Below are positions 1 through 64,000 of a DNA stretch of 64,000 bases, in pieces. How positions within the stretch are numbered: the stretch's first letter is position 1; each line of letters opens with the position of its first letter. The translations under genes were made by a program, and so were the position numbers. Under the pieces are notes generated by a model that searched no databases, was not told the DNA's origin, and saw only the letters and a program-made list of their open reading frames with translations. The stretch is from Bacteroidia bacterium. Its GTDB lineage: Bacteria > Bacteroidota > Bacteroidia > NS11-12g > UBA955. The stretch covers positions 1,298,733 through 1,362,732 of the forward strand of contig JBGAKR010000001.1 of NCBI GenBank assembly GCA_044224315.1. The letters run 5' to 3'.

Positions 1-1219
1 TTTTGCGTTCTTCTCGATTATATTCATATTCAATTACCTCCCATTTCTCTTGTAGCACTTCATAAACTTCACCGTTTATTTCAACCTTTATTTTATCTTT
101 ACTCAAATCTTTTATTGAACCTATTGTACCATTCACCCATTTTCGGCCTGAATCATTTTTTAACATCATGATTTGAGCATCCTTTTTTAATTCAAGTATT
201 TCATTCGTAGGATAGGCACTTTTTTCAAAATATCCCTCAATTTTTGCCCTGTATTCGAACGAATGCGAGTTAATATGTTCCAGTCTTCTTGCATTCTCTG
301 AATCTGCAATTTTATTGGTGCTAGCCAATGTAATGAACATATCATCCTTTCCAGATTGAAAACCATGAACCACACGCTTGTTTAATGAAACAAGATCCTG
401 ATGATTAAAGCGTCCCACACGGATATTGTTTAGCAAACGAATAAACTCAGGATCTTTCTGACGAAATATTTCGTTTAGTTCAATGACTGAAAAATCAGCA
501 GCGCCTAAAGCTGGTAAACTGAAGAAATATGGGCTTTTAAAGTGAGTCTCGAAATATTCCCTGGAAGCATCATCTGCAACTACTGGTGGAAGCTGGTACA
601 AATCTCCAAAAAAGAGCATTTGAATACCACCAAATGGTAATTTGTTATTTCTGTATTTCTGCAATGAAAGATTGATTCCTTCCAATAAATCCACTCTTAC
701 CATCGATATCTCATCTATGATGATCATTTCCAAGGCTTCAAACAAATCTCTCTTTTGATTGTCTGTTCGGATATCCTCTTCTTTTATCAGCCGTGGAGGA
801 AATTTGAAAAACGAATGGATTGTTTGTCCCTGAACATTAATAGCCGCAATCCCAGTTGGCGCTAAAACCACATGATTCTTTTTCGTCTTCGTTTGAAAAT
901 AACGTAACAGCGTAGATTTACCTGTACCTGCCTTTCCGGTGATAAAAGCTGATTTATTCGTCTGCTCCATCAAATCAATCGCCGCCTGAAATTCTTCGGT
1001 AATAATCAGGTTCTCAGGAAGCTGGCTTTCAATTTTTGCTTTCTTTTTCTTATCAACTTTTACAACATTGATGATTTCATCATCTTTGTTTTTTATCGAA
1101 GTTTGAGTATTAGCTGGTTTCTTGGTTTTTGATTCTCTATTTCCCGAGGAATTACCAGACTTGCGTCCGACGATTCCTCCTAACACAAGTGAAGTTATGA
1201 TTGCAATTACGATCCACAT
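1..1219 (-). CDS. PIF1-family SF1B DNA helicase with N-terminal transmembrane anchor (C-terminus runs off the window edge)
   Basis: Reverse-strand translation from the ATG at 1217-1219 gives MWIVIAIITSLVLGGIVGRKSGNS... then a Walker A (GKAGTGKST), LAPTGIAAINVQGQTIHS, IIDEISMV, GGIQMLFFGDLYQLPPV and FRQKDPEFIRLLNNIRVG, which is the canonical PIF1/RRM3 motif order. The stop of the upstream methyltransferase lies 3 nt upstream. The gene is missing from the ORF track because no stop falls inside the window. Confidence 0.8.
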   Translation of the reverse strand, partial: MWIVIAIITSLVLGGIVGRKSGNSSGNRESKTKKPANTQTSIKNKDDEIINVVKVDKKKKAKIESQLPENLIITEEFQAAIDLMEQTNKSAFITGKAGTGKSTLLRYFQTKTKKNHVVLAPTGIAAINVQGQTIHSFFKFPPRLIKEEDIRTDNQKRDLFEALEMIIIDEISMVRVDLLEGINLSLQKYRNNKLPFGGIQMLFFGDLYQLPPVVADDASREYFETHFKSPYFFSLPALGAADFSVIELNEIFRQKDPEFIRLLNNIRVGRFNHQDLVSLNKRVVHGFQSGKDDMFITLASTNKIADSENARRLEHINSHSFEYRAKIEGYFEKSAYPTNEILELKKDAQIMMLKNDSGRKWVNGTIGSIKDLSKDKIKVEINGEVYEVLQEKWEVIEYEYNREERK

Positions 1220-1221
1220 AA

Positions 1222-3090
1222 TCAAATTGTTTTTATCAATCCCTTGTCACTCAACCTCAGCTTGTCCACATTGCTGATGGCACTGTCCAGGCAGATGAAG
1301 ATGTCTCCTCCCTTCAAATTCAGGGCTACCACGGTTTCAGATGCAATTTTTTCATCCAAACAAACCAGCAGGCTATGATCACAGTATTCGCTGCTCACCT
1401 TGCGGATGGAATTGCTCATGATCTCTTCCAGCGGGGTGATACTTGAACAAAGCGTGAACCCTTCGAGGAGCATGATTTCAGTGAGGAGGCCGTCTTTGTT
1501 TACTTCTTCTACCAACGGGTTGGTATTGAACATGCCGAGCTGACTTTCGAGGTATTCAATTGATTCTGTTTGTAATGATGAAAATGTTTTAAAATTTGTG
1601 TAATTATATCGAAATACGATAAAACCATATTTATTGTCTGCCTTGTGAATCACTTTTCGAATCCTTGCCTTTGAGATATCCGTAATCCTTGAATATCCTT
1701 CTTTGAAAGCTATTTTACCCTCTTCAATTAATTCAGGAATTTGTATAGAAATCATTTGGCGATTGCCATTATCTTCATTATTTAATTCAAATATTGCTTG
1801 ACTTGAGCTTCCAGAACCCGCAAAGAAATCTAAAAATATTCCTTTTTTTTCATCAGCATCATTGATTACCATTGAAAACAAATACTTAATCAGTTCAACC
1901 GGTTTAGGAAAATCAAATACCGGTTTATCAAAAATTAAATTAATTTCTTTAGTTCCATCCTGATTAAAAGGACCATTCATGATTGACAATGGTTTACCCA
2001 TGCGAATATTGCCCGCCTCATCTTTCAAGTATTGCTTAAATCTAACGCTAAATTTACCATTACTTTCCTTAATTACAATTTCATCATTTTCATAGGCTTT
2101 CATTAATCGTTCCTTTGACCAAATCCACTGTTTATCAGGCCATATTTCTATACCTTCATGTATTAATGGATACACCAAATTGGGCCTATCATCTTTACTT
2201 TTAGTAGCTAATGGTTGTGTAATATACCCCCCTCGTGTTGAATACTTTTCATCCTTTAATTTATAATTTTTTATTTCCTCATCTGTAAGTTTAGATGCAA
2301 TACTTTCAATGCTTCCCTTGCTGTAACATAAAATATACTCATGCAAATTACCAAAGCCTTTTGTTAAAGCACCTGGGCCATATTTATTTTTCCAAGTAAT
2401 TTGTTGTTGATAGTTCTCTTCTCCAAAAATCTCATTCATCACTGCTCGCAGGTTGTGCACCTCATTGTCGTCAATACTCACGAAGATTACCCCATCTTCA
2501 CGCAACAGGTTGCGGGCCAGGCGCAGGCGCGGATACATCATGCTCAGCCACTTGCTGTGGAAGCGGCCATCACTGCGCTTGTTGGTGGTCATCGGCTTGC
2601 CCTCCTCATCCACCTGCCCAGTGCGGCGCAGGTATTCCTGCAGGGGTTCGGTAAAATCATCGTCATACACGAAGTCGTTGCCGGTATTGTACGGGGGGTC
2701 AATATAGATCATCTTCACTTTGCCGGCATAGCTCTTCTGCAACAGTTTCAGTACTTCCAGGTTCTCGCCTTCAATGAAGATATTCTTACTGTCGTTAACC
2801 CCATCGGTATCAGGCGTGCCATCGGCTTTCAGTCCCTGCCCCCAAACTGGTTCCAGTGCTCCCTGCGGTGGGATGGCCGCTGCCTTTCGGGCATCGCGCT
2901 TGCCGGGCCAGAAGAGGCCAAAATGCTCCAGTTCCGGGTCTTCCTCATCCTGTGCCCAGTTGCCCAGGTTCTGCCTCAGGGTTTCAAAATTGATCTTGCC
3001 ATCTTCAAAACATTCCGGGGCAATCTGCTTCAATTGGGCAATTTTAGCTTCGTCAAAAAAGTAATGGGGGCGTAGTCTTTCGTGGGACAT
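1222..3090 (-). CDS. DNA methyltransferase, Type III Mod-like beta-class (N6-adenine/N4-cytosine)
   Basis: 622 aa. LEVLKLLQKSYAGKVKMIYIDPPYNTGNDFVYDDDF (motif IV, DPPY) lies near residue 130 and FLDFFAGSGSSSQA (motif I, FxGxG) near residue 420. The IV...TRD...I order and ~620 aa size are typical of Type III Mod subunits. Confidence 0.85.
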   Translation of the reverse strand: MSHERLRPHYFFDEAKIAQLKQIAPECFEDGKINFETLRQNLGNWAQDEEDPELEHFGLFWPGKRDARKAAAIPPQGALEPVWGQGLKADGTPDTDGVNDSKNIFIEGENLEVLKLLQKSYAGKVKMIYIDPPYNTGNDFVYDDDFTEPLQEYLRRTGQVDEEGKPMTTNKRSDGRFHSKWLSMMYPRLRLARNLLREDGVIFVSIDDNEVHNLRAVMNEIFGEENYQQQITWKNKYGPGALTKGFGNLHEYILCYSKGSIESIASKLTDEEIKNYKLKDEKYSTRGGYITQPLATKSKDDRPNLVYPLIHEGIEIWPDKQWIWSKERLMKAYENDEIVIKESNGKFSVRFKQYLKDEAGNIRMGKPLSIMNGPFNQDGTKEINLIFDKPVFDFPKPVELIKYLFSMVINDADEKKGIFLDFFAGSGSSSQAIFELNNEDNGNRQMISIQIPELIEEGKIAFKEGYSRITDISKARIRKVIHKADNKYGFIVFRYNYTNFKTFSSLQTESIEYLESQLGMFNTNPLVEEVNKDGLLTEIMLLEGFTLCSSITPLEEIMSNSIRKVSSEYCDHSLLVCLDEKIASETVVALNLKGGDIFICLDSAISNVDKLRLSDKGLIKTI

Positions 3091-3099
3091 TTCGGTTTT

Positions 3100-5094
3100 T
3101 TATTTCTTAAAAAAGTAAGTTTCGTTCATTCGTGTGTCTTCTGCTTCAAAGGAATCAACCTTGCGGAAGTTCTCCACCTTCTCTCCGGGTAATGCCCATC
3201 TTTTCAAGGCAAAATCTATCATTTCCATTTCACGTTTGTCATTCATCCGCATGGATATTTTTCTATAATACTCATGTGTTTTATTCCTCAGCTTCCGGTC
3301 TTCATTTAAGTATTTTACCGCTTTTTTCAAATGATCTTCAAGCGCCGTTACCTGTCGCAATTTGATCAGACTAGACTGGTTATTGATCAATTCATTCACT
3401 TTTTCCTCAATCAGTCCATTCTGCAATTCTATGTTCTTTGCCAGTCCCATCAGTACAAAATTGCCCAGTCTGCGTTTTTCATGATGATTTGGCTCAAAAT
3501 ACTGCTGTAGGTTCTTTGATGCCCAAATATGTTCAAGGCTCAGCACATCATTCAGCATGGAATCTTCATCGTCTTTACGAACCAGTATTTCCTCTATATC
3601 AAACCGGGTTTTAAAAGATTCCTGCAGGTGTTCTTCGAACGATGCCAGGAAATACCGTATTCCTCTCCAACGGTAAAAATCATCCTTCTCATCTTTATCC
3701 AGTGTCAACGCCTGTACAAATTTCTTTTCAGGACAATAGTATTCAACTAAGTCTCTCAGATTTGCCTTCACCCAGTCAAGATGATTTCCATCGATAATCT
3801 TACCCGTTTTTACGGTGTGATTGTCATAATAATCTACACTTTGTGTGGTGTCCCAACCTTTATTCTTGTCCCAATATAATGAATGTGCAAACCAGAAGAG
3901 GTTACCTTGTTCAGTATCTGCCCTACCTGTAATTTTATTCAATACATATAACCTGAAATTCACCTTTTCTATCCATTCCAAAAATTCAACAACCACATCC
4001 GGGCTGTCAAGATAGGTCATCAAAGCCAGATACAGTGGCAACACTGATGCCTTGCTAGGCTGACAACGAAGTCTCTTCAGCCAATTTGAAATATCCGCTT
4101 TCCGATGACCTGCATAGTGCACATTGAAATGGTGCTGATTGAGCAGATATGCATAATGAAGGGCAGAAACTTCCAGAAATTCGACAAAGGCAGTAATCCT
4201 TTTAATGTGCCCGTCAATTTTGAGCATAACGGTTTCACCGGATGGATGCAATTCCTTGAGATTGGCATAGACATTCCAGCTCTCTGCCTTGCTCGAATCG
4301 TAAAATACAATATAGCAGTTGCGCAAGAAACGGTTTTCAGCATCGTTATTTGTCACCCCGGCTTTGCTGAGGTAAATCTGGATATTTCCCCATCTGCTGT
4401 TTATTTCCTCCCGAAGTGAATCTCTGCCATAGACGGAAGTGAGATAGATGAAGTAATTCTTTATTTTTTCCAGTTCTGATAGTTCTTTTCCCCTGTTATT
4501 GATAACCTCAAACATGATTCCGATATCTTTGGTATTATTTGGGGCATAACAGAGGAAACCGAGTTTTTTCAGAACAGTATTCAGAATTTCATCAACATCG
4601 GTTTTTTTGTCATTCAGCCATTCATTGAAGAATTTTTTGGCCCCAAAGATGCATTCATGAGATTTGATTTCAGCGGTTTTTTCCTTATTGCCGATAATGG
4701 TATCGTGAAAGAAAGATTTTGTCTCTTCATTGGTAAGTAACACCGGTCTCTCTTTTCCGATACCGCCCCTTTGTATATATTTTTCGTAAAGCGATATGTA
4801 CTTAGTGCTGTTCTTTTGATAAATGCAATTGAGTAAAATAATAATGGTGGTTATCCGCTGCTGTCCGTCTACGATTTCATAGACATTATTACCATCATTG
4901 GCAGGTGTCAAAACAATGGTACCGGTATAATGACTGTAATCCTTTTTTGCAACTTTGATAATGTCCGCCTTAAAATCTGCCAATTGAGCATCTTCCCAGG
5001 AGTATCCCCGCTGATAATCCGGGATGACGAAGAAGTTTTCGCTGATGATTTCTTCAAAAGTGAGTAGTCTGGAGATAAAGTTATTCATTTTCAA
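3100..5094 (-). CDS. DUF262 (ParB/Srx-like, DGQQR) + DUF1524 (His-Me finger) GmrSD-family nuclease-like protein, copy 2
   Basis: 664 aa. N-terminus carries FVIPDYQRGYSWE ... IVDGQQRITTI; C-terminus carries LSLEHIWASKN...GNFVLMGLAKNIELQN (HNH-like DUF1524). It overlaps the downstream nuclease ORF by 14 nt and ends 9 nt before the methyltransferase start. Confidence 0.8.
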   Translation of the reverse strand: MKMNNFISRLLTFEEIISENFFVIPDYQRGYSWEDAQLADFKADIIKVAKKDYSHYTGTIVLTPANDGNNVYEIVDGQQRITTIIILLNCIYQKNSTKYISLYEKYIQRGGIGKERPVLLTNEETKSFFHDTIIGNKEKTAEIKSHECIFGAKKFFNEWLNDKKTDVDEILNTVLKKLGFLCYAPNNTKDIGIMFEVINNRGKELSELEKIKNYFIYLTSVYGRDSLREEINSRWGNIQIYLSKAGVTNNDAENRFLRNCYIVFYDSSKAESWNVYANLKELHPSGETVMLKIDGHIKRITAFVEFLEVSALHYAYLLNQHHFNVHYAGHRKADISNWLKRLRCQPSKASVLPLYLALMTYLDSPDVVVEFLEWIEKVNFRLYVLNKITGRADTEQGNLFWFAHSLYWDKNKGWDTTQSVDYYDNHTVKTGKIIDGNHLDWVKANLRDLVEYYCPEKKFVQALTLDKDEKDDFYRWRGIRYFLASFEEHLQESFKTRFDIEEILVRKDDEDSMLNDVLSLEHIWASKNLQQYFEPNHHEKRRLGNFVLMGLAKNIELQNGLIEEKVNELINNQSSLIKLRQVTALEDHLKKAVKYLNEDRKLRNKTHEYYRKISMRMNDKREMEMIDFALKRWALPGEKVENFRKVDSFEAEDTRMNETYFFKK

Positions 5095-5917
5095 ATATAT
5101 TGGTGTTATTCGAATTCTTCAGGTTTGCATTCACCCATTCTTCCTGATCGGAATCGTTTCCGTAATCATCAAAATATTTGCTGAAACTGCCTTTTTCTCC
5201 TTTTCCTTTGCCGAGTGCATACTCACGGTAAGATGAACAAGAGAAACGGGCATCGCAGTTGCGGCAGATGCGGGTGGCGAAGAGGGTGTTGCTGCCTGTC
5301 ATTTTGCTCTGTAGCACGTCCAGTGGTGCCGGATGGAACTTCTTGTCCTCGATGAGGTCCACCACGCGGGCAAACTCCATCACCGTCTCCTGCACCTTCT
5401 CCTGCCGGAACGGAATTGAGATGAGGGGTTGCCATTTAGCCATTTCGTACTGTATACGGAAATGATCGTTCACGAGGTAGGCTTGTTTGAGTGTTTGGGG
5501 AAATGCTGTCGATATGATGGCTGTCTGATCAAGCTCTTCGTGGCGTAGTTCCTGCCAGATATGCGCATAAACGTTTAACTGTTGTTCATATAGTTCCTTA
5601 TTTGCGGCAATGTATTCCGGGTCATGGGTTTTGATGTCGTACATCCAGGTTTCTTCGTCTTCACGAACGATATCCACCACCCCTTCGATGTTGAAAGTTC
5701 TGCCTTTAGTAGTTTTTTGGTCGGGCAACGAGAGCTTCACTTCTGTATCTGTAACCTTTTGGGCTGTATCTCGCATTTTCTGGTAATAGAAGAGCACCTG
5801 TGTAAGGGCGAGTTGCTTGATATCTTCAGTAATGCTGTGCCCTCCTTCGAGCCGCATCATTTCGTAGTTGTCTTCAAAAAACTCACGTATTTTTTCTACA
5901 ATCTCAAAATCTTCCAT
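5081..5917 (-). CDS. PD-(D/E)xK RecB/Cas4-like nuclease module (motifs II/III plus C-terminal CxxCx5C)
   Basis: 278 aa. IEGVVDIVREDEETWMYDIKTH matches RecB-family motifs II (hhhDhh) and III (DxK). The C-terminus ICRNCDARFSC is the C-X2-C-X5-C triad of Cas4/AddB-type Fe-S nuclease domains. There is no N-terminal cysteine; the corresponding motif sits at the C-terminus of the upstream helicase ORF. Confidence 0.6.
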   Translation of the reverse strand: MEDFEIVEKIREFFEDNYEMMRLEGGHSITEDIKQLALTQVLFYYQKMRDTAQKVTDTEVKLSLPDQKTTKGRTFNIEGVVDIVREDEETWMYDIKTHDPEYIAANKELYEQQLNVYAHIWQELRHEELDQTAIISTAFPQTLKQAYLVNDHFRIQYEMAKWQPLISIPFRQEKVQETVMEFARVVDLIEDKKFHPAPLDVLQSKMTGSNTLFATRICRNCDARFSCSSYREYALGKGKGEKGSFSKYFDDYGNDSDQEEWVNANLKNSNNTNIFENE

Positions 5918-8544
5918 CAGGCATGTGCTTGTTTTTTCTTCTTTTCAGAAATGAGGAGGTGGTGAAGGTCTTCGATGGTTTGATGCACCAGACTGCCGAA
6001 GAACATGGTTTGTGAACGGGAAGGAACGAATCCATATTTGCGGAAAATCATGTATTTGCGCGGACATTGCTGATAATTGAGAAAATCTGCAGTGTATGAA
6101 TAGTTCTTTCCGAGTTCATCAGATTCCGTCTGTGACTCCGGCAATTCATTTAGCTTTACCGCACTCAGATATGGCAAGTGATCCTGCGAAAGAATGTCAA
6201 TGAATTCCTGAGATGTATTGGTTTTTCCAAGGTTGAAATGCGGCAGAATCGTGAGTTGCTTAGCCCTTGAAAGTCCGACATAGAAGACACGCATCTTGTC
6301 GTAATTTTTGATCTTGTCGAGGGGTTCGCCATCTTTCTGCAACAAATCGCGAATGATTATTTCCACAGGGTCGGCTTCCCTCTCATCTTTACGGAGGCTA
6401 CCGAGAACCACATAGGGGAATTCAAGTCCTTTTGCCTGATGGATGGTGAGGAAAGGTACTCGACCTTTCGGGAATGGATCTTCTTTATCTTCGAATTCGG
6501 ATTCACCCAGGCGGTAGATGGCATAGAGATAGGAACCGACGAATGTATTGATGTATTTATCATCTAGCAGGAATGATGCTGTGATGATGGCAGTGTACTG
6601 TTCCATGAAACGGGCCAGGTAATCGGTTATCATCCCAAGATTGATTACAGGGCCTTCATCGGTGCCATCTTCTGCAAGTTTGAACATCTGCTGAAAATGC
6701 CGGAACCCGTTTAATTGATAAAATAAGTCGAGGATGCTCCAGTCGAGACTGGTGACCCTGTTGATGACATAATTCAACTGAAAGGGTTGGCCAGCTTTTT
6801 CCCTGTTTTGAAGAATATAGATAAAATTCTGTTTTTGCAGCGTTGCCTTGCACTTACTGCTCAAACCAGATGCAGAAGCCAATGTGCGGAGCATCTCCAG
6901 TTTTACAGGCTTCTTCAGGTCCCATTTCTGTTTTGCCACTACTTTCATCAGGGCTTCATAATCGGCGCTGATGGCAGCAATATCCGCTTTTCTATCCTTT
7001 ATATAATCCGTCAACTGTGCATCAGCACCCATCAATTCTTTTGCAATTTCCAGACACTCCAATTGCCATGACCTGAATTCTTTTAAACCAGGACTGGCAG
7101 CACCCGCATGACTGGGTCTTCCTAATACTGAAAATATAAGTCCAAATATTTCCTTAGACTCCTGAACATCTAGAAATCTACCAGCTCGCGGCGCAAAAAC
7201 CTTGATGCCCAATTCATTTAATGCTTTTTCAAAAGCTTCTACTTTTGAGGATTTCTTCCCCTGTCCCTTTAGCGAAGGAAATAGGAATGCCACTTGATTG
7301 TAATCCTGGATTCTACCGGATTTTTTGAGATCATAAACAAACTGTGCGATATTTCCACAAACCTCTTCTTTCTGACCCATTGGTGTTCTGACAACCGCAG
7401 GAAAATCAGACTGATTATGGGGTATAATGTTCTTGTCCATCACCCGGTAATGTCCGGTTCCATCAGGTTTTTCCCAATCTGTCCGTAGAATAAAATCGTT
7501 ATAAAAATGAACAATGTTTCGCATTGAACGGTAGTTCGTATTCAGTGCTATTTTTTTTGGTTTTACACCAAGATATTTCATGCAGCGATCCTCAAACTCA
7601 ACTAGATTCTCAACAGTAGCGCCTCGAAAACGGTAAAGTGCCTGGTCGTCATCTCCCACCACACAGATATTCTTTGATTTTCTGGCTAATTCAAAATAGA
7701 TCTGTTCCTGTATGGCGTTGGTATCCTGATATTCATCTACAATGATGTGTTCATAAACACTACCGGAATGTTCAAAGGCATTGATCTTATTAAATGCCTT
7801 TTGTTGCAACAATGAGAAGTCTACAGTCTGTATTTTATCAGATTGTACAAGACTGCTACAGTAGAATTCATACATCTTGATCAGCTGATTCAGAAAGTCA
7901 TCAGCAGAGTTCACTTTTTTAGAATCCAGATTTTCTTCACTGAAACGATTAAAAAGTTTAATGATGGCGAGAACCGCATTATGCCGGGAATTGGACTTCT
8001 TCCCAGTTAAAAACTTGGTAATAGCTTCCTGTGCGATAATCTGTTCCGCTTCAGTATCTTCACCTTTGTGAAACCCGCCTGCAGTCAACATCTCTACCCA
8101 AAAACGGCGATTGTATAGTTTGAAATACTGCGCCAATTCATCCATTAGCACAGGTGCGCGGCCCCTGATGCCATCGTGTGTAAATCTCCTGTTGGAATCC
8201 ACCAGTATTCCCTGACAGATTGAGTGAACCGTGCCAATGGACATGTTGGTGATATCATATGCAACTCCGGTCTCGTTCGTGATTGAACCTAACAAGCCAC
8301 GTAGTCCTTCTTTAAGTTGGTGTGCCGCTTTTTCTGTAAAAGTAGCTAAAAATATATGAGATGGATCGACCTTTTCCCATACTATGAGGTTTACTGTCCT
8401 CCAAAGTAGTACCCGGGTTTTACCGGAACCGGGGCCGGCAGTCAAAAAAAGCGGACCATCTTTATGAAGAATTGCTGCCCGCTGGCTTTCGTTAGGATTG
8501 AATCCCTTTAATTGCCAGAAGAATTCAATTGGTGGTAAATGCAT
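5917..8544 (-). CDS. UvrD/Rep-family SF1A helicase with C-terminal tail carrying the first motif of a Cas4-like nuclease domain
   Basis: 875 aa. Walker A LTAGPGSGKTRVL, FLATFTEKAAHQL, HIIVDEYQDTNAIQ, VVGDDDQALYRFRGA. The tail ...YSYTADFLNYQQCPRKYMIFRKYGF...FFGSLVHQTIEDL resembles the Cas4/AddB N-terminal YxxCPRxY ... GxxhHxxhE motif. The stop overlaps the next ORF's start as TGATG. Confidence 0.85.
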   Translation of the reverse strand: MHLPPIEFFWQLKGFNPNESQRAAILHKDGPLFLTAGPGSGKTRVLLWRTVNLIVWEKVDPSHIFLATFTEKAAHQLKEGLRGLLGSITNETGVAYDITNMSIGTVHSICQGILVDSNRRFTHDGIRGRAPVLMDELAQYFKLYNRRFWVEMLTAGGFHKGEDTEAEQIIAQEAITKFLTGKKSNSRHNAVLAIIKLFNRFSEENLDSKKVNSADDFLNQLIKMYEFYCSSLVQSDKIQTVDFSLLQQKAFNKINAFEHSGSVYEHIIVDEYQDTNAIQEQIYFELARKSKNICVVGDDDQALYRFRGATVENLVEFEDRCMKYLGVKPKKIALNTNYRSMRNIVHFYNDFILRTDWEKPDGTGHYRVMDKNIIPHNQSDFPAVVRTPMGQKEEVCGNIAQFVYDLKKSGRIQDYNQVAFLFPSLKGQGKKSSKVEAFEKALNELGIKVFAPRAGRFLDVQESKEIFGLIFSVLGRPSHAGAASPGLKEFRSWQLECLEIAKELMGADAQLTDYIKDRKADIAAISADYEALMKVVAKQKWDLKKPVKLEMLRTLASASGLSSKCKATLQKQNFIYILQNREKAGQPFQLNYVINRVTSLDWSILDLFYQLNGFRHFQQMFKLAEDGTDEGPVINLGMITDYLARFMEQYTAIITASFLLDDKYINTFVGSYLYAIYRLGESEFEDKEDPFPKGRVPFLTIHQAKGLEFPYVVLGSLRKDEREADPVEIIIRDLLQKDGEPLDKIKNYDKMRVFYVGLSRAKQLTILPHFNLGKTNTSQEFIDILSQDHLPYLSAVKLNELPESQTESDELGKNYSYTADFLNYQQCPRKYMIFRKYGFVPSRSQTMFFGSLVHQTIEDLHHLLISEKKKKQAHA

Positions 8545-8575
8545 TCAGTAAATAAATTAAAAGTCTAAAATGTGC

Positions 8576-17720: not shown

Positions 17721-18071
17721 TTATTTTTTTAAAGGATATTTCAAAGATTTTTCTGCGGGATGGAATGATATACATATAACTGGAGAGCTCTTGGATCCCA
17801 TACTAATCTTTATATATATTTCAACCCCTTTAACTTTTTTCCCAAAAACCCACATTTCACCTAGGTTATTAAGATTGTCTGTATAAGGTCCTTCTGAGTA
17901 ATCTTCAATAGACAAGCTTTGAATAACTTCAATTCTTTGCTTGCTTGTAAGTTCAAGGTCCAGCAAAGCTTGGGTGTTTTTACTCCTGTCATCACGAAAA
18001 ACGATTTCCCATACCTTCATTTTTTGATGAAAATCATTCAAAAATTGTTTTACCAAGTCATGAGAATTCAT
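17721..18071 (-). CDS. MqsR-family mRNA interferase toxin
   Basis: 116 aa. VIQSLSIEDYSEGPYT...GVEIYIKISMGSKSSPVICISFHPAEK aligns with E. coli MqsR IIGLSESDFYKSMTTY...GQVYLKITVIHDVLIVSFKEK. It ends 3 nt before the antitoxin start. Confidence 0.65.
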   Translation of the reverse strand: MNSHDLVKQFLNDFHQKMKVWEIVFRDDRSKNTQALLDLELTSKQRIEVIQSLSIEDYSEGPYTDNLNNLGEMWVFGKKVKGVEIYIKISMGSKSSPVICISFHPAEKSLKYPLKK

Positions 18072-18178
18072 TTTTCACATGCAAATATATAAGAAAGCCA
18101 CAAAACCAACAAAAAAGTTGTAAAAAAGTTTAAAAAGGACGTAAAACCAACAATAAAGTGCAATATACAAAGCCCTCC

Positions 18179-18370
18179 TCAGGGCCCCTTCCCCCGCCCC
18201 CGCTTCTTCAGCCACTGAATCAGGGTTTTAAGGCCCAGGGTAGTGAGGTAACCCACGCCGGCACCTATGGCGGCGCGGAGGATGAGGTCGGGGAGGGTGT
18301 CGGAGCCCAGGCTGGCCAGCATGGCCAGGAGGGTGTTGAGCAGGGTATTGAGGTTATTTGTGACTTGCAT
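18179..18370 (-). CDS. small membrane protein (single C-terminal TM helix), hypothetical
   Basis: Internal start MQVTNNLNTLLNTLLAMLASLG...AAIGAGVGYLTTLGLKTLIQWLKKRGRGKGP. GC-rich codon usage matches the adjacent 249-aa gene. The upstream extension to 18490 is hydrophobic low-complexity sequence. Confidence 0.3.
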   Translation of the reverse strand: MQVTNNLNTLLNTLLAMLASLGSDTLPDLILRAAIGAGVGYLTTLGLKTLIQWLKKRGRGKGP

Positions 18371-18490
18371 GTTTTTTGAATTGTTTTTTAAGAGCCCGGC
18401 TGGGCATTGGTTTTTTGGATGGAGAATGCATACTATTTTTAGGGTAACAAAAAGCAGGGCAGTGCAGGTTTGCACCGCCCCGCGTTTCAA

Positions 18491-19240
18491 TCACAGGGTT
18501 TCAACAATGCCCAGGGTATTGAAGGCATTATTGTTGAGGGGGTAGTAAACCCCGTTCAGTTCCTGCCCGAATTCTACCTTGATGGCATAGAACTCGGCAA
18601 ACGTACCTGTAACGGCCGGGGCCAGGGTAAAGCTAAGGTTTACCGGGGTGGTGTTGAGCGGTATGGTTTGGGGCGTGGAAATTTGGGTGTGCGACTCTTT
18701 GCTGCCAAAATCTACCTGCGCGCGGGCATGGCAAATGCGGGCATGCGTGGCGCCCTGGGGCCTGGCTATGTGCAGGCTGGGCAGCAGTCCGTTAATGTCT
18801 AGCTGACCCGTGCTGGTATCTAATTGATACTGGCATTTGAGCACCTGCCCCAGCGGACTGTCGATGTTGAACTCCAGGCCCTTGAACAAACCGATGGCGC
18901 CGGGTACGGCAAGGCCTACCGATACCAAACGCTGTCCGCGCACACTGGAAACATCCAGGTTTTTAATGCGGGCCATAAGGCTGGTTAGGCGCGGGTGCAA
19001 CTTGCCATCGCTTGCATTGGCGCTCATGCCTACAAAGGCGCTGCACAGCAGTTTACTGGCCGAAGTAATTTCGGCTAATTCCGACATGTTTTCGCGGGTG
19101 CGTTCAAAGCGCGGGTCGGTTTTAATCAGATTTCCGTCCACGCCCGATTTTTCGCGCGCCACAATTTTGTCTTTCTTTTTTACAAAGGTTACCCTACCCA
19201 GGGTACCTTCAATTTTGATGAATCCTTTTTGGATTGCCAT
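18491..19240 (-). CDS. hypothetical protein (249 aa) on a GC-rich islet
   Basis: Long ORF in a locally GC-rich (~58 percent) segment flanked by AT-rich DNA. I recognise no motif. Confidence 0.5.
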   Translation of the reverse strand: MAIQKGFIKIEGTLGRVTFVKKKDKIVAREKSGVDGNLIKTDPRFERTRENMSELAEITSASKLLCSAFVGMSANASDGKLHPRLTSLMARIKNLDVSSVRGQRLVSVGLAVPGAIGLFKGLEFNIDSPLGQVLKCQYQLDTSTGQLDINGLLPSLHIARPQGATHARICHARAQVDFGSKESHTQISTPQTIPLNTTPVNLSFTLAPAVTGTFAEFYAIKVEFGQELNGVYYPLNNNAFNTLGIVETL

Positions 19241-20010
19241 AGTGTTTAAATATTAAATATTGATGTTGTTTTTGATCGCCATCCCTGTTGTGTTTTGTGC
19301 ACCAAACCCAAGCCCGTTAGGCAATCTGAAATAAAAACGCCGGGAAGGGCAAAAAAGATACAGCCCTCGTCGCTTTTGGCGTCTTTGGCACAAAATGGCG
19401 TATTTTATCAAATATTTTCTATACGAGAATAAATTAATTACTACAATTAAAAATTCAAATTGTAGTACAAAAAACTACATCAAAAAATATTTCATATAAA
19501 TTGTAATTATTCGGGGTATTTATACGTTTAGGGTGAAATATTAAATCAGAAATAGGTATGAAAAAAAGGGTGGTAAAAATTAAAATGCAGTGCAATAGGG
19601 CTGAGGAAAAAAAACGGAATTGCCTGGCATTAATGGAACGAAGCTGTAGCACAGGATACCCATTGCATAAAGGCTGCAGCATCATTTCTTGGAATAGTAG
19701 AATAGGATAGAAGCATGCTAAAAGGTAAACAAAAAATTGCCAAAAATATGCGAAAAAGTAAATTAATAATTGAATTAAATAAAAAACAAAATCACAAAAC
19801 CTTTTGGCAGAAAGGGATACATCATAATACAGGTGGGGTAAGTTGCATAGGAGTTGCTTGTGAGTGTTGGGTAAGTTGCATTCAAGTTGCGGGTAAACTG
19901 CGCACATACTGCTGTCAGACTGCATTCAGACTGCTTCCACATTGCTGTCACACTGCACTTTGAATTTTTTAAAAAACAAAAAAATAAACCTAAAAAACCG
20001 GAGGAATTAA

Positions 20011-20196
20011 ATGAAAAAACCATTGATTTTACACTGTGCCGATTTAATGAAAATCGAAAAAATAAGTCACCGAACGGCGCAGCGGCGCATGGCACAAATT
20101 AAAAAACACTACAAAATAAACCGCCGATTTATCACCACCGCCGAATACTGCAGCTTTGCCCAGATCAGCCGCGAACATGTGTGGGAAGCGCTGTGA
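20011..20196 (+). CDS. small putative HTH DNA-binding protein (excisionase/AlpA-like), 61 aa
   Basis: MKKPLILHCADLMKIEKISHRTAQRRMAQIKKHY resembles short Xis/AlpA-type HTH proteins near mobile DNA in Bacteroidota. An AGGAGG-like sequence lies 7 nt upstream. The CCGATATCGG repeat array follows directly. Confidence 0.35.
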   Translation: MKKPLILHCADLMKIEKISHRTAQRRMAQIKKHYKINRRFITTAEYCSFAQISREHVWEAL

Positions 20197-20425
20197 ACAG
20201 CCGTACCGACAGCCGATATCGGATGGCGGATATCTGATATCTGTAACAGCCGTACGAACAGCCGATGGAACAGCCGAAAGGCAGCCGAAGAACAGCCGTA
20301 CCAACAGCCGATATCGGATCTCAGATAACGGATATCGGATCTCAGATAACGGATATCGGATATCGGATATCAGAAACAGCCGTAACGACAGCCGACAGCC
20401 GATCTCTGATTACGGATCACAGAAA
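20195..20425. repeat. minisatellite-like array R1 of the AACAGCCG / CCGATATCGG (GATATCGGAT) family
   Basis: Contiguous units such as cagccgtaccgacagccgatatcggatggcggatatctgatatctgtaacagccg ... ggatatcggatatcggatatcag. No spacers. The palindromic core CCGATATCGG recurs. Confidence 0.85.
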
Positions 20426-20689
20426 CTGTTAAAATGAGGTAATTAATTACCACTTAAATAAGCATTGCAACCCCGCAGAGCTCCTCAGATAAAAAGTGTT
20501 TATCAAACCTGAAAGGAATTTGTGAGGTGGGGCGGCTTTGCCGCGAAGTAAGACTGCGCTGCTTTTTGCCAAATAGGGGTGTTCTAATCGTTGCATCCCC
20601 TTGGCAAAAACCTTGCACTTGCCCGAACTGAAATTATTTCAGGCGGGGGCGTGGTAAATTTCTTTCCAGGTTTGATAGCTTTTTATCTG

Positions 20690-20865
20690 AAGCCCGCCCA
20701 CCAAAGGTGTGGCGGGCTAGCCTTTTTGGCTACTTTTTGCGTCTCGGCTCAGCCGAGAGAAAAAGTAGCTAGTGTTAAGTTGAGCTAACCCTCGAGGAAA
20801 TTGTTAAAAGCAGTAAAAATGCCTGGTTATTTCGGCTTAGCCGAGACCAAAATTTGAGATCGAAA
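20690..20865. repeat. composite hairpin-rich element, copy A
   Basis: Contains cccgcccaccaaaggtgtggcggg, gctactttttgcgtctcggctcagccgagagaaaaagtagctag (about 17-bp arms), gagctaaccctc and ttcggcttagccgagacca. Copy B at 25455-25835 shares every module. Confidence 0.75.
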
Positions 20866-20883
20866 GAATGATGCACGTATCAA

Positions 20884-20916
20884 TAAAAAAAGGCTGCAAC
20901 TGCAGCCTTTTTTTGA
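20884..20916. terminator. intrinsic terminator downstream of the 1313-aa T9SS cargo gene
   Basis: aaaaaaaggctgcaactgcagccttttttt: stem ggctgca/tgcagcc flanked by A- and T-runs, 20 nt beyond the stop at 20935. Confidence 0.6.
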
Positions 20917-20934
20917 AAAATATATTTTAACTTT

Positions 20935-23900
20935 TTACTGTTTTACAAATTTTATTACCCGATTTCCTGTTCCCCAATCCACACTTACATTATACACCCC
21001 GGCCTTCAGCGATTCAGTGTTTAACAAAATAGAATTAGAGGTAGAATTTGCATTATAATTTGTTTGCATAATCACACGTCCGGTAAGATCAGTGATTTGA
21101 ATATTTAATTGCAAATTCTCCGGTGTACTTACCTGCAGTACTGTATTGCTATTACTGGGGTTTGGCGCCAGTGAAACCGAAATACTGGTGGGTAATACAC
21201 GGTTGTTTTGATTGCAAATATTGGTAGAAATTTTAGCACCATTTTGTGATACCATTTCTACGCGGTAATATTTATTTCCTTCAGCCAAACTATTGTCGGT
21301 ATACTGATAGGTTTTTTGCATCAAACCACGGTCGGCAGCGCTTACCAGAACCTTGCCTATAGAGCGGAACTTACCATTCTCGTTTGCACTTAAAACATTA
21401 AAATACGCTGCATTTGCAAGTTCATAGGCAGTCCATTTTAATTCAATTCCAGCGGTATTTTTATTGCAAACCAGATCCGAAATCGACATGGGCAATGAAA
21501 TACTGTTAATGGTATAAGTGGCTACACGGCCGTCCAATCCTGCCGAATCTGTATACAAATACTGGAAGCTCATAGAGTTCTGGTAATTCATGTGTACAAA
21601 CAGGAATAAATTGGTAGGAACAAGCAAGGGAATTTCATATCGGCCCAGGGTGGGGTTCCAGAATATATAGCTGGGGTCGGTAACTGTAGGATTGGCAATC
21701 AAGAGGTAATTGGTATTGCCAACCTGGTACACCAGTACAGCATCATTGGCATCGGGGAGTGTTACAAACACAGTGGTATCGATTACTGCGCCATTTACGC
21801 CTTTCAAACGACCATCTTCAACATCAAAGCCAGACAAACGACCGGGCATTACAGTAGAATCGTTTGAGTTTACGGTTGTATCGGTACTACCCGCTACACT
21901 GTTTAAACGGATAAAGTGCGTGTAGTATGGCAAACCGGTAAGGCCTGGAACAGAATCCGCAATTATATAGTAGGTTTTATCATGGGCCCAGGGGGTGTAT
22001 TCGATTCCAAAATCTACATTGCTGATATTGGAAGTTACGGATGTTACATTCATCAATCCGTTTGGCGCGCCGGTTTCGATGCCATTGCCAGCCGCATTGT
22101 TGGTACCAAATTGCTCACCGGTTCCAACCCATGGGAATGGCAAACCATAGAATCCGGGGTCGGAAATATTGGTGCCGCGCTGGTCAGAAGAAATGCGCAC
22201 TTTGTAGTTTGAGTTGGCATCTATCAATCCCAGGCTATAGGTTCCTGTAAGCGGATTAACCCTGGAGCTGTCTACAATTACATTGCTGCTGTTTAGCAGA
22301 TATGCATAAAGCTGTACAGAAGAGAAAATGCCTTTGCCAATACCGTTTATCAGATTGTCGGTAAGGCCGGTTTTATCGTGCCAAACTTTACCGGTAAGGC
22401 TAAGTTCGGTAAATGGAAGGGTTACCACTGCATCGCTGAGGTCATCAAATCCTGCACTGTCGCGCCATACATAATTAAATGTAACGGTACCGGCACCTGC
22501 AAAGGTAGGATCGGCAGTAAGCAGCGCGGGTATAAAACCTGTCACTACCTGGCCAACAGAAATGGGGTTTCCGTTGTAATAAATATTTCCGTTGGTACCC
22601 AAAGATTTAAATACCAGGGTATTGCCTCCCTTTTTGGTTCCATCCTCTAGGTCGGAACCCGTTAGCGGATCAACTGTAACCTGCACAGTTCCGCCAGGGT
22701 TAAGCTGGGATGCCATGGTTAGGTTGTTGCTTTCCGGACGTTCGTCAATTCCAAAATTGGCATTGCTCACCGCACTGGTGGCAACCGATACGGGTAAGAA
22801 GCCGTTTACCGAACCATCATTGCCTGCACCTGCACCCAGGTTTTCGCCGGTATTTACCCAATTGGTGGGCAGGGTGGTTGCGGGTGTAGGCTGACTTACA
22901 ACCCCTTGTACTGTGCTCAGCTGAATGATATAATTGGTATTTACCGAAACAGTGGGGAATGTATAGGTTCCGCCAGAAACTGCTGTGGTTTGTACCACAG
23001 TGGTGCCAGCCGCATACAGCAGGTTGGCGTAAAGTGTGGTACCAGGTAAAGAGCCCAGGCCAAATGCATTTACAGTGTAATCCAGCAGCCCGTTTCCATC
23101 GTCATACACATTACCGGTGAGGGGAATGGCACATCCTGGGAATACCTGAATGTTGAAGGTAGCACTGCGGGTACAACCATTGCTTTTGCGGGTCATGGTT
23201 GCAGTATATACGCCCGCTGTAACCACTGTATCGGTGTATTTATCGGTTTTGTTATACCCTCCGGGCCCGGTCACATTGAGGGTGTACAGGCTGGTATTAT
23301 TGGGGGTTATGGTAAATATTTTGGCGCGGAAAGCCGAAAGGCCGTTACATACCGAATCAGTAACACTTACATTTACAGGAGGGGTGGCAGTATCGGCCAA
23401 AACGGTAATTGTTTTAGTACCTTCTGCCGCACATCCGTTGAATTTAGAAATAGAAACTGTGTATGTACCAGGTTTGTTGATATAGGCCGAGTCATTAAGC
23501 AACGTATCGCCAGATATAGGTGTACCACCCGAGGTTACAAAGCCCGAACCCGAGTTGGCGGTCCATTTCCAGTAAGGTGCATAATAGTTGTCTGCAGCGG
23601 CCGATTGACCCACAATAAGGCCCAAGGGACTGTTACAGGTAATGGTATCGGTAGAAGCATTGATAGGGAGCAAAGAGGCCACACGGAAATCCAGAGGACC
23701 TACCAGATCTTTTAAGTCGGAAGTAAAGCTGGTAGAAGCGCGTGATTTGGCCATGAATGAATTGTAAATAGGGGCGCATGGATCGCTGAACAAAATGGTA
23801 GGATCCACACCCATGGAGGTAAAGTTTACAGCAAAATCCAAATAAGCGTTTTGCGCATAGTTGTCTACGCGATTATTAGAAGCATCTTTAGCACCCCATG

Positions 23901-24837
23901 GTGGACCCGGAGTTGGACCAGTATTGTCGGTCATATTATACAAAATGCTGGCACCCGTAATATCAACGGTTGCATAGCCAAAGGTATCGTTGCGCTTGGT
24001 AAAAGTATTACCGCCATTGGGTCCGTCAAATTCACCACCGCTGGAAGGAATAAGAAATTTCAGTTTGTTACCGGGGTGTTTTGCATTGTAGTTTCTCCAT
24101 TCGCTATAACGGGTCCAGATGCGCAATTGGGCATTGGTAAGACCTGAAGAACCGAAGTCGGCTGCAAAAATTACGTCACCGATTTTGGTAGCATCACCGG
24201 TAGTGGCATCAAATACCCAGGCAGTATGCCCGGTATCAGGTCCGTAAGTAAATCTACCGGTAGTTTTGTTCAGTTTAATGGTATCCTGAATGTATTCAAA
24301 GTCGAAAAACCGGTCACCACTGCTTGCAACTGTAACTACGCTGCCTAAAAGCCATAAAGAGTCGTTTACAGTAGGTCCGCCGCGGCGGAAAGCAGTGTAT
24401 ACATCCACCAAATCGTTTTTAGCAGGTACCGAACTGGGCTCGGCTTTCCAGTAGCGCGGGTTCATACCATTCTTGGATGCACCAATCGAGGGCAAAGAGG
24501 TAAAAATGGTAGAATCGGGGTTAGAACCACCGTTCACGGCAATCTGGTCGCGGCCATATACAGCACCGATCAGCAGGTTGCCATTCAGCGGAGTATAAAG
24601 CTTGTATGCCGATTTGCGGATCAGGGCTGTGTTGTAAGTAGCAGTGTTGTTGGTACCAAAGTAATTGCGCCAGTACGCAGCACCGGTAGTATCAATGATG
24701 CCTCGTCCGGTACCTCCGTTTTTGGCAATGAACCAATCATCGGTTCCACTTACAAAAGGAATACCTCCAACAGTTTGTGCAACAGATGCTAAGCTTAGGC
24801 TCAAGAGGAGAGCCATGAGGGAATATTTGAGTTTCAT
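20935..24837 (-). CDS. large secreted T9SS cargo protein (signal peptide, Ig-like/beta-rich body, type-A CTD)
   Basis: Probable start MKLKYSLMALLLSLSLASVAQT at 24837. C-terminal LAPNPSNSNTVLQV...LKAGVYNVSVDWGTGNRVIKFVKQ is a Por/T9SS sorting domain. Confidence 0.8.
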   Translation of the reverse strand: MKLKYSLMALLLSLSLASVAQTVGGIPFVSGTDDWFIAKNGGTGRGIIDTTGAAYWRNYFGTNNTATYNTALIRKSAYKLYTPLNGNLLIGAVYGRDQIAVNGGSNPDSTIFTSLPSIGASKNGMNPRYWKAEPSSVPAKNDLVDVYTAFRRGGPTVNDSLWLLGSVVTVASSGDRFFDFEYIQDTIKLNKTTGRFTYGPDTGHTAWVFDATTGDATKIGDVIFAADFGSSGLTNAQLRIWTRYSEWRNYNAKHPGNKLKFLIPSSGGEFDGPNGGNTFTKRNDTFGYATVDITGASILYNMTDNTGPTPGPPWGAKDASNNRVDNYAQNAYLDFAVNFTSMGVDPTILFSDPCAPIYNSFMAKSRASTSFTSDLKDLVGPLDFRVASLLPINASTDTITCNSPLGLIVGQSAAADNYYAPYWKWTANSGSGFVTSGGTPISGDTLLNDSAYINKPGTYTVSISKFNGCAAEGTKTITVLADTATPPVNVSVTDSVCNGLSAFRAKIFTITPNNTSLYTLNVTGPGGYNKTDKYTDTVVTAGVYTATMTRKSNGCTRSATFNIQVFPGCAIPLTGNVYDDGNGLLDYTVNAFGLGSLPGTTLYANLLYAAGTTVVQTTAVSGGTYTFPTVSVNTNYIIQLSTVQGVVSQPTPATTLPTNWVNTGENLGAGAGNDGSVNGFLPVSVATSAVSNANFGIDERPESNNLTMASQLNPGGTVQVTVDPLTGSDLEDGTKKGGNTLVFKSLGTNGNIYYNGNPISVGQVVTGFIPALLTADPTFAGAGTVTFNYVWRDSAGFDDLSDAVVTLPFTELSLTGKVWHDKTGLTDNLINGIGKGIFSSVQLYAYLLNSSNVIVDSSRVNPLTGTYSLGLIDANSNYKVRISSDQRGTNISDPGFYGLPFPWVGTGEQFGTNNAAGNGIETGAPNGLMNVTSVTSNISNVDFGIEYTPWAHDKTYYIIADSVPGLTGLPYYTHFIRLNSVAGSTDTTVNSNDSTVMPGRLSGFDVEDGRLKGVNGAVIDTTVFVTLPDANDAVLVYQVGNTNYLLIANPTVTDPSYIFWNPTLGRYEIPLLVPTNLFLFVHMNYQNSMSFQYLYTDSAGLDGRVATYTINSISLPMSISDLVCNKNTAGIELKWTAYELANAAYFNVLSANENGKFRSIGKVLVSAADRGLMQKTYQYTDNSLAEGNKYYRVEMVSQNGAKISTNICNQNNRVLPTSISVSLAPNPSNSNTVLQVSTPENLQLNIQITDLTGRVIMQTNYNANSTSNSILLNTESLKAGVYNVSVDWGTGNRVIKFVKQ

Positions 24838-25074
24838 TTTGGTTTGAACGAACAACTGTAGAACCCCTAAAATCATAAATTTGCAGAAAAGACATAATAC
24901 TATACAAAAGCACTTTATTACTTTATGAAATGTTAAGTGGGATTTAGGTAATTGTTAATTGCAACATCTAAATTCCCTGAAAAAAATGAATTTTTGAAAG
25001 AATATTCGCACTTTGGTTAACTATTTTGGGTGTTTTATTTATTAAAATTGGATATACTAAAGATTTACAGATTT

Positions 25075-25375
25075 TGAATGGCGGATAGCAGAAACGGTCT
25101 TACGAACAGCCGATATCGGATAACGGATATCGGATATCAGATATCGGAAACAGCCTTTGTAACAGCCGATGGAACAGCCGAAAGGCAGCCGTACCAACAG
25201 CGGATATCGGATGGCGGATATCGGATATCAGATATCTGTAACAGCCTTCTCAACAGCCGATGTAACAGCCTTCTCAAAAGCCGAAAGGCAGCCGATATCG
25301 GATCGCGGATGTCGGATATCAGAAACAGCCTTACCTACAGCCGGGATAACTGATCTCAGATTTAAGATACCGGAT
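25075..25375. repeat. minisatellite-like array R2 of the AACAGCCG / CCGATATCGG family
   Basis: Same unit composition as R1. ORFs 25078-25353 and 25169-25378 are translations of the repeat. Confidence 0.85.
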
Positions 25376-25454
25376 TAAAGAAACAACTTCCATCCCCGCA
25401 TTCCAGCCCGCAGGGCGTCAACCAAGTCTTGCTCCAAAGGAGCCGATTGCCACC

Positions 25455-25835
25455 CCCGCCCACCAAAGGTGTGGCGGGGAAAAAACACCGGGACCCAATC
25501 AACTTTATTTCGTGGGCCGGCCTGTGAGAGGCGAAAAAGCCCGTCCGAATGGCTTGGCCGGGCGGACAGACCAGCCCTGCCTGATTTTACTCCGCCCATC
25601 TTTTAGATGTGGCGGAGGGGGCTGTTCCTGGTCCTTTTTTTCGCAGCTGAAATAAAGTTGAATTTGGGTGGTGATTTTTTCTGCAGTGGCTAGCTTTTTT
25701 GCGCTACTTTTTGTGTCTCGGCTCAGCCGAGAACAAAAAGTAGCTAGCAAGGAGGTGAGCTAACCCTCAAAAAGTGCGCTAATAAATGTTGCTATATTGC
25801 TTTTTCGGTCTCAGCTTAGCGGAGACCAACCAGTG
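25455..25835. repeat. composite hairpin-rich element, copy B (with ~200-bp insertion relative to copy A)
   Basis: Contains ccgcccaccaaaggtgtggcgggg, a second degenerate hairpin ctccgcccatcttttagatgtggcggag, gctactttttgtgtctcggctcagccgagaacaaaaagtagctag, gagctaaccctc and ggtctcagcttagcggagacca. Same orientation as copy A. Confidence 0.75.
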
Positions 25836-25931
25836 AAATTATGAGAAATACACAACCATTTTCGGTAAAAAAGTCAAACCTTTCCAATGCATTTACAGAA
25901 GCTAGAATGCAAACAGCGGCAACTCTATTTA

Positions 25932-26813
25932 TTAGTCAAAAGGTTGTAATTTAAACATTACCCCCAACGTAAGCTTTGACCTAGGAACCACAGGCGCAAT
26001 GAGGTAGTTTGTAAAATGATATTCCGCCAAAAAAATCAATCCCGTTATACCAAAACAGAATTGCCCCACAAATTCATTCCAACGGTTTGTGTAATTTTTA
26101 ACAATAAAATAATTGCCTTCTTTTTGCTTGAATCTATATACCATCGGCAAATTGTAATAGGCCCCGATATCGACAAAAAAGAGAGGATATTTATTAATTT
26201 TCTTTTTCGATTGCCAACCAAAAAATATACCCTCGCCCAAACTTATATTGGTTATATGCTGCCTTAAGGTGGGCTTATTTGTAAGTAAGCTGGTATTGGT
26301 TTTATAGCCCAGATGCCCATATTCCAAACGCAAATTATTACCGATATATAAATGGGTATTTAAATGTTTAACCTGATTCATGCCGCAAACAAACATCCAA
26401 TCATTTTTGGTACGAATTTGTGCAGGCAAATATTTGTCCGACCCCCAAGCCATTCCTTCATACGCCCATGCGTCTACACTATTATCCTTCTCGTAAGGGT
26501 AATACCAGGGCAGTTGCCAACTGATCATGGTAGTCGAATCCTGATAAATAAATACATGCGGAAATATGCAAAAAGTATCGCTCTCTTTCATAAAAAATAC
26601 CGTGTATTCACCCACCGGCAAGGTATCATTGGTATAGGTTTCAGTATTATTTGGTTTAAATATTTGAGTATCTTTTCCAACTATACTTATGTTTATTTTA
26701 ATCGGTCGGCTATTGGAAGTTTGGGCATTATAATTATAACAGGATAGCACTCCTTTTTGCCCAAAAACCTGCAGACCGGGTATAATAAATAAAATCACAA
26801 TCCATTTTTTCAT
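25932..26813 (-). CDS. secreted hypothetical protein (293 aa, signal peptide)
   Basis: MKKWIVILFIIPGLQVFGQ looks like a signal peptide. The ORF is clean but sandwiched between repeat arrays, and no domain is recognised. Confidence 0.5.
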   Translation of the reverse strand: MKKWIVILFIIPGLQVFGQKGVLSCYNYNAQTSNSRPIKINISIVGKDTQIFKPNNTETYTNDTLPVGEYTVFFMKESDTFCIFPHVFIYQDSTTMISWQLPWYYPYEKDNSVDAWAYEGMAWGSDKYLPAQIRTKNDWMFVCGMNQVKHLNTHLYIGNNLRLEYGHLGYKTNTSLLTNKPTLRQHITNISLGEGIFFGWQSKKKINKYPLFFVDIGAYYNLPMVYRFKQKEGNYFIVKNYTNRWNEFVGQFCFGITGLIFLAEYHFTNYLIAPVVPRSKLTLGVMFKLQPFD

Positions 26814-26852
26814 ATTAATAAATTTCTAATGGTACTTCAAATGTAATTAATT

Positions 26853-27262
26853 TTACCGACAGCCGATGTCGGATAACGGATATTGGATATCAGATGTCTG
26901 TAACAGCCGATGGAACAGCCGAAAGGCAGCCGTACCAACAGCCGATATCGGATCGCGGATAACGGATATCAGATATCTGAAACAGCCGATGTCGGATATC
27001 AGATATCGGATATCGGAAACAGCCTTAATAACAGCCGATGGAACAGCCGATAGAACAGCCGTACCGACAGCCGATAACGGATCGCGGATATCGGATATCA
27101 GATATCTGAAACAGCCGATGGAACAGCCGAAAGAAACCGAAGAACAGCCGTACCGACAGCCGATATCTGATATCTGATCTCGGATTGCGGATATTAGCAA
27201 CAGCCGTACCAACAGCCGATATCGGATCGCGGATGTCGGATATCGGATATCAGAAACAGCCG
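26853..27262. repeat. minisatellite-like array R3 (largest, about 4 higher-order units) of the AACAGCCG / CCGATATCGG family
   Basis: Higher-order unit of about 100 bp: tgtaacagccgatggaacagccgaaaggcagccgtaccaacagccgatatcggatcgcggata.cggatatcagatatc, repeated with variants. Confidence 0.85.
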
Positions 27263-27318
27263 TCTCATCCTAATCGCTTATAAAACGAAAACTTTGTAAA
27301 TGAAAACGTCAGCAACGT

Positions 27319-27352
27319 GCATGGTTTAAACAACCTTGCACGTTTTTATTTC
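27319..27352 (+). terminator. plus-strand intrinsic terminator immediately after repeat array R3
   Basis: aacgtgca-tggtttaaacaacct-tgcacgtt followed by tttatttc. The T-run is on the plus strand only and no plus-strand CDS lies upstream. Confidence 0.4.
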
Positions 27353-27354
27353 TA

Positions 27355-27420
27355 CGATATCCGAAATCTGATATCTGATATCGGATTGCGGATATCTGAT
27401 GATGGATTTTAGATCTCGGC
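27355..27420. repeat. short array R4 of the GATATCGGAT family
   Basis: atatccgaaatctgatatctgatatcggattgcggatatctgatgatggattttagatctcgg. Confidence 0.6.
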
Positions 27421-27513
27421 TGTTCATTCACAATCCATAATTCACAATTCACAATTCGGCTGTCCGTTGCACTTTGCTGCGCCCATTGGAAATGTGGCGG
27501 ATTGCACCGGCTG

Positions 27514-27552
27514 TTCATTTTACATTTTACATTTTACATTTTACATTTTCCA
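27514..27552. repeat. (ACATTTT)n microsatellite abutting the stop of the membrane protein gene
   Basis: cattttacattttacattttacattttccatt. It is preceded by (TTCACAA)n at 27425-27455 and by a fourth copy of the CGCCCA...TGTGGCGG hairpin at 27478-27500. Confidence 0.8.
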
Positions 27553-28959
27553 TTACCTAAAAACCTCCCCCTTCTTCGCTTTCTCCGCATCCGTGGGGCT
27601 CAGCATTTTATCAAAATCTTTCGGAGGATTGGATTTAAAAAATATAGCCCAATACGCTTTTTTTGTCATACTGTCCCAATGCAGCAGCCCGCCCTGGTAT
27701 TGTCCGGTTTGGTTTAAATTGAGTTTGCAGAAAAAGAAAATAATGCAAATAAAAACGAGTCTTAATCCCGTTTTTAATTGGCTGATATATTGCAGCGAAA
27801 TGGCCAGGGGTAAGGCCAGAAGAGGGTAAAAATCAATCATGCTGCGGGCGCCAAAACTGCCGCCAAACCACCAGCACCACCAGCAAGAGTGTAGCCATAC
27901 GGTTATTAAAATAACCAAAAAAACGGGCCAACTGTATCCATTTCGGCGCAATATTTTATTAAAAATACCCGCCAAAGCAAACAGCATAATGGGTGTGTAT
28001 AACAGCCATCCCTTGCGGTAACTAAACAAATATTCGGGCAATAACCAATGGTTAAAAAAGAATTTTTCGCCCTCGTATCCGTAATACAAAAAATGCCCCG
28101 TGGCCCATTTCCAGTATATCAATTGGATAATGAACGGAATGGCCCCAACGCCTATTGCCAGCAGCACATGCCGGTAGTGATTGCGCCACTGTTGCAGCCT
28201 GTTTTTAAAATCAGAAAATTGGGTTATACCCAAACAAATTGGAATTAAAATTAATATAAAATCTGTAGGCCTTATAAGGGTAATAAAACCCAAACTAAAA
28301 CCTATAAAACCTGCGTATTTCCATCGAAAAGTTTGGTACCATTTAAGGCTGGCATAGAGCAATAAACTGCATAGAAAAAAATTAACGCTATGCGTCATAC
28401 AGGCCTCAAAGGTGGCATAATTGAGCAAATTGGTACCCAATGCCAATAGCAGTAGGGTGGCGCACCGCAGGTATTCGTTTACATGAAAAATACCCATGGA
28501 TTTGTAAATTAAAAAAAAAGCTACTATCAATAAAAAAAGAGTCCACACCCATACGCCGAATAAATAGGGGGTGGTAAATCCATCCTGCACCGCACCCGTA
28601 GCTTTGGCCAGTAAGTGCCCTGCAATAAAACCCGGGCTTACCATAATGGCATAGCCCAGTGTCATGCGAGTGGTGTAGCGCTTGGTAGGATGGGGTTTTA
28701 CCCAAAAATTGGAGATATAACCCGGTGGAAATGGCTTGTCTAAAAACCCAAAACCCCCGTCGTGATAAATGATAAATGCCGGCAAATACCCGTAGTACTC
28801 TATGGCATCCATTTTTACCAGGTAAGTAGGGTTGGTTGGATCCAAAGCCTTGCGTTCCAAAGTGGTTTGGGTATAGCTAAATGTAATCACAGCCAGGGTG
28901 ATAAGCAGGCAGTAATACTTAAAATTTTGCTGAACAATATCTAAAATCCGGGTTTGCAA
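27553..28959 (-). CDS. polytopic membrane protein, GT-C/ArnT/PMT-like glycosyltransferase fold (putative)
   Basis: 468 aa with more than 10 predicted TM helices and aromatic-rich loops (YGYLPAF, FWVKPHP). The function call rests only on architecture. Confidence 0.4.
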   Translation of the reverse strand: MQTRILDIVQQNFKYYCLLITLAVITFSYTQTTLERKALDPTNPTYLVKMDAIEYYGYLPAFIIYHDGGFGFLDKPFPPGYISNFWVKPHPTKRYTTRMTLGYAIMVSPGFIAGHLLAKATGAVQDGFTTPYLFGVWVWTLFLLIVAFFLIYKSMGIFHVNEYLRCATLLLLALGTNLLNYATFEACMTHSVNFFLCSLLLYASLKWYQTFRWKYAGFIGFSLGFITLIRPTDFILILIPICLGITQFSDFKNRLQQWRNHYRHVLLAIGVGAIPFIIQLIYWKWATGHFLYYGYEGEKFFFNHWLLPEYLFSYRKGWLLYTPIMLFALAGIFNKILRRNGYSWPVFLVILITVWLHSCWWCWWFGGSFGARSMIDFYPLLALPLAISLQYISQLKTGLRLVFICIIFFFCKLNLNQTGQYQGGLLHWDSMTKKAYWAIFFKSNPPKDFDKMLSPTDAEKAKKGEVFR

Positions 28960-28965
28960 GAAGCA

Positions 28966-29175
28966 GCAATATAATGTAAAATGTAGAATGCAAAATGCAA
29001 AATGGCAACGACGCGGTCAAAGGATGTTTTGCATGAAGGAAATGGAAAATGTAAAATGGAAGAATCGCGGTCTCTTGCATTTAATCCCAGCAAGAAAACC
29101 ATCACACAGGAATAGCCAAAAAGCCATGGCTGTTAAATTCTACATTCTACATTTTGCATTCCACATTAAAAAAGG
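28966..29175. repeat. inverted and direct copies of the ACATTTT microsatellite upstream of the membrane protein gene
   Basis: gtaaaatgtagaatgcaaaatgcaaaatgg ... ggaaaatgtaaaatgg (inverted orientation) and aaattctacattctacattttgcattccacatt (direct). Confidence 0.6.
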
Positions 29176-29191
29176 CCCTAAGGCCTTTTTT
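29168..29191. terminator. bidirectional intrinsic terminator after the 543-aa T9SS cargo gene
   Basis: aaaaaaggcc-ctaa-ggcctttttttt directly abutting the stop at 29192. Confidence 0.6.
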
Positions 29192-30811
29192 TTAGTTCTT
29201 CACCACCATAAGCTTTTGGGTTTGTATCTGCGCTCCGTGTCGGATTTGCACTATATACACCCCTTCGGCCCAGGTTTGGGTTTGTATTCTTATCGTTTGG
29301 CCAGTAGGATCGGTGTTTTTATACACCAAAGCACCGGTTTGGCTGTACACATTTACTTCTAGCGCCTCCTCGGTAAGGTTATTGCCAAATGTGGTAATGT
29401 CTACAAAGCTGCTGGTAGGGTTTGGTGCCATCATAATACCGGCATTGGCGCCTTGTTTAAACAGGCTGGCCACACCCGAAGTGTAGGTTTTGCCATTGGT
29501 ACCGGTTGCAGTAATACGGTATAGAATAGTGCCGCTTACGGCGCTTAAATCATCGTCGGTACTGTATTTAATAATTCCTTTTTCTTTTTTAGCGGTAACT
29601 GTAGTAAGGTAATTAAATTTTTTATCGCCGGGCAATGCGCGTTCTACCAGGTAAGTGGCCACCTGCTCGTCGTTATCTACGGTCCAGCTTACAGTTGCAA
29701 TCTGGTCTGATTTCCAGGTGGCGTTGATTCCCAAAAATTCAATGGGCAATGGTACTACCATCCAGGGGTCATTCCACACGGTTTTGGCAAATGCGCCAAA
29801 GTATTTAAGGTTGTTACGCACACTTACTATGGTGCTGCTTACTGGAGTTCCGGTGGTAAGGTCGCCCGGGCTAACACCTGCCTGGGTGCTTGCTTTGGCA
29901 AAGTTATCCCAGTTGGTATAGCTGATGGTATCACCCTCGGTATTGGGGCTGAAACCCACATAGCGGCTAATGAAATGGTAGGGACGGTAATTGGTAAAGT
30001 GGGCACCCTCATGGCCTGTATTGTGCTGCAGGTAAAGGTTGGCATTGCTACCCCCAACTACATCTTCTTTTACAAACCAGGTTGTTTGGGTACTGCGGTC
30101 GTTTTGCTGCGAACCGCTTACAGCCAGCTCTTTTACTTCAGGAGCCACGCGTATGCTAAAATTATCCGGAGTTCCGGTATTCTCCATAGCCGCCGGTTCG
30201 TAATTCAGTGCATTGGGGCCAATGGGCCATACCACTTTTACGGCACCCACATTTTTTCGCACCAAAAACCCCTGGTTTATTTGCAAGGGCGAGTTGGTAA
30301 CTACGTAGCGGTTTTCGTCAAACCCGTCTATTACCCCCGGGCCAGCATTGCCTACCACAAAATCGTTGCCATTGAGATACATTTTACCATTGATAAAACG
30401 CAGGGTATCAAGGGCCCCGGCCGATGAATTGACGAGTTGCACATTTTGGCTATTGTCAATTACGACCGATCCCAATTGGGTTCCGCCAGCATCCAGATAC
30501 TGGGGAAAACTACCGCTGCCGGGCATTAAACGAGGACCTTTGAATATCAATTGTCCGGCCCCTGAAACAGTGCTGCCAGTAACAATTTGCATAGAATCGC
30601 CAAAAAAATAAACCCGCGCATTGGGGTTAAAAACCAGGTTGCCTCCATTTACGGTAAGCTTGCCGTAAATCATTACGGTATCCTGAAAAAAGCCAACCCC
30701 AAGACCGGGTGAAAAGTATACATTGTCCTGTGCTTGCGCGGTAAAAACTCCTGTCATGAAAATGGCAAGCAACCAGGTGGCTTTTAAGCGGGTTTTAAAA
30801 TATTTTATCAT
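29192..30811 (-). CDS. T9SS cargo protein with FN3-like domain and type-A CTD
   Basis: Probable start MIKYFKTRLKATWLLAIFMTGVFTAQAQ. FN3-like WKSDQIATVSWTV...YRITATGTNGKTYTS. CTD MMAPNPTSSFVDITT...GVYIVQIRHGAQIQTQKLMVVKN. Confidence 0.75.
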   Translation of the reverse strand: MIKYFKTRLKATWLLAIFMTGVFTAQAQDNVYFSPGLGVGFFQDTVMIYGKLTVNGGNLVFNPNARVYFFGDSMQIVTGSTVSGAGQLIFKGPRLMPGSGSFPQYLDAGGTQLGSVVIDNSQNVQLVNSSAGALDTLRFINGKMYLNGNDFVVGNAGPGVIDGFDENRYVVTNSPLQINQGFLVRKNVGAVKVVWPIGPNALNYEPAAMENTGTPDNFSIRVAPEVKELAVSGSQQNDRSTQTTWFVKEDVVGGSNANLYLQHNTGHEGAHFTNYRPYHFISRYVGFSPNTEGDTISYTNWDNFAKASTQAGVSPGDLTTGTPVSSTIVSVRNNLKYFGAFAKTVWNDPWMVVPLPIEFLGINATWKSDQIATVSWTVDNDEQVATYLVERALPGDKKFNYLTTVTAKKEKGIIKYSTDDDLSAVSGTILYRITATGTNGKTYTSGVASLFKQGANAGIMMAPNPTSSFVDITTFGNNLTEEALEVNVYSQTGALVYKNTDPTGQTIRIQTQTWAEGVYIVQIRHGAQIQTQKLMVVKN

Positions 30812-30834
30812 ATTCGTATGCAATAATTTAAAGA

Positions 30835-32328
30835 CTATGGTATAACCCAGTACTGTAAGCTAGAACCCCTTATTACCTGTGTGGCATTTCCGTTGGAGGT
30901 ATTCTGGGCCCATTCAAAGCTAAAAGTGCCGCTGGTATTTACTTCTACTGTGCCCTCGATAAAAACATAGCCTACATTGGCACCGGTTACCCCATCATTG
31001 GTGGCAAGGGTTACAGACTGGGCCAGGGCATTGTTTACCGTGTGTGTGAATGTTTGTACATCATTGTCGCGCATTTGGGCCATGTATTGGATATTAGTAA
31101 CAGAGGTGCTGTGGTTGATTCTGAATTTAAAATCGGGCGTATTGTTCGATGATCCAAAGAATACCAATATTTTAAATCCATAAGTAGTGCTGGCTGTGGT
31201 GCTAAATGCCAGATCGGGGTCGGCGGCAAAGGTAGTAGTACTGCTGCGCGATGTGTTGGAGGTTTTGTAAATATGATTTACCACTTCGGGGGTTTTCCAG
31301 GTAGGTGCTGCGCTGCTTCCGTTAGAGGTAAGCACCTGTCCGCTGCTGCCGGTACCCGCATTTTGGAAACTGCCGGTATCGGTGGTGCCGCCGAGTATAA
31401 CACCATAGGCAGTGGTAGTGGTAAGGCCGGTTCCGCCATTGGCCACGGCTACAGTACCGGTAACATTGGCTGCAGTACCGGTGGTATTCTGGTTTAGTGT
31501 AGGAATATCAGCCGCTACTATGGCCCTGAAAGCAGGGGTGCCGGCCGCTCCGTTTGGTGCAGCATAAAAAGTATTGGCTGTTTGAGAGCCAAAGGGGGCC
31601 AGATAATCCGTACCCGCCACTGCGGCAGAGATGGCAGTACCATTGCCTTTCAGCAAACCGGTAATGCTTGTGCCAATGGTTATGGCTGGTGTGCTGGTAG
31701 CGGTGGCTACACTGCCTGTAAATCCGTTTGCCGAAACCACCGAGGCGCTTGTTACGGTGCCTACAGAAAAACTGCGGTTTGCACTTAAGTCTAAAGTAGT
31801 ACCGTTTATAGTAAGGGTACGCGAGGTTGAAACCGCATCGGTTATGCCATAGCCGGCTACTGTAGTAGGTTTGCCAGTGGTAATTTTGCTCCAGTCAAGG
31901 CTGGGAATATCGCTAGCACTAAGGGTAGTGCCGCTGGTTACCCGGCCAAAAGCATCGGTGGTAACTTTGGTATAAGTGCCGGCAGTACCGGTGGTACCCT
32001 GCAGCATTCTTTGCCAGGCGGTGCCATCCCAGTAATAAAATCCAGGGGTTACATTGTTGGGCGAGCTGCCTGCTGTGGCAGTATTGTATACTATGGTTCC
32101 TGTTAGCGGACCTGTGCCGGCATTCAGCGGGTTTTTGCTGTTTGTGGCTGTAAGGGCTATACGGGGAAAAGCTACACCTTTATTGGTACTTTCTATTTCC
32201 AATGCAGAGTTTGCATTTCGGGTACCGGGATTGTCACCAACCTTTAAGCCTTGGCCATAAATCCCTGTTGCTCCAACGAGCAACAGGGTTAAGGCTATAT
32301 TTTTCAATTTTAAATGTATCATTTTCAA
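30835..32328 (-). CDS. secreted T/G/S-rich repeat protein, paralog A (shared N-terminal MKVGDNPGT domain)
   Basis: 497 aa with a signal peptide. N-terminal GLKVGDNPGTRNANSALEIESTNKGVAFPRIALTATN and internal GTAGTYTKVTTDAFGRVTSG-type motifs. No T9SS CTD recognised. Confidence 0.6.
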   Translation of the reverse strand: MKMIHLKLKNIALTLLLVGATGIYGQGLKVGDNPGTRNANSALEIESTNKGVAFPRIALTATNSKNPLNAGTGPLTGTIVYNTATAGSSPNNVTPGFYYWDGTAWQRMLQGTTGTAGTYTKVTTDAFGRVTSGTTLSASDIPSLDWSKITTGKPTTVAGYGITDAVSTSRTLTINGTTLDLSANRSFSVGTVTSASVVSANGFTGSVATATSTPAITIGTSITGLLKGNGTAISAAVAGTDYLAPFGSQTANTFYAAPNGAAGTPAFRAIVAADIPTLNQNTTGTAANVTGTVAVANGGTGLTTTTAYGVILGGTTDTGSFQNAGTGSSGQVLTSNGSSAAPTWKTPEVVNHIYKTSNTSRSSTTTFAADPDLAFSTTASTTYGFKILVFFGSSNNTPDFKFRINHSTSVTNIQYMAQMRDNDVQTFTHTVNNALAQSVTLATNDGVTGANVGYVFIEGTVEVNTSGTFSFEWAQNTSNGNATQVIRGSSLQYWVIP

Positions 32329-32359
32329 TGAATCCTGATTTAAAGGTTTCGGTGAAGGA

Positions 32360-34303
32360 TTAATATTGGTTAATTACCCACCAGCTGGTTCCGTCAGACT
32401 GGATGGTCATGGTTTTGGGGAAATTGATATCGGTGAGCACAGATCCGCCACCTGTAAATTTCAGCGAAGTACCATTAAAATCGATGGCATTGCTGCTATG
32501 GTCGGCTTTGATAATTACAAATACACGGCCGGCATTGCTTGCAGCGCTGGGCAGGGTAAGGGTAAAAGCACCTGCAGAGGCATCGCAGATTACAGTGTAA
32601 TCGCTGGTAGCTACAGTATAGTTGCTGGTTTTGGTGGCAATAGGCATTACACCGGTAATGTCGTTTACGTTCATTTTGCGGAGGTTGCCAGAACCGTCTA
32701 CAGTTACAATCTCATCGGTAATGGCACCGGTAGCCAGGGTGCTTTGTCCGCTGGTTACACGGCCTTTGGCATCGGTGGTAACCTTAAAATAGGTACCCGC
32801 TGTGCCGTAATTGGCCAGTCCTACAACCGGAGCAGTTGCAGTGCCGGTTACATCCACTTCGTTTGAAGTTCCGCTAACAGAAGCAACCTTACCATCGATA
32901 TGGCTGGTTAAACCGGTTACCTGTGATTCGGCAATCTGAATAGAAGTTTCGCCTGCAGCAGTAATTAAACCTTTTGCATTTACGGTGAAGTTTGCAACTT
33001 TATCGGCAGTGCCAAATGAACCCACATTGCTGTTTACGGTGGCAAGTGTTAGGGCAGCACTACCAGGGCCGCTGGCAGTAGCATCGCCGGTAAGGGCAGT
33101 AATGTAGTTGCCTGCGGCTTGTTTGTTGTTAAAAGTGTTCCAATCGGCAGAAGAAAGCAAACCGTTTTGTGATCCTGAGGCAGTAGCAATGTTTATGCTT
33201 GCACCAGAACCCAGTACCGCACCTGTGCCATTGCTTACAGTAATGCCGCTGGTGGTGGTGGTAAGGTCGCCTTTGTTAATAGTAAGGGTCATATTAGCTC
33301 CGCCCACAACCGCGTTGGTACCATTGGTTACAGTAATGTCGCTGCTGGTTACATCGTTGCGGTTGATACCGATTACACCGGTAGAAGAATTAAAGGTAAT
33401 AGGGCCCGAACCGCTGATGCTGCTAAGTACGGCAGCCGATACAGTTTGGTTTTCCCATTTGCTGGTACCGGTGTTGTAAACCAATACCTGGCCGCTGGAT
33501 GGGGCGCTGATAGAGAAGTCGGTAATATCTGCAGTGGTAAGATCGTTTGCACCGGCTGTAACACGGCCATAGGCATCGGTAGTTACGCGGGTGTAAGTAC
33601 CGGCAGTACCTGCAGTGGCGAGGTTGATAACCGGATTTTGAGTAGTACCGCTAATTACGATATTGCCGGTAGTACCGCTTACATTGGTTACTTTGTTGTT
33701 AAAAGTAGTCCAGTCGGTAGAAGACAACAAACCGTTTTGTGAGCCGGTAGCAGTTGCAATGCTGATAGAGGTTCCGCTGCCGATAACTGCGCCGGTACCG
33801 TTATTGATAGTAACTCCGCTGGTGCTGCTGGTAACGTCGCCAAAAGTAAGGGCGTTTTGTTTGTTGTTAAAGGTATTCCAGTCGGTAAATGAAAGGTAAC
33901 CATCAGTACTGGTGTTGGCTTGAGAAATGCTCAAAACACCGGTAGATGGATTGTAAGAAAGAGGGGCATTGCTGGTAAGAGCAGAGGTTGCAGAAAGCAT
34001 ACGCTGCCATGCGCTTCCGTTCCAGTAGTAAAAACCGGGGGTTACATCATTGGCAGTTGCAGTGTTGTAAACAATGGTACCGGTGAGCAAAGTAGCTGTA
34101 AGCGGGCTTGATGAAGTGGTTTGGGTAAGTGCCAGTCTGGGCGCTACAAAACCCTTGTTTGTGCTTTGCAATTCCAATACAGAGTTTGGATTGATGGTTC
34201 CGGGGTTGTCTCCAACCTTCATTCCTTGTGCGTTCGCAGTAAAGCTGGTTACGGCGAGTGTGGCCATGGCTACGCCATAGCAAATGATTTTGCTGATTTT
34301 CAT
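32360..34303 (-). CDS. secreted T/G/S-rich repeat protein, paralog B
   Basis: 647 aa. N-terminus GMKVGDNPGTINPNSVLELQSTNKGFVAPRLALTQT. Repeated modules ...TAGTYTRVTTDAYGRVTAG / TAGTYFKVTTDAKGRVTSG / LSSTDWTTFNNK occur 3 times. Confidence 0.6.
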   Translation of the reverse strand: MKISKIICYGVAMATLAVTSFTANAQGMKVGDNPGTINPNSVLELQSTNKGFVAPRLALTQTTSSSPLTATLLTGTIVYNTATANDVTPGFYYWNGSAWQRMLSATSALTSNAPLSYNPSTGVLSISQANTSTDGYLSFTDWNTFNNKQNALTFGDVTSSTSGVTINNGTGAVIGSGTSISIATATGSQNGLLSSTDWTTFNNKVTNVSGTTGNIVISGTTQNPVINLATAGTAGTYTRVTTDAYGRVTAGANDLTTADITDFSISAPSSGQVLVYNTGTSKWENQTVSAAVLSSISGSGPITFNSSTGVIGINRNDVTSSDITVTNGTNAVVGGANMTLTINKGDLTTTTSGITVSNGTGAVLGSGASINIATASGSQNGLLSSADWNTFNNKQAAGNYITALTGDATASGPGSAALTLATVNSNVGSFGTADKVANFTVNAKGLITAAGETSIQIAESQVTGLTSHIDGKVASVSGTSNEVDVTGTATAPVVGLANYGTAGTYFKVTTDAKGRVTSGQSTLATGAITDEIVTVDGSGNLRKMNVNDITGVMPIATKTSNYTVATSDYTVICDASAGAFTLTLPSAASNAGRVFVIIKADHSSNAIDFNGTSLKFTGGGSVLTDINFPKTMTIQSDGTSWWVINQY

Positions 34304-34512
34304 TTTATTGTTGTTATTAAGTTTTTGTTGTTTGTTTTTGCCCGTTTAAAGGCGTTTTGTGATTGTTTTTTTAATGTTTGTTATGCTAGTTGGTGTTATT
34401 TGTTTTTTGTATGGATAGTTGGTTTTTTTATTTCTTTTTTTTGGGCATGGCTTCGCCAGGATGAGTTCGTTTACTAACTCTTATCTGCTTGTTTGTTAAG
34501 GGGTTGTTTAGG

Positions 34513-35076
34513 TTATTTCGACTTGCCTTTGGGTGGTACCGGTGTTTTAGTCGCCTTGTTTTTGATGGCGTTTATTACATCGGTTGTAATATCGGTTTTC
34601 GGATCGGTCCAGATTGCATTTTTAAGCATTCCCGAATCCCAAATGGTGCTGTATTTTTTTTGAGCGCCAATGGTAGCTGCGGCCTCTTTAATTTCTTTAA
34701 AAAACCCTGAATAAATCTGGCTGCGCTGCTGATCCAGCGAATTATTGGCAACAGCCTGAAAGGTATCCAGATTGGCCTGGTCGCGCTTTATTTCCTGCAA
34801 TTTAAGATTGGCGATGTAAGGTGAAAAACTGTCTTTACGGGTTTCATATTCCTTAATTTTTTGCTGCAATCCTACTAAAAGATAGTTGTACTGATTCTGA
34901 TACATGATTCGGATATTTTCCAGTTTTTTTACCGAATCTCCAAATCCGGGCATAGACCTTAAAACAGAATCTACATTTACATAAGCATTCACTCCGCTTT
35001 GGCTTTTTACAGTCTGCACATTCAGTATAAGAATGGCGGAAGTGAGGGTCATAATGATGGTACGAAAGTTTTTCAT
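34513..35076 (-). CDS. OmpH/Skp-family periplasmic chaperone
   Basis: Start chosen at MKNFRTIIMTLTSAILILNVQTVKSQ (signal peptide). AYVNVDSVLRSMPGF and a coiled-coil KIKEYETRKDSF...LQEIKRD are typical of OmpH. The ORF track start at 35214 adds an unlikely 46-aa leader. Confidence 0.65.
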   Translation of the reverse strand: MKNFRTIIMTLTSAILILNVQTVKSQSGVNAYVNVDSVLRSMPGFGDSVKKLENIRIMYQNQYNYLLVGLQQKIKEYETRKDSFSPYIANLKLQEIKRDQANLDTFQAVANNSLDQQRSQIYSGFFKEIKEAAATIGAQKKYSTIWDSGMLKNAIWTDPKTDITTDVINAIKNKATKTPVPPKGKSK

Positions 35077-35477
35077 GTATTTTGTTTTATGAACAAAGGT
35101 ACAATCCATCCCTTTTACGACTGCCATCTTGGGTTGTTTGTTTGTTAAGTGCCTGATCATCTTTTTTCTTGGTACAAATTTCAGGCTAATATTCGGGTTT
35201 GCAAGTTTTGCCATTTTAAGATTGTTTAAACAAACGTGACCGCAAGTAATAGATATTCAATAAAATATGCAAAATTGGGACAATTTGCGAATTGACAAAT
35301 ACCGGTTTTTAATTCACCAAATTAAGTTATGAATTAATAAAAAAGCTTAAATAATTAATGAAAATTGAACTTTTAGCAACAAAGCTGTAATCATTTTGCT
35401 ACAAAGAATTAATAAAACTGCGTAAATAATTAATAAAATGCTTGTTAGGCGTTGAAAACGCCCCTATAGGGAATAAA

Positions 35478-35512
35478 AAAACCGGATGCATTGCACCCGG
35501 TTTTTTAAACCT
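35478..35512. terminator. intrinsic terminator after the 996-aa cargo gene
   Basis: aaaaaaaccgg-atgcattgcac-ccggtttttt. Confidence 0.45.
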
Positions 35513-35529
35513 TATAAAAGGCAGAATGA

Positions 35530-38520
35530 TTATTTGTTTACCACTACAGGCACTTGTTGCACGCCTGCTGGGGTTACAATACGCACGTAGTAAATGCCAC
35601 CAGCCAGCTCAGCTGCATTTACAATTGCACTGTGTGCTCCTGCATTTTGCATTTCGTTTACTACCAGTGTTACCTGGGTACCGTTGCTGTTATAAACTGC
35701 TACCTGCACATTCTGCTCTGATGCCAGCGTGTAGTTTACAGTGGTAGTAGCAGTAGTTGGGTTTGGATAGCAACTTAGGGTAGAAACTGCATTTGCTTTT
35801 TCGGCATTGGCTACAGTTTCATTGGTATTGGCATTTTGATTACCCAGGTTTACCAATGGGTTTTTACCGTTTTTATTGGCCACACGGTTTATACCAGTAC
35901 CGGTGTAAGTGAAGTTTACGGTTTGTGAAACACCGCTAACACTGGTATACTTGTCCTTCGTATAGCTGTTGTATGCCATTCTGAAATAGTAGTTACCAGG
36001 CAGCAATTCAAGGCTGGTATTGCCATTGGCATCGGTAGTTCCAAATGTATTCCAGGCACCCTGGTGGTAACTGGCGCTTCCGCCGCTTATGCCGGCTGGG
36101 GTAGTGTTAGACAGGTTCAGGGTTACATAGGTGGTAGTGAAGGTAACGGTAGGAGTAGTTCCAATGTTCTGGTATTTTTCCTGGGTACCATTGCTGTAAC
36201 CCATGCGGAAATAGTAGTTACCAGGCAGTAGCTCCATGGTTTCAGTACCACCGGTGGTAGCACCCGATCCAAAAGTATTCCAGGCGCCCTGGTGGTATTT
36301 TAGGTTGTTGCCTTCGCCAAGCAGGTCGCCATTATGGTCGCGCAGTTCCATAGTTACCAGTTTGGTGGTAAAGGTAACGGTAGGAGTGGTACCAATGTTT
36401 TGGTATTTCTCTTGTGCACCATTGTTGAATTTAAGGCGGAAATAGTAGTTGCCAGGCAGTAATTCCATGCTGGCCTGGCCATTGCTGGTAACACCGGAAG
36501 CAAAGGTGTTCCATGCGCCCTGGTGGTATTCTACACCTGTTGCATCACTCAGCAAATCGCCATTGTGATCGCGCAATTCTACAATTACTTCTTTGGTTGT
36601 AAATGTTACAGTAGGGTTAGTACCCACATTTTGGTATTTCTCCTGCGCACCATTGTTGTATTTTAAACGGAAGTAGTAGTTACCTGGCAGCAACTCCATG
36701 GTAGCCTGTCCGCTACTGGTAGTACCTGTGGCAAATGTATTCCATGCGCCTTGGTGGTATTGCAGGTTGGTAGCTTCGCTCAGCAGATTGTTGTCGTGGT
36801 CGCGCAATTCTACGGTTACCAGGTTGGTGGTGAAGGTAACAGTTGGGGTAGTGCCTACATTCTGGTATTTTTCCTGGGCGCCATTGTTGTATTTAAGGCG
36901 GAAATAGTAGTTGCCCCCAAGCAGTTCCATGCTGGCTTTGCCACCACTGGTGGTGCCGCTGGCAAAAGTGTTCCATGCGCCTTGGTGGTATTGCAAATCG
37001 GTAGCTTCGCTTAGTAAGTTGTTGTTGTGGTCGCGCAGTTCTACAACTACATTTTTAGTTTGGAAGGTTACTACAGGGTTGCTGGCAATGTTCTGATAAA
37101 TTTGCTGTTTACCATTGTTGTAAGCCATTTCAAAATAAGCATTGGTAGTTCCGTTTGGCAACAAAGCCAGCACAGTTCCATTAGAATTGGTGCTGCCAAT
37201 GTTGGTCCAAGCACCGGTATGGTATTTGGCATATCCGCCAGAAAGTGGTGCATTGCTAGAGCTGATGAGTTTTACAACTACAGGTTTATAACTCATAGAG
37301 CAACCCGAAACGGTAATGGCCACATAGTTGTTGCCAACACCGCGGAAGTTGAAATTTAGGGTACCGGGCAATAATTCCATTGAGGGCTTGCTGAAATAGC
37401 GGTTGTCGCCACTTCCGCCATAAGCAATATCATAAGGCCAGCTAAGGCTAAGGTTCGTTGTTTTCCAGGTAAGGGTGGTATTTGCATTTGGAATGGTAAC
37501 ACTTGATTTTACCTCGGCGCTAGACTGGTAATTCATTTCGATAGAGTAAGTACCGGGGAAAAACTCAGCCTTGGTTTCGCCGCTGCTGTTGGTGCTGTTT
37601 GGCGAAGGGAAAAACCAGGTACCATAACTGGCGCCAATACCATAGCGGGCTGTTCCGCCAGAAAGGGGAGAACCGCCACAGGTTTCAAGTTTTAATGTAA
37701 CCTCGATGGTTTTGAACAGGAAATAAGCATTAGAATTAGAATTTTGTGGGCCCACAACAGCCGTTGTGTTGTTCACTTTGGCTTCGTAGCTGTGGGTGTT
37801 GTTTCCGTTTTGGATATCGGCCAGTAAACCATTTGAATTGGTAGAGCCCGATACAAAATAGGTGCTGTAGCTGCTACCTGCTCCACCGCGAAAAGTAACT
37901 CCAGAAATGGGGTTGCCATTATGATCCTGCACACGCAGTATAGAGATGGTTTTTTCTACAGAGGTTAATCCTTCATAATTCAGTGTAAAGGTGTAGCCGC
38001 GCACATCATTCCATACGTAACCTGTTTGGATTTCCATGATGTTGCCGTAGTAATCGCGCGGAAACAACTCACGGCTGTTCCATACGCCCGATGTTTGGCC
38101 AAATGAGCTCCAGCTGCCCGATGTTTTAAAATCGAGGTAGCCACCCGAAAAGTGAAGGGTAACATTGGTGGTTTTGAAATTGTAAACATCGCCGCTGGCG
38201 CTGGATACAAAGGTTTGGCGAGCAGTGCTTGTTCCACTGTAGTGGGCAAACATGGTGTAGGTAGATCCTGTGGTTAAGCTGATTGTAGTACCAACTGCAT
38301 ACTCCCCAACGTAGTTAGGGCCCTTGAACACCTGGTACTTGGCACCGGTTAATGCACCACCTGTGCTGCTGGTAGCGTTTACGGTTAAGTCACCTGCATA
38401 AGCGTTAGAAACAAAAAGAAGACCACAAAGTGCAGCCAGTTTACCAGCTGCTGATTTTAAAGACCTGGATTTTGATTTTCTCAAAATGAGGCCATTTTTT
38501 AGTGTAAATAAATTTTTCAT
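35530..38520 (-). CDS. T9SS cargo protein with about 6 tandem ~80-aa repeat modules and type-A CTD
   Basis: Modules YQNVGTTPTVTFTT.LVTVELRDH.NNLLSEAT.LQYHQGAWNTFA.G.TS.G.A.MELLPGNYYFRLKYNNGAQEK repeat about 6 times. C-terminal LSCYPNPTTATTTVNYTL...GIYYVRIVTPAGVQQVPVVVNK. Confidence 0.8.
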   Translation of the reverse strand: MKNLFTLKNGLILRKSKSRSLKSAAGKLAALCGLLFVSNAYAGDLTVNATSSTGGALTGAKYQVFKGPNYVGEYAVGTTISLTTGSTYTMFAHYSGTSTARQTFVSSASGDVYNFKTTNVTLHFSGGYLDFKTSGSWSSFGQTSGVWNSRELFPRDYYGNIMEIQTGYVWNDVRGYTFTLNYEGLTSVEKTISILRVQDHNGNPISGVTFRGGAGSSYSTYFVSGSTNSNGLLADIQNGNNTHSYEAKVNNTTAVVGPQNSNSNAYFLFKTIEVTLKLETCGGSPLSGGTARYGIGASYGTWFFPSPNSTNSSGETKAEFFPGTYSIEMNYQSSAEVKSSVTIPNANTTLTWKTTNLSLSWPYDIAYGGSGDNRYFSKPSMELLPGTLNFNFRGVGNNYVAITVSGCSMSYKPVVVKLISSSNAPLSGGYAKYHTGAWTNIGSTNSNGTVLALLPNGTTNAYFEMAYNNGKQQIYQNIASNPVVTFQTKNVVVELRDHNNNLLSEATDLQYHQGAWNTFASGTTSGGKASMELLGGNYYFRLKYNNGAQEKYQNVGTTPTVTFTTNLVTVELRDHDNNLLSEATNLQYHQGAWNTFATGTTSSGQATMELLPGNYYFRLKYNNGAQEKYQNVGTNPTVTFTTKEVIVELRDHNGDLLSDATGVEYHQGAWNTFASGVTSNGQASMELLPGNYYFRLKFNNGAQEKYQNIGTTPTVTFTTKLVTMELRDHNGDLLGEGNNLKYHQGAWNTFGSGATTGGTETMELLPGNYYFRMGYSNGTQEKYQNIGTTPTVTFTTTYVTLNLSNTTPAGISGGSASYHQGAWNTFGTTDANGNTSLELLPGNYYFRMAYNSYTKDKYTSVSGVSQTVNFTYTGTGINRVANKNGKNPLVNLGNQNANTNETVANAEKANAVSTLSCYPNPTTATTTVNYTLASEQNVQVAVYNSNGTQVTLVVNEMQNAGAHSAIVNAAELAGGIYYVRIVTPAGVQQVPVVVNK

Positions 38521-38697
38521 GACATCTCAAAGCTAGGCAGGAATTGACTTTTACAATGTGATGACAGACACGTAATTCAGCAATTCATGCCTGGGATTTA
38601 CCAATACCAAATACTAATTTACCAAACAGTTATTAGGGTTTATTAAACTGTTTTTTGAGATTTTTTAATAAGTGTCTTGTAGTTAGTATATTACAAA

Positions 38698-38731
38698 AAA
38701 AGGGCTGCCTGCATAGCAGACAGCCCTGGGT
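38698..38731. terminator. intrinsic terminator after the 1518-aa cargo gene
   Basis: aaaaaaagggctgcctgcatagcagacagccc hairpin with a T-run on the minus strand. Confidence 0.45.
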
Positions 38732-38749
38732 TTATGAATGATGAAAAAA

Positions 38750-41700
38750 TTACTTGTTTACCATTACAGGGATTTGTTTCATACCGTTGGCGGTTACCAC
38801 ACGGATATAATACAAGCCACCTGCAAGTTCAGAAGCTGAAAGCACCACAGTATGGTTGCCAGCAGCCTGATTTTCGTTAACCAACATTTTGATTCTTGCA
38901 CCTGCAGTGTTGTACACTTCAACCTGCACGTTTTGAGCAGAATTAAGGGCATATGCAACAGTTGCATTGTCGGTAAATGGATTTGGGTAAGCAGTTAATC
39001 CGTTTACAGCAACCGCATTTACTACACCAGCAGCAGCTTCAGTAGAAGCAGCCTGATTGGCCACTTTTTCATTCGCATTTACCTGGGCATCTTTGCCAGC
39101 TGTGTTGGGGTTTTTGCCATCTTTTTGGGCAGTTCTGTTAATACCACTACCAGTGTAAACATAAGATACATTGTAAGTGCCGTTTACCAAAAAGCTGCCT
39201 TTTTGTTTGCTGTAAGAATTATAGTTCATACGGAAATAGTAACTGCCAGGCAGCAATTCTTTTACTGCATTGCCGTTGGCGTCGGTAGTTCCAAAACTGC
39301 TCCAGCTTCCGTTTGAGTAATAGTCACAAGTGGCACCGCTAATGTTGTTGGTTCCGTCATCCAGGTGCTGGGTTACAGTTACAGTTTGGAAATCCACAGT
39401 TTGGTCGGCATTGATGGTCATGCTGCCCACCTGTTGGGTTTGGTTGGCATAGGTCATGCGGAAGTAGTAACTACCTGGCAGTAACTCCATAGTTTCGGTA
39501 CCTCCTGTGGTGGAACCCGAAGCAAATGTATGCCATGCGCCGTTGCTGTAATAGCCCAAGCTGGTAGCATCCCAGGTACCTGTTCCGGCAGCATTATTCA
39601 GTTTTAGGGTAATAGCCCTGGTTTGGAAGTTAACGGTTTGTGAAGTACCGCTTACACTCATGCTACCTTGCTGTTGGGTTTGGTATTCATAAGTCATACG
39701 GAAGTAGTAGCTGCCTGGCAGTAACTCCATAGTAGCAACACCTGATGTGGTACTGGATGGGCTGAAAGTATGCCAATTGCCATTAGAATAGTACGCCAGG
39801 TCGGTAGCATCGTGTGTTCCGGTTCCGGCTGCATCGTTCAGTTTTAAAGTAACAGCGGTAGTTTGGAAATCAACGGTTTGTGAAGTACCGCTAACACTCA
39901 TACTGCCTTTTTGCTGGGTTTGATCCATATAGGTCATACGGAAATAGTAGCTGCCGGGCAACAATTCCATAGTAGCTACTCCATTGGTTGTGCTGCTTGG
40001 AGAAAAGGTGCGCCAGTTACCATTAGAGTAGTAGCCTAGGCCTGTAGCATCGTGTGTACCGGTTCCAGCCGCATCATTCAGTTTAAGAGTAAGGGCTGTG
40101 GTTTGGAAGGTAATGGTTGGATTGGCTCCCAAAGATGCAATGTTGATTGAACCTTTTTGTTGGGTTTGGTAAGCATAGGTTAAGCGGAAATAGTAGTTTA
40201 CAGGCAATAGCTCCATGCTGCATTTGCCGCCCGAAGTAGCACCCGAACCGAAAGCATTCCAGTTGCTGGCATAGTATCCAATATCAGTTCCTTCATTGTT
40301 ATACAATGTACCGGCACTGTTGCGCAATTCTACCACTACATTTTTAGTTTGGAAGGTTACAGTAGTAGTTGTATTAATATTATAGCTACCCAATTGCTGA
40401 GATGCATTGGCGTAGTTCATACGGAAATAGGCATTGTTTACACTTGAGGGGAACAATACAAGTGCATTACCACTGCTGTTAGTAGTACCTACACCATTGG
40501 TCCAGCTGCTTACATAGGCATCAACCACACCACCGGCAATGCCAGCTCCACTGCTGTTAAGCAATTTTACAACCACTGCTTTTTGGTTTAATGAGCAACC
40601 ACTTACAGTAAGGTTGGCATCTATTCCACCAATTTTAAATACATAACTACCGGGTAGTAAATAGCTGTTGTTTGTAAACGACCAGAAATAACCATCGATA
40701 TTGCCTTTGAATGAAATGCCGCTGCCATTGATAGTAACAAGGGTAGTGGTAAATGGCACATCCTGGCTGGTACCACTAATTGCGGTTCCGCCGGTTTTGT
40801 TGTTATAATGGTTATAGCTCATAGAGATATCGTAGGTTTCGGGCAGCAGGTCCAGTGCAAGCACACCTGCGCTGGTATTGCCCATATTCCAGTAATAACC
40901 ATCTATATTGCCTTTGATTGACACGTTTCCGGCACCTGCAGTTACCAAAGCATTGTTACAATCCGTAATTTTTACATTGGTGCGGGTGGTCGCAAAATCC
41001 ACATTCTGATCGGTTCCGGAAATCGCTACACTGGTTTTTGTATTGCGGCCATGGTTGTAATCCATGCGGAAATCGTAGGTTTCTGGCAACAGGCTTATAG
41101 AAACCACACCGTTTACAGAGTTGCCCATATTCCAATAGTAACCATCGATGTTTCCTTTGATAGAAACATTGGCACCAGTGGTAGAAATAACATTGTTCTG
41201 GTAATCCAACACGCGAACTTTAACACAGGTTGTGGCGAAGTTCACATTTTGGCTGGTACCACTTATGGCTACACTGGTTTTGGTATTGCGGCCGTGGTTG
41301 TAATCCATACGGAAGTCGTAAGAATTAGGCAACAGATTCAAATCCAGTATGCCATTTGCAGTGTTGCCCATGTTCCAGAAGTAACCATCAATATTGCCTT
41401 TGATAGACACGTTGGCTACAGCTCCACCCGATGGAGCAGTAGGACCGCTGATGCCATAGAATGCACCCTGGCTGCCTTCCAGAATCTGGCGATCGGTGCT
41501 TGATAATTCTGCGCCGAAAGTTACAATTTCAGAAATCCAACCATCCAGGCCGGTTACTAAATCAGCGCGACTGCCAATGTATAGAGGCTGGCCTGCATCG
41601 CTGTAGTGGCTGCCAATAGAGCTTGATCCGTTGGAGCTGCCATTGTAGTAAGTATTGAGGTTGCCACCTGGGGTACCTTGGTAAGTCCAGATGCCAAGTG

Positions 41701-43134
41701 GTTTAGAAGCATTAAAGCTGTTTGTATGATCGATAAAAGTATAGTTACTGCCAGTACCAACTACAAAACGGGCATTGTAAAAATCAAGCGGAGCAGGTAC
41801 ATTTTTGCTGCTTGCACCAGTTTTGTTTACAATTGCATTGTAGGTAAGGTTGCTGTTTACTTTAGCCACACCGTTGTAAGAAACACCGCTGCTGTAGGCA
41901 GTAAAGTTAGAGGTGAATAAACCATAGTTCATACCCATAAAACGGATGGCTGGGCGGCCATTTTGTCTTTCAACCACACCGGCTTTCAAAATGCGGGGCT
42001 GGCGGCCTGTATTGCTTTGGCCGGCATCACGGCTGTTACCGCTTTGGTCATACCATTTTGTTACATAAGCATCACCATTGGTGCAAGCGCTGGAAACAAA
42101 AGTTTTTATTGCTGCAGTATCCAAATCTCCGTTGGTTGTAAATCCAATATCGGTTTCGGCATTGTCGCAGCTGCGGCGGATACGAATGGCATTGCCACTG
42201 TAATCGCTGCGCAATTTGCGCAATGAAAACGATGCTGGAGAAGATTGGCTGATAGCGCCCAGTGGGTTTTCGCCACCGGTCATTATACCATTGCAATTGC
42301 TTACAGTAACTTTAACACAGGTTGTAGTAAAATCTACATTTTGGCTGCTGCCAGAAATGGCTGCTGATTTTTCGTTGCGGCCGTGGTTGTAATCCATGCG
42401 GAAATCGTAAGTGATACCCCCCAGCAGGTTTATTTCTAAAACGCCAGCTGTGGTATTTCCCATATTCCAGTAATAACCATCGATATTGCCTTTTACAGAT
42501 ACATTAGCTGCCGAACCGGTGGTAACCAGTCCGTTGCAATTGTTTACGCGAACTTTTACGCAGGTTGCAGTAAAGTCTACATCCTGGGTGGTACCGCTAA
42601 TGGCTACACTTGAATTGTTGCGGCCATGGTTGTAGTCCATCTGGAAATCATAGGTATTTGGCAGCAAATACAGGCTTTTAACCCCCGATGAGGTATTGCC
42701 CATATTCCAGTAATAGCCATCTATATTGCCTTTAATGGCAACATTTCCGCTACCTGCAGTAATAATACCATTGCAGTTTTTTAGGTTTACAGAAACTTTG
42801 GTAGTTTGGAAAAATACAGAATCAACGCCGGCGGTTGCTGTTAAATAGTTGCGGCCATGGTTGTAATCTACATAGAACTGGTAAGAATTACCGGCTGTAA
42901 GATTGGGGATTACCAATGCACCATTTGTAGTGGTACCTTGTGAGTAATAGTAGGCTCCGATTTTCATGTAAACGGCTGCTGTTGCACCCGAAACGGTAGA
43001 CGAACCTGTCTCATCCAACAGTTTCACCGTCGGACTGACCATGGTAGGTGGGGTAGAGGCGACGACCTTCTGTAAGAAGAGCATCGAAAATCCTGCTGCC
43101 ATCAGCAAACACGATTTTTTAATTAGTAGTTTCA
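38750..43134 (-). CDS. T9SS cargo protein with tandem ~95-aa modules (NVSIKGNIDGYYWNMGN...DFRMDYNHGRN) and type-A CTD; paralog of the 996-aa gene
   Basis: Start taken at MKLLIKKSCLLMAAGFSMLFLQ (signal peptide). The track's 57-aa N-terminal extension overlaps the upstream gene's terminator hairpin. The C-terminal half shares MELLPGSYYFRMTY modules and the CTD LTAYPNPFTDNATVAYAL...GLYYIRVVTANGMKQIPVMVNK with the 996-aa protein. Confidence 0.8.
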
Positions 43135-43293
43135 TTTTCAAATTAGTTGTTTTAATGGAACAACAATAATATGTAATATACTTACTACCCATTTTTGAAA
43201 CAACACCAAGGAGCATTCTCGATTTACGAATGACAGGAATAGATTTACGTATAATAAATACACAGATATTTAGAAAGTTACAACATGCATTAA

Positions 43294-43328
43294 ATAAAAA
43301 GGCCATGCAAACTGCATGGCCTGTAATG
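43294..43328. terminator. intrinsic terminator after the 2141-aa gene
   Basis: aaaaaggccatgca-aac-tgcatggcc: perfect 9-bp stem with the run on the minus strand. Confidence 0.55.
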
Positions 43329-43347
43329 CTTTTAATTTGAATAGCAA

Positions 43348-46300
43348 TTAATGCTGCACTATAATCTTGCTGCTTAACACTGTGCCATTCATGTTTACAT
43401 GAATAAGGTAAACACCGTTGCTGAATTCTTTCAGCGAAATGCTGTTGTCGGTGGCGGTATTCATGTTTTTAGATAAAAGTACCTTTCCATCCAGCGAAAT
43501 CACTTTAACATCTGCCGTTTCCAAGCCTTCGGGCCATACCAGATTCACAGCGGTATTGGCCGGATTTGGGTACAATGTAAGGGTGGTTGGAATCATCAGA
43601 TTCAATCGGGCTGCAACCATATCCGAGGTTTCGGAAAGATTGTTATTGTCTACAAGTTTCAAACGGTAGTAATATAGTATACCGGCTTTGGCATTAAGGT
43701 CATTATAGCCATAGCGGGTTTCAGTGCTGCTGTTTCCGATTGCGGCCACTGTGCCGATTTTTACAAAGTCTTTACCATTTTCGCTGCGTTCTACATCAAA
43801 GCGGGCTGCATTGTTTTCGGATGCTGTAGCCCAGCCTACATGGATGTATTTGTTGTTTACACCATTGGCAGTGAGGTACAACAATTGTACTGGCAATGGA
43901 GTAAGCCCCAAAGGACCAGCTCCTCCGCCGCCACCGCTAAAGCCGGTAACATTAAACTGTGCATAATAGTTGCCAGCCGTGCGGTTGCCCAGCACCCATG
44001 AAGTATCAGTGGCTACTGAGCTGTAGGTTATTACTTTTACATCACCCTGGTTTAGTGAAGGCACAGATGCATGTGCGGGTTTACCACTATTAATTACTTT
44101 CCAGAAACTTAAATCATTGGCATTGAAAATACCGGGCAATCCGTTGGTGGTTAATGTATTATCGAGTGAAGCAATATCGCTGCTGTTAAAATAGAAGCGA
44201 ACGGCCACTTTGCTGCTTGGCTGAGTTGTTGGAGATACATTCCAGGTGCGGTCCATAGCAGCATATCCAAATGAGTTTCCTACAAAACCTACATGATTTG
44301 CATAGAAATTGCTTCCGGTACTGTTAATCTTTAAGCTAATTCCATTATCCGGAATAACTGCACCTGTACCCCCCAGTTTTAAGCTCAGTAACAGTTTGTT
44401 CTGGCAGTCGCAATAGTGCGTAAATCCGCTGGATGGGCTGGTATAGCTTTGGGTAGAAGTATAGGTACCTGCTGCTGTTGCTGCAGTGCTGGTGCTATCA
44501 CACAATGGAGCACAGCTTACACCTGTAGTTACACCTCCTGGTGCAATCCAGTTACTGCCCGAACCTGTGAGAGCAAAGTTTGTAAGTGTGCCGTTAAAGC
44601 TTCCCGATGCGTTGTCGGTGAGGCTGGTAACACTGGTGTTGGTGCCGCTGGCCAAACCCTGATTAAATTTATAGTAAGCCAGTAAGCCATTTGGGGTGCC
44701 AGACAATTCACAGTTCATATGACCCTGAATCTCGGCCTGGCAAAGCACTTTGTTCCATACTCTTACCTCATCAATACTACCATCCATGGTATAGCCCGAG
44801 TTCCAGGCACCAATCTGATGACTGCCGCCGGTATTGGTACCCATGCTGCCAGAGGCTACCTGGGTTCCGTTTACATACAAGGTACCGGTGCTTGTGCTGG
44901 CATCGTAAGTAATGGCCACATGGGTCCATGCACCCTGGGTAAATGTAGCCGCTTGCTGCACCCTGGCGCCACCCGATGTAAAGCTGTTGGCAGCAGTAAG
45001 TTTGCCACCTTCAATCCAGAAAGGTTGGTCGTTGCTGGAAACGATATTCATATCAGCACCGGCACCTGAACGCACATTGATCCAGGCTTCTTTGGTATAG
45101 GAAGAAGAAGCGGGTATAACGCTGCCAATGGTTACATAGTCATTGCTGCCATCAAAGTTTAGCGCGGCGCCGGGGGTTACGCTGTTGCCTTGCAATGTAA
45201 AGTCATAAGCAGCCTCATCACAATCATTGCTGTTAATGGTAAGGATGGCAGATTTGCTTCCGGTGCTGGTAGGCAGGAATGTAACGGTTACAGTAGCAGA
45301 GCCACTGGCAGCTATGGGGCCGGCTGGATTTAATGCACCCACGCTGAACAGAGTAGGATTGGCACCAGAAAGGCCGATGCTGGAAATGGTAATGGGTGAA
45401 ACGCCCAGGTTTTCGATGGTATAAGTGCGGGTAAATGGAGTATTTACGTTCACATCGCCAAAGTCGGTATGGTCTGCAGCGCTAGGAGTAACATCACCAT
45501 CGGTTATGCTCACACTATTGCCTTTTACGTTAATTTCTGGTCCATAAGCTGCGCATGAAATTCCACTTGAAACGGCAGCATCGCCAATCCAGTTAGAGTT
45601 GCTGCCACTTAGTGTAAAACCATTGAGTGTGCCGGTATTTCCGTTTCCGGTTGCATCGCTAAGGCTGGTAATGCCGGCATTGCTGCCAGATGCTATGCCC
45701 TGGTTAAAATGGTAATTGGATACCAGATTAGAGCCCACAGTAGCAATTTCACAGTTTTTGTTGTTCAGAATTTCTTCTACACACAATGCACGCGACCAGA
45801 TTCTAACTTCATCTAAAGATATGTTACCTTCTTCGCCGCTGCCGTTTAAACGACCGCCTAAGCGCCATGCTGCAGATGTAAGATTGGCATTTAAAGTATG
45901 GGTTGATACCAAAGAACCATCCATATATACATTCAGGGTAGTACCCAAACGGGTAAAGGCCATATGGTGCCAAACACCAGAACCCAGATTGCAATTCATA
46001 TTGCCGTTAGATCCATAGGCTATGCTCCATGCAGGAATGCCCGAACCGAAAGCGTATACCTGACCAGCTACACCGGGTGCAGCATCAATTACTGATATTT
46101 CAAACAGGTCGCCCGAGGTACTGATAATGCGCGGGAAAGCACCAGAGCCTGTTCCGTTTTTCTTTACCCAAAATTCAACTGTAAAGTCGGTAAGAGAAAG
46201 GGTAGGAAGTGCTACATAATCACCCGATCCGTCGAATTGAAGAGCAGAACCGGGGAAGTTGGTACCACCATTGGCGTTTGCAAGTGCAAATGGGCTAAAG

Positions 46301-49300
46301 GTTGTAAAGTTAACGCTGGAGGTAATGCTTCCGCTGCCATTGGCAGATCCGGTGCCACCTATATTGTCCCAGTTTCCGCCATTGCCTTTTACCAGACGCA
46401 GGTTGCTGTTGTCGGTAACACCATCATCGGCTCCGTAAAACAATTGCACACTTGCAGCGCTGAGGTTGCCGGTTGCAGAACGGTCGATTTGCCAGTAACG
46501 CACAGGCGACACTTTGTCTACAGTACCTGGCAGGGTCAGTCCCAGTGTTTGGGCGCTTATGTTTTTAACTTCGGCAGTATAGTCAAAGTTGGCAGCAGAG
46601 GTATGGGTAACATTCAGCAAAGCCTGGCGGTATTGGCTGCCGGCCCCTATGGGGAAGAAAATATTGTTGTTTACACCATTGTTTGCAATCATGCGCACCA
46701 TAGGGCCGCTTACAAACGAGTTGCTGTTACCACCACTCACACCCACAGTTCTGTCTACACGGAGCAGATTGGATGAGGTGGTAATCATTTTACCATTTTG
46801 GAAAGAAATAGATTGTGAAGCACCGGCATCGAGGGTACAGGTAGAAAGCAGTGTAACATTGTTAGCCGCTTTGTCTACGATAATTGAACCGTTAAACAAG
46901 GCAGTAGCGCCGGTCAGGTCAAAGTTTTGGGCATTGCTGCCGGTGAAAATGAGTTTGCCGTTACCACCATCAAAAGTAGAGGCTACGGTAACATTGCCAC
47001 CTGCGGTTACAAGGTTGTTGCTGATCCCATCTGTATAGGTAAGGTTGTTTAATACATCCAGCGAGTCGCCGGCGCCGTTTGCAAAAATTGAGTTTGTACA
47101 ACCGGTTGGGGCGTTCAGATTGAGGTTGTAAAACCGGGTGTTGTTTATAACGTTTATGGTAAAGGTAAACTGAGTGCAACCAGCCGTTGGGCTCAGTACT
47201 ACATTGCCGTTGTTGTGTACAAATGTTCCGCCGGTTTGGTTAAACAGGTTGTTACTACTGGTTTGAGAACCGCCTATGTTAAAGGTGCCGCTTGGGGCAG
47301 TAAATGAACCGTTGAACAAGGCAAAGCCCTGGGTAGAAAAATCGGTGGTACCTCCAGCGGGTGTCACTGCGCCTAAGCTTTTGTCTACAATCAATTTGCA
47401 GGTGCGCAACCCGCCGGTTGTAAACGAATAGGTTTGGGCAGTATTGCCATTCATAGTAATGGTGCCATTACCTCCGTCAGAGGTGTTGGCTACAATCAGG
47501 TTGCCCTTAAGCTCAAAATCGCCGTTGACAGTACCATCGGTATGGGTAAGATCGCCCACTACATTTACTACATCGCCGGTAGCGGTAACAAATATGGGGT
47601 TAATACCGCAACTTTGGGTTCCGTTGATAATGAGGTTAAAAAAGTCGGTTCCATTTAGCACATTCAGTGTAAAGGTAAGCTGGGTGCAACCCTGGTGATT
47701 GGGGTTCAAGGTTACAGTGCCATTGTTGTGGTCAAATACACCCCCGGCATGGTCAAATAAAACCACGCTTGAATTCCAGATTCCACCAATATTGAATACA
47801 CCGGTTGGCGCTATAAACATGCCGTTATTCAGTGTAAAGCTTTGGGTTGAAAGATTGGTTGTACCAGTTTCCGGTGAAAGCACACCGGCAGTTTTATCTA
47901 CTACCAGCTTGCAGGTACGCGCAGCCCCGGCAGTGAAAGTATATTTCTGAAACCCGGTGCCATTGGCTGTAATGGTTCCAGAACCCCCGTCAGAAGTAGG
48001 ATCAATAAACAAGTCTTGCTGAAAAGAAAACAAGCCATTGATTATACCATCTGTATGGGTAAAATTATGCACGCAGGCTGCCACATCGGCCCCTGCAGTT
48101 GTAATAACGGGGTTTACACTGCAACTGGGTGTACCGTTAATTTGAAGGTTGTAAAACAGGGTTGAACTAATAACATCCAGGGTAAAGGTGAGTTGAGAAC
48201 AACCGGATTGATTTGGATTAATTATTACAGTACCATTATTGTGGTTGAAGGTACCTCCGGTATGGGTAAACAAGTTTTGGCTGCTAGTCCAGAAACCTCC
48301 GGTATTTAAACTACCCGAAGGTGCAGTAAAAGAACCTGCCAGCAAACTGAAACTTTGAACTGAAAGATTTGTAGTGCCACTAAACGGAGTAAAAGTACCG
48401 CCAGTTTTGTTCACAATAAACCGGCATGTGCGGTTGCTTCCAGAAGCTACTGAGTATGTTTGATTATTACTGCCGGTAGCTGTAATGGTTCCGGTTCCGC
48501 CATCGGCATTGCTGCCAATAATTAAATCTCCTTCAAATTCCACACTACCGTAAAACAAACCATCTGTGTGTGTCAAAGCCCCTAAGGCGGTTACCACATC
48601 ACTGGTAGCGGTAGTAATTACCGGGTTCACACTGCAACTGGGTGTAGCATTCAGTTTTAAACCAAAAAGCACAGTGCTTGGAATTACATCAATGGTAAAT
48701 ACCAATTGGCTGCAACCCGTTTGAGTAGCATTTATTTCTACGGTACCATTATTATGGTTAAAGGTACCTCCGGTATGGTTAAAAAGCACTTGGTTGCCGT
48801 TAAAGATACCTCCACTATTTAGGGTGCCTGAAGGCGCAGTGAAAGTACCAGCCTGTAGTAAAAATCCCTGGCAGGCAAAATCGGTAGTACCTCCGGCAGC
48901 GCTGAGGGTTCCGGCTGATTTATTTACATCGAGCTTTGCAGTCCGTCCACCGCTGGTGTATGCATAAGTTTGGGCGCCACTGCCATTGGCAGTTATAGTT
49001 CCGCTTCCACCATCCGCATTTGCTCCTACAATAAGGTTGCGCTGAAAGGCGAATGCACCGGTAACAAATCCATCTGTATGGGTAATGTCGTTGGTTACAT
49101 TCACCACATCGCCGCTGCCACTAGCAATGGCGGGGTTTACCGAACAACTGGGGCTTGCATTCAGGCCCAGGTTGTAAAAGTCGGTTCCGGCAATCACATC
49201 TATGGTATAGGTTATTTGTGAGCAGCCAGTTTGGTTGGGGTTGATATTTACTGTTCCGTTGTTGTGGTTAAAGGTACCAGCACTGTGGTTGAAAATCGTT

Positions 49301-49773
49301 TGGCTGAAGCCTCTTGAGCCGGTAATGGTAAAATTACCCGAAGTGGAGGTGAAAGTACCCCCACTCAAAGCAAAAGTTCCGGTACCGTTGATAGTAATGG
49401 CAGAACTACTGCCTGTGAATGTACCGCTGCTTTGGCTAAACCCGTTTGAACCGGCTGTAATTGTAAATCCATTTTGGCTGATAGTTCCGGTATAGCCAGA
49501 TATTTGAATACCGGCTACATTCACATTGGCATCAATGTCACAGTTGCCATTAAACCCGGATGCGCCATCAAAAATGGCAATATCATTTACTCCCGGTACC
49601 GATGCACCAGAGCCGGTACCCGATGTGGCAGACCAGTTTGCAGTGTTGTTCCAGTTGGTAGATGAAGCACCCACCCAAAAACGGTTGGCTGCATTTATTA
49701 CCAGGGCAAAGGTGCTTAAAAAGAGCACCAGGGTAACCTTTAATAAGGCTTTCATTGTATTGTTGTTTTTCAC
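43348..49773 (-). CDS. giant T9SS cargo protein (2141 aa): ~160-aa N-terminal module repeats, LamG/ConA-like domains, type-A CTD
   Basis: Signal peptide MKALLKVTLVLFLSTFALVINA. Repeated modules GGTFNHNNGTV.INPNQ.GCSQ.TFT.DV....FYNL. Two LamG-like domains with DEVRIW(S/N)(R/K)(A/V)LC. CTD LYPNPANTAVNLVWPEG...GVYLIHVNMNGTVLSSKIIVQH. Confidence 0.85.
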   Translation of the reverse strand: MKNNNTMKALLKVTLVLFLSTFALVINAANRFWVGASSTNWNNTANWSATSGTGSGASVPGVNDIAIFDGASGFNGNCDIDANVNVAGIQISGYTGTISQNGFTITAGSNGFSQSSGTFTGSSSAITINGTGTFALSGGTFTSTSGNFTITGSRGFSQTIFNHSAGTFNHNNGTVNINPNQTGCSQITYTIDVIAGTDFYNLGLNASPSCSVNPAIASGSGDVVNVTNDITHTDGFVTGAFAFQRNLIVGANADGGSGTITANGSGAQTYAYTSGGRTAKLDVNKSAGTLSAAGGTTDFACQGFLLQAGTFTAPSGTLNSGGIFNGNQVLFNHTGGTFNHNNGTVEINATQTGCSQLVFTIDVIPSTVLFGLKLNATPSCSVNPVITTATSDVVTALGALTHTDGLFYGSVEFEGDLIIGSNADGGTGTITATGSNNQTYSVASGSNRTCRFIVNKTGGTFTPFSGTTNLSVQSFSLLAGSFTAPSGSLNTGGFWTSSQNLFTHTGGTFNHNNGTVIINPNQSGCSQLTFTLDVISSTLFYNLQINGTPSCSVNPVITTAGADVAACVHNFTHTDGIINGLFSFQQDLFIDPTSDGGSGTITANGTGFQKYTFTAGAARTCKLVVDKTAGVLSPETGTTNLSTQSFTLNNGMFIAPTGVFNIGGIWNSSVVLFDHAGGVFDHNNGTVTLNPNHQGCTQLTFTLNVLNGTDFFNLIINGTQSCGINPIFVTATGDVVNVVGDLTHTDGTVNGDFELKGNLIVANTSDGGNGTITMNGNTAQTYSFTTGGLRTCKLIVDKSLGAVTPAGGTTDFSTQGFALFNGSFTAPSGTFNIGGSQTSSNNLFNQTGGTFVHNNGNVVLSPTAGCTQFTFTINVINNTRFYNLNLNAPTGCTNSIFANGAGDSLDVLNNLTYTDGISNNLVTAGGNVTVASTFDGGNGKLIFTGSNAQNFDLTGATALFNGSIIVDKAANNVTLLSTCTLDAGASQSISFQNGKMITTSSNLLRVDRTVGVSGGNSNSFVSGPMVRMIANNGVNNNIFFPIGAGSQYRQALLNVTHTSAANFDYTAEVKNISAQTLGLTLPGTVDKVSPVRYWQIDRSATGNLSAASVQLFYGADDGVTDNSNLRLVKGNGGNWDNIGGTGSANGSGSITSSVNFTTFSPFALANANGGTNFPGSALQFDGSGDYVALPTLSLTDFTVEFWVKKNGTGSGAFPRIISTSGDLFEISVIDAAPGVAGQVYAFGSGIPAWSIAYGSNGNMNCNLGSGVWHHMAFTRLGTTLNVYMDGSLVSTHTLNANLTSAAWRLGGRLNGSGEEGNISLDEVRIWSRALCVEEILNNKNCEIATVGSNLVSNYHFNQGIASGSNAGITSLSDATGNGNTGTLNGFTLSGSNSNWIGDAAVSSGISCAAYGPEINVKGNSVSITDGDVTPSAADHTDFGDVNVNTPFTRTYTIENLGVSPITISSIGLSGANPTLFSVGALNPAGPIAASGSATVTVTFLPTSTGSKSAILTINSNDCDEAAYDFTLQGNSVTPGAALNFDGSNDYVTIGSVIPASSSYTKEAWINVRSGAGADMNIVSSNDQPFWIEGGKLTAANSFTSGGARVQQAATFTQGAWTHVAITYDASTSTGTLYVNGTQVASGSMGTNTGGSHQIGAWNSGYTMDGSIDEVRVWNKVLCQAEIQGHMNCELSGTPNGLLAYYKFNQGLASGTNTSVTSLTDNASGSFNGTLTNFALTGSGSNWIAPGGVTTGVSCAPLCDSTSTAATAAGTYTSTQSYTSPSSGFTHYCDCQNKLLLSLKLGGTGAVIPDNGISLKINSTGSNFYANHVGFVGNSFGYAAMDRTWNVSPTTQPSSKVAVRFYFNSSDIASLDNTLTTNGLPGIFNANDLSFWKVINSGKPAHASVPSLNQGDVKVITYSSVATDTSWVLGNRTAGNYYAQFNVTGFSGGGGGAGPLGLTPLPVQLLYLTANGVNNKYIHVGWATASENNAARFDVERSENGKDFVKIGTVAAIGNSSTETRYGYNDLNAKAGILYYYRLKLVDNNNLSETSDMVAARLNLMIPTTLTLYPNPANTAVNLVWPEGLETADVKVISLDGKVLLSKNMNTATDNSISLKEFSNGVYLIHVNMNGTVLSSKIIVQH
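46190..47100. repeat. ~0.9-kb block near-identical to 52835-53745 (inter-paralog gene-conversion tract), copy 1
   Basis: The encoded ~300 aa (FANGAGDSLDV...TNFPGSAL) are identical in both giant proteins. Antisense ORFs 46589-47038 and 53234-53683 (149 aa) differ at one residue. Offset is 6645 bp. Confidence 0.8.
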
Positions 49774-49835
49774 GGTTTTAATTTTTTTTTACTAATTTTT
49801 ATTGTGCCGAAAAATTAGTAAAACCGGCTATAGAC

Positions 49836-49868
49836 ATAAAAAGCGCTTGCATTGCAAGCGCTTTTTAT
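49836..49868. terminator. bidirectional intrinsic terminator after the 2338-aa gene
   Basis: aaaaagcgcttgcattgcaagcgcttttt. Confidence 0.55.
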
Positions 49869-49881
49869 GTGGTTAATTTAA

Positions 49882-52800
49882 TTATCTTTTAATTACCAAA
49901 CGGCTGTTAATTACTGTGCCGTTTACATGCAGACTAACAATGTAAACTCCTTGGCTGAAGCTACTTACATTGATTTTACTACTATTGGCAATATCTACAT
50001 TTTGGTTGTACACTTCCCTACCATCTGCACCGTTAATTACAACTGAAGCAGTTTCTGTACCTTCGGGCCATACAATATTCAATTCTGTATTAGCGGGGTT
50101 TGGATACATTACAATAGTAGTAGGTACTAATTGGTTCAGTTTTGCAGAAACTACATAGGTAATGGTGCTATTGCCACCGGTTTCAACAACTCTTAAACGG
50201 TAGTAGTATTGTTTGTTGGTTTTGGCGTTGACATCCTTAAAGCTATAGGTCAATGGGCTTTCGCTGTTGCCGGCAGCAGTTAGTGTGCCGATCTTTACAA
50301 AGTCTTTGCCGTTTTCGCTGCGTTCCACTTCAAACCAGGCAGTGTTGTGCTCCTGGGCAGTAGCCCATTTTACCTGAATATATTTGTTGTCTACCCCTGT
50401 AGCAGTGAGATATAACAAGTCTATTGGCAATGGAGTAAGGCCTAATGGACCTGCTCCTCCGCCACCACCACTAAAGCCGTTTACAAAAAACTGTGCAAAG
50501 TAGTTTCCACCGCTGCGATCGCCAAGTACCCAGGTTGAGTCTGTAGCTACGGCACTATAGGTAATTACTTTAACATCATACTGGCTAAGAGCTGGTACAG
50601 CAGCATGTGCGGGTTTTGAGCCATTGATTACTTTCCAGAAACTTAAATCGTTGGCATTGAAAATACCAGGCAATCCGTTGGTGGTTAAAGTATTGTCGAG
50701 TGAGGAAATGTCACTGCTGTTGAAATAGAAGCGCACAGGTACTTTGCTGGTGGGCTGGGTGGTTGGTGATACATTCCAGGTGCGGTCCATTGCTGCATAT
50801 CCAAATGTATTGCCTACAAAACCTACATTGTGTGCGTAGAAATTGCTTCCGGTACTGTTGATTTTTAAGCTAATTCCATTATCCGGAATTACAGCGCCTG
50901 TACCCCCCAGTTTTAAGCTTAGTAACAGTTTGTTCTGGCAGTCGCAATAGTGCGTAAATCCGCTGGATGGGCTGGTATAGCTTGTAGTAGAGGTATAAGT
51001 ACCTGCTGCAGTGGCAACAGAATTGGTACTGTCGCACAAGGGGCTGCAACTTACACCTGTAGTTATAGGTCCGGCAGCAACCCAGTTACTGGAGCTACCT
51101 GTAAGGGCAAAGTTTGTGAGGGTACCAGAGTTTCCGTTTCCGCTGGCATCGTTCAGGGTGGTTACACTGGTGTTTGTGCCAGCGGCCAGGCCCTGGTTAA
51201 ACTGGAAGTAAGCGGCCAGGTTCTTTTGAGTGCCGGTTAACTCACAGTTCATATTGTGCTGAATTTCGCTTTGGCACAAAACCCTGCTCCATACGCGCAA
51301 TTCTTCCATTTTACCGTCGAAATTGTTACATACACAAGAGCTGGGCTGCTGTCTGCCAATAGTTACAATACCATTGTCAGGACCCGGACTGGCAACTGGG
51401 CCAAACAGGCCGCTGCTGTGGGTACTTAATACAGCACCATCCAGGTAGAAAACTACTTGCTGTGCATTGGCATCAAAAGTGGTGGCAATGTGGTGCCATG
51501 CTCCGGTTGGAACGCTGCCTGAAGAATAAACCCAACCCATAGAAGGATTGTATAAGCCTAAACCGGTGTTTCCGTTAGGATGGGTTTGGAACAGGTATCT
51601 GTAATCACCTTTATCAATAATGGTGTTGTTTTTATTGTCATCGAGGTAAACCCAGGCTTCGATGGTATAGGTTTTATCCAAATCCATGGTGCCGTTGTCG
51701 GGGATACTTACATAGTCATAAGTAGAAGGGCTGATGTTAGAACCGCCGGGGTTTGTATTTCCCCAACCGTCAAAGTGCAGCACACCAGCTGGGGTTACAC
51801 TGTTGCCTTGTAATGCGAAGTCGTATGCAGCTTCATCACAATCATCACTGTTAATGGTAAGTGTAGCAGTTTTGGTGCCAGTGGTGGTAGGCAGGAAAGT
51901 AACAGTTACAGTAGCAGAGCCACTGGCAGCTATGGGACCGGCTGGATTTAATGCACCCACGCTGAACAGAGTAGGATTGGCACCAGAAAGGCCGATGCTG
52001 GAAATGGTAAGCGGAGAAACACCCAGGTTTTCGATGGTATAAGTGCGGGTAAATGGAGTATTTACGTTCACATCGCCAAAGTCGGTATGGTCTGCAGCAC
52101 TAGGAGTAACATCGCCATCGGTTATGCTCACACTATTGCCTTTTACATTAATTTCTGGGCCATAAACACCACATGATATGCCATTGGCAACTGCACCGGA
52201 AGATACCCAGTTAGAAGTGGTGCCGTTCAGGGCCATGTTATTTAAAGTTCCAGTTCTTGAATTGCCAGAAGCATCGTTTAAAGAAGTTACACCGCTGTTG
52301 TTTCCTTCGCCAATACCTTGGTTAAAGTGATAGTTGGCCAATAAACCACTGGCAGAGGTTGGGATTTCACAACTCATATTGTTCTGAATTTCACCTTGGC
52401 ACAAAACGCGGTTCCAAATACGTACTTCATCAATGGTGGAAGTACTGAAACCTTGTCCGTCGTCAATCCAGCCGCCAATAGTAAGTGCTTTGGATGTGTT
52501 GGTGCTGATCGTACCTGTTAAAGTAGAAGTACCTACCAATACACCATTGATATACATTTTATGGTTGCCCGATGCATAAGTAATGGCGATGTGGTTCCAT
52601 ACACCATTTCCGGCAGCAGCTGTGCTGGTTATTGCAGTAGTGCCATAAGCATAGGGGTTCCAAATAATTTTTGCAGTTGCAGGGTCAGAGCCATTGAGAG
52701 CAATCAGCTGATTGGTGAATACTCCGTTGCTTTGACGGGCCAAAACAGCACCATAGCTGGTGTTGAGGTAGCCAGCATCCTGGGTTCCGGTCCATTTAAC

Positions 52801-55800
52801 CCACATTTCTATTGTACCACTTTGCAGATTATCCAATCCGCCACCAGATGGCACAGAAACATAATCATCACCACCTACAAAATTCAATGCAGAACCGGGG
52901 AAGTTGGTACCACCATTGGCGTTTGCAAGTGCAAATGGGCTAAAGGTTGTAAAGTTAACGCTGGAGGTAATGCTTCCGCTGCCATTGGCAGATCCGGTGC
53001 CACCTATATTGTCCCAGTTTCCGCCATTGCCTTTTACCAGACGCAGGTTGCTGTTGTCGGTAACACCATCATCGGCTCCGTAAAACAATTGCACACTGGC
53101 AGCGCTGAGGTTACCGGTTGCAGAACGGTCGATTTGCCAGTAACGTACAGGCGACACTTTGTCTACAGTACCTGGCAGGGTCAGTCCCAATGTTTGGGCG
53201 CTTATGTTTTTAACTTCGGCGGTATAGTCAAAGTTGGCAGCAGAGGTATGGGTAACATTCAGCAAAGCCTGGCGATATTGGCTGCCGGCCCCTATGGGGA
53301 AGAAAATATTGTTGTTTACACCATTGTTTGCAATCATGCGCACCATGGGTCCGCTTACAAACGAGTTGCTGTTACCACCACTCACACCCACAGTTCTGTC
53401 TACACGGAGCAGATTGGATGAGGTGGTAATCATTTTACCATTTTGGAAAGAAATAGATTGTGAAGCACCGGCATCGAGGGTACAGGTAGAAAGCAGTGTA
53501 ACATTATTAGCCGCTTTATCTACGATAATTGAACCGTTAAACAAGGCAGTAGCGCCGGTCAGGTCAAAGTTTTGGGCATTGCTGCCAGTGAAAATGAGTT
53601 TGCCGTTACCACCATCAAAAGTAGAGGCTACGGTAACATTGCCACCTGCGGTTACAAGGTTGTTGCTGATACCATCGGTATAGGTAAGGTTGTTTATTAC
53701 ATCCAGCGAGTCGCCGGCACCGTTTGCAAAAATGGGGCTAGAGCATCCGGTGGTTCCGTTAAACTGAAAATTATAGAATTGGGTTGAAGGCAATACATCC
53801 ACAGTAAATGTATATTGGGTGCAGGGCAGATTGGGGTTTAGCACCACAGTACCATTGTTGTGGCTGAATGTACCACCCATATGGTTAAACAGAGTTTGAT
53901 TGTTGTTCCAGATTCCGCCAATATTCATATTGCCGGTGGGTGCAGTAAAGGTACCCGATTTAAGGGTAAAAGACTGCATGTTAAAGTTGGTAGTTCCGCC
54001 TGCAGCAGAGAATGTGCCGGATGGTTTATCAACAATAATTTGTATGGTGCGGGCCGAGCCTGCAGCCTGGGAGTATGTTTGAGCGCCGTTACCGTTTGCA
54101 GTAAGTGTACCAGTTCCACCGTCTGAGGTTGCTGCGATAGACAAGTTACCCCAGAAAGTAAAATCACCATTGATAATACCATCGGTATGGGTAAAGTCGC
54201 CAGCCATTTGAATTACATCACCGCTGGCAGTAGTAATAATTGGTGAGGAGCAACCGGTAGTGCCGTTAATTACCATGTTGTAAAACCAGGTTGATGGCAA
54301 TACATCCAGGGTAAAAGTACGCTGGGTGCAAGGCAGGTTGGGATTGATTACCACTGTACCGCCGTTGTTGTCAAATGCACCACCACTATGTAAAAACAGG
54401 GTTTGGTTTGCATCCCATATTCCGCCAATGTTCATATTGCCTGTTGGGGCAATAAACATCCCGTGAATAAGGCTGAAAGTTTGGCAGCTAAGGGCAGTGG
54501 TTCCGGTTTGGGGCGACAATACACCGGAAGGTTTATCAACTATAATTTTGCAGGTACGGGCAGCACCGGCAGCATATACGTATTTTTGGAAACCTGTACC
54601 TTTTGCAGTAATAGTTCCGGTACCACCATCCGAAGTTGAACCAATGGTTAAATCTCCATTAAAATCAACTAAACCATTTAAGATACCATGGGTATGGGTA
54701 AAGTTATTCTGCACATTTACCACATCTCCGCCCGCGGTTGTAATAATGGGGCTAGAGCAACCGGTTGTACCGTTAATAATCATGTTATAGAAAACGGTGG
54801 TTGGCAATACATCCAGCGTATAGGTGTATTGAGTACAAGGCAGGTTTGGGTTAATTTCAACAGTACCGTTGTTATGGGTAAAGGTTCCACCTGCGTGGTT
54901 AAAGAGGGTAGCATTGCTGTTCCAGAAACCACCAATATTCAGGGTGCCACTGGGGGCGGTGTAGCTGCCTGCCTGCAAATCGAATGATTGGCAGAAGAAG
55001 TTCATAGGGCTGCTTGCCGGGGTAAAGGATCCTGAAGGTTTGTTTACCACTATAAAACCTGTGCGCGCTGTGCCGGTTTGTGAATAGGTTTGGTTGCCAC
55101 TGCCATTAATGGTTAATGTTCCATTTCCGCCATCAGCACCAGCCAACAAAATCAGATTGCCTTTGATACTTGCACTTGAATTTAAAATACCATCGGTATG
55201 GGTAAGGTCGTTGGTTACATCCAAAACATCGCCACTGGCATTAACAAATATGGCTGGAGAGCAACCGGTAGTGCCTTGGAAAGCGACATTGTAGAATGAT
55301 GTGGAATTAATTACATCAATGGTAAATGTGCGTTGGGTGCAGGGAAGGTTGGGATTAAAAGTAACAGTTCCGTTATTATGGCTGAAAGTTCCGCCGCTGT
55401 GAGAAAATAAAACAGCATTGGCATCCCAGGTTCCGCCTATATTGAGGTTGCCACTTGGGGCGGTAAAATTACCAGACTGCAAATCAAAAGATTGGCAGAA
55501 AAAATCCATTGGGCTGCTTGCAGGGGTAAAGTTACCTGAAGGTTTGTTTACCACAATTAATCCGGTGCGTGATGTACCGGTTTGAGAGTAGGTTTGATTG
55601 CCGGTGCCATTAATAGTAAGTGTGCCATATCCACCGTCGGCGCCTGCCAAAAGAATCAGATTGCCTTTGATGTTGGCGCTTGAGTTTAAAATACCATCTG
55701 TATGGGTGAGGTTATTGTTTATATCCAGCACATCACCACTGCCATTTACAAAAATAGCAGGCGTACAACCAGTGGTTCCTTGGAAGGTAACACTGTAAAA

Positions 55801-56898
55801 AGCAGTAGTATTTAATACATCAATGGTAAGTGTGCGTTGTGTGCAAGGCAGGTTGGGGTTAAATACCACCGTGCCGTTATTGTGCGAAAAATTGCCACCG
55901 GTATGGTTAAACAAGGTTTGGTTGGCGTCCCAGGTTCCACCAATATTCATATTGCCGGATGGAGCGGTAAAATCGCCGGCTTGTAACACAAACGACTGGC
56001 AGTACAAATCCATGGGGCTGGTTGCGGGGGTAAAGGTTCCGCTTGATTTGTTTACGTTTAATATTGCTGTGCGGCCTGTGCCGGTTTGAGTATAGGTTTG
56101 GCTTCCGGTTCCGTTTATAGTTATTGTGCCATAGCCACCATCTGCACTGGCCCCAACGGCAAAGTTTCCGGTAAGTTCTGCAGTACCGTTAAAAATACCA
56201 TCGTTGTGCGTGAGGGTGTTGGAAACCATCAAAACATCGCCGCTGCCAGTTGCTATAATTTGGGGTGAGCAACCGGTAGTAGTTGTAAGGGTAACATTGT
56301 AAAACTGGGTAGAAGACCCGTTAAGGTCCAGGGTATGCGTAAATTGGGTGCAACCGCTACCGGTATTGAGAAAGAATGTACCGTTATTGTGATTAAAGGT
56401 ACCCGCAGAATGGGTGAATACAGTAGAGCTTGAAACCCGGGTTCCGCTAATGGTAAATGTACCTGAAGTGCTGGTAAATGTGCCACCCGACAAGTTGAAA
56501 ACACCTGTAGTGTTTATTGTAAAGCTCTGGCTGCCACCAGCAAATGTACCTGAGGTTTGGGTATAACCATTGGCACCACAGGTAATTGTGAATGAATTTT
56601 GCGATAATGTACCGCTATATCCATTCATCAAAATACCAGAAACAGAAACGTTCATGTCAATGCTACAGTTGCCATTTAAACCGCCCGTTCCATCAAAGAT
56701 GGCTACGTCGCCGGCTCCTGGAACAGAGGCTCCACTTGCACCGCCCGAGCTGGCCGACCAGTTGCCCGTATTGTTCCAATTAGATGCCCCGGACGAAACC
56801 CAGTAGCGGTTAGCCGAAAAGGCAGGAATAGAAAATGCAATCGCAACAAAGAGGAGTGTTAGGACTGATTTTCTTTTTGAGTTGATTTTTAATCTCAT
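49882..56898 (-). CDS. giant T9SS cargo protein (2338 aa), tandem paralog of the 2141-aa gene
   Basis: Same module architecture. The C-terminal ~450 aa are about 90 percent identical to the neighbour. CTD MYPNPANTELNIVWPEG...GVYIVSLHVNGTVINSRLVIKR. Confidence 0.85.
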   Translation of the reverse strand: MRLKINSKRKSVLTLLFVAIAFSIPAFSANRYWVSSGASNWNNTGNWSASSGGASGASVPGAGDVAIFDGTGGLNGNCSIDMNVSVSGILMNGYSGTLSQNSFTITCGANGYTQTSGTFAGGSQSFTINTTGVFNLSGGTFTSTSGTFTISGTRVSSSTVFTHSAGTFNHNNGTFFLNTGSGCTQFTHTLDLNGSSTQFYNVTLTTTTGCSPQIIATGSGDVLMVSNTLTHNDGIFNGTAELTGNFAVGASADGGYGTITINGTGSQTYTQTGTGRTAILNVNKSSGTFTPATSPMDLYCQSFVLQAGDFTAPSGNMNIGGTWDANQTLFNHTGGNFSHNNGTVVFNPNLPCTQRTLTIDVLNTTAFYSVTFQGTTGCTPAIFVNGSGDVLDINNNLTHTDGILNSSANIKGNLILLAGADGGYGTLTINGTGNQTYSQTGTSRTGLIVVNKPSGNFTPASSPMDFFCQSFDLQSGNFTAPSGNLNIGGTWDANAVLFSHSGGTFSHNNGTVTFNPNLPCTQRTFTIDVINSTSFYNVAFQGTTGCSPAIFVNASGDVLDVTNDLTHTDGILNSSASIKGNLILLAGADGGNGTLTINGSGNQTYSQTGTARTGFIVVNKPSGSFTPASSPMNFFCQSFDLQAGSYTAPSGTLNIGGFWNSNATLFNHAGGTFTHNNGTVEINPNLPCTQYTYTLDVLPTTVFYNMIINGTTGCSSPIITTAGGDVVNVQNNFTHTHGILNGLVDFNGDLTIGSTSDGGTGTITAKGTGFQKYVYAAGAARTCKIIVDKPSGVLSPQTGTTALSCQTFSLIHGMFIAPTGNMNIGGIWDANQTLFLHSGGAFDNNGGTVVINPNLPCTQRTFTLDVLPSTWFYNMVINGTTGCSSPIITTASGDVIQMAGDFTHTDGIINGDFTFWGNLSIAATSDGGTGTLTANGNGAQTYSQAAGSARTIQIIVDKPSGTFSAAGGTTNFNMQSFTLKSGTFTAPTGNMNIGGIWNNNQTLFNHMGGTFSHNNGTVVLNPNLPCTQYTFTVDVLPSTQFYNFQFNGTTGCSSPIFANGAGDSLDVINNLTYTDGISNNLVTAGGNVTVASTFDGGNGKLIFTGSNAQNFDLTGATALFNGSIIVDKAANNVTLLSTCTLDAGASQSISFQNGKMITTSSNLLRVDRTVGVSGGNSNSFVSGPMVRMIANNGVNNNIFFPIGAGSQYRQALLNVTHTSAANFDYTAEVKNISAQTLGLTLPGTVDKVSPVRYWQIDRSATGNLSAASVQLFYGADDGVTDNSNLRLVKGNGGNWDNIGGTGSANGSGSITSSVNFTTFSPFALANANGGTNFPGSALNFVGGDDYVSVPSGGGLDNLQSGTIEMWVKWTGTQDAGYLNTSYGAVLARQSNGVFTNQLIALNGSDPATAKIIWNPYAYGTTAITSTAAAGNGVWNHIAITYASGNHKMYINGVLVGTSTLTGTISTNTSKALTIGGWIDDGQGFSTSTIDEVRIWNRVLCQGEIQNNMSCEIPTSASGLLANYHFNQGIGEGNNSGVTSLNDASGNSRTGTLNNMALNGTTSNWVSSGAVANGISCGVYGPEINVKGNSVSITDGDVTPSAADHTDFGDVNVNTPFTRTYTIENLGVSPLTISSIGLSGANPTLFSVGALNPAGPIAASGSATVTVTFLPTTTGTKTATLTINSDDCDEAAYDFALQGNSVTPAGVLHFDGWGNTNPGGSNISPSTYDYVSIPDNGTMDLDKTYTIEAWVYLDDNKNNTIIDKGDYRYLFQTHPNGNTGLGLYNPSMGWVYSSGSVPTGAWHHIATTFDANAQQVVFYLDGAVLSTHSSGLFGPVASPGPDNGIVTIGRQQPSSCVCNNFDGKMEELRVWSRVLCQSEIQHNMNCELTGTQKNLAAYFQFNQGLAAGTNTSVTTLNDASGNGNSGTLTNFALTGSSSNWVAAGPITTGVSCSPLCDSTNSVATAAGTYTSTTSYTSPSSGFTHYCDCQNKLLLSLKLGGTGAVIPDNGISLKINSTGSNFYAHNVGFVGNTFGYAAMDRTWNVSPTTQPTSKVPVRFYFNSSDISSLDNTLTTNGLPGIFNANDLSFWKVINGSKPAHAAVPALSQYDVKVITYSAVATDSTWVLGDRSGGNYFAQFFVNGFSGGGGGAGPLGLTPLPIDLLYLTATGVDNKYIQVKWATAQEHNTAWFEVERSENGKDFVKIGTLTAAGNSESPLTYSFKDVNAKTNKQYYYRLRVVETGGNSTITYVVSAKLNQLVPTTIVMYPNPANTELNIVWPEGTETASVVINGADGREVYNQNVDIANSSKINVSSFSQGVYIVSLHVNGTVINSRLVIKR
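52835..53745. repeat. ~0.9-kb near-identical block, copy 2 (see 46190-47100)
   Basis: Same evidence as copy 1. Confidence 0.8.
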
Positions 56899-57851
56899 AT
56901 TGCTTTGGTGGTTTGATTTTTTCGAAATTTTTTGTCCGTTTTGATAATATTTAATTTAGTAAACCATTAGTGTTTACAAGGCTTTTGCGAGCCTTAACGC
57001 TGTTGTTTTTTTTGATTTTAGTGACAATTTAGTTTTCAATACGGTATGCAAATAAAGGTTATCCACATTTTATTTCCAATTTCCAGGATTTGAAGCCTGC
57101 AAAGTGAACATGTACATAGATTTGTAGGTCAAATAGAGTGTGAATAACCGTCAATATTGAGTTTCCGAAGGATGATGTTCGTTAATAAAATCACCAGATT
57201 GAAAAAAATGAATTTACGTATGAAGGTTATGACTTTACAAAAACCCTTAAAAAATTAACGAAAAAATTAAATGAAAAATTAACCGATAAAACCGATTAAA
57301 ATAGTGATTAATAAATTAAAAATACATGTATATGTCTTTAAACCATATTTTTGTATATTACAGCTTCTTAAAAAAATGTGATTTTTTTTATCAATAATCT
57401 TATTGCTAGAATATTTGTTCGAACAATTGGATTTTCACCCTTTCCCAACCAAATTGGCTTTCGTATACTTAAACCCGCACTCGGTGAGTTTTGTGTTTTG
57501 CCCATAAATTATCACCTTAAGTAAACAACAATAGGACGTGATTTAGGATCAGAAATCCTTACTGTACCTCAAAAAACAAAGGCAATTTCTCCAACAAAAG
57601 GATCCAAACTGCTTAATTTAGTATGCCCAAACTGCCTTGTGGTAAAGTATAATGGATAAAATCCCTCTTTGTCCCATCCGGATATTCGGGTTTAAAATTT
57701 TTAATTTCAAGTTAAAACGTCCTTTTATTAATCAAAAATTAATATTCATTAATTTTATTTTAATAATCATGAGTCTAAATATGCAACTAATAAGTTTTCA
57801 CAGGGTATTATTTTGCCCCTGATTTGCATAGAATAGGGTCGGTTTGTGAAA

Positions 57852-59852
57852 TCACCGCAGTAACTGAAAATTACCTTTTTGTACAATCCGGTTGTTGCTG
57901 CAGTCTTTGTATTCCAATATATATACGTATATGCCCTCGGGTGCAGGTTGGTTTTTATAGGTGCCATCCCATGCGGGATATTCCTCATTTTTATAAACGC
58001 ATTGCCCCCAGCGGTTATAGATTTTTAAACTGGCAATGTAGGGGAGCTTGCTGTGCGGAAACCACTCATTGCGCCCATTGCCATCAGGGGTAAACGCATT
58101 GGGTACATAAATATTCTGACTGCCCCCAATGGGTGTAAACCTTATACTGTCTGTACTGATGCAGCCACGGGAGTTTGTTATCTGCACCCAGTATAGCCCT
58201 TCGCTGCTAATGTCTATATAAGGCGTTGTGGCACCTGTGCTCCATTTATATCTGTGGTTTGCAGGTGCCGATATTCTGCGAGGGGCCGAGAAACAGACCG
58301 AGTCATCGGGGCCCAGGGAAAACAGGGTGGAAGAGGATGTGTTCACCCAGAAAGGTTCGTTTAGCCAATTGCAACCCCCATTATACTGCAATATAAATTT
58401 ACCGGCCGAATCTATACGTTTCACATGGCTGGTATCTCCATCCCACCATAGCAGCGGCGAAAATCGATAGGGAATATTGAGCACGGTGTCGGTATTTTCA
58501 CACAAAAAGATCTGGTCTGTAAGACCTAACACGGCATCGGCGGTTGGTTTGATTTTAAATGAATCCAGGTAACTATCGCAAGGACCAAAGATTTGTACCC
58601 AGTATGTACCTATATTGCTAATGGTTTTGGAATGGCTTGTGTCCAGGTCATACCACATGGCGCGCTGCCCAGGTTTTAATATTCCTGCCAGGCTTCTAAA
58701 AACCGGTTTCCCCGGGCATACTGTAGTATCCTTCAGGTCAAACGGGCTCACCGGATTTTTTACAGTTACATCAAAGGTGTCGGTAAGGTTTACACATTTG
58801 GAAAGGTCGGTAAACAATACGGTATACTTTCCCAAGCTGTTGATACTTCTCTGGTTGAGCACCGAGCCATTGTCCCACTTGGTTAAAAGGTAGTTTGCCG
58901 GAAAATTAACGTTAAATAAAACGGGCGGACAAACTGCTGTATCCTTAAAAATATCCCGGTGAACCAAACTTGGCGATGAGGTATAAATCTGCATGGAATC
59001 TTTGCAGCTATTGCCATTATAATCAGTAATTGTAACAATGTAGGTGCCGGGGATGATGGGGTTTTTAAGCTTGGGCGACGAGATTTTGTTGTTGCCCAAA
59101 ATATTGGCGGCAGGTTGCCAATCATACGTATAGGTGTTGTCGCAGCTTACCCCATACTGTCCTACCCGGTTTGTGCCCAGGTAAATTTGGGAGTTTACGC
59201 AGTAAATAGTGTCGCGGCCAGCATTTACAATCAGTTTGCCGCTGCCAAAACTTATGTCGTCTACTCCAATGTTATGCCCCAATATATTGGCATCCAGGGT
59301 TTGTAAGCCGGCCTTGGCACTGGTAGCCGGGCCGCTGTTCCAGGTTCCGCTGATTTGTACCCATGTTTTGCTGCTATTGGCCACCGTTACACTGCTAGTT
59401 ATGGCTGTTCCGTTTATTGCCAGTCGTATGGTTGATGGATTGTCGCTGCTTACATTCATCGATACATACCAAAGGCTAAAGGTGTAATTGGTATTTTTTT
59501 CTACCGGTATATCCTGCCAGAATTCGTAGTTCCAGCCTGTTTTGGTGCGCGGATCGATGTATAAATAATAGCCCGATGAAGATCCGGGATTTTTATCAGC
59601 CACAGGCTCGTCGGCTACACCCGGCTGCAGCGCAGTGGTGGCCTGCCACCTGAAAACCGAATTGCCAAAAAACGGACTGGACGCGTTGGCCAGTGCATTT
59701 AGGGGGTTCAGTTTTAAACATACCAGGTTGCTGCTTTCAAAATTGCCGTTTTGCCATAGGTTTGCCACCGGACAAGTGCGCTGGGCTATGCTTAATTGGG
59801 ATGCAAAAGCAAAAATTAAAAGTATATAAAAGCGCATTGCAATTCGAAACAC
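57852..59852 (-). CDS. secreted protein with type-B T9SS C-terminal domain (gliding-motility-associated CTD)
   Basis: Signal MFRIAMRFYILLIFAFASQLSIAQ. C-terminal IYVPNAFTPDGNGRNEWFP...IYNRWGQCVY...WDGTYKNQPAPEGIYVYILEY matches the PNAFTPNGDGxND...NRWG type-B CTD. Confidence 0.8.
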   Translation of the reverse strand: MFRIAMRFYILLIFAFASQLSIAQRTCPVANLWQNGNFESSNLVCLKLNPLNALANASSPFFGNSVFRWQATTALQPGVADEPVADKNPGSSSGYYLYIDPRTKTGWNYEFWQDIPVEKNTNYTFSLWYVSMNVSSDNPSTIRLAINGTAITSSVTVANSSKTWVQISGTWNSGPATSAKAGLQTLDANILGHNIGVDDISFGSGKLIVNAGRDTIYCVNSQIYLGTNRVGQYGVSCDNTYTYDWQPAANILGNNKISSPKLKNPIIPGTYIVTITDYNGNSCKDSMQIYTSSPSLVHRDIFKDTAVCPPVLFNVNFPANYLLTKWDNGSVLNQRSINSLGKYTVLFTDLSKCVNLTDTFDVTVKNPVSPFDLKDTTVCPGKPVFRSLAGILKPGQRAMWYDLDTSHSKTISNIGTYWVQIFGPCDSYLDSFKIKPTADAVLGLTDQIFLCENTDTVLNIPYRFSPLLWWDGDTSHVKRIDSAGKFILQYNGGCNWLNEPFWVNTSSSTLFSLGPDDSVCFSAPRRISAPANHRYKWSTGATTPYIDISSEGLYWVQITNSRGCISTDSIRFTPIGGSQNIYVPNAFTPDGNGRNEWFPHSKLPYIASLKIYNRWGQCVYKNEEYPAWDGTYKNQPAPEGIYVYILEYKDCSNNRIVQKGNFQLLR

Positions 59853-60000
59853 AAAATTCTACTTAATAAACAAGAAACCAAATTATCACCCTGATTATTT
59901 GTCTGCGAGGGCATTTTATTACAATAAAATTAAATTATGGTTTAATTTTACGGCTACAGAAAAATTGAAAATAACTTAAAATTTTAATTCAATATTTTAA

Positions 60001-61233
60001 TTATTCTGTAACCAAAACAGGCCCCTTTATTACGCCGTGATCCGGCGCTTTGAGCACAAAGTAAAGATTGCCGGCGGGTAAATTTTCTTGTTTTATTTCA
60101 TATTCACCTGTATTAGAATAGGATTGATGAATTAGCTGACCCGATAAAGTAAAAATCTGTAAGGTATAAGTGCCTGGCAATGGGGCATTTATTTTTAGAA
60201 TAGAAGTAGAGGAAACAGGCTGTGGAAAAAGGGTATACCGGGCTGTTTCTGAAAAACTGGATACACCGTTTTGATTGCAGTTTGAAGCTGAGGCACAGCC
60301 AAACAAATCGGTGGTAGGAAAAGACCACGCATCCAAACAACAGATTACCGAAAATTGCCCACTAATATTCATTGGATAATAATCAGAAACAGACCGGGTT
60401 TGGGCCTCTACAATCAGCGTATCCAGGCTTAAATCTCCAAATTGCAGCACAGCCCCATGTAGTTTTTGATGGCCACAAAGGCTGGCCTGGTTATTTATAT
60501 ACACATAGCCGGTTTTGCCAGTCGCATAGTCTTGGTTCAGCAACACTGCATGGTAGATCAAAACAGTGTCGCCTTGGGTTGGTATATGGTTATTTACCCA
60601 GGTTTTGGCATCATTCCAATTGCCGTTTTCGCAGTTACTAATTGCCAGATGGGTATGTTTGCTCACTACCACCTCTTGGGTGCGCGCGCAGGTGCAGGCC
60701 GCCATACTGTCGAAAGTTGTAATTGTTACAGTATAGGTTCCATATGCTGTATAGTTGTGTTCCGGTGCTTTTTTTTCCGAAAAATTGCCATCACCAAAAT
60801 TCCAATGTGTTAAATATGCATATCCGGGGTCGTTTACAGGTTTGCTTCCATAACCGGTAGCATTAAATTTTACCATTTTATCGGCATAACCCGGAACTGC
60901 CAAAATGCGGGTTAAGCAAGTAGTGCATTGTTGAATTTCTACCTCCTGCAGTGTGGTGTCGCGGCATCCATCCACTGTATCGTGCACAATCAATTGCACT
61001 GGCACAATCTGGTGTTGTTTATAGCTATGGCTGGGCTGAAAAAGGGTTGAAGAAAAACCATCGCCAAAATCCCAGGTGTAGTGTAAATTTTTACCCACCG
61101 AAATATTGTAGAATTCGATACCAAAATTATTTTTTTCTACAATTGCAAAACTGGCCTTACAGGTATCTGTAGCCTTAAGGTTTTGGAATACAATTAAATA
61201 AATTAAAAATGGAATGAATTTTAATTTCCGCAT
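60001..61233 (-). CDS. PKD-domain T9SS cargo protein (type-A CTD)
   Basis: Start MRKLKFIPFLIYLIVFQNLKA at 61233. WDFGDGFSS and WNFGDGNFSEKKAPEHNYTAYGTYTVTIT are PKD hallmarks. CTD LFPQPVSSTSILKI...GTYTLQIFTLSGQLI...GNLYFVLKA. Confidence 0.75.
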   Translation of the reverse strand: MRKLKFIPFLIYLIVFQNLKATDTCKASFAIVEKNNFGIEFYNISVGKNLHYTWDFGDGFSSTLFQPSHSYKQHQIVPVQLIVHDTVDGCRDTTLQEVEIQQCTTCLTRILAVPGYADKMVKFNATGYGSKPVNDPGYAYLTHWNFGDGNFSEKKAPEHNYTAYGTYTVTITTFDSMAACTCARTQEVVVSKHTHLAISNCENGNWNDAKTWVNNHIPTQGDTVLIYHAVLLNQDYATGKTGYVYINNQASLCGHQKLHGAVLQFGDLSLDTLIVEAQTRSVSDYYPMNISGQFSVICCLDAWSFPTTDLFGCASASNCNQNGVSSFSETARYTLFPQPVSSTSILKINAPLPGTYTLQIFTLSGQLIHQSYSNTGEYEIKQENLPAGNLYFVLKAPDHGVIKGPVLVTE

Positions 61234-61329
61234 ACTGTTTAGACACAAAAATGAGAATAGGTTACACATATATTTATAAAATTTTGCGAGGACACAACTA
61301 GGACACAAGGATATATCCCACGGAATTGT

Positions 61330-61520
61330 GACTTGTTGGAATGGTTAATTATGTAAACTGTAAACTCCCTGTATCCTCCACTGCCCCCCGCCCCCACTCC
61401 CTGTAATCGCCTCCACTACCCCCCGCCCCCCACTCCCTGTAATCGCCTCCGCTATTCCCTATTCCCCACTTCCTGTAATCGCCTCCGCTATTCCCCATTC
61501 CCTATTCCCCATTCCCTATT
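61330..61520. repeat. C-rich tandem repeat (about 3.5 copies of a ~38-40-bp unit) in the divergent intergenic region before carB
   Basis: cactccctgtaatcgcctcc(a/g)cta(ccccccgccccc/ttccctattcccc) reiterated. Confidence 0.8.
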
Positions 61521-61580
61521 TATCAACAATGCAAGGCAACTCCGATTGCATGGGCTAATTTTGCGCAATTTTAGACATCC

Positions 61581-64000
61581 ATGCCAAAAGACCCCTCCAT
61601 TCGTTCTGTACTTATCATTGGCTCCGGCCCAATCATCATCGGACAAGCTTGCGAGTTTGATTACTCCGGCTCTCAGGCTGCCCGCAGTCTTCGCGAAGAA
61701 GGTATTGAAGTATCGCTGATCAACAGCAATCCGGCTACCATTATGACCGACAAAATGAACGCCGACCACGTTTATTTATGGCCATTAACCGCCGAAAGCG
61801 TTGAAAAAATATTGCAGGAAAGGCAAATTGATGCGGTGCTGCCTACTATGGGTGGCCAAACCGCATTAAACCTGGCCAAAGAATGCGATGAGCTGGGTAT
61901 TTGGGAAAAATACAACTGCCGCATTATTGGTGTAAACATTGCCGCCATCGACAAAATGGAGGACCGCGATAAATTCCGCGATCTGATGATTGAGTTGGGG
62001 GTAGGGGTAGCAGATGGTCAAATTGCTAATAGCTTTTTGGAAGGAAAAGAAGTTGCCCAACGCATTGGTTTTCCATTGGTTATACGCCCCAGTTATACAC
62101 TTGGTGGAACTGGAGGTAGCATTGTATTTAAGAAAGAAGATTTTGATACCGCCCTGCAGCGCGGACTTGAAGCCAGCCCTATACATGAAGTAATTGTAGA
62201 AAAAGCCGTAATGGGCTGGAAAGAATATGAACTTGAATTGCTGCGCGATGGCAAGGATGATATAGCCGTAATCTGTACCATCGAAAATTTTGACCCCATG
62301 GGCATTCACACCGGGGATTCTATCACCGTGGCGCCGGCCATGACCCTGAGTGATACTTGTTTCCAGGCCATGCGCGATATGGCATTTAAAATGATGCGCA
62401 GTATGGGCGTTTTTGCCGGGGGTTGCAATGTGCAGTTTTCGGTAAACCCCGAGGATGAGCAAATCATCGCCATCGAAATTAACCCCCGTGTGAGTCGCAG
62501 TTCGGCCCTGGCTTCGAAAGCTACGGGTTATCCCATTGCTAAAATTGCCGCCAAACTTGCAGTAGGTTATTATCTGGATGAACTGAAAAATCCGGTTACC
62601 AAAACTACTTCGGCCTTTTTTGAGCCCGCCATTGATTACGTAATTGTAAAAATACCGCGCTGGAACTTCGATAAATTCCACGGTTCAGACCGCCGCCTGG
62701 GTTTCCAGATGAAATCGGTGGGTGAGGTGATGGCCATTGGTCGCAGTTTTCAGGAAGCTCTGCAGAAAGCCTGTCAGAGCCTGGAGATAGGCCGCCATGG
62801 ATTGGGTGCCGACCGCCCTGCAGAACGCAACCTGGAAGTACTGGCCGATGGCCTGGAGCATGCCAGCTGGAACCGCATTTTTCAACTGAAAGATGCCCTG
62901 AGCCTGGGTGTTCCCATTAGCTCGGTACAAAAAATGACCCGCATAGATCGCTGGTTTTTGGAACAAATTGCCGATCTGGTAAAAACCGAAACGGATATAC
63001 GCCGGTTTAATATTGACAACTTGCCGGTGGATTTGCTTCGCGTAGCAAAGGAAAAAGGGTATAGCGATGAGCAAATAGCCTGGCTCATGGGCAATTGCAC
63101 CGCCGAGCAGGTGTACGAGAAACGAAAATCCCTGGGCATTCGCCGTGTATACAAAATGGTAGATACCTGCAGCGCCGAGTTTCCAAGTCCTACCAACTAT
63201 TTCTACAGCACTTTCGACGGAGAAAACGAGAGTGAATTTACCGAAAACAAAAAGAAAGTAATTGTACTGGGCAGTGGTCCGAACCGCATAGGCCAGGGGA
63301 TTGAGTTTGACTACAGCTGTGTACACGGAATTTTGGCTGCCCGCGAGGCGGGTTATGAAGCCATTATGGTAAACTGCAACCCCGAAACGGTAAGTACAGA
63401 CTTTGATATGGCCGACAAGCTGTATTTCGAGCCGGTGTATTGGGAACATTTGTGGGAGCTGATTGAATACGAAAAGCCCGAGGGTGTAATAGTGCAGTTG
63501 GGCGGTCAAACCGCATTGAAACTGGCCGAAAAACTCCACGAAAAAGGCGTAAAAATCATCGGTACCGATTTTGGCAGCATGGATCTTTCCGAAGACCGTG
63601 GCCGCTTTAGCGATCTGCTGGCCGAGTTGGATATTCCATACCCTAAATACGGTGTAGCCCTGGATGCCGAAGAAGCCATCAAAATTGCAAATGAAGTAGG
63701 TTACCCTGTATTGGTTCGCCCCAGCTATGTGTTGGGCGGACAAGGCATGGTAATCGTAATTAATGACGAGGACCTGGAAAAGGCGGTGGTAAAGCTTATG
63801 GGAGACCTGCCCGGCAACCGCGTGCTGATAGACCATTTCCTGGACCGTGCAGAAGAAACCGAAAGCGACAGTATTTGCGACGGAGATGAAGTACACATCA
63901 TAGGCATGATGGAACATATAGAGCCTGCCGGTATCCACAGCGGAGACAGCAGCGCCGTATTGCCTCCGTTCAGCCTCAGCGAAAACGTGAAAAACCAGAT
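61581..64000 (+). CDS. carB: carbamoyl-phosphate synthase large subunit (partial, continues beyond window)
   Basis: MPKDPSIRSVLIIGSGPIIIGQACEFDYSGSQA...LVIRPSYTLGGTGG...NPRVSRSSALASKATGYPIAKIAAKLAVGY, and a second ATP-grasp half KVIVLGSGPNRIGQGIEFDYSCVHG...VRPSYVLGGQGM. No stop inside the window. The minus-strand ORFs at 61488-63938 are antisense artefacts. Confidence 0.95.
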   Translation, partial: MPKDPSIRSVLIIGSGPIIIGQACEFDYSGSQAARSLREEGIEVSLINSNPATIMTDKMNADHVYLWPLTAESVEKILQERQIDAVLPTMGGQTALNLAKECDELGIWEKYNCRIIGVNIAAIDKMEDRDKFRDLMIELGVGVADGQIANSFLEGKEVAQRIGFPLVIRPSYTLGGTGGSIVFKKEDFDTALQRGLEASPIHEVIVEKAVMGWKEYELELLRDGKDDIAVICTIENFDPMGIHTGDSITVAPAMTLSDTCFQAMRDMAFKMMRSMGVFAGGCNVQFSVNPEDEQIIAIEINPRVSRSSALASKATGYPIAKIAAKLAVGYYLDELKNPVTKTTSAFFEPAIDYVIVKIPRWNFDKFHGSDRRLGFQMKSVGEVMAIGRSFQEALQKACQSLEIGRHGLGADRPAERNLEVLADGLEHASWNRIFQLKDALSLGVPISSVQKMTRIDRWFLEQIADLVKTETDIRRFNIDNLPVDLLRVAKEKGYSDEQIAWLMGNCTAEQVYEKRKSLGIRRVYKMVDTCSAEFPSPTNYFYSTFDGENESEFTENKKKVIVLGSGPNRIGQGIEFDYSCVHGILAAREAGYEAIMVNCNPETVSTDFDMADKLYFEPVYWEHLWELIEYEKPEGVIVQLGGQTALKLAEKLHEKGVKIIGTDFGSMDLSEDRGRFSDLLAELDIPYPKYGVALDAEEAIKIANEVGYPVLVRPSYVLGGQGMVIVINDEDLEKAVVKLMGDLPGNRVLIDHFLDRAEETESDSICDGDEVHIIGMMEHIEPAGIHSGDSSAVLPPFSLSENVKNQ

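Follow-up and report, generated by a model that had tools for sequence, protein, structure and literature searches.

A probable two-gene helicase-nuclease, encoded beside a Type III restriction-modification system, whose Cas4-type nuclease domain is divided over two polypeptides

Results

Gene content of the locus

The stretch of DNA analysed (the window, 64,000 nucleotides) contains a co-directional string of genes on the minus strand in the order DUF262, ORF A, ORF B, GmrSD, Type III Mod and PIF1-like helicase. Their coordinates in the window are as follows.

8576..10423, minus strand: DUF262 (GmrSD_N) gene, 31 nt upstream of ORF A (Pfam GmrSD_N, E = 3e-32; PADLOC HEC-05)
5917..8544, minus strand: ORF A, UvrD/PcrA-type SF1 helicase of 875 aa with the start of a nuclease domain at its C-terminus (Pfam, translation)
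5081..5917, minus strand: ORF B, 278 aa, rest of the nuclease domain (PF12705 match)
3100..5094, minus strand: GmrSD-type (DUF262 + DUF1524) gene, located between ORF B and Mod and sharing 14 nt with ORF B (Pfam GmrSD_N and GmrSD_C; PADLOC HEC-06)
1222..3090, minus strand: Type III Mod methyltransferase (Pfam N6_N4_Mtase; PADLOC MTase_III, E = 1e-155)
2..1225, minus strand: PIF1/RecD-like helicase gene, cut by the start of the window (Pfam PIF1, E = 6e-30)

On a longer contig (L081) a Type III Res gene (988 aa, ResIII and RE_endonuc domains) comes after the PIF1-like gene, beyond the window. No CRISPR context was found in the window. A small ORF after an RHS gene was considered as a second split gene and was rejected, as it has a signal peptide of its own.

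ORF A has the N- and C-terminal domains and the ATPase motifs of the UvrD/PcrA/Rep (SF1A) helicases. Pfam matches were obtained to UvrD-helicase (PF00580, E = 1e-54, 186 bits), UvrD_C (PF13361, 71 bits) and AAA_19, and the Walker A motif GPGSGKT, the DEYQD motif and the remaining helicase motifs were all found in the translation; by these features the motor looks active. The protein scores far under the equivalog cut-offs of PcrA, UvrD and Rep, and is therefore regarded as a paralogue. The scores against the models for AddA (111 bits, cut-off 708) and RecB (72 bits, cut-off 696) likewise place it outside the AddAB, RecBCD and AdnAB enzymes. ORF A resembles GajB of Gabija and other UvrD-type defence helicases in that it matches the PADLOC models GajB and RTasHel through the common UvrD core; unlike in Gabija, the matches are limited to this generic helicase core and there is no GajA partner. 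With ORF B, PADLOC returned just weak matches to DruK and Cas4, and neither PADLOC nor NCBIfam holds a model specific to the A/B pair. ORF B had no match in a phage collection, and matched only two Bacillus cereus megaplasmids.

One nuclease domain on two chains

The C-terminal tail of ORF A comprises the opening strand, first cysteine and helix 1 of a Cas4/RecB-type nuclease domain, and the remaining motifs of this domain lie in ORF B. The relevant elements, all on the minus strand, are listed below; alignment A1 comprises 26 homologues of ORF B, and alignment A2 comprises 26 sequences, joined or fused, that come from many phyla.

5938..6102, minus strand: helicase tail, ORF A residues 815-869, YSYTADFLNYQQCPRKYMIF...FGSLVHQTIEDLHHLLI (PF12705 match, conservation, AlphaFold model)
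6064..6066, minus strand: codon (TGT) of Cys827 of ORF A, predicted first Fe-S ligand (sequence; invariant column in the 26 joined or fused sequences)
5971..5985, minus strand: His854-Glu858 of ORF A within G-x-L-V-H-x-T-I-E-D, the nuclease motif-I helix (alignment A2)
5630..5674, minus strand: catalytic motifs II and III of ORF B, D82 (GVVDIV) and D94-x-K96 (YDIKTH), followed by Q113 and Y117 (alignment A1)
5237..5266, minus strand: C218-X2-C221-X5-C227, the cysteine triad of ORF B (CRNCDARFSC; no variation in A1 or A2, codons read)

The division of the domain was assessed with the profile PF12705 (PDDEXK_1, 247 positions). Positions 9-58 match residues 823-869 of ORF A with 17.2 bits (E = 0.005), which by itself is under the Pfam gathering cut-off of 22 bits, and positions 92-246 match residues 37-227 of ORF B with 33.2 bits, which by itself is above it. 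Neither ORF singly contains a match to the whole profile. When the last 72 residues of ORF A were joined to ORF B, a single match from position 9 to 246 was obtained with 61 bits (E = 2e-16), compared with 59.8 bits for a naturally fused relative (P0246). The original prediction had proposed that the last 60 residues or so of the UvrD-like protein are the start of a Cas4-type nuclease, that the next ORF supplies motifs II and III and the C-X2-C-X5-C triad without an N-terminal cysteine, and that one PD-(D/E)xK domain of the Fe-S type is thereby spread over two polypeptides; these profile matches and the distribution of residues described below agree with it on each point.

In ORF A, C827 sits in the motif QCPRKY, which is followed by GSLVHQTIEDL. 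ORF B has three cysteines only (C218, C221 and C227), none of them near the N-terminus, and an N-terminal cysteine is absent from its homologues throughout alignment A1. The four-cysteine pattern of one N-terminal cysteine plus C-X2-C-X5-C is thus found only across the two chains, as C827 of ORF A with C218, C221 and C227 of ORF B. The catalytic motifs of a PD-(D/E)xK nuclease are present in ORF B, where D82, D94, K96, Q113 and Y117 are invariant in A1 (residue numbers in A1 are one lower than in ORF B because its Met was left out). In A2, residues C24, H51, D154, D166, K168, C290, C293 and C299 (joined numbering) and the catalytic Q are invariant, and E55 and D56 nearly so. Mixtures of helicase, tail and nuclease sequences were misaligned by MAFFT; a workable block alignment was obtained with a natural bridging fragment (P0391) and at most 16 helicase fragments. 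Among PDB sequences, no significant relative was found with the joined sequence (phmmer) or with the 26-sequence profile.

Conservation was then compared along ORF A in 117 helicase homologues. The mean column conservation was 0.93 for residues 826-865 of the tail and 0.72 for the whole protein; the helicase core motifs gave 0.89-0.93, so the tail equals them, and the ten-residue linker C-terminal of the tail gave 0.46. These values bear on the possibility that the tail is a relic and that ORF B is an independent three-cysteine nuclease, or one that works with another partner, and merely adjoins the helicase. Such an arrangement would be compatible with ORF B alone scoring above the Pfam threshold and retaining motifs II and III. 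It is nevertheless unlikely, given that few parts of the helicase are as conserved as the tail, with its invariant Cys and His, that homologues of ORF B never have an N-terminal cysteine of their own, and that a tail-bearing helicase lies directly 5' of the nuclease gene in 79 of 80 loci (see below).

Structure models and the putative iron-sulfur cluster

An AlphaFold model of the last 140 residues of ORF A together with ORF B places the tail helix against the core of ORF B, with pLDDT values of 80-94 for the helix and 77-96 for the core; both cysteine loops have values below 50 in the models. By fold comparison the domain is of the Cas4/RecB-type PD-(D/E)xK kind. In AddB and AdnAB, one N-terminal and three C-terminal cysteines form an Fe-S 'staple' around the nuclease. 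From the cysteine pattern, an Fe-S cluster ligated by C827 of ORF A and C218, C221 and C227 of ORF B is predicted to bridge the two chains, and we consider its presence slightly more probable than its absence. The further proposal that this cluster acts as an inter-subunit staple (one plus three ligands), whose insertion assembles the nuclease on the motor and licenses it there, has in our estimate about an even chance of being correct.

The junction between ORF A and ORF B

On the minus strand the junction reads ...GAAAAGAAGAAAAAACAAGCACATGCCTGATGGAAG, and it contains two features that were read directly from the sequence, as had been described in the original prediction.

5915..5919, minus strand: TGATG stop/start overlap, with TGA at 5917-5919, ATG at 5915-5917 and base 5917 in common
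5932..5937, minus strand: A6 run, part of the Lys-rich linker SEKKKKQAHA at the C-terminal end of ORF A

Relative to ORF A, ORF B is read in the -1 frame, which is open for just nine codons (KEEKTSTCL) 5' of the ATG. The expectation that a single-base slip in the A run would fuse the ORFs into a protein of about 1150 aa holds in one direction: the insertion of one A (or the deletion of two) within the nine-codon stretch yields a fused protein of about 1153 aa; deletion of one A gives no fusion.

An error of sequencing or assembly could in principle have created a false frameshift here, as homopolymers are error-prone on some platforms. However, an independent assembly (Logan, public run SRR28480385) shows no difference from the window across 10,516 bases, the junction and the A6 run included, and equal gene boundaries were found in isolate genomes and in one finished plasmid; the likelihood of such an error is negligible.

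The division is conserved across 80 loci

The gene pair was scanned in one genome per species, which yielded 80 loci from at least 10 phyla (among the taxa represented are Bacteroidota, Cyanobacteria, Chloroflexota, Bacillota, Acidobacteriota, Planctomycetota, Spirochaetes, Fibrobacterota, Deinococcus, Myxococcota and a CPR bacterium). Each of the 80 has the nuclease as a separate ORF directly 3' of the helicase, and the cut falls at one common point. The nuclease frame is closed upstream in each of them, with open frames of 175-466 aa, none of fusion length. The lengths of both proteins are also retained: of the 120 best-matching homologues of ORF A (55-100% identity), almost all have 856-889 aa, and the tails sampled among them all end in a common motif; ORF B has 1788 homologues, and the top 120 (67-100% identity) fall within 273-282 aa apart from two of 267 and 380 aa.

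The junctions themselves were scored in 70 of the 80 loci by a strict motif search. Stop/start coupling was found in 55 (ATGA in 44, TGATG or TAATG in 11). The other junctions are overlaps (6 of 70), gaps of 0-30 nt (6 of 70, two of which, L047 and L049, have GGAGG), gaps of 31-100 nt (2 of 70) and, in one locus (L022), a 684-nt insertion with a small GIY-YIG-like ORF. The nuclease gene is shifted by -1 relative to the helicase gene in 57 of the 70 and by +1 in 10, and is in frame with it in 3. The junction sequences are unrelated, and no slippery site is conserved across the 70 scored loci. A-runs occur at the junction in some Bacteroidota relatives only, where they vary from A4 to A8, and the genes are separate in every case.

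The first of the accidental explanations is a frameshift pseudogene, in which a single-base change in the A run disrupted an ancestral fused gene encoding some 1150 aa. The extra A in 5932-5937 that restores a single frame, and the existence of fused relatives (see below), are what such an event would leave behind. Against it stand hundreds to thousands of homologues of equal length for both ORFs, the division at one place in all 80 loci with unrelated junction sequences, the intact and invariant catalytic and cysteine residues, and the small number of fused forms, scattered among split forms in a rough tree. The probability of a pseudogene is correspondingly minute.

The homopolymer could alternatively serve as a phase-variable switch, with changes in A6 length alternating the fused state (on) with the split state (off), and its location is suitable for this, 15-20 nt before the stop and inside the nine-codon window that is open in both frames. 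A tract of six is, however, short for slipped-strand switching and unexceptional in these genes, since ORF A and ORF B contain eight homopolymers of at least six bases, one of them an A8. Variants of the repeat that switch the frame were not seen in the relatives, which have A4 to A8 or no run and are always in frame and always two ORFs. In addition, the Lys-rich linker that the run encodes is poorly conserved, and the two assemblies agree on the length of the run. A phase switch is very unlikely.

Recoding is a further alternative, in which slippage of the ribosome or polymerase on G-AAA-AAA would give a minor fused product in this lineage beside the two chains. In its favour, ORF B is in the -1 frame, AAA-AAA permits slippage of the A-site tRNA-Lys, and A6 to A8 runs are found at the junction in several Bacteroidota relatives. 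On the other hand, there is no canonical X-XXY-YYZ heptamer, and the length and position of the run vary even among the closest loci. Neither the conserved heptamer nor the fixed frame of a programmed -1 frameshift was found among the scored loci: -1, +1 and in-frame relations all occur, with ten loci in +1 and three with in-frame stops. We give a lineage-specific recoding event only a slim chance.

Of the four explanations that had been offered for the junction, the genuine two-subunit split is thus the one favoured, with all 80 loci split at a common point and the lengths of the homologues kept. The conserved split, the varied junctions and the agreement between assemblies together exclude a pseudogene, an assembly error and a conserved recoding site, and make a homopolymer switch very improbable. 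It had also been supposed that homologues consistently encoded as two ORFs with the same boundaries would speak against a split domain. The homologues are indeed encoded in this manner; the observation disposes of the accidental readings, and the split-domain reading stands.

Fused single-chain relatives

An exhaustive search with ORF B against representatives at 50% identity retrieved single-chain relatives of 1077-1565 aa, in which the tail motif is contiguous with the nuclease; such fused forms make up about 8 of the 75 full-length matches. A query spanning the junction gave only one spanning match among the best 120, a degraded fragment, and fused forms are therefore regarded as rare. A rough neighbour-joining tree shows few of them, dispersed among the split forms, and the fused protein P0246 retains the Met of the ORF B start, positioned after the linker; the fused and split forms therefore look interchangeable. 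Such interchangeability is expected if the two chains assemble into one common structure.

Association with Type III restriction-modification

In 57 of the 80 loci, at least one of Mod and Res is encoded among the four genes downstream of the nuclease, and both are present in 38; in the other 23 they are absent or unseen, and some of these loci end at contig ends. The usual order is helicase, nuclease, Mod, Res. The six-gene order of the window recurs identically in Algibacter aquimarinus (L008), and the GmrSD gene holds an equal position in L008 and in L005. A Bacillus cereus megaplasmid carries a four-gene form adjoining Lamassu, in which RefSeq annotates the genes separately under generic names. 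This gene neighbourhood suggests that the helicase-nuclease pair works with the Type III restriction-modification system of its gene string.

Discussion

Overall, the data indicate that ORF A and ORF B form a genuine, conserved two-gene helicase-nuclease, in which complementation between two chains completes one nuclease domain; we assign this reading a probability of roughly 0.8. The pair is best read as an obligate, translationally coupled two-chain helicase-nuclease that accompanies a Type III restriction-modification system.

In the mechanism that we propose, the TGATG overlap would couple translation of ORF B to that of ORF A, and ORF B would dock on the tail of ORF A to complete a single nuclease domain. 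ORF A contributes the strand, the first cysteine and the G-x-L-V-H-x-x-I-E-D helix, and ORF B motifs II and III, QxxxY and C-X2-C-X5-C. The chains may be stapled together by a cluster whose ligands are C827 of ORF A and the C218, C221 and C227 triad of ORF B; if it does bridge them, neither chain alone would be a competent nuclease, and the nuclease would work only on the motor. Once assembled, the pair would be organised like AddA, AdnB and RecB, with a motor followed by a nuclease, and, judging from the gene neighbourhood, the complex may unwind and degrade foreign DNA from breaks made by Res, as RecBCD and AddAB do after restriction.

The type of system is known. UvrD-Cas4-like fusions of the pfam12705 branch have been described, for which Type III Mod/Res genes in defence islands are the commonest neighbourhood and an ancillary role in defence was proposed (Hudaiberdiev et al. 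2017, PMC5704561). The same study reports one independent unfused operon of UvrD and a Cas4-like gene, mostly in Clostridiales, and makes no mention of a break inside the nuclease domain. ORF A and ORF B share with these fusions the UvrD-type motor, the Cas4-like nuclease of the Fe-S type and the Type III Mod/Res neighbourhood, and the fused relatives of ORF B (P0246, P0297, P0311 and P0370) have the architecture of UvrD-Cas4-like fusions. Unlike in the fusions, the components are two polypeptides rather than one, cut after helix 1 of the nuclease in all 80 loci.

The resemblance to AddAB, AdnAB and RecBCD lies in the SF1 motor followed by a RecB-family nuclease, and the nuclease domains of these enzymes are among the best fold matches. 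They differ in that each of their two or three large subunits has its own complete nuclease or helicase-like domains and that the cluster is contained within one chain, whereas ORF B is just 278 aa long and represents part of a domain. In Cas4 (SSO0001 and the type I-C Cas4) and in the Dna2 nuclease the domain is likewise a single chain; here the first cysteine and motif I are on a separate polypeptide. In the literature we found nothing relevant on Cas4-like domains that are split or on clusters shared between the subunits of a helicase-nuclease, and the UvrD-Cas4-like proteins beside Type III systems are apparently still uncharacterised. The conserved mid-domain split, with its cysteine ligands distributed one plus three, thus appears to be undescribed.

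For annotation, the locus provides a practical warning that a stop/start overlap near a homopolymer may mimic a frameshift and yet be the conserved native state. A very widespread split form is hidden in public databases under the separate names 'ATP-dependent helicase' and 'PD-(D/E)XK nuclease family protein'. Should the cluster connect the two chains, the pair would offer a simple experimental handle on the role of Fe-S clusters in nucleases of the AddB, Cas4 and Dna2 type, and an example of a nuclease that is kept inactive until it is attached to its motor. If the cluster is indeed a staple, the family would represent a natural two-piece form of the AddB/Cas4/Dna2 nuclease, in which the long-debated role of the cluster (structural, or in redox or iron sensing) could be read simply as subunit association, and the degradation step associated with Type III restriction might depend on the integrity of the cluster.

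Additional genes in the Type III operon

Across the related loci, the pair formed by the UvrD-type helicase gene (ORF A) and the nuclease gene (ORF B) is usually followed by the Type III restriction-modification genes Mod and Res. The Type III operon was found to be interrupted by additional defence-type genes in the window (2..5094 and 8576..10423), in L081 (9298-13746), a longer contig identical to the window over 10,516 bases, and in L008 from Algibacter aquimarinus (10831-19201). The additional genes of the window are:

within 2..5094: GmrSD gene, between ORF B and Mod
2..1225, cut by the window start, and within L081 9298-13746: PIF1/RecD-like helicase gene, between Mod and Res
8576..10423: second DUF262 gene, upstream of ORF A

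Because the order A-B-GmrSD-Mod-PIF1-Res was found again in Algibacter aquimarinus (L008 10831-19201), this arrangement of six genes resembles a conserved variant of the operon rather than the outcome of random insertions.

Several loci from Anaerolineae and Firmicutes (L045 3877-7314, L047, L049 and L072) have genes for a HerA-like ATPase and a NurA-like nuclease directly upstream of the helicase gene; these run in the same direction as it, and their stop and start codons overlap. In the cyanobacterial loci L025 (5606-7203), L035, L040, L029 and L032, a ParA-like ATPase gene and an ORF of ~240 aa without a family match come after the pair, and Mod and Res are absent; one cyanobacterial locus with the pair and the ParA-like ATPase is located on a Leptolyngbya plasmid.

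Integrity of the helicase and nuclease genes

An A8 run is present within ORF A (7551..7558), which is longer than the A6 tract at the junction flagged in the original prediction. In a Chloroflexota MAG (L022 9272-9959), the helicase and nuclease genes are 684 nt apart; within the insert lies a small GIY-YIG-like ORF with a repeat on either side, a pattern resembling the insertion of a small mobile element precisely at the junction. The nuclease gene is damaged in two Cyclobacteriaceae MAG loci, by a frameshift mid-way in L076 (9996-10600) and by the lack of a clear start codon in L001 (~10018-10055); this could reflect real decay or errors in the MAGs.

Other genes of the window

10495..10986: 163-aa ORF, RHS repeat and type IX secretion sorting domain
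10983..15644: RHS-repeat protein, 1553 aa
16701..17717: SocA/Panacea antitoxin domain protein, 338 aa, located between the RHS-repeat gene and those for the large secreted proteins
20935..59852, minus strand: series of very large genes, 996 to 2338 aa

The 163-aa ORF comes after the 1553-aa RHS-repeat gene via an ATGA overlap and could be taken for its broken tail. This is disfavoured by the signal-peptide-like sequence at its own N-terminus (MNKKSIFFILLLVLF), which makes a separate protein probable. The SocA/Panacea gene sits in a stretch of lower GC (about 0.35). All five large genes covered by the domain scan, a set that excludes the largest (49882..56898, 2338 aa), have a Por_Secre_tail or CHU_C domain for type IX secretion sorting at their end, in keeping with a Bacteroidota origin of the window.

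Follow-up and report, generated by a model that had tools for sequence, protein, structure and literature searches.

The tandem arrays that cluster in a 7-kb part of the stretch analysed here (the window, 64,000 nucleotides of Bacteroidia DNA) are probably a compound satellite DNA of the intergenic heptamer-repeat kind, non-coding and specific to the lineage, and driven by slippage and recombination in a flexible region. They belong to an already described kind of bacterial satellite DNA: heptamer assemblages have been on record in Cyanobacteria for decades, with later reports from Beggiatoaceae and a few Bacteroidetes, and neither their function nor their generating mechanism is established. 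The locus adds a clear and well-resolved case from an uncultured lineage of Bacteroidota; the flexible region around it has many defence, toxin and secreted-protein genes, and the grammar of the arrays is unusually regular, an octamer punctuating heptamer blocks within higher-order units of 44 nt and about 91 nt.

Position and integrity of the arrays

Tandem arrays were found at the four positions claimed in a preliminary description of this DNA (Table 1), each of them between long ORFs, as had been stated. Arrays 1, 2 and 3 are separated by 1.5-5 kb and have the same orientation, and array 4 is opposite to them. The first base of array 1 is the final base of the stop codon of a 61-aa ORF, array 2 lies about 200-240 nt upstream of a T9SS cargo gene (20935..24876, minus strand, 1313 aa), and the left end of array 3 adjoins the promoter of a gene for a 293-aa secreted protein. 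Array 4 belongs to a more extensive compound array on the minus strand, which reaches 27554 and includes other heptamers (AATTGTG, TAAAATG). GATATC-type, AATTGTG and TAAAATG blocks stand side by side within 26853-27554, as do AATGYAA and AATGYRG blocks within 28970-29167. The TAAAATG block (27508..27554) is the inverted partner (91% over 32 nt) of 28973-29004, across a GT39-like gene. The extent given previously was right for the four arrays and incomplete beyond them, further blocks at 28970-29167, at 61364-61520 and downstream of carB (contig L125) having been missed.

Array edges were matched exactly by independent short-read contigs of the same strain (L001 and L125), and the arrays are therefore not an assembly artefact, a check that applies to the edges. 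Same-strain short-read contigs stop inside the arrays; these breaks were rejected as proof of many genomic copies, since three local arrays and tandem repeats suffice to produce them.

Table 1. Repeat arrays and associated sequence features in the window
Feature	Position	Strand	Description
Array 1	20196..20425	+	RACAGCCKnnnn 12-mers alternating with GGATATC-type heptamer blocks (37, 72, 37 nt)
Hairpin-rich tail 1	20440..20860	+	After array 1; z -10.4
Array 2	25075..25378	+	About three higher-order units (44-nt block plus 12-mers)
Hairpin-rich tail 2	25380..25840	+	After array 2; z -7.1; two bulged hairpins
-7 box TACATTTG	26838..26845	-	Bacteroidota-type, of the 293-aa gene; start codon 26813
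Array 3 (largest)	26853..27262	+	Five 44-nt blocks and one 37-nt block, 12-mer runs between
Terminator-like hairpin, then UUUUUAUUU	27314..27352	+ only	Between oppositely oriented arrays 3 and 4
Array 4	27355..27424	-	Minus-strand AACAGCCG (27424..27417), then about nine GATATC-type heptamers
GACAGCCG, then (AATTGTG)x4	27425..27464	-	Array 4 grammar with another heptamer
(TAAAATG)x5-6, ending in AACAGCCG	27508..27554	-	Compound array with array 4
AATGYAA heptamer array	28970..29005	+	Upstream of GT39-like gene
(AATGYRG)x4, then AACAGCC	29127..29167	-	Adjoins bidirectional terminator
36-mer array and ATTCCCY heptamer array	61364..61520	+	Upstream of carB

Repeat units and their grammar

The arrays are built from a 7-mer (GGATATC type, ATnnCnG) and a 12-mer (RACAGCCKnnnn), and not from the 8-10-nt units initially assigned to them. 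A conserved octamer, RACAGCCG, is joined either to a 4-nt filler, which gives the 12-mer, or to 4, 5 or 9 ATnnCnG heptamers, which corresponds to block lengths of 37, 44 and 72 nt; the 44-nt block, present seven times, consists of the octamer, five heptamers and one further nucleotide, the 37-nt and 72-nt blocks being its variants. This 44-nt block alternates with three or four 12-mers to form a higher-order repeat of about 79-91 nt, and the order 44-mer, ..GATGG, ..GAAAG, GCAGCCGTACC is common to all three plus-strand arrays. The period of about 89-91 nt (129 nt in one TRF row) bears out the higher-order repeat of about 100 bp that had been reported. The units are contiguous, without spacers, in agreement with the earlier statement that this is not CRISPR, a candidate that was rejected as the 4-nt fillers are no spacers.

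The arrays are far above chance. Counting motifs against expectation gave a strong excess within the window: 30 copies of AACAGCCG (1.6 expected), 52 of GATATC (9.5 expected in the whole window), of which 37 lie inside the arrays and 15 outside, and 6 of CCGATATCGG (0 expected). The latter palindrome had been said to recur many times; its six copies all lie at the junction of the octamer (RCAGCCG) with the first heptamer. When a heptamer-periodic block was defined by a lag-7 identity of at least 0.8 over 28 nt, 14 such blocks were obtained in the window, all intergenic, and TRF returned period-7 rows, heptamer direct repeats with at least three copies being present. Arrays occupy about 5 of the 14 intergenic gaps in the window, plus the region downstream of carB. 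Beyond the left edge of the window, no arrays were found in an extra 5.5 kb; of the source genome, the analysis covered the 64 kb of the window and some 7 kb more.

The heptamer shows free variation at its central bases (ATAT, ATAA, ATCG, ATGG, ATGT, ATCT). The arrays are homogeneous at their centres and pass into degenerate heptamers at their edges, in array 1 at the 3' edge and in array 2 at both. Arrays 2 and 3 are 90% identical over 124 nt, with 96% identity for one 89-nt block, as compared with 87% over 139 nt within array 3; unit similarity between arrays equals that within arrays. The periods of 7, 44 and 91 are not multiples of 3 and the arrays are therefore non-coding; a coding reading was rejected on this ground and because several frames are open, on both strands. 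Six-frame translations of the arrays, searched against a protein database of 5.8 billion clusters, resembled no called ORF.

Transcription signals and hairpin-rich tails

The plus-strand-only terminator described previously is real at the sequence level, as a terminator-like hairpin (27314-27344) of 12 bp with one mismatch (dG -15.4 kcal/mol), with a U-run on the plus strand only. Transcription of array 3 is thus possible as judged from this signal, and no convincing Bacteroidota-type plus-strand promoter was found before this array. A plus-strand -7-like box, TAAATTTG, is located about 190 nt upstream of array 2; there are 65 matches to the -7 box in the window, one per about 2 kb being expected by chance.

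A hairpin-rich tail of about 420 nt comes after array 1 and another after array 2, whereas array 3 has none. The two tails share an exact 24-nt hairpin and a module of about 110 nt (about 80% identical), and are otherwise only partly homologous, with their parts arranged differently. Tail 1 contains nested long inverted repeats, the bulged hairpin CCCGCCCACCAAAGGTGTGGCGGG and the 3' module held in common with tail 2. In tail 2 this module reads GCTACTTTTTGyGTCTCGGCTCAGCCGAGA..AAAAAGTAGC, followed by GAGCTAACCCTC and then TCnCrGCTTAGCsGAGACCAA. A search of Rfam 15 gave 0 matches at the gathering threshold and only chance-level matches at E<=1. Taken singly, the repeat units have weak and inconsistent folds (z -0.5 to -3.7), and the array-level folding z-scores are accounted for by the self-complementarity of the GATATC units.

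Gene neighbourhood and distribution

The region contains a defence island, RHS toxins, a toxin-antitoxin pair and T9SS cargo genes. The defence island (1222-10423) encodes an N6/N4 methylase, two GmrSD proteins, a PD-(D/E)XK nuclease and UvrD; to the left of the window, outside it, there is a ResIII/RE_endonuc gene. The R-M-like genes of the island had been called adjacent to the arrays, but are 10-19 kb away, with the RHS and toxin-antitoxin loci between. The HTH label given to the 61-aa ORF was without profile support, and exact look-up of this ORF and of the T9SS cargo protein (start 24837) returned no record.

Among the relatives examined (L126-L131, about 94 kb, with 93-94% carB identity or syntenic), 0 heptamer-periodic blocks were detected, versus 14 in the window. 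The arrays upstream of carB are absent in relatives with 93-94% carB identity, the carB leader being conserved without the array in those at 94%, and one syntenic relative (L128) is without arrays. Synteny (OmpH, PTL, PTL, T9SS cargo, GT39-like) ends where the arrays begin. The arrays are lineage-specific, missing in these relatives despite conserved flanking genes, and their distribution is sporadic.

A scan of a genome collection for the array pattern gave only 3 unrelated single matches; the pattern was narrow, an 11-nt third spacing being required, and would still have detected the source genome or close copies. With a corrected pattern, GATATC heptamers were found in none of 120 metagenome loci among the matches listed, which were mostly coding Q/P-rich repeats. 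One candidate, L036, was discarded as an unrelated high-GC non-coding array that has the octamer in common by coincidence. Viral contigs scanned for the array junction and both hairpin motifs gave 0 matches. Since the arrays break short-read assemblies, they would be systematically missing from MAG-based catalogues, and this absence probably explains the lack of related copies in public collections.

Comparison with known repeat systems

The closest known class, overlooked in the preliminary description, is that of the intergenic heptamer direct-repeat assemblages, found in Beggiatoaceae, Cyanobacteria and a few Bacteroidetes (MacGregor 2015, PMC4679880); the name long simple-sequence repeats has also been used for this type. 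Compound heptamer assemblages of Bacteroidetes are absent from close relatives, break contigs and occur upstream of RHS genes; those of Elizabethkingia anophelis precede RHS toxin genes, in a neighbourhood resembling that of the window, and their copy number varies from one paralogous locus to another (PMC4679880). Like the TAACTGA assemblages, the present arrays are made of tandem 7-nt units, are strictly intergenic, bring several different heptamers together in one intergenic region and are sporadic, close relatives having the same gene neighbourhood without the repeats; contigs that end inside the repeats are likewise a feature of the TAACTGA system, there in relatives. When TAACTGA is read as GATAACT, the variant unit GATAACG agrees with it at 6/7 positions, a weak lead and nothing further, because the chance of a 5/7 match in some register is estimated at about 18%. 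Unlike the TAACTGA assemblages, the main unit here is the palindrome-containing GGATATC, a 12-nt unit is present with a fixed 44-nt/~91-nt higher-order organisation with RACAGCCG, and the arrays are longer (230-410 nt) and mostly not immediately before start codons.

The cyanobacterial STRR are short tandemly repeated repetitive heptamers, in another phylum and of other sequences; to our knowledge, higher-order periodicity is not a described feature of STRR. In higher-order repeat satellites of eukaryotes such as alpha satellite, several monomers make up one higher-order unit, the centres are homogenised and the edges degenerate, a pattern that unequal crossing-over and gene conversion would produce. 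The present arrays share these properties, by analogy only; they measure hundreds of bases and not megabases, have no centromere role and lie in a bacterial context. The heptanucleotide promoter repeats that control the hmw adhesin genes of Haemophilus influenzae (PMC8262952, PMC12721329) form short, homogeneous arrays at set places in the promoter or 5' UTR, and effects of their copy number have been demonstrated; the arrays described here are large and compound. Both are 7-nt tandems beside promoters of surface-protein genes and prone to slippage. With STRR and the long simple sequence repeats of 5-11 nt (Mrazek et al. 2007, as summarised in PMC4679880), the arrays share non-coding heptanucleotide tandems, several heptamer families, restriction to a lineage and slippage as presumed origin. 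BrickBuilt of Porphyromonas gingivalis is a minisatellite within a MITE, with a single 23-nt unit, a conserved leader and a conserved tail with small inverted-repeat ends, and 19 dispersed copies (PMC4596501). It resembles the present arrays in belonging to Bacteroidota, in being a species-specific, spacer-less intergenic tandem array, and in its structured flanking tail and promoter/transcription potential; it differs in that neither terminal inverted repeats nor a common leader were found here, and in that the copies known here are clustered only.

Origin and possible roles

In the satellite reading, the heptamer blocks would originate and change in length by slipped-strand mispairing, and the higher-order units would result from unequal recombination. 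The three large arrays may have been kept alike by ectopic gene conversion, or seeded one from another, and would build up in long gaps between the genes of a flexible region that tolerates them. In all likelihood they serve no dedicated function. Probable side effects are local recombination or rearrangement, DNA prone to form hairpins or cruciforms, and an influence of array length on promoters nearby; the core promoter of the 293-aa gene is in contact with array 3, and the 3' UTR of the 61-aa ORF would include array 1. Side effects on regulation are possible. Among the functions suggested beforehand, a recombination hotspot fits best, because between-array identity equals within-array identity and the arrays stand at the edge of a synteny block, while an R-M target array and a structured ncRNA found no support, and the data spoke neither for nor against an array of sites for a dimeric transcription factor or nucleoid protein. 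Two sets of observations count against the satellite reading: the octamer is conserved beside very different heptamers and seven blocks are exactly 44 nt long, which could reflect constraint, and the terminator-like hairpin directly after array 3, together with the location of arrays beside promoters of secreted-protein genes, would fit a transcribed or regulatory role.

Among the alternatives, it is unlikely that the arrays are expression-tuning (contingency) repeats, in which slippage would alter array length and with it the promoter-upstream geometry or the 5'/3' UTRs of secreted and T9SS cargo genes, giving heritable, reversible expression variants in the manner of the hmw promoter repeats. 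Arrays 3 and 2 do sit as a contingency tract would, at the promoter or 5' region of a gene for a surface protein, array 3 ending 8 nt from the -7 box and array 2 being upstream of the cargo gene; the neighbours are surface or secreted proteins and toxins, the Elizabethkingia assemblages offer a parallel upstream of RHS genes, and phase variation by heptamer simple sequence repeats is established in H. influenzae (PMC8262952, PMC12721329). However, the arrays lie upstream of the core promoter and not between its -33 and -7 elements, so that promoter spacing would stay the same whatever the repeat number, gene 3' ends are the site of array 1 and of the array 4 complex, and arrays of this size with higher-order structure far exceed known contingency repeats. 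Quite unlikely as well is an RNA-level element, in which the arrays would be transcribed, either within the 61-aa ORF's 3' UTR or as independent RNAs of about 0.5 kb ended by the 27314-27352 terminator and the hairpin tails. They would then offer multivalent platforms, or sponges, to a Csp-, S1- or CsrA-type protein that binds single-stranded nucleic acid, each heptamer taking up one molecule. This would agree with the co-orientation of the three large arrays, each followed by strong hairpins or the plus-strand-only terminator-like site, with the -7-like box upstream of array 2, and with the mechanism proposed for the TAACTGA repeats by MacGregor (2015), where CspB is noted to bind heptamer repeats (PMC4679880). 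The missing Rfam match, the inconsistent unit-level fold, the lack of an exact Bacteroidota plus-strand promoter for array 3, the chance frequency of -7 matches and the opposite orientation of the array 4 complex all argue the other way.

We consider it very unlikely that the arrays are double-stranded DNA binding sites, with GATATC half-palindromes and CAGCCG boxes at 12-nt spacing recruiting a dimeric transcription factor or nucleoid-associated protein that would coat the intergenic DNA and so silence, bridge or insulate it. The motifs are phased and highly over-represented, three heptamers make 21 bp or two helical turns, and the octamer persists beside varied heptamers, but dimeric binders would overlap sterically on palindromes 7 bp apart, the heptamer central bases are free to vary, no candidate regulator is at hand (the 61-aa ORF has no HTH profile match) and the motif is missing from relatives with homologous genes. 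There is similarly little probability in a composite mobile element, a minisatellite within a MITE-like unit of array and hairpin tail copied into three neighbouring intergenic regions. The shared hairpin and module of tails 1 and 2, the high inter-array identity and the BrickBuilt precedent in Bacteroidota (PMC4596501) are in its favour; against it, there are no terminal inverted repeats (reverse-complement alignments of module ends are no better than shuffles), no common leader above shuffled background at any module boundary and no evident target-site duplication, the tails correspond only in part, array 3 has none, the three copies are clustered with none elsewhere in the window or the extra 7 kb, and the viral, genome and metagenome scans (the last among the matches listed) gave no copy. 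A BrickBuilt-like MITE was rejected, both terminal inverted repeats and conserved leader and tail subunits being absent. That the arrays are a target or decoy for a nearby R-M or other defence system, or replication-origin (iteron) repeats, is barely credible. The defence island, the ResIII/RE_endonuc gene and a local minimum of cumulative GC skew near 16-18 kb speak for it, but GATATC is not depleted outside the arrays (15 against about 9.5 for the whole window), and the island with its methylase and GmrSD genes is distant; an R-M target cluster was rejected, the motif not being avoided elsewhere in the window and the cognate enzyme not being adjacent. The origin was rejected as well, as DnaA boxes are not enriched (19 in the window, 21 expected, none at 16-27 kb) and gene orientation does not switch, nearly all genes on both sides being on the minus strand.

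There is a slim chance that RACAGCC(G) is more than one further repeat unit, and that a lineage-specific activity which binds, nicks or primes nucleic acid recognises it or initiates at it. Such an activity would seed and extend the adjoining heptamer arrays, or read them as a multivalent regulatory platform. If so, the arrays would be a generated or used system across several heptamer families and not passive products of slippage. Should the association of octamer and heptamers hold genome-wide, the conserved motif would give a handle for finding the binding or generating factor. In support of the satellite reading itself, the octamer flanks heptamer blocks of other sequence both nearby and about 37 kb away. 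Outside arrays 1-3, RACAGCC occurs 22 times, and four of these sites, all intergenic, adjoin other heptamer blocks, with lag-7 identities of 0.76-1.0 for a background 99th percentile of 0.57. The same arrangement of RACAGCC with heptamers is also found after the carB stop codon (L125).

Repeat arrays and unit grammar

The four intergenic arrays are real: they form a compound satellite that is non-coding, specific to this lineage and of the heptamer-repeat class. As the preliminary description had stated, tandem arrays occupy four stretches within 7 kb, and their motifs far exceed chance: in the window, the AACAGCCG octamer was counted 30 times against 1.6 expected (24 of them on the + strand within arrays 1-3), GATATC 52 times against 9.5 (37 within arrays) and the 10-bp palindrome CCGATATCGG six times against 0. 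Array edges, as distinct from internal copy number, were compared with independent short-read contigs from two other runs of the same strain (L001 from SRR28480385 and L125 from SRR28480381); since both reproduce the edges base for base, the arrays are not an assembly artefact.

The grammar emerged when the arrays were split at each copy of the conserved octamer. Two unit types were distinguished: a 12-mer RACAGCC(G/T)nnnn, with fillers including TACC, ATGG, AAAG and TCTC, and the octamer followed by ATnnCnG heptamers (GGATATC in the other register), whose variants include ATATCGG, ATAACGG, ATCGCGG, ATGGCGG, ATATCAG and ATATCTG, among others. The octamer, five heptamers and 1 nt make up exactly 44 nt in seven blocks; three blocks of 37 nt hold four heptamers and a single one of 72 nt holds nine. 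The order 44-mer, AACAGCCGATGG, AACAGCCGAAAG, GCAGCCGTACC is common to all three + strand arrays, and this recurring 44-mer/12-mer order produces the higher-order period of 79-91 nt detected by TRF. The palindrome CCGATATCGG, stressed earlier, is found at the octamer/first-heptamer junction only and is therefore a consequence of the grammar. Repeats are regular in the middle of each array and lose this regularity towards both edges, where the heptamers are degenerate (e.g. GATCTCT GATTACG GATCACA at 20402-20422). The arrays are non-coding, since none of the periods (7, 44 and 91) is divisible by three, several frames are open on both strands, and a search of the array translations against 5.8 billion protein clusters found nothing.

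Coordinates of the repeat arrays, associated elements and flanking genes in the window
Feature	Position	Strand
Defence island (N6/N4 methylase, two GmrSD-family proteins, PD-(D/E)XK nuclease, UvrD helicase)	1222-10423	
Array 1, head-to-tail short repeats	20196-20425	+
Hairpin-rich element (~420 nt), 3' of array 1	20440-20860	
Bulged hairpins CGCCCA-N-TG(T)GGCG	20695-20714, 25457-25476, 25593-25614, 27480-27499	+
Array 2, head-to-tail short repeats	25075-25378	+
Hairpin-rich element (~420 nt), 3' of array 2	25380-25840	
Array 3, head-to-tail short repeats	26853-27262	+
Array 4, head-to-tail short repeats	27355-27424	-
GACAGCCG then (AATTGTG)x4, array 4 complex	27464..27425	-
(TAAAATG)x5-6 with AACAGCCG, array 4 complex	27554..27508	-
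(AATGYRG)x4 then AACAGCC	29167..29127	-
36-nt repeat x3.3-3.7 merging into ATTCCCY heptamers, upstream of carB	61364-61520	
carB (carbamoyl-phosphate synthase large subunit), running off the right edge	61581-64000	+

Further heptamer blocks and hairpins

Array 4 is of the same kind on the minus strand, where AACAGCCG (27424..27417) precedes about nine GATATC-type heptamers. On that strand it goes on leftward with the AATTGTG and TAAAATG blocks listed in the table. All 14 heptamer-periodic blocks of the window are intergenic. RACAGCC occurs 22 times outside arrays 1-3; four of these occurrences, all intergenic, adjoin heptamer-periodic sequence (lag-7 identity 0.76-1.0, background 99th percentile 0.57), and the remaining 18 lie mostly in coding sequence, none with 7-nt periodicity. 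Past the right edge, in L125, (GTGCAAR)x4 stands directly 3' of the carB stop codon; after it come GAACAGCC and a further heptamer block. Arrays do not fill every gap: none was found in several long intergenic regions of the window, nor in 5.5 kb of extra sequence past its left edge.

The GT39-like gene (27553..28959) lies between CATTTTA/AATGYAA heptamer arrays at 27516-27547 and 28973-29004, which are 91% complementary over 32 nt; this inverted repeat might undergo inversion or fold into a hairpin. Immediately 5' of the 61-aa ORF, A(A/C)(G/T)TGC units (AAGTTGC... then ACTGC..., 19830-19960) recur with a period of ~11 nt, perhaps as phased binding sites or as bent DNA.

Long inverted repeats are nested within the elements 3' of arrays 1 and 2 (z of the RNA fold -10.4 and -7.1, respectively). 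The elements do not match Rfam, and they share a 3' module of ~110 nt in which the hairpin GCTACTTTTTGyGTCTCGGCTCAGCCGAGA..AAAAAGTAGC is followed by GAGCTAACCCTC and by a second, TCGGCTTAGCCGAGA-type hairpin. The bulged hairpins (four observed against 0.04 expected) show compensatory changes in the upper stem (CC/GG, TC/GA, TT/AA) and a conserved bulged T; they resemble protein-recognised hairpins of REP or IS200/IS605 type and were found in none of the relatives' loci.

Origin of the arrays and comparison with other genomes

Blocks do not group by array of origin. Arrays 2 and 3 are 90% identical over 124 nt, one 89-nt block reaching 96%, and the best match within one array is 87% over 139 nt; the variant second heptamers ATAACGG, ATGGCGG and ATCGCGG are common to different arrays. 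This high between-array similarity and these common variants point to ectopic exchange or recent seeding of the arrays from one another; slippage occurring separately at each site does not account for them.

One relative (L128) has a 57% identical GT39-like protein. There the OmpH, PTL, PTL (PTL_trimer), T9SS cargo and GT39-like genes are syntenic with 27553-35214 of the window; the arrays and everything beyond the GT39-like gene are missing, and other genes follow directly where the window has the arrays and a variable region of ~27 kb. Synteny stops where the arrays begin, which places them on the border of a flexible region and within it. No related array was found by a narrow-pattern scan of 185,579 species-representative genomes. 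With a broader pattern in metagenomes, none of at least 120 loci listed contained the heptamers, most being coding Q/P repeats, and scanned viral contigs held no arrays. The carB neighbourhoods of relatives with 93-94% identical carB lack heptamer-periodic blocks; in the 94% relative (three independent samples), the ~30-nt carB leader CTAATTTTGCGCAATTTTAGACATCCATG is kept and the upstream array is absent. Taken together, these comparisons mark the arrays as recent, lineage-specific gains.

Repeats were also seen in two other contigs. In a contig of the 94% relative (L131, 13911-14784), about six spacer-less copies of a ~113-nt unit form a different kind of intergenic tandem repeat reaching the contig end. 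An unrelated high-GC metagenome contig (Ga0302322_100000050, 4388-4900) carries another compound short-period satellite, non-coding, with periods of 11, 12 and 14 nt and adjoining a perfect 21-nt x6.5 repeat; its units contain the AACAGCCG octamer, which was judged a coincidence.

Interpretation and alternatives

TAACTGA repeats between genes, together with "larger assemblages of heptamer repeats", have been described in Beggiatoaceae, Cyanobacteria and five Bacteroidetes (MacGregor 2015, PMC4679880). Close relatives that share the surrounding genes lack such assemblages, and contigs stop within them; the compound blocks of Elizabethkingia anophelis, for example (TGGTTGA)3-4 (TAACTGA)2-4 TAACCGA (CAACTGA)3, are situated upstream of RHS genes, and their copy number varies between paralogous loci (PMC4679880). 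As cited there, Mrazek et al. (2007) give heptanucleotides as the commonest long simple-sequence repeats in prokaryotes and slippage as the proposed cause. The present arrays share all testable defining features of this class, and are another case of a known, mechanistically unexplained type; they differ in unit sequences, in the extra 12-mer and in the regular 44/91-nt higher-order organisation. With moderate confidence, the most likely origin is slippage, unequal exchange and gene conversion, which together would generate arrays within a flexible genome region. The conserved octamer beside diverse heptamers is the sole feature that may lead somewhere new.

Regulatory or RNA-level roles are possible minority readings. 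Compared with shuffles, whole arrays have the better RNA fold on either strand (z -5.3 and -6.5), as expected because GATATC units are self-complementary; the folds of single higher-order units are weak and vary from unit to unit, and Rfam gave no match at the gathering threshold (matches at E<=1 being chance-level only), so that the structured ncRNA proposed earlier was not borne out. The feature noted as a plus-strand-only intrinsic terminator after the largest array is confirmed in the sequence as a terminator-like hairpin (27314-27344) whose U-run lies on the + strand only. A + strand transcript may thus cover array 3; ahead of that array, no exact + strand promoter was found. Array 3 ends 8 nt from the predicted Bacteroidota -7 box TACATTTG of the 293-aa secreted-protein gene, and array 1 starts at the stop codon of the 61-aa ORF, whose earlier "HTH" label lacks profile support. 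The suggestion of a target array for the adjacent R-M-like system was abandoned, GATATC not being avoided outside the arrays in the window and the defence genes lying 10-19 kb off. CRISPR is ruled out by the absence of spacers, as already recognised. The nearest Bacteroidota minisatellite, BrickBuilt of P. gingivalis (PMC4596501), has MITE features that the arrays lack, terminal inverted repeats and a common leader both being absent. A replication origin or iterons were rejected, with DnaA boxes not enriched and gene orientation showing no switch.

Gene neighbourhood

By carB identity and source names, the organism belongs to an uncultured Bacteroidia/Bacteroidota lineage. From left to right, the window holds the defence island, an RHS toxin with T9SS tail, an MqsR/MqsA-SocA-like pair, the array-filled region (with genes for a 1313-aa T9SS cargo protein, the 293-aa secreted protein and the GT39-like membrane protein), further T9SS cargo genes and carB. 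The defence island extends past the left edge (L134, 9298-13746), where it also encodes a PIF1-like helicase and a ResIII/RE_endonuc protein. The stretches 10495-15644 and 16701-18071 hold two neighbouring toxin loci: the RHS-repeat toxin, apparently split into a body of 1553 aa and a piece of 163 aa that has an RHS repeat and a T9SS C-terminal sorting domain, and, adjoining it, an MqsR-like toxin whose antitoxin is of the MqsA/HTH/SocA-Panacea type. Long minus-strand ORFs at 61866..62681 and 62685..63938 were discarded as antisense artefacts inside carB. Repeats of 231/462 nt and 240 nt (75-78% identity) at 36132-37050 and 39576-40118, within T9SS cargo genes, reflect repeated protein domains and have no relation to the intergenic arrays.

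Follow-up and report, generated by a model that had tools for sequence, protein, structure and literature searches.

In Helicobacter pylori, the adhesin paralogs babA/babB and homA/homB have one segment that evolves in concert, seen as strong within-strain similarity, while other segments are divergent (PMC3960876). This process has been ascribed to RecA-dependent intragenomic recombination that yields chimeras (PMC3960876). In Porphyromonas gingivalis, the variation of RgpA, Kgp and HagA has been explained by domain rearrangement, allelic exchange and gene conversion through homologous recombination (PMC5266723). The two genes described here, A and B, resemble the H. pylori genes in being putative adhesin paralogs of one genome, with a concerted segment beside divergent ones. 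There are, however, several differences. The H. pylori genes occupy dispersed loci, and their products are beta-barrel proteins of the outer membrane with a mass of about 80 kDa, whereas A and B are adjacent and encode T9SS cargo of more than 2000 residues; conversion in H. pylori has been shown experimentally to switch the binding phenotype, while A and B are known from sequence alone; and A and B, unlike the H. pylori genes, contain several internal tracts that differ in age. With the P. gingivalis proteins they share the character of CTD-bearing T9SS surface proteins of Bacteroidota. The domain families are nevertheless different, gingipain protease and haemagglutinin/adhesin in one case and beta-helix stalk, LamG and choice-of-anchor D in the other, and the P. 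gingivalis evidence comes from dispersed loci in 21 strains, as compared with one genome and one distant relative here. Beta-helix adhesins and tailspikes (UpaB, Ag43 and Fap2; HMW1 and EtpA; phage tailspikes) offer a further comparison. A and B have no Pfam or PDB sequence match to them, carry a T9SS CTD where the autotransporter and TPS beta-helix adhesins use type V secretion, and differ from all of them in having a helix made of large, positionally distinct super-repeats.

The window, that is, the whole stretch of 64,000 nucleotides that was analysed, holds the two genes one behind the other (Table 1). A sequence-only reading of this DNA had described tandem genes of 2141 and 2338 aa, and the ORF list agrees, with both ORFs on the minus strand; the ORF of A has 2141 codons when counted from the GTG at 49773 and 2135 from the likely start, the ATG at 49755. 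Judged by eye, both N-termini, MKALLKVTLVLFLSTFALVINA/AN and MRLKINSKRKSVLTLLFVAIAFSIPAFS/AN, have the basic n-region, hydrophobic core and AxA-like end of a signal peptide. A and B each have a terminator-like hairpin of their own. The one in the spacer is likely the terminator of B, and A would therefore have its own transcription start. No tRNA genes and no genes of the T9SS machinery were found within the 64-kb window, which has at least eight CTD-bearing ORFs.

Table 1. Features of the A/B locus, with positions counted from the first letter of the window.
Feature	Position	Strand	Description
Gene A	43348-49755	minus	predicted T9SS cargo of 2135 aa, downstream copy; from ORF and domains; identical to database protein P0001 when read from ATG
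Gene B	49882-56898	minus	predicted T9SS cargo of 2338 aa, upstream copy; from ORF and Pfam and NCBIfam domains; identical to database protein P0002
Module array, A	46870-49431	minus	five 171-aa modules, codons 115-968; predicted right-handed beta-helix
Module array, B	53515-56556	minus	six 168-170-aa modules, codons 115-1128
Cap domain, A	46237-46767	minus	177-aa beta-sandwich after the beta-helix, inside the converted block
Cap domain, B	52882-53412	minus	same protein sequence as the A copy
LamG1, A	45679-46233	minus	41% identical to B LamG1; at most 41% to any relative found
LamG1, B	52384-52875	minus	conserved type; 74-84% identical in relatives B2, P0004 and P0007
LamG2, A	44725-45153	minus	about 30-34% identical to B LamG2; nearest is a P0005 LamG, 62%
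LamG2, B	51229-51717	minus	at most 30% identical to anything found
CTD, T9SS type A, A	43354-43575	minus	TIGR04183 47.0 bits; PF18962 44.8 bits
CTD, T9SS type A, B	49888-50109	minus	TIGR04183 39.8 bits; PF18962 43.7 bits
Youngest tract, A	46240-47088	minus	codons 896-1178; C-terminal half of last beta-helix module plus cap
Youngest tract, B	52885-53733	minus	codons 1056-1338; offset 6645 from the A copy
Second tract, A	45277-45546	minus	codons 1410-1499, coincides with choice-of-anchor D; about 96% DNA identity
Second tract, B	51895-52164	minus	codons 1579-1668
Third, oldest recognisable tract, A	44104-44463	minus	codons 1771-1890, unassigned C-terminal region; about 90% DNA identity
Third tract, B	50638-50997	minus	codons 1968-2087
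Palindromic G+C-rich hairpin between A and T runs	49834-49870	.	in the 108-bp B-A spacer
Hairpin with T-run, terminator-like	43300-43322	minus	directly 3' of the A stop codon

The two proteins have a common architecture, as the earlier reading had noted. It consists of a putative signal peptide, beta-helix modules, cap, LamG, choice-of-anchor D, a second LamG, about 350 unassigned residues and the T9SS type A CTD. That reading had, however, put the LamG domains together ahead of the choice-of-anchor domain, and the Pfam and NCBIfam matches give the order LamG, choice-of-anchor D, LamG, about 350 aa, CTD. The domain assignments themselves were sound. Two Laminin_G_3 stretches per gene, with DE[VL]R[IV]W motifs in place of the single DEVRIW first seen, match PF13385 (LamG/concanavalin A-like lectin superfamily) with 142.8 bits in A and 157.1 bits in B, against a gathering score of 27.6 bits. 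The ASH-like domain is found in both genes as choice-of-anchor D (NF012200, curated cut-off 45 bits), with 79.5 bits in A (aa 1412-1519) and 83.8 bits in B (aa 1581-1688). Relatives of A and B carry NCBI names as choice-of-anchor D proteins. Both CTDs are above the curated cut-offs of 23 bits for TIGR04183 and 27 bits for PF18962, and, going by these domains, A and B are probably secreted as T9SS cargo. The modules, the cap and the 350 aa of the C-terminal part all came out of searches of Pfam, NCBIfam and PDB sequences with no match.

The N-terminal half of each protein is predicted to be a long right-handed beta-helix stalk, built from five or six modules that are each about 170 aa long, with a beta-sandwich cap at its end. 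Repeated modules with the motif G-G-T-F-x-H-N-N-G-T ... C-[ST]-Q had been recognised before, and both the repeats and the motif stand; the count of 5-7 modules of about 160 aa is replaced by five in A and six in B, of 168-171 aa. Orthology of the modules follows their position, both between the genes and between genomes, the first pairing with the first and the last with the last, so the module shuffling proposed earlier is unsupported. The sole signs of change in the arrays are copy numbers of 4-6 among relatives and one internal duplication in the B lineage, which is indicated by the 81% identity of B modules 2 and 3. The cap belongs to a widespread domain family. It was considered as a GAIN, ZU5 or FIIND autoproteolytic domain, and this was rejected: the cleavage motif, H-[LF]-[ST] or SF/S, is not conserved, since A and B have ANFDYTAEV at the place of HFT in some homologs, and alignments of other family members show G, N, I or V instead of the Ser of the TFSPFAL strand. 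Because neither nucleophile nor motif is conserved, we note a possible likeness of fold and do not file the cap in any of these families.

It is at the end of this stalk that the two genes are most alike. The 849-bp block has 18 nucleotide mismatches in 16 codons between A and B (blastn 98.2% over 845 bp), its longest exact run is 209 bp, both of its edges are sharp, and the A copy stops 2-3 codons short of LamG1. An essentially identical stretch of about 900 bp had been reported here, which is right as to the near-identity (849 bp, about 98%); its limits of 46190-47100 overshot the low end by about 50 bp. At a background identity of 0.59 the probability of at most 16 mismatches in 849 positions is about 1e-163, and the best 849-nt window in 1000 shuffles has 634 matches, as compared with 832 observed. 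Inside the block pS is about 0.09, while in the flanks it is about 0.7 (0.70-0.75, saturated); dS of the block is about 0.08-0.10 and dN is near zero. Synonymous changes account for 15 of the 16 differing codons (P = 8e-9 under neutrality), so the differences are true substitutions that have passed through selection and not sequence errors.

Repeats of about 850 bp are well known for causing misassembly, and the contig of one relative, P0004, stops 38 bp past its gene. One could thus suspect that the paralogs were collapsed or chimerised in assembly, or that one segment was duplicated. We regard such an artefact as very improbable. The excess of synonymous differences is what true divergence under purifying selection would produce, the reading frame of each ORF is kept through both junctions, the contig is 1.47 Mb long, and there are two more tracts of intermediate divergence.

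These two tracts lie further downstream in the genes. The second had been overlooked when the regions between the block and the C-terminus were described as diverged; it has dS of 0.26 and dN of 0.026 (A codons 1411-1530). The third has dS of 0.58 and dN of 0.026 (codons 1787-1886). An identity of about 90% had been claimed for the whole of the last 450 or so residues; the actual value is 69.8%, a level of 94% is reached only at A 1787-1886, and the CTDs of A and B are only 43% identical.

The relatives of A and B are found in Cyclobacteriaceae, Cytophagales and unclassified Bacteroidota MAGs by genome scan, and the best of them are 52-56% identical; in the genome scan, the protein search and the metagenome scan, no strain or species exceeded an identity of about 56%, and the metagenome scan gave two loci only, both of the P0007 lineage. 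One distant relative, L081 (GCA_016787485.1, about 52-55% identical), has the same long-then-short tandem pair, A2/B2, with flanking genes different from those of A/B. The type-specific modules and the module counts are common to A and A2 and to B and B2. A four-point test of A and B against this one pair prefers the orthologous topology for the N-terminal part of the last module and for LamG1. For three other segments the concerted, within-genome topology is preferred, with distance sums of 0.33 vs 0.90 for the block, 0.46 vs 0.86 for choice-of-anchor D and 0.34 vs 0.94 for C-terminal codons 1787-1886. Because the topology changes from orthologous to within-genome by segment, segmental conversion is supported, and an assembly artefact or selection alone is disfavoured. 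A search of 85 related loci for similar repeats (at least 300 bp, at least 88% identity, more than 1.5 kb apart) gave none; such repeats tend to be lost when MAGs are assembled from short reads. The gene downstream of P0007, considered as a possible tandem partner, is unrelated.

The near-zero dN of the block and the wide distribution of the cap family could also suggest that there was no recombination at all, and that an ancient duplicate was kept identical because its scaffold domain is essential and under strong purifying selection. This is hardly credible to us, as selection at the protein level cannot keep pS at 0.09 beside saturated flanks. The A2/B2 pair serves as a control: its pS is saturated (0.68-0.78) over the same region, which shows that constraint alone does not lower dS there. 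In addition, the block protein is only 63-73% identical to its orthologs in relatives.

A different account would start from a recent tandem duplication of the whole gene, after which imported cassettes replaced the stalk, LamG and CTD and left the block as a remnant. It draws on the patchy occurrence of LamG cassettes among the relatives: A LamG2 is nearest to P0005 (62%), the LamG2 domains of B2 and P0007 are 79% identical, and P0007 is mixed, a chimera with A-type modules (stalk) and B-type LamG1 (head). We nevertheless consider it unlikely. The same pair, with the same type-specific arrays (5 x 171 aa vs 6 x 168-170 aa), occurs in the 52-55% identical relative, the last-module N-part and the B-type LamG1 have orthologous topologies, many independent replacements would be needed, and the graded dS of 0.10, 0.26 and 0.58 is not expected from one event.

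In our judgement, A and B are very probably ancient tandem paralogs with segmental gene conversion, in tracts of several ages. Gene conversion between the tandem genes had been proposed before, and the contrast of pS between block and flanks, the synonymous excess and the grouping by genome of three segments (block, choice-of-anchor D, C-terminal region) all bear it out. The conversion had also been called ongoing, which is not borne out: the youngest tract has already reached dS of about 0.08-0.10, with the others at 0.26 and 0.58.

The events may be pictured as follows. The duplication would be older than the split from the 52-55% identical relative. Since that split, homologous recombination between misaligned copies, 6645 bp apart, would have taken place repeatedly, and patches would have been copied one way only, from one gene to the other; such copying is gene conversion, presumably RecA-dependent. 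In the likely succession of patches the block is the youngest, choice-of-anchor D is older and the C-terminal part is older again. The scaffold segments would in this way evolve in concert, while the beta-helix modules, both LamG domains and the CTDs stayed or became divergent. As to the direction, the block resembles the B-type gene P0004 (73%) a little more than it does A2 (64%), and this leans weakly towards B as the donor.

A programmed form of variation, either antigenic variation from silent cassettes or a diversity-generating retroelement (DGR), could also be suspected in tandem surface-protein genes with variable binding domains between conserved segments. Here it is most improbable, and we rejected both systems. 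Both copies are complete genes, with start codon, putative signal peptide, CTD and terminator-like hairpin; no promoterless cassettes were found, the window holds two copies of the block and no third, and there is no reverse transcriptase among the ORFs scanned. The differences in the block are not adenine-specific, being mostly third-position C/T changes.

The diversity between A and B under segmental conversion is concentrated in the LamG domains, at 14-46% identity per 50-column window. The downstream edge of the block and the choice-of-anchor D tract both adjoin LamG, so that conserved segments bracket the variable binding domains. Across the relatives the LamG domains look cassette-like. 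Their divergence could come from cassette replacement and not from escape from conversion, in which case part of the mosaic would be differently caused. The most likely role of A and B, as far as their domains indicate, is that of glycan- or surface-binding adhesins with their specificity in the LamG domains, and the pattern may reflect the antigenic or adhesive diversification suggested by the sequence-only reading.

This is a known kind of evolution by a textbook mechanism, in a protein family that is new; the value of the locus is thus one of annotation and comparison and not of a new concept. For environmental Bacteroidota it is a clean and quantifiable case of giant T9SS cargo genes evolving in concert segment by segment, with three tract ages and an orthologous control pair. 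Identical runs of 200 bp or more predict unequal crossover, with fusion, deletion or amplification variants, and can break short-read assemblies. A bolder and more doubtful possibility, which we offer tentatively, is that the segments homogenised by conversion (beta-helix end and cap, choice-of-anchor D, C-terminal region) serve as anchors for recombination on either side of LamG, so that ligand-binding LamG cassettes and whole stalk and head halves could be exchanged between paralogs and strains. The position of the tract edges next to LamG, the incongruent LamG types among relatives and the A-stalk/B-head chimera of P0007 are consistent with such anchors, which, if real, would let T9SS adhesins exchange modules much as tail fibres do. 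What is kept uniform at the locus is the stalk end, the cap and the Ig-like spacer, and what is free to vary is the LamG domains; that they vary while the scaffold stays uniform points to LamG as the determinant of specificity.

The two giant T9SS cargo genes, A and B, lie in tandem on the minus strand, and their proteins (P0001 and P0002) have exact database matches, both on one NCBI contig of 1,474,951 bp; read from the ATG at 49755, as in P0001, A encodes 2135 aa. With one hairpin in the spacer between the genes and another after A, the two are probably separate transcription units. At its N-terminus each protein has a signal-peptide-like sequence, followed by ~110 aa with an NWNNTxNWS...VPGxxDxAIFDG motif and by a homologous array of modules, 5 x 171 aa in A and 6 x 168-170 aa in B, for which no match was found by sequence in Pfam or PDB. 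An AlphaFold model of the last module and the next 230 aa (23-sequence alignment; pLDDT 89.2, pTM 0.86) predicts that the last module is a right-handed parallel beta-helix, closed by a 177-aa beta-sandwich, the "cap", which was also modelled separately (pLDDT 90.5). Past the cap come a LamG domain (PF13385; LamG1), choice-of-anchor D (NF012200, an ASH-like Ig fold), a second LamG domain (LamG2), ~350 aa without a family assignment, and a T9SS type A C-terminal sorting domain (CTD). The sequence-only reading had named the LamG, ASH/choice-of-anchor-like and type A CTD parts correctly; its order is refined by the position of choice-of-anchor D between the LamG domains. After T9SS export, a rigid beta-helix stalk would likely present lectin-like LamG domains on the cell surface and, given such a projecting stalk, the proteins would be adhesins or glycan binders with their specificity in the LamG domains.

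The cap has no model in the Pfam copy searched, and its profile matched 7251 cluster representatives (E <= 0.001). In the six shorter representatives (<900 aa) scanned, it precedes a type A CTD by 70-110 aa (five cases) or 190 aa (one case). By two methods, the nearest solved folds to the modelled cap are the GAIN, ZU5 and FIIND beta-sandwiches; an autoproteolytic domain of this kind was rejected, as the cleavage motifs are not conserved and the resemblance is in fold only.

T9SS cargo genes run across the surrounding 40 kb, with a type A or type B CTD in at least eight ORFs. Upstream of B is a 950-bp AT-rich spacer (56899-57851; 31% GC vs ~45% in genes) without an ORF of >=100 aa; it is longer than intergenic regions usually are and may hold regulatory elements. 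The neighbouring gene (38750-43306) encodes a 1518-aa T9SS cargo whose N-terminal part has three direct repeats (42367-42889; spacing ~240 nt, identity 73-82%) of an unrelated family. Farther away on the minus strand, an ORF of 1553 aa with RHS repeats (10983-15644) shares 4 nt with an ORF of 163 aa (10495-10986), which has a T9SS type A CTD and one further RHS repeat; the two may be a frameshifted or split T9SS-exported RHS toxin, or a genuine two-gene arrangement. Also on this strand are a 338-aa protein with HTH/MqsA-like and SocA/Panacea antitoxin domains (16701-17717), placed between this RHS gene and the cluster of cargo genes, and a defence-island-like cluster (1222-10423) of an N6/N4 DNA methylase, two GmrSD-family (DUF262) restriction proteins, a UvrD-like helicase and a PD-(D/E)XK nuclease.

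Features of the A/B locus and divergence between A and B along their length (pS, dS and dN are Nei-Gojobori estimates)
Feature	Position	Strand	A vs B protein identity	A vs B divergence	Remarks
Gene B	49882-56898	-			ORF, 2338 aa; upstream of A
Gene A	43348-49773	-			ORF, 2141 aa counted from GTG
Palindromic G+C-rich hairpin	49834-49870				A and T runs either side; within 108-bp B/A spacer
Terminator-like hairpin	43300-43322				after A
N-terminal modules			~41-70%	pS 0.70-0.75 (saturated)
Block	A 46240-47088; B 52885-53733	-	~100%	pS 0.09, dS ~0.08-0.10, dN 0.012	second half of last module + cap; constant offset 6645 bp
LamG1			32-38%	pS 0.70-0.75 (saturated)
Choice-of-anchor D			92-98%	dS 0.26, dN 0.026
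LamG2			14-46%	pS 0.70-0.75 (saturated)
C-terminal region			66-94%
A 1787-1886				dS 0.58, dN 0.026
CTD			34-52%	pS 0.70-0.75 (saturated)

The two genes share an 849-bp block with 18 nucleotide mismatches in 16 codons (98.2% over 845 bp by blastn; longest exact run 209 bp), and identity drops away over just a few codons at either edge. So few mismatches have P ~1e-163 at the background identity of 0.59, and over 1000 shuffles no 849-nt window exceeded 634 matches, vs 832 observed. The near-identical stretch already noticed from the sequence alone is thus real and far beyond chance, in two copies only, with no third in the window. The accompanying figure of ~90% identity for the C-terminal ~450 residues does not hold: we measured 69.8%, with 94% only at A 1787-1886 and 43% for the CTDs. 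A second tract, choice-of-anchor D (A codons 1410-1499, 96% DNA identity), had gone unlisted. Identity in fact alternates between high and low along the alignment, in protein and DNA alike, giving a mosaic rather than two blocks. The downstream edge of the block is 2-3 codons ahead of LamG1, and the second tract opens at choice-of-anchor D and tapers off shortly before LamG2, so that the variable domains are bracketed by conserved segments.

The relatives are Cytophagales-like Bacteroidota MAGs. One relative (GCA_016787485.1, contig JAEUUL010000030.1) has the corresponding pair, B2 (P0003, 2351 aa) and then A2 (P0006, 2160 aa) on the same strand, and as a control this pair is saturated (pS 0.68-0.78) over the region homologous to the block. 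The A-type genes (A, A2) have five 171-aa modules with an NPNQxGC[ST]Q variant, and the B-type (B, B2) six ~169-aa modules with NPxxPCTQ. In a four-point test with Kimura distances on A, B, A2 and B2, for which this single distant relative provides the second pair, grouping by ortholog (A,A2 / B,B2) came out ahead for LamG1 and for the N-terminal portion of the final module. Grouping within each genome (A,B / A2,B2) was favoured by the block (distance sums 0.33 vs 0.90), choice-of-anchor D (0.46 vs 0.86) and A 1787-1886 (0.34 vs 0.94). Between A and B the block is ~100% identical, but with any ortholog it reaches only 63-73%; its identity to the B-type gene P0004 (73%) slightly exceeds that to A2 (64%). 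From the saturated A2/B2 pS, the type-specific modules, the topologies and the ortholog identity of the block, we infer, from a single genome and a single distant relative, that A and B duplicated long ago and were homogenised later in the high-identity tracts; the three tracts look as if they arose at different times.

Of the 16 codon differences in the block, 15 are synonymous (neutral expectation ~24%; P = 8e-9). Protein-level selection cannot hold down synonymous change, so the fall of pS from saturation to 0.09 requires recent shared ancestry of the block DNA. An assembly artefact is unlikely too: collapse would yield identical copies, or errors indifferent to codon position, but not this synonymous excess with both ORFs intact. 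Gene conversion between A and B is supported by the pS step and the topologies; the sequence-only reading had called it ongoing, which is not shown: even the youngest tract has a dS of ~0.08-0.10. A programmed cassette system or DGR was also considered and rejected: A and B are each a complete gene, a search for silent copies found none, and the substitutions show no adenine specificity.

Nor was the proposed module shuffling seen. The module identity matrix gives stable positional orthology, first matching first (A-A2 67%, B-B2 64%) and last matching last, and the arrays have changed only by a single internal duplication on the B side and in copy number, which is 4, 5 or 6 among relatives. 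In B (array 53515-56556), modules 2 and 3 are 81% identical, vs 40-60% for other module pairs, and the equivalent pair is 75% identical in B2 and 72% in P0004. These values indicate that the duplication within the array is old, its two copies possibly held similar through intragenic conversion.

Conversion homogenises the scaffold parts, with diversity concentrated in the LamG domains, which by comparison among relatives behave like cassettes. LamG1 of B is a conserved type (74-84% in B2, P0004 and P0007), exceeding the cross-species identity of the block. That of A reaches no more than 41% identity with anything found, and only 30% with LamG1 of A2. The nearest match to LamG2 of A is one LamG domain of P0005 (62%), and no relative above 30% was found for LamG2 of B. 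P0007 (L083 10001-16045, JGI 3300027878) is a single-copy chimera of four A-type modules, a B-type LamG1 (79-81% to B) and a B2-type LamG2 (79% to that of B2), with an unrelated downstream neighbour. This chimera demonstrates recombination of stalk and head halves within the A/B family. The contig of P0004, the closest B-type relative (Logan SRR26181890), stops 38 bp past the gene, the kind of break that a near-identical tandem paralog, if one follows, would cause; short-read MAGs may thus under-represent tandem pairs.

The segmental gene conversion of A and B is an already known kind of evolution. In H. pylori, parts of babA/babB and homA/homB undergo concerted evolution (PMC3960876), and in P. 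gingivalis, genes for T9SS adhesins and gingipains show domain rearrangement and allelic exchange (PMC5266723); the behaviour of A and B matches both. The exchange could proceed by homologous recombination between misaligned tandem copies, on sister chromosomes or inside one chromosome, resolved as non-reciprocal patches and presumably RecA-dependent, as for the bab genes (PMC3960876). Exact runs of 209 and 155 bp are now present between the copies. Runs of this length should suffice for further conversion and for unequal crossover. The latter would join the stalk of B to the head of A, with 6645 bp lost, or amplify the unit.
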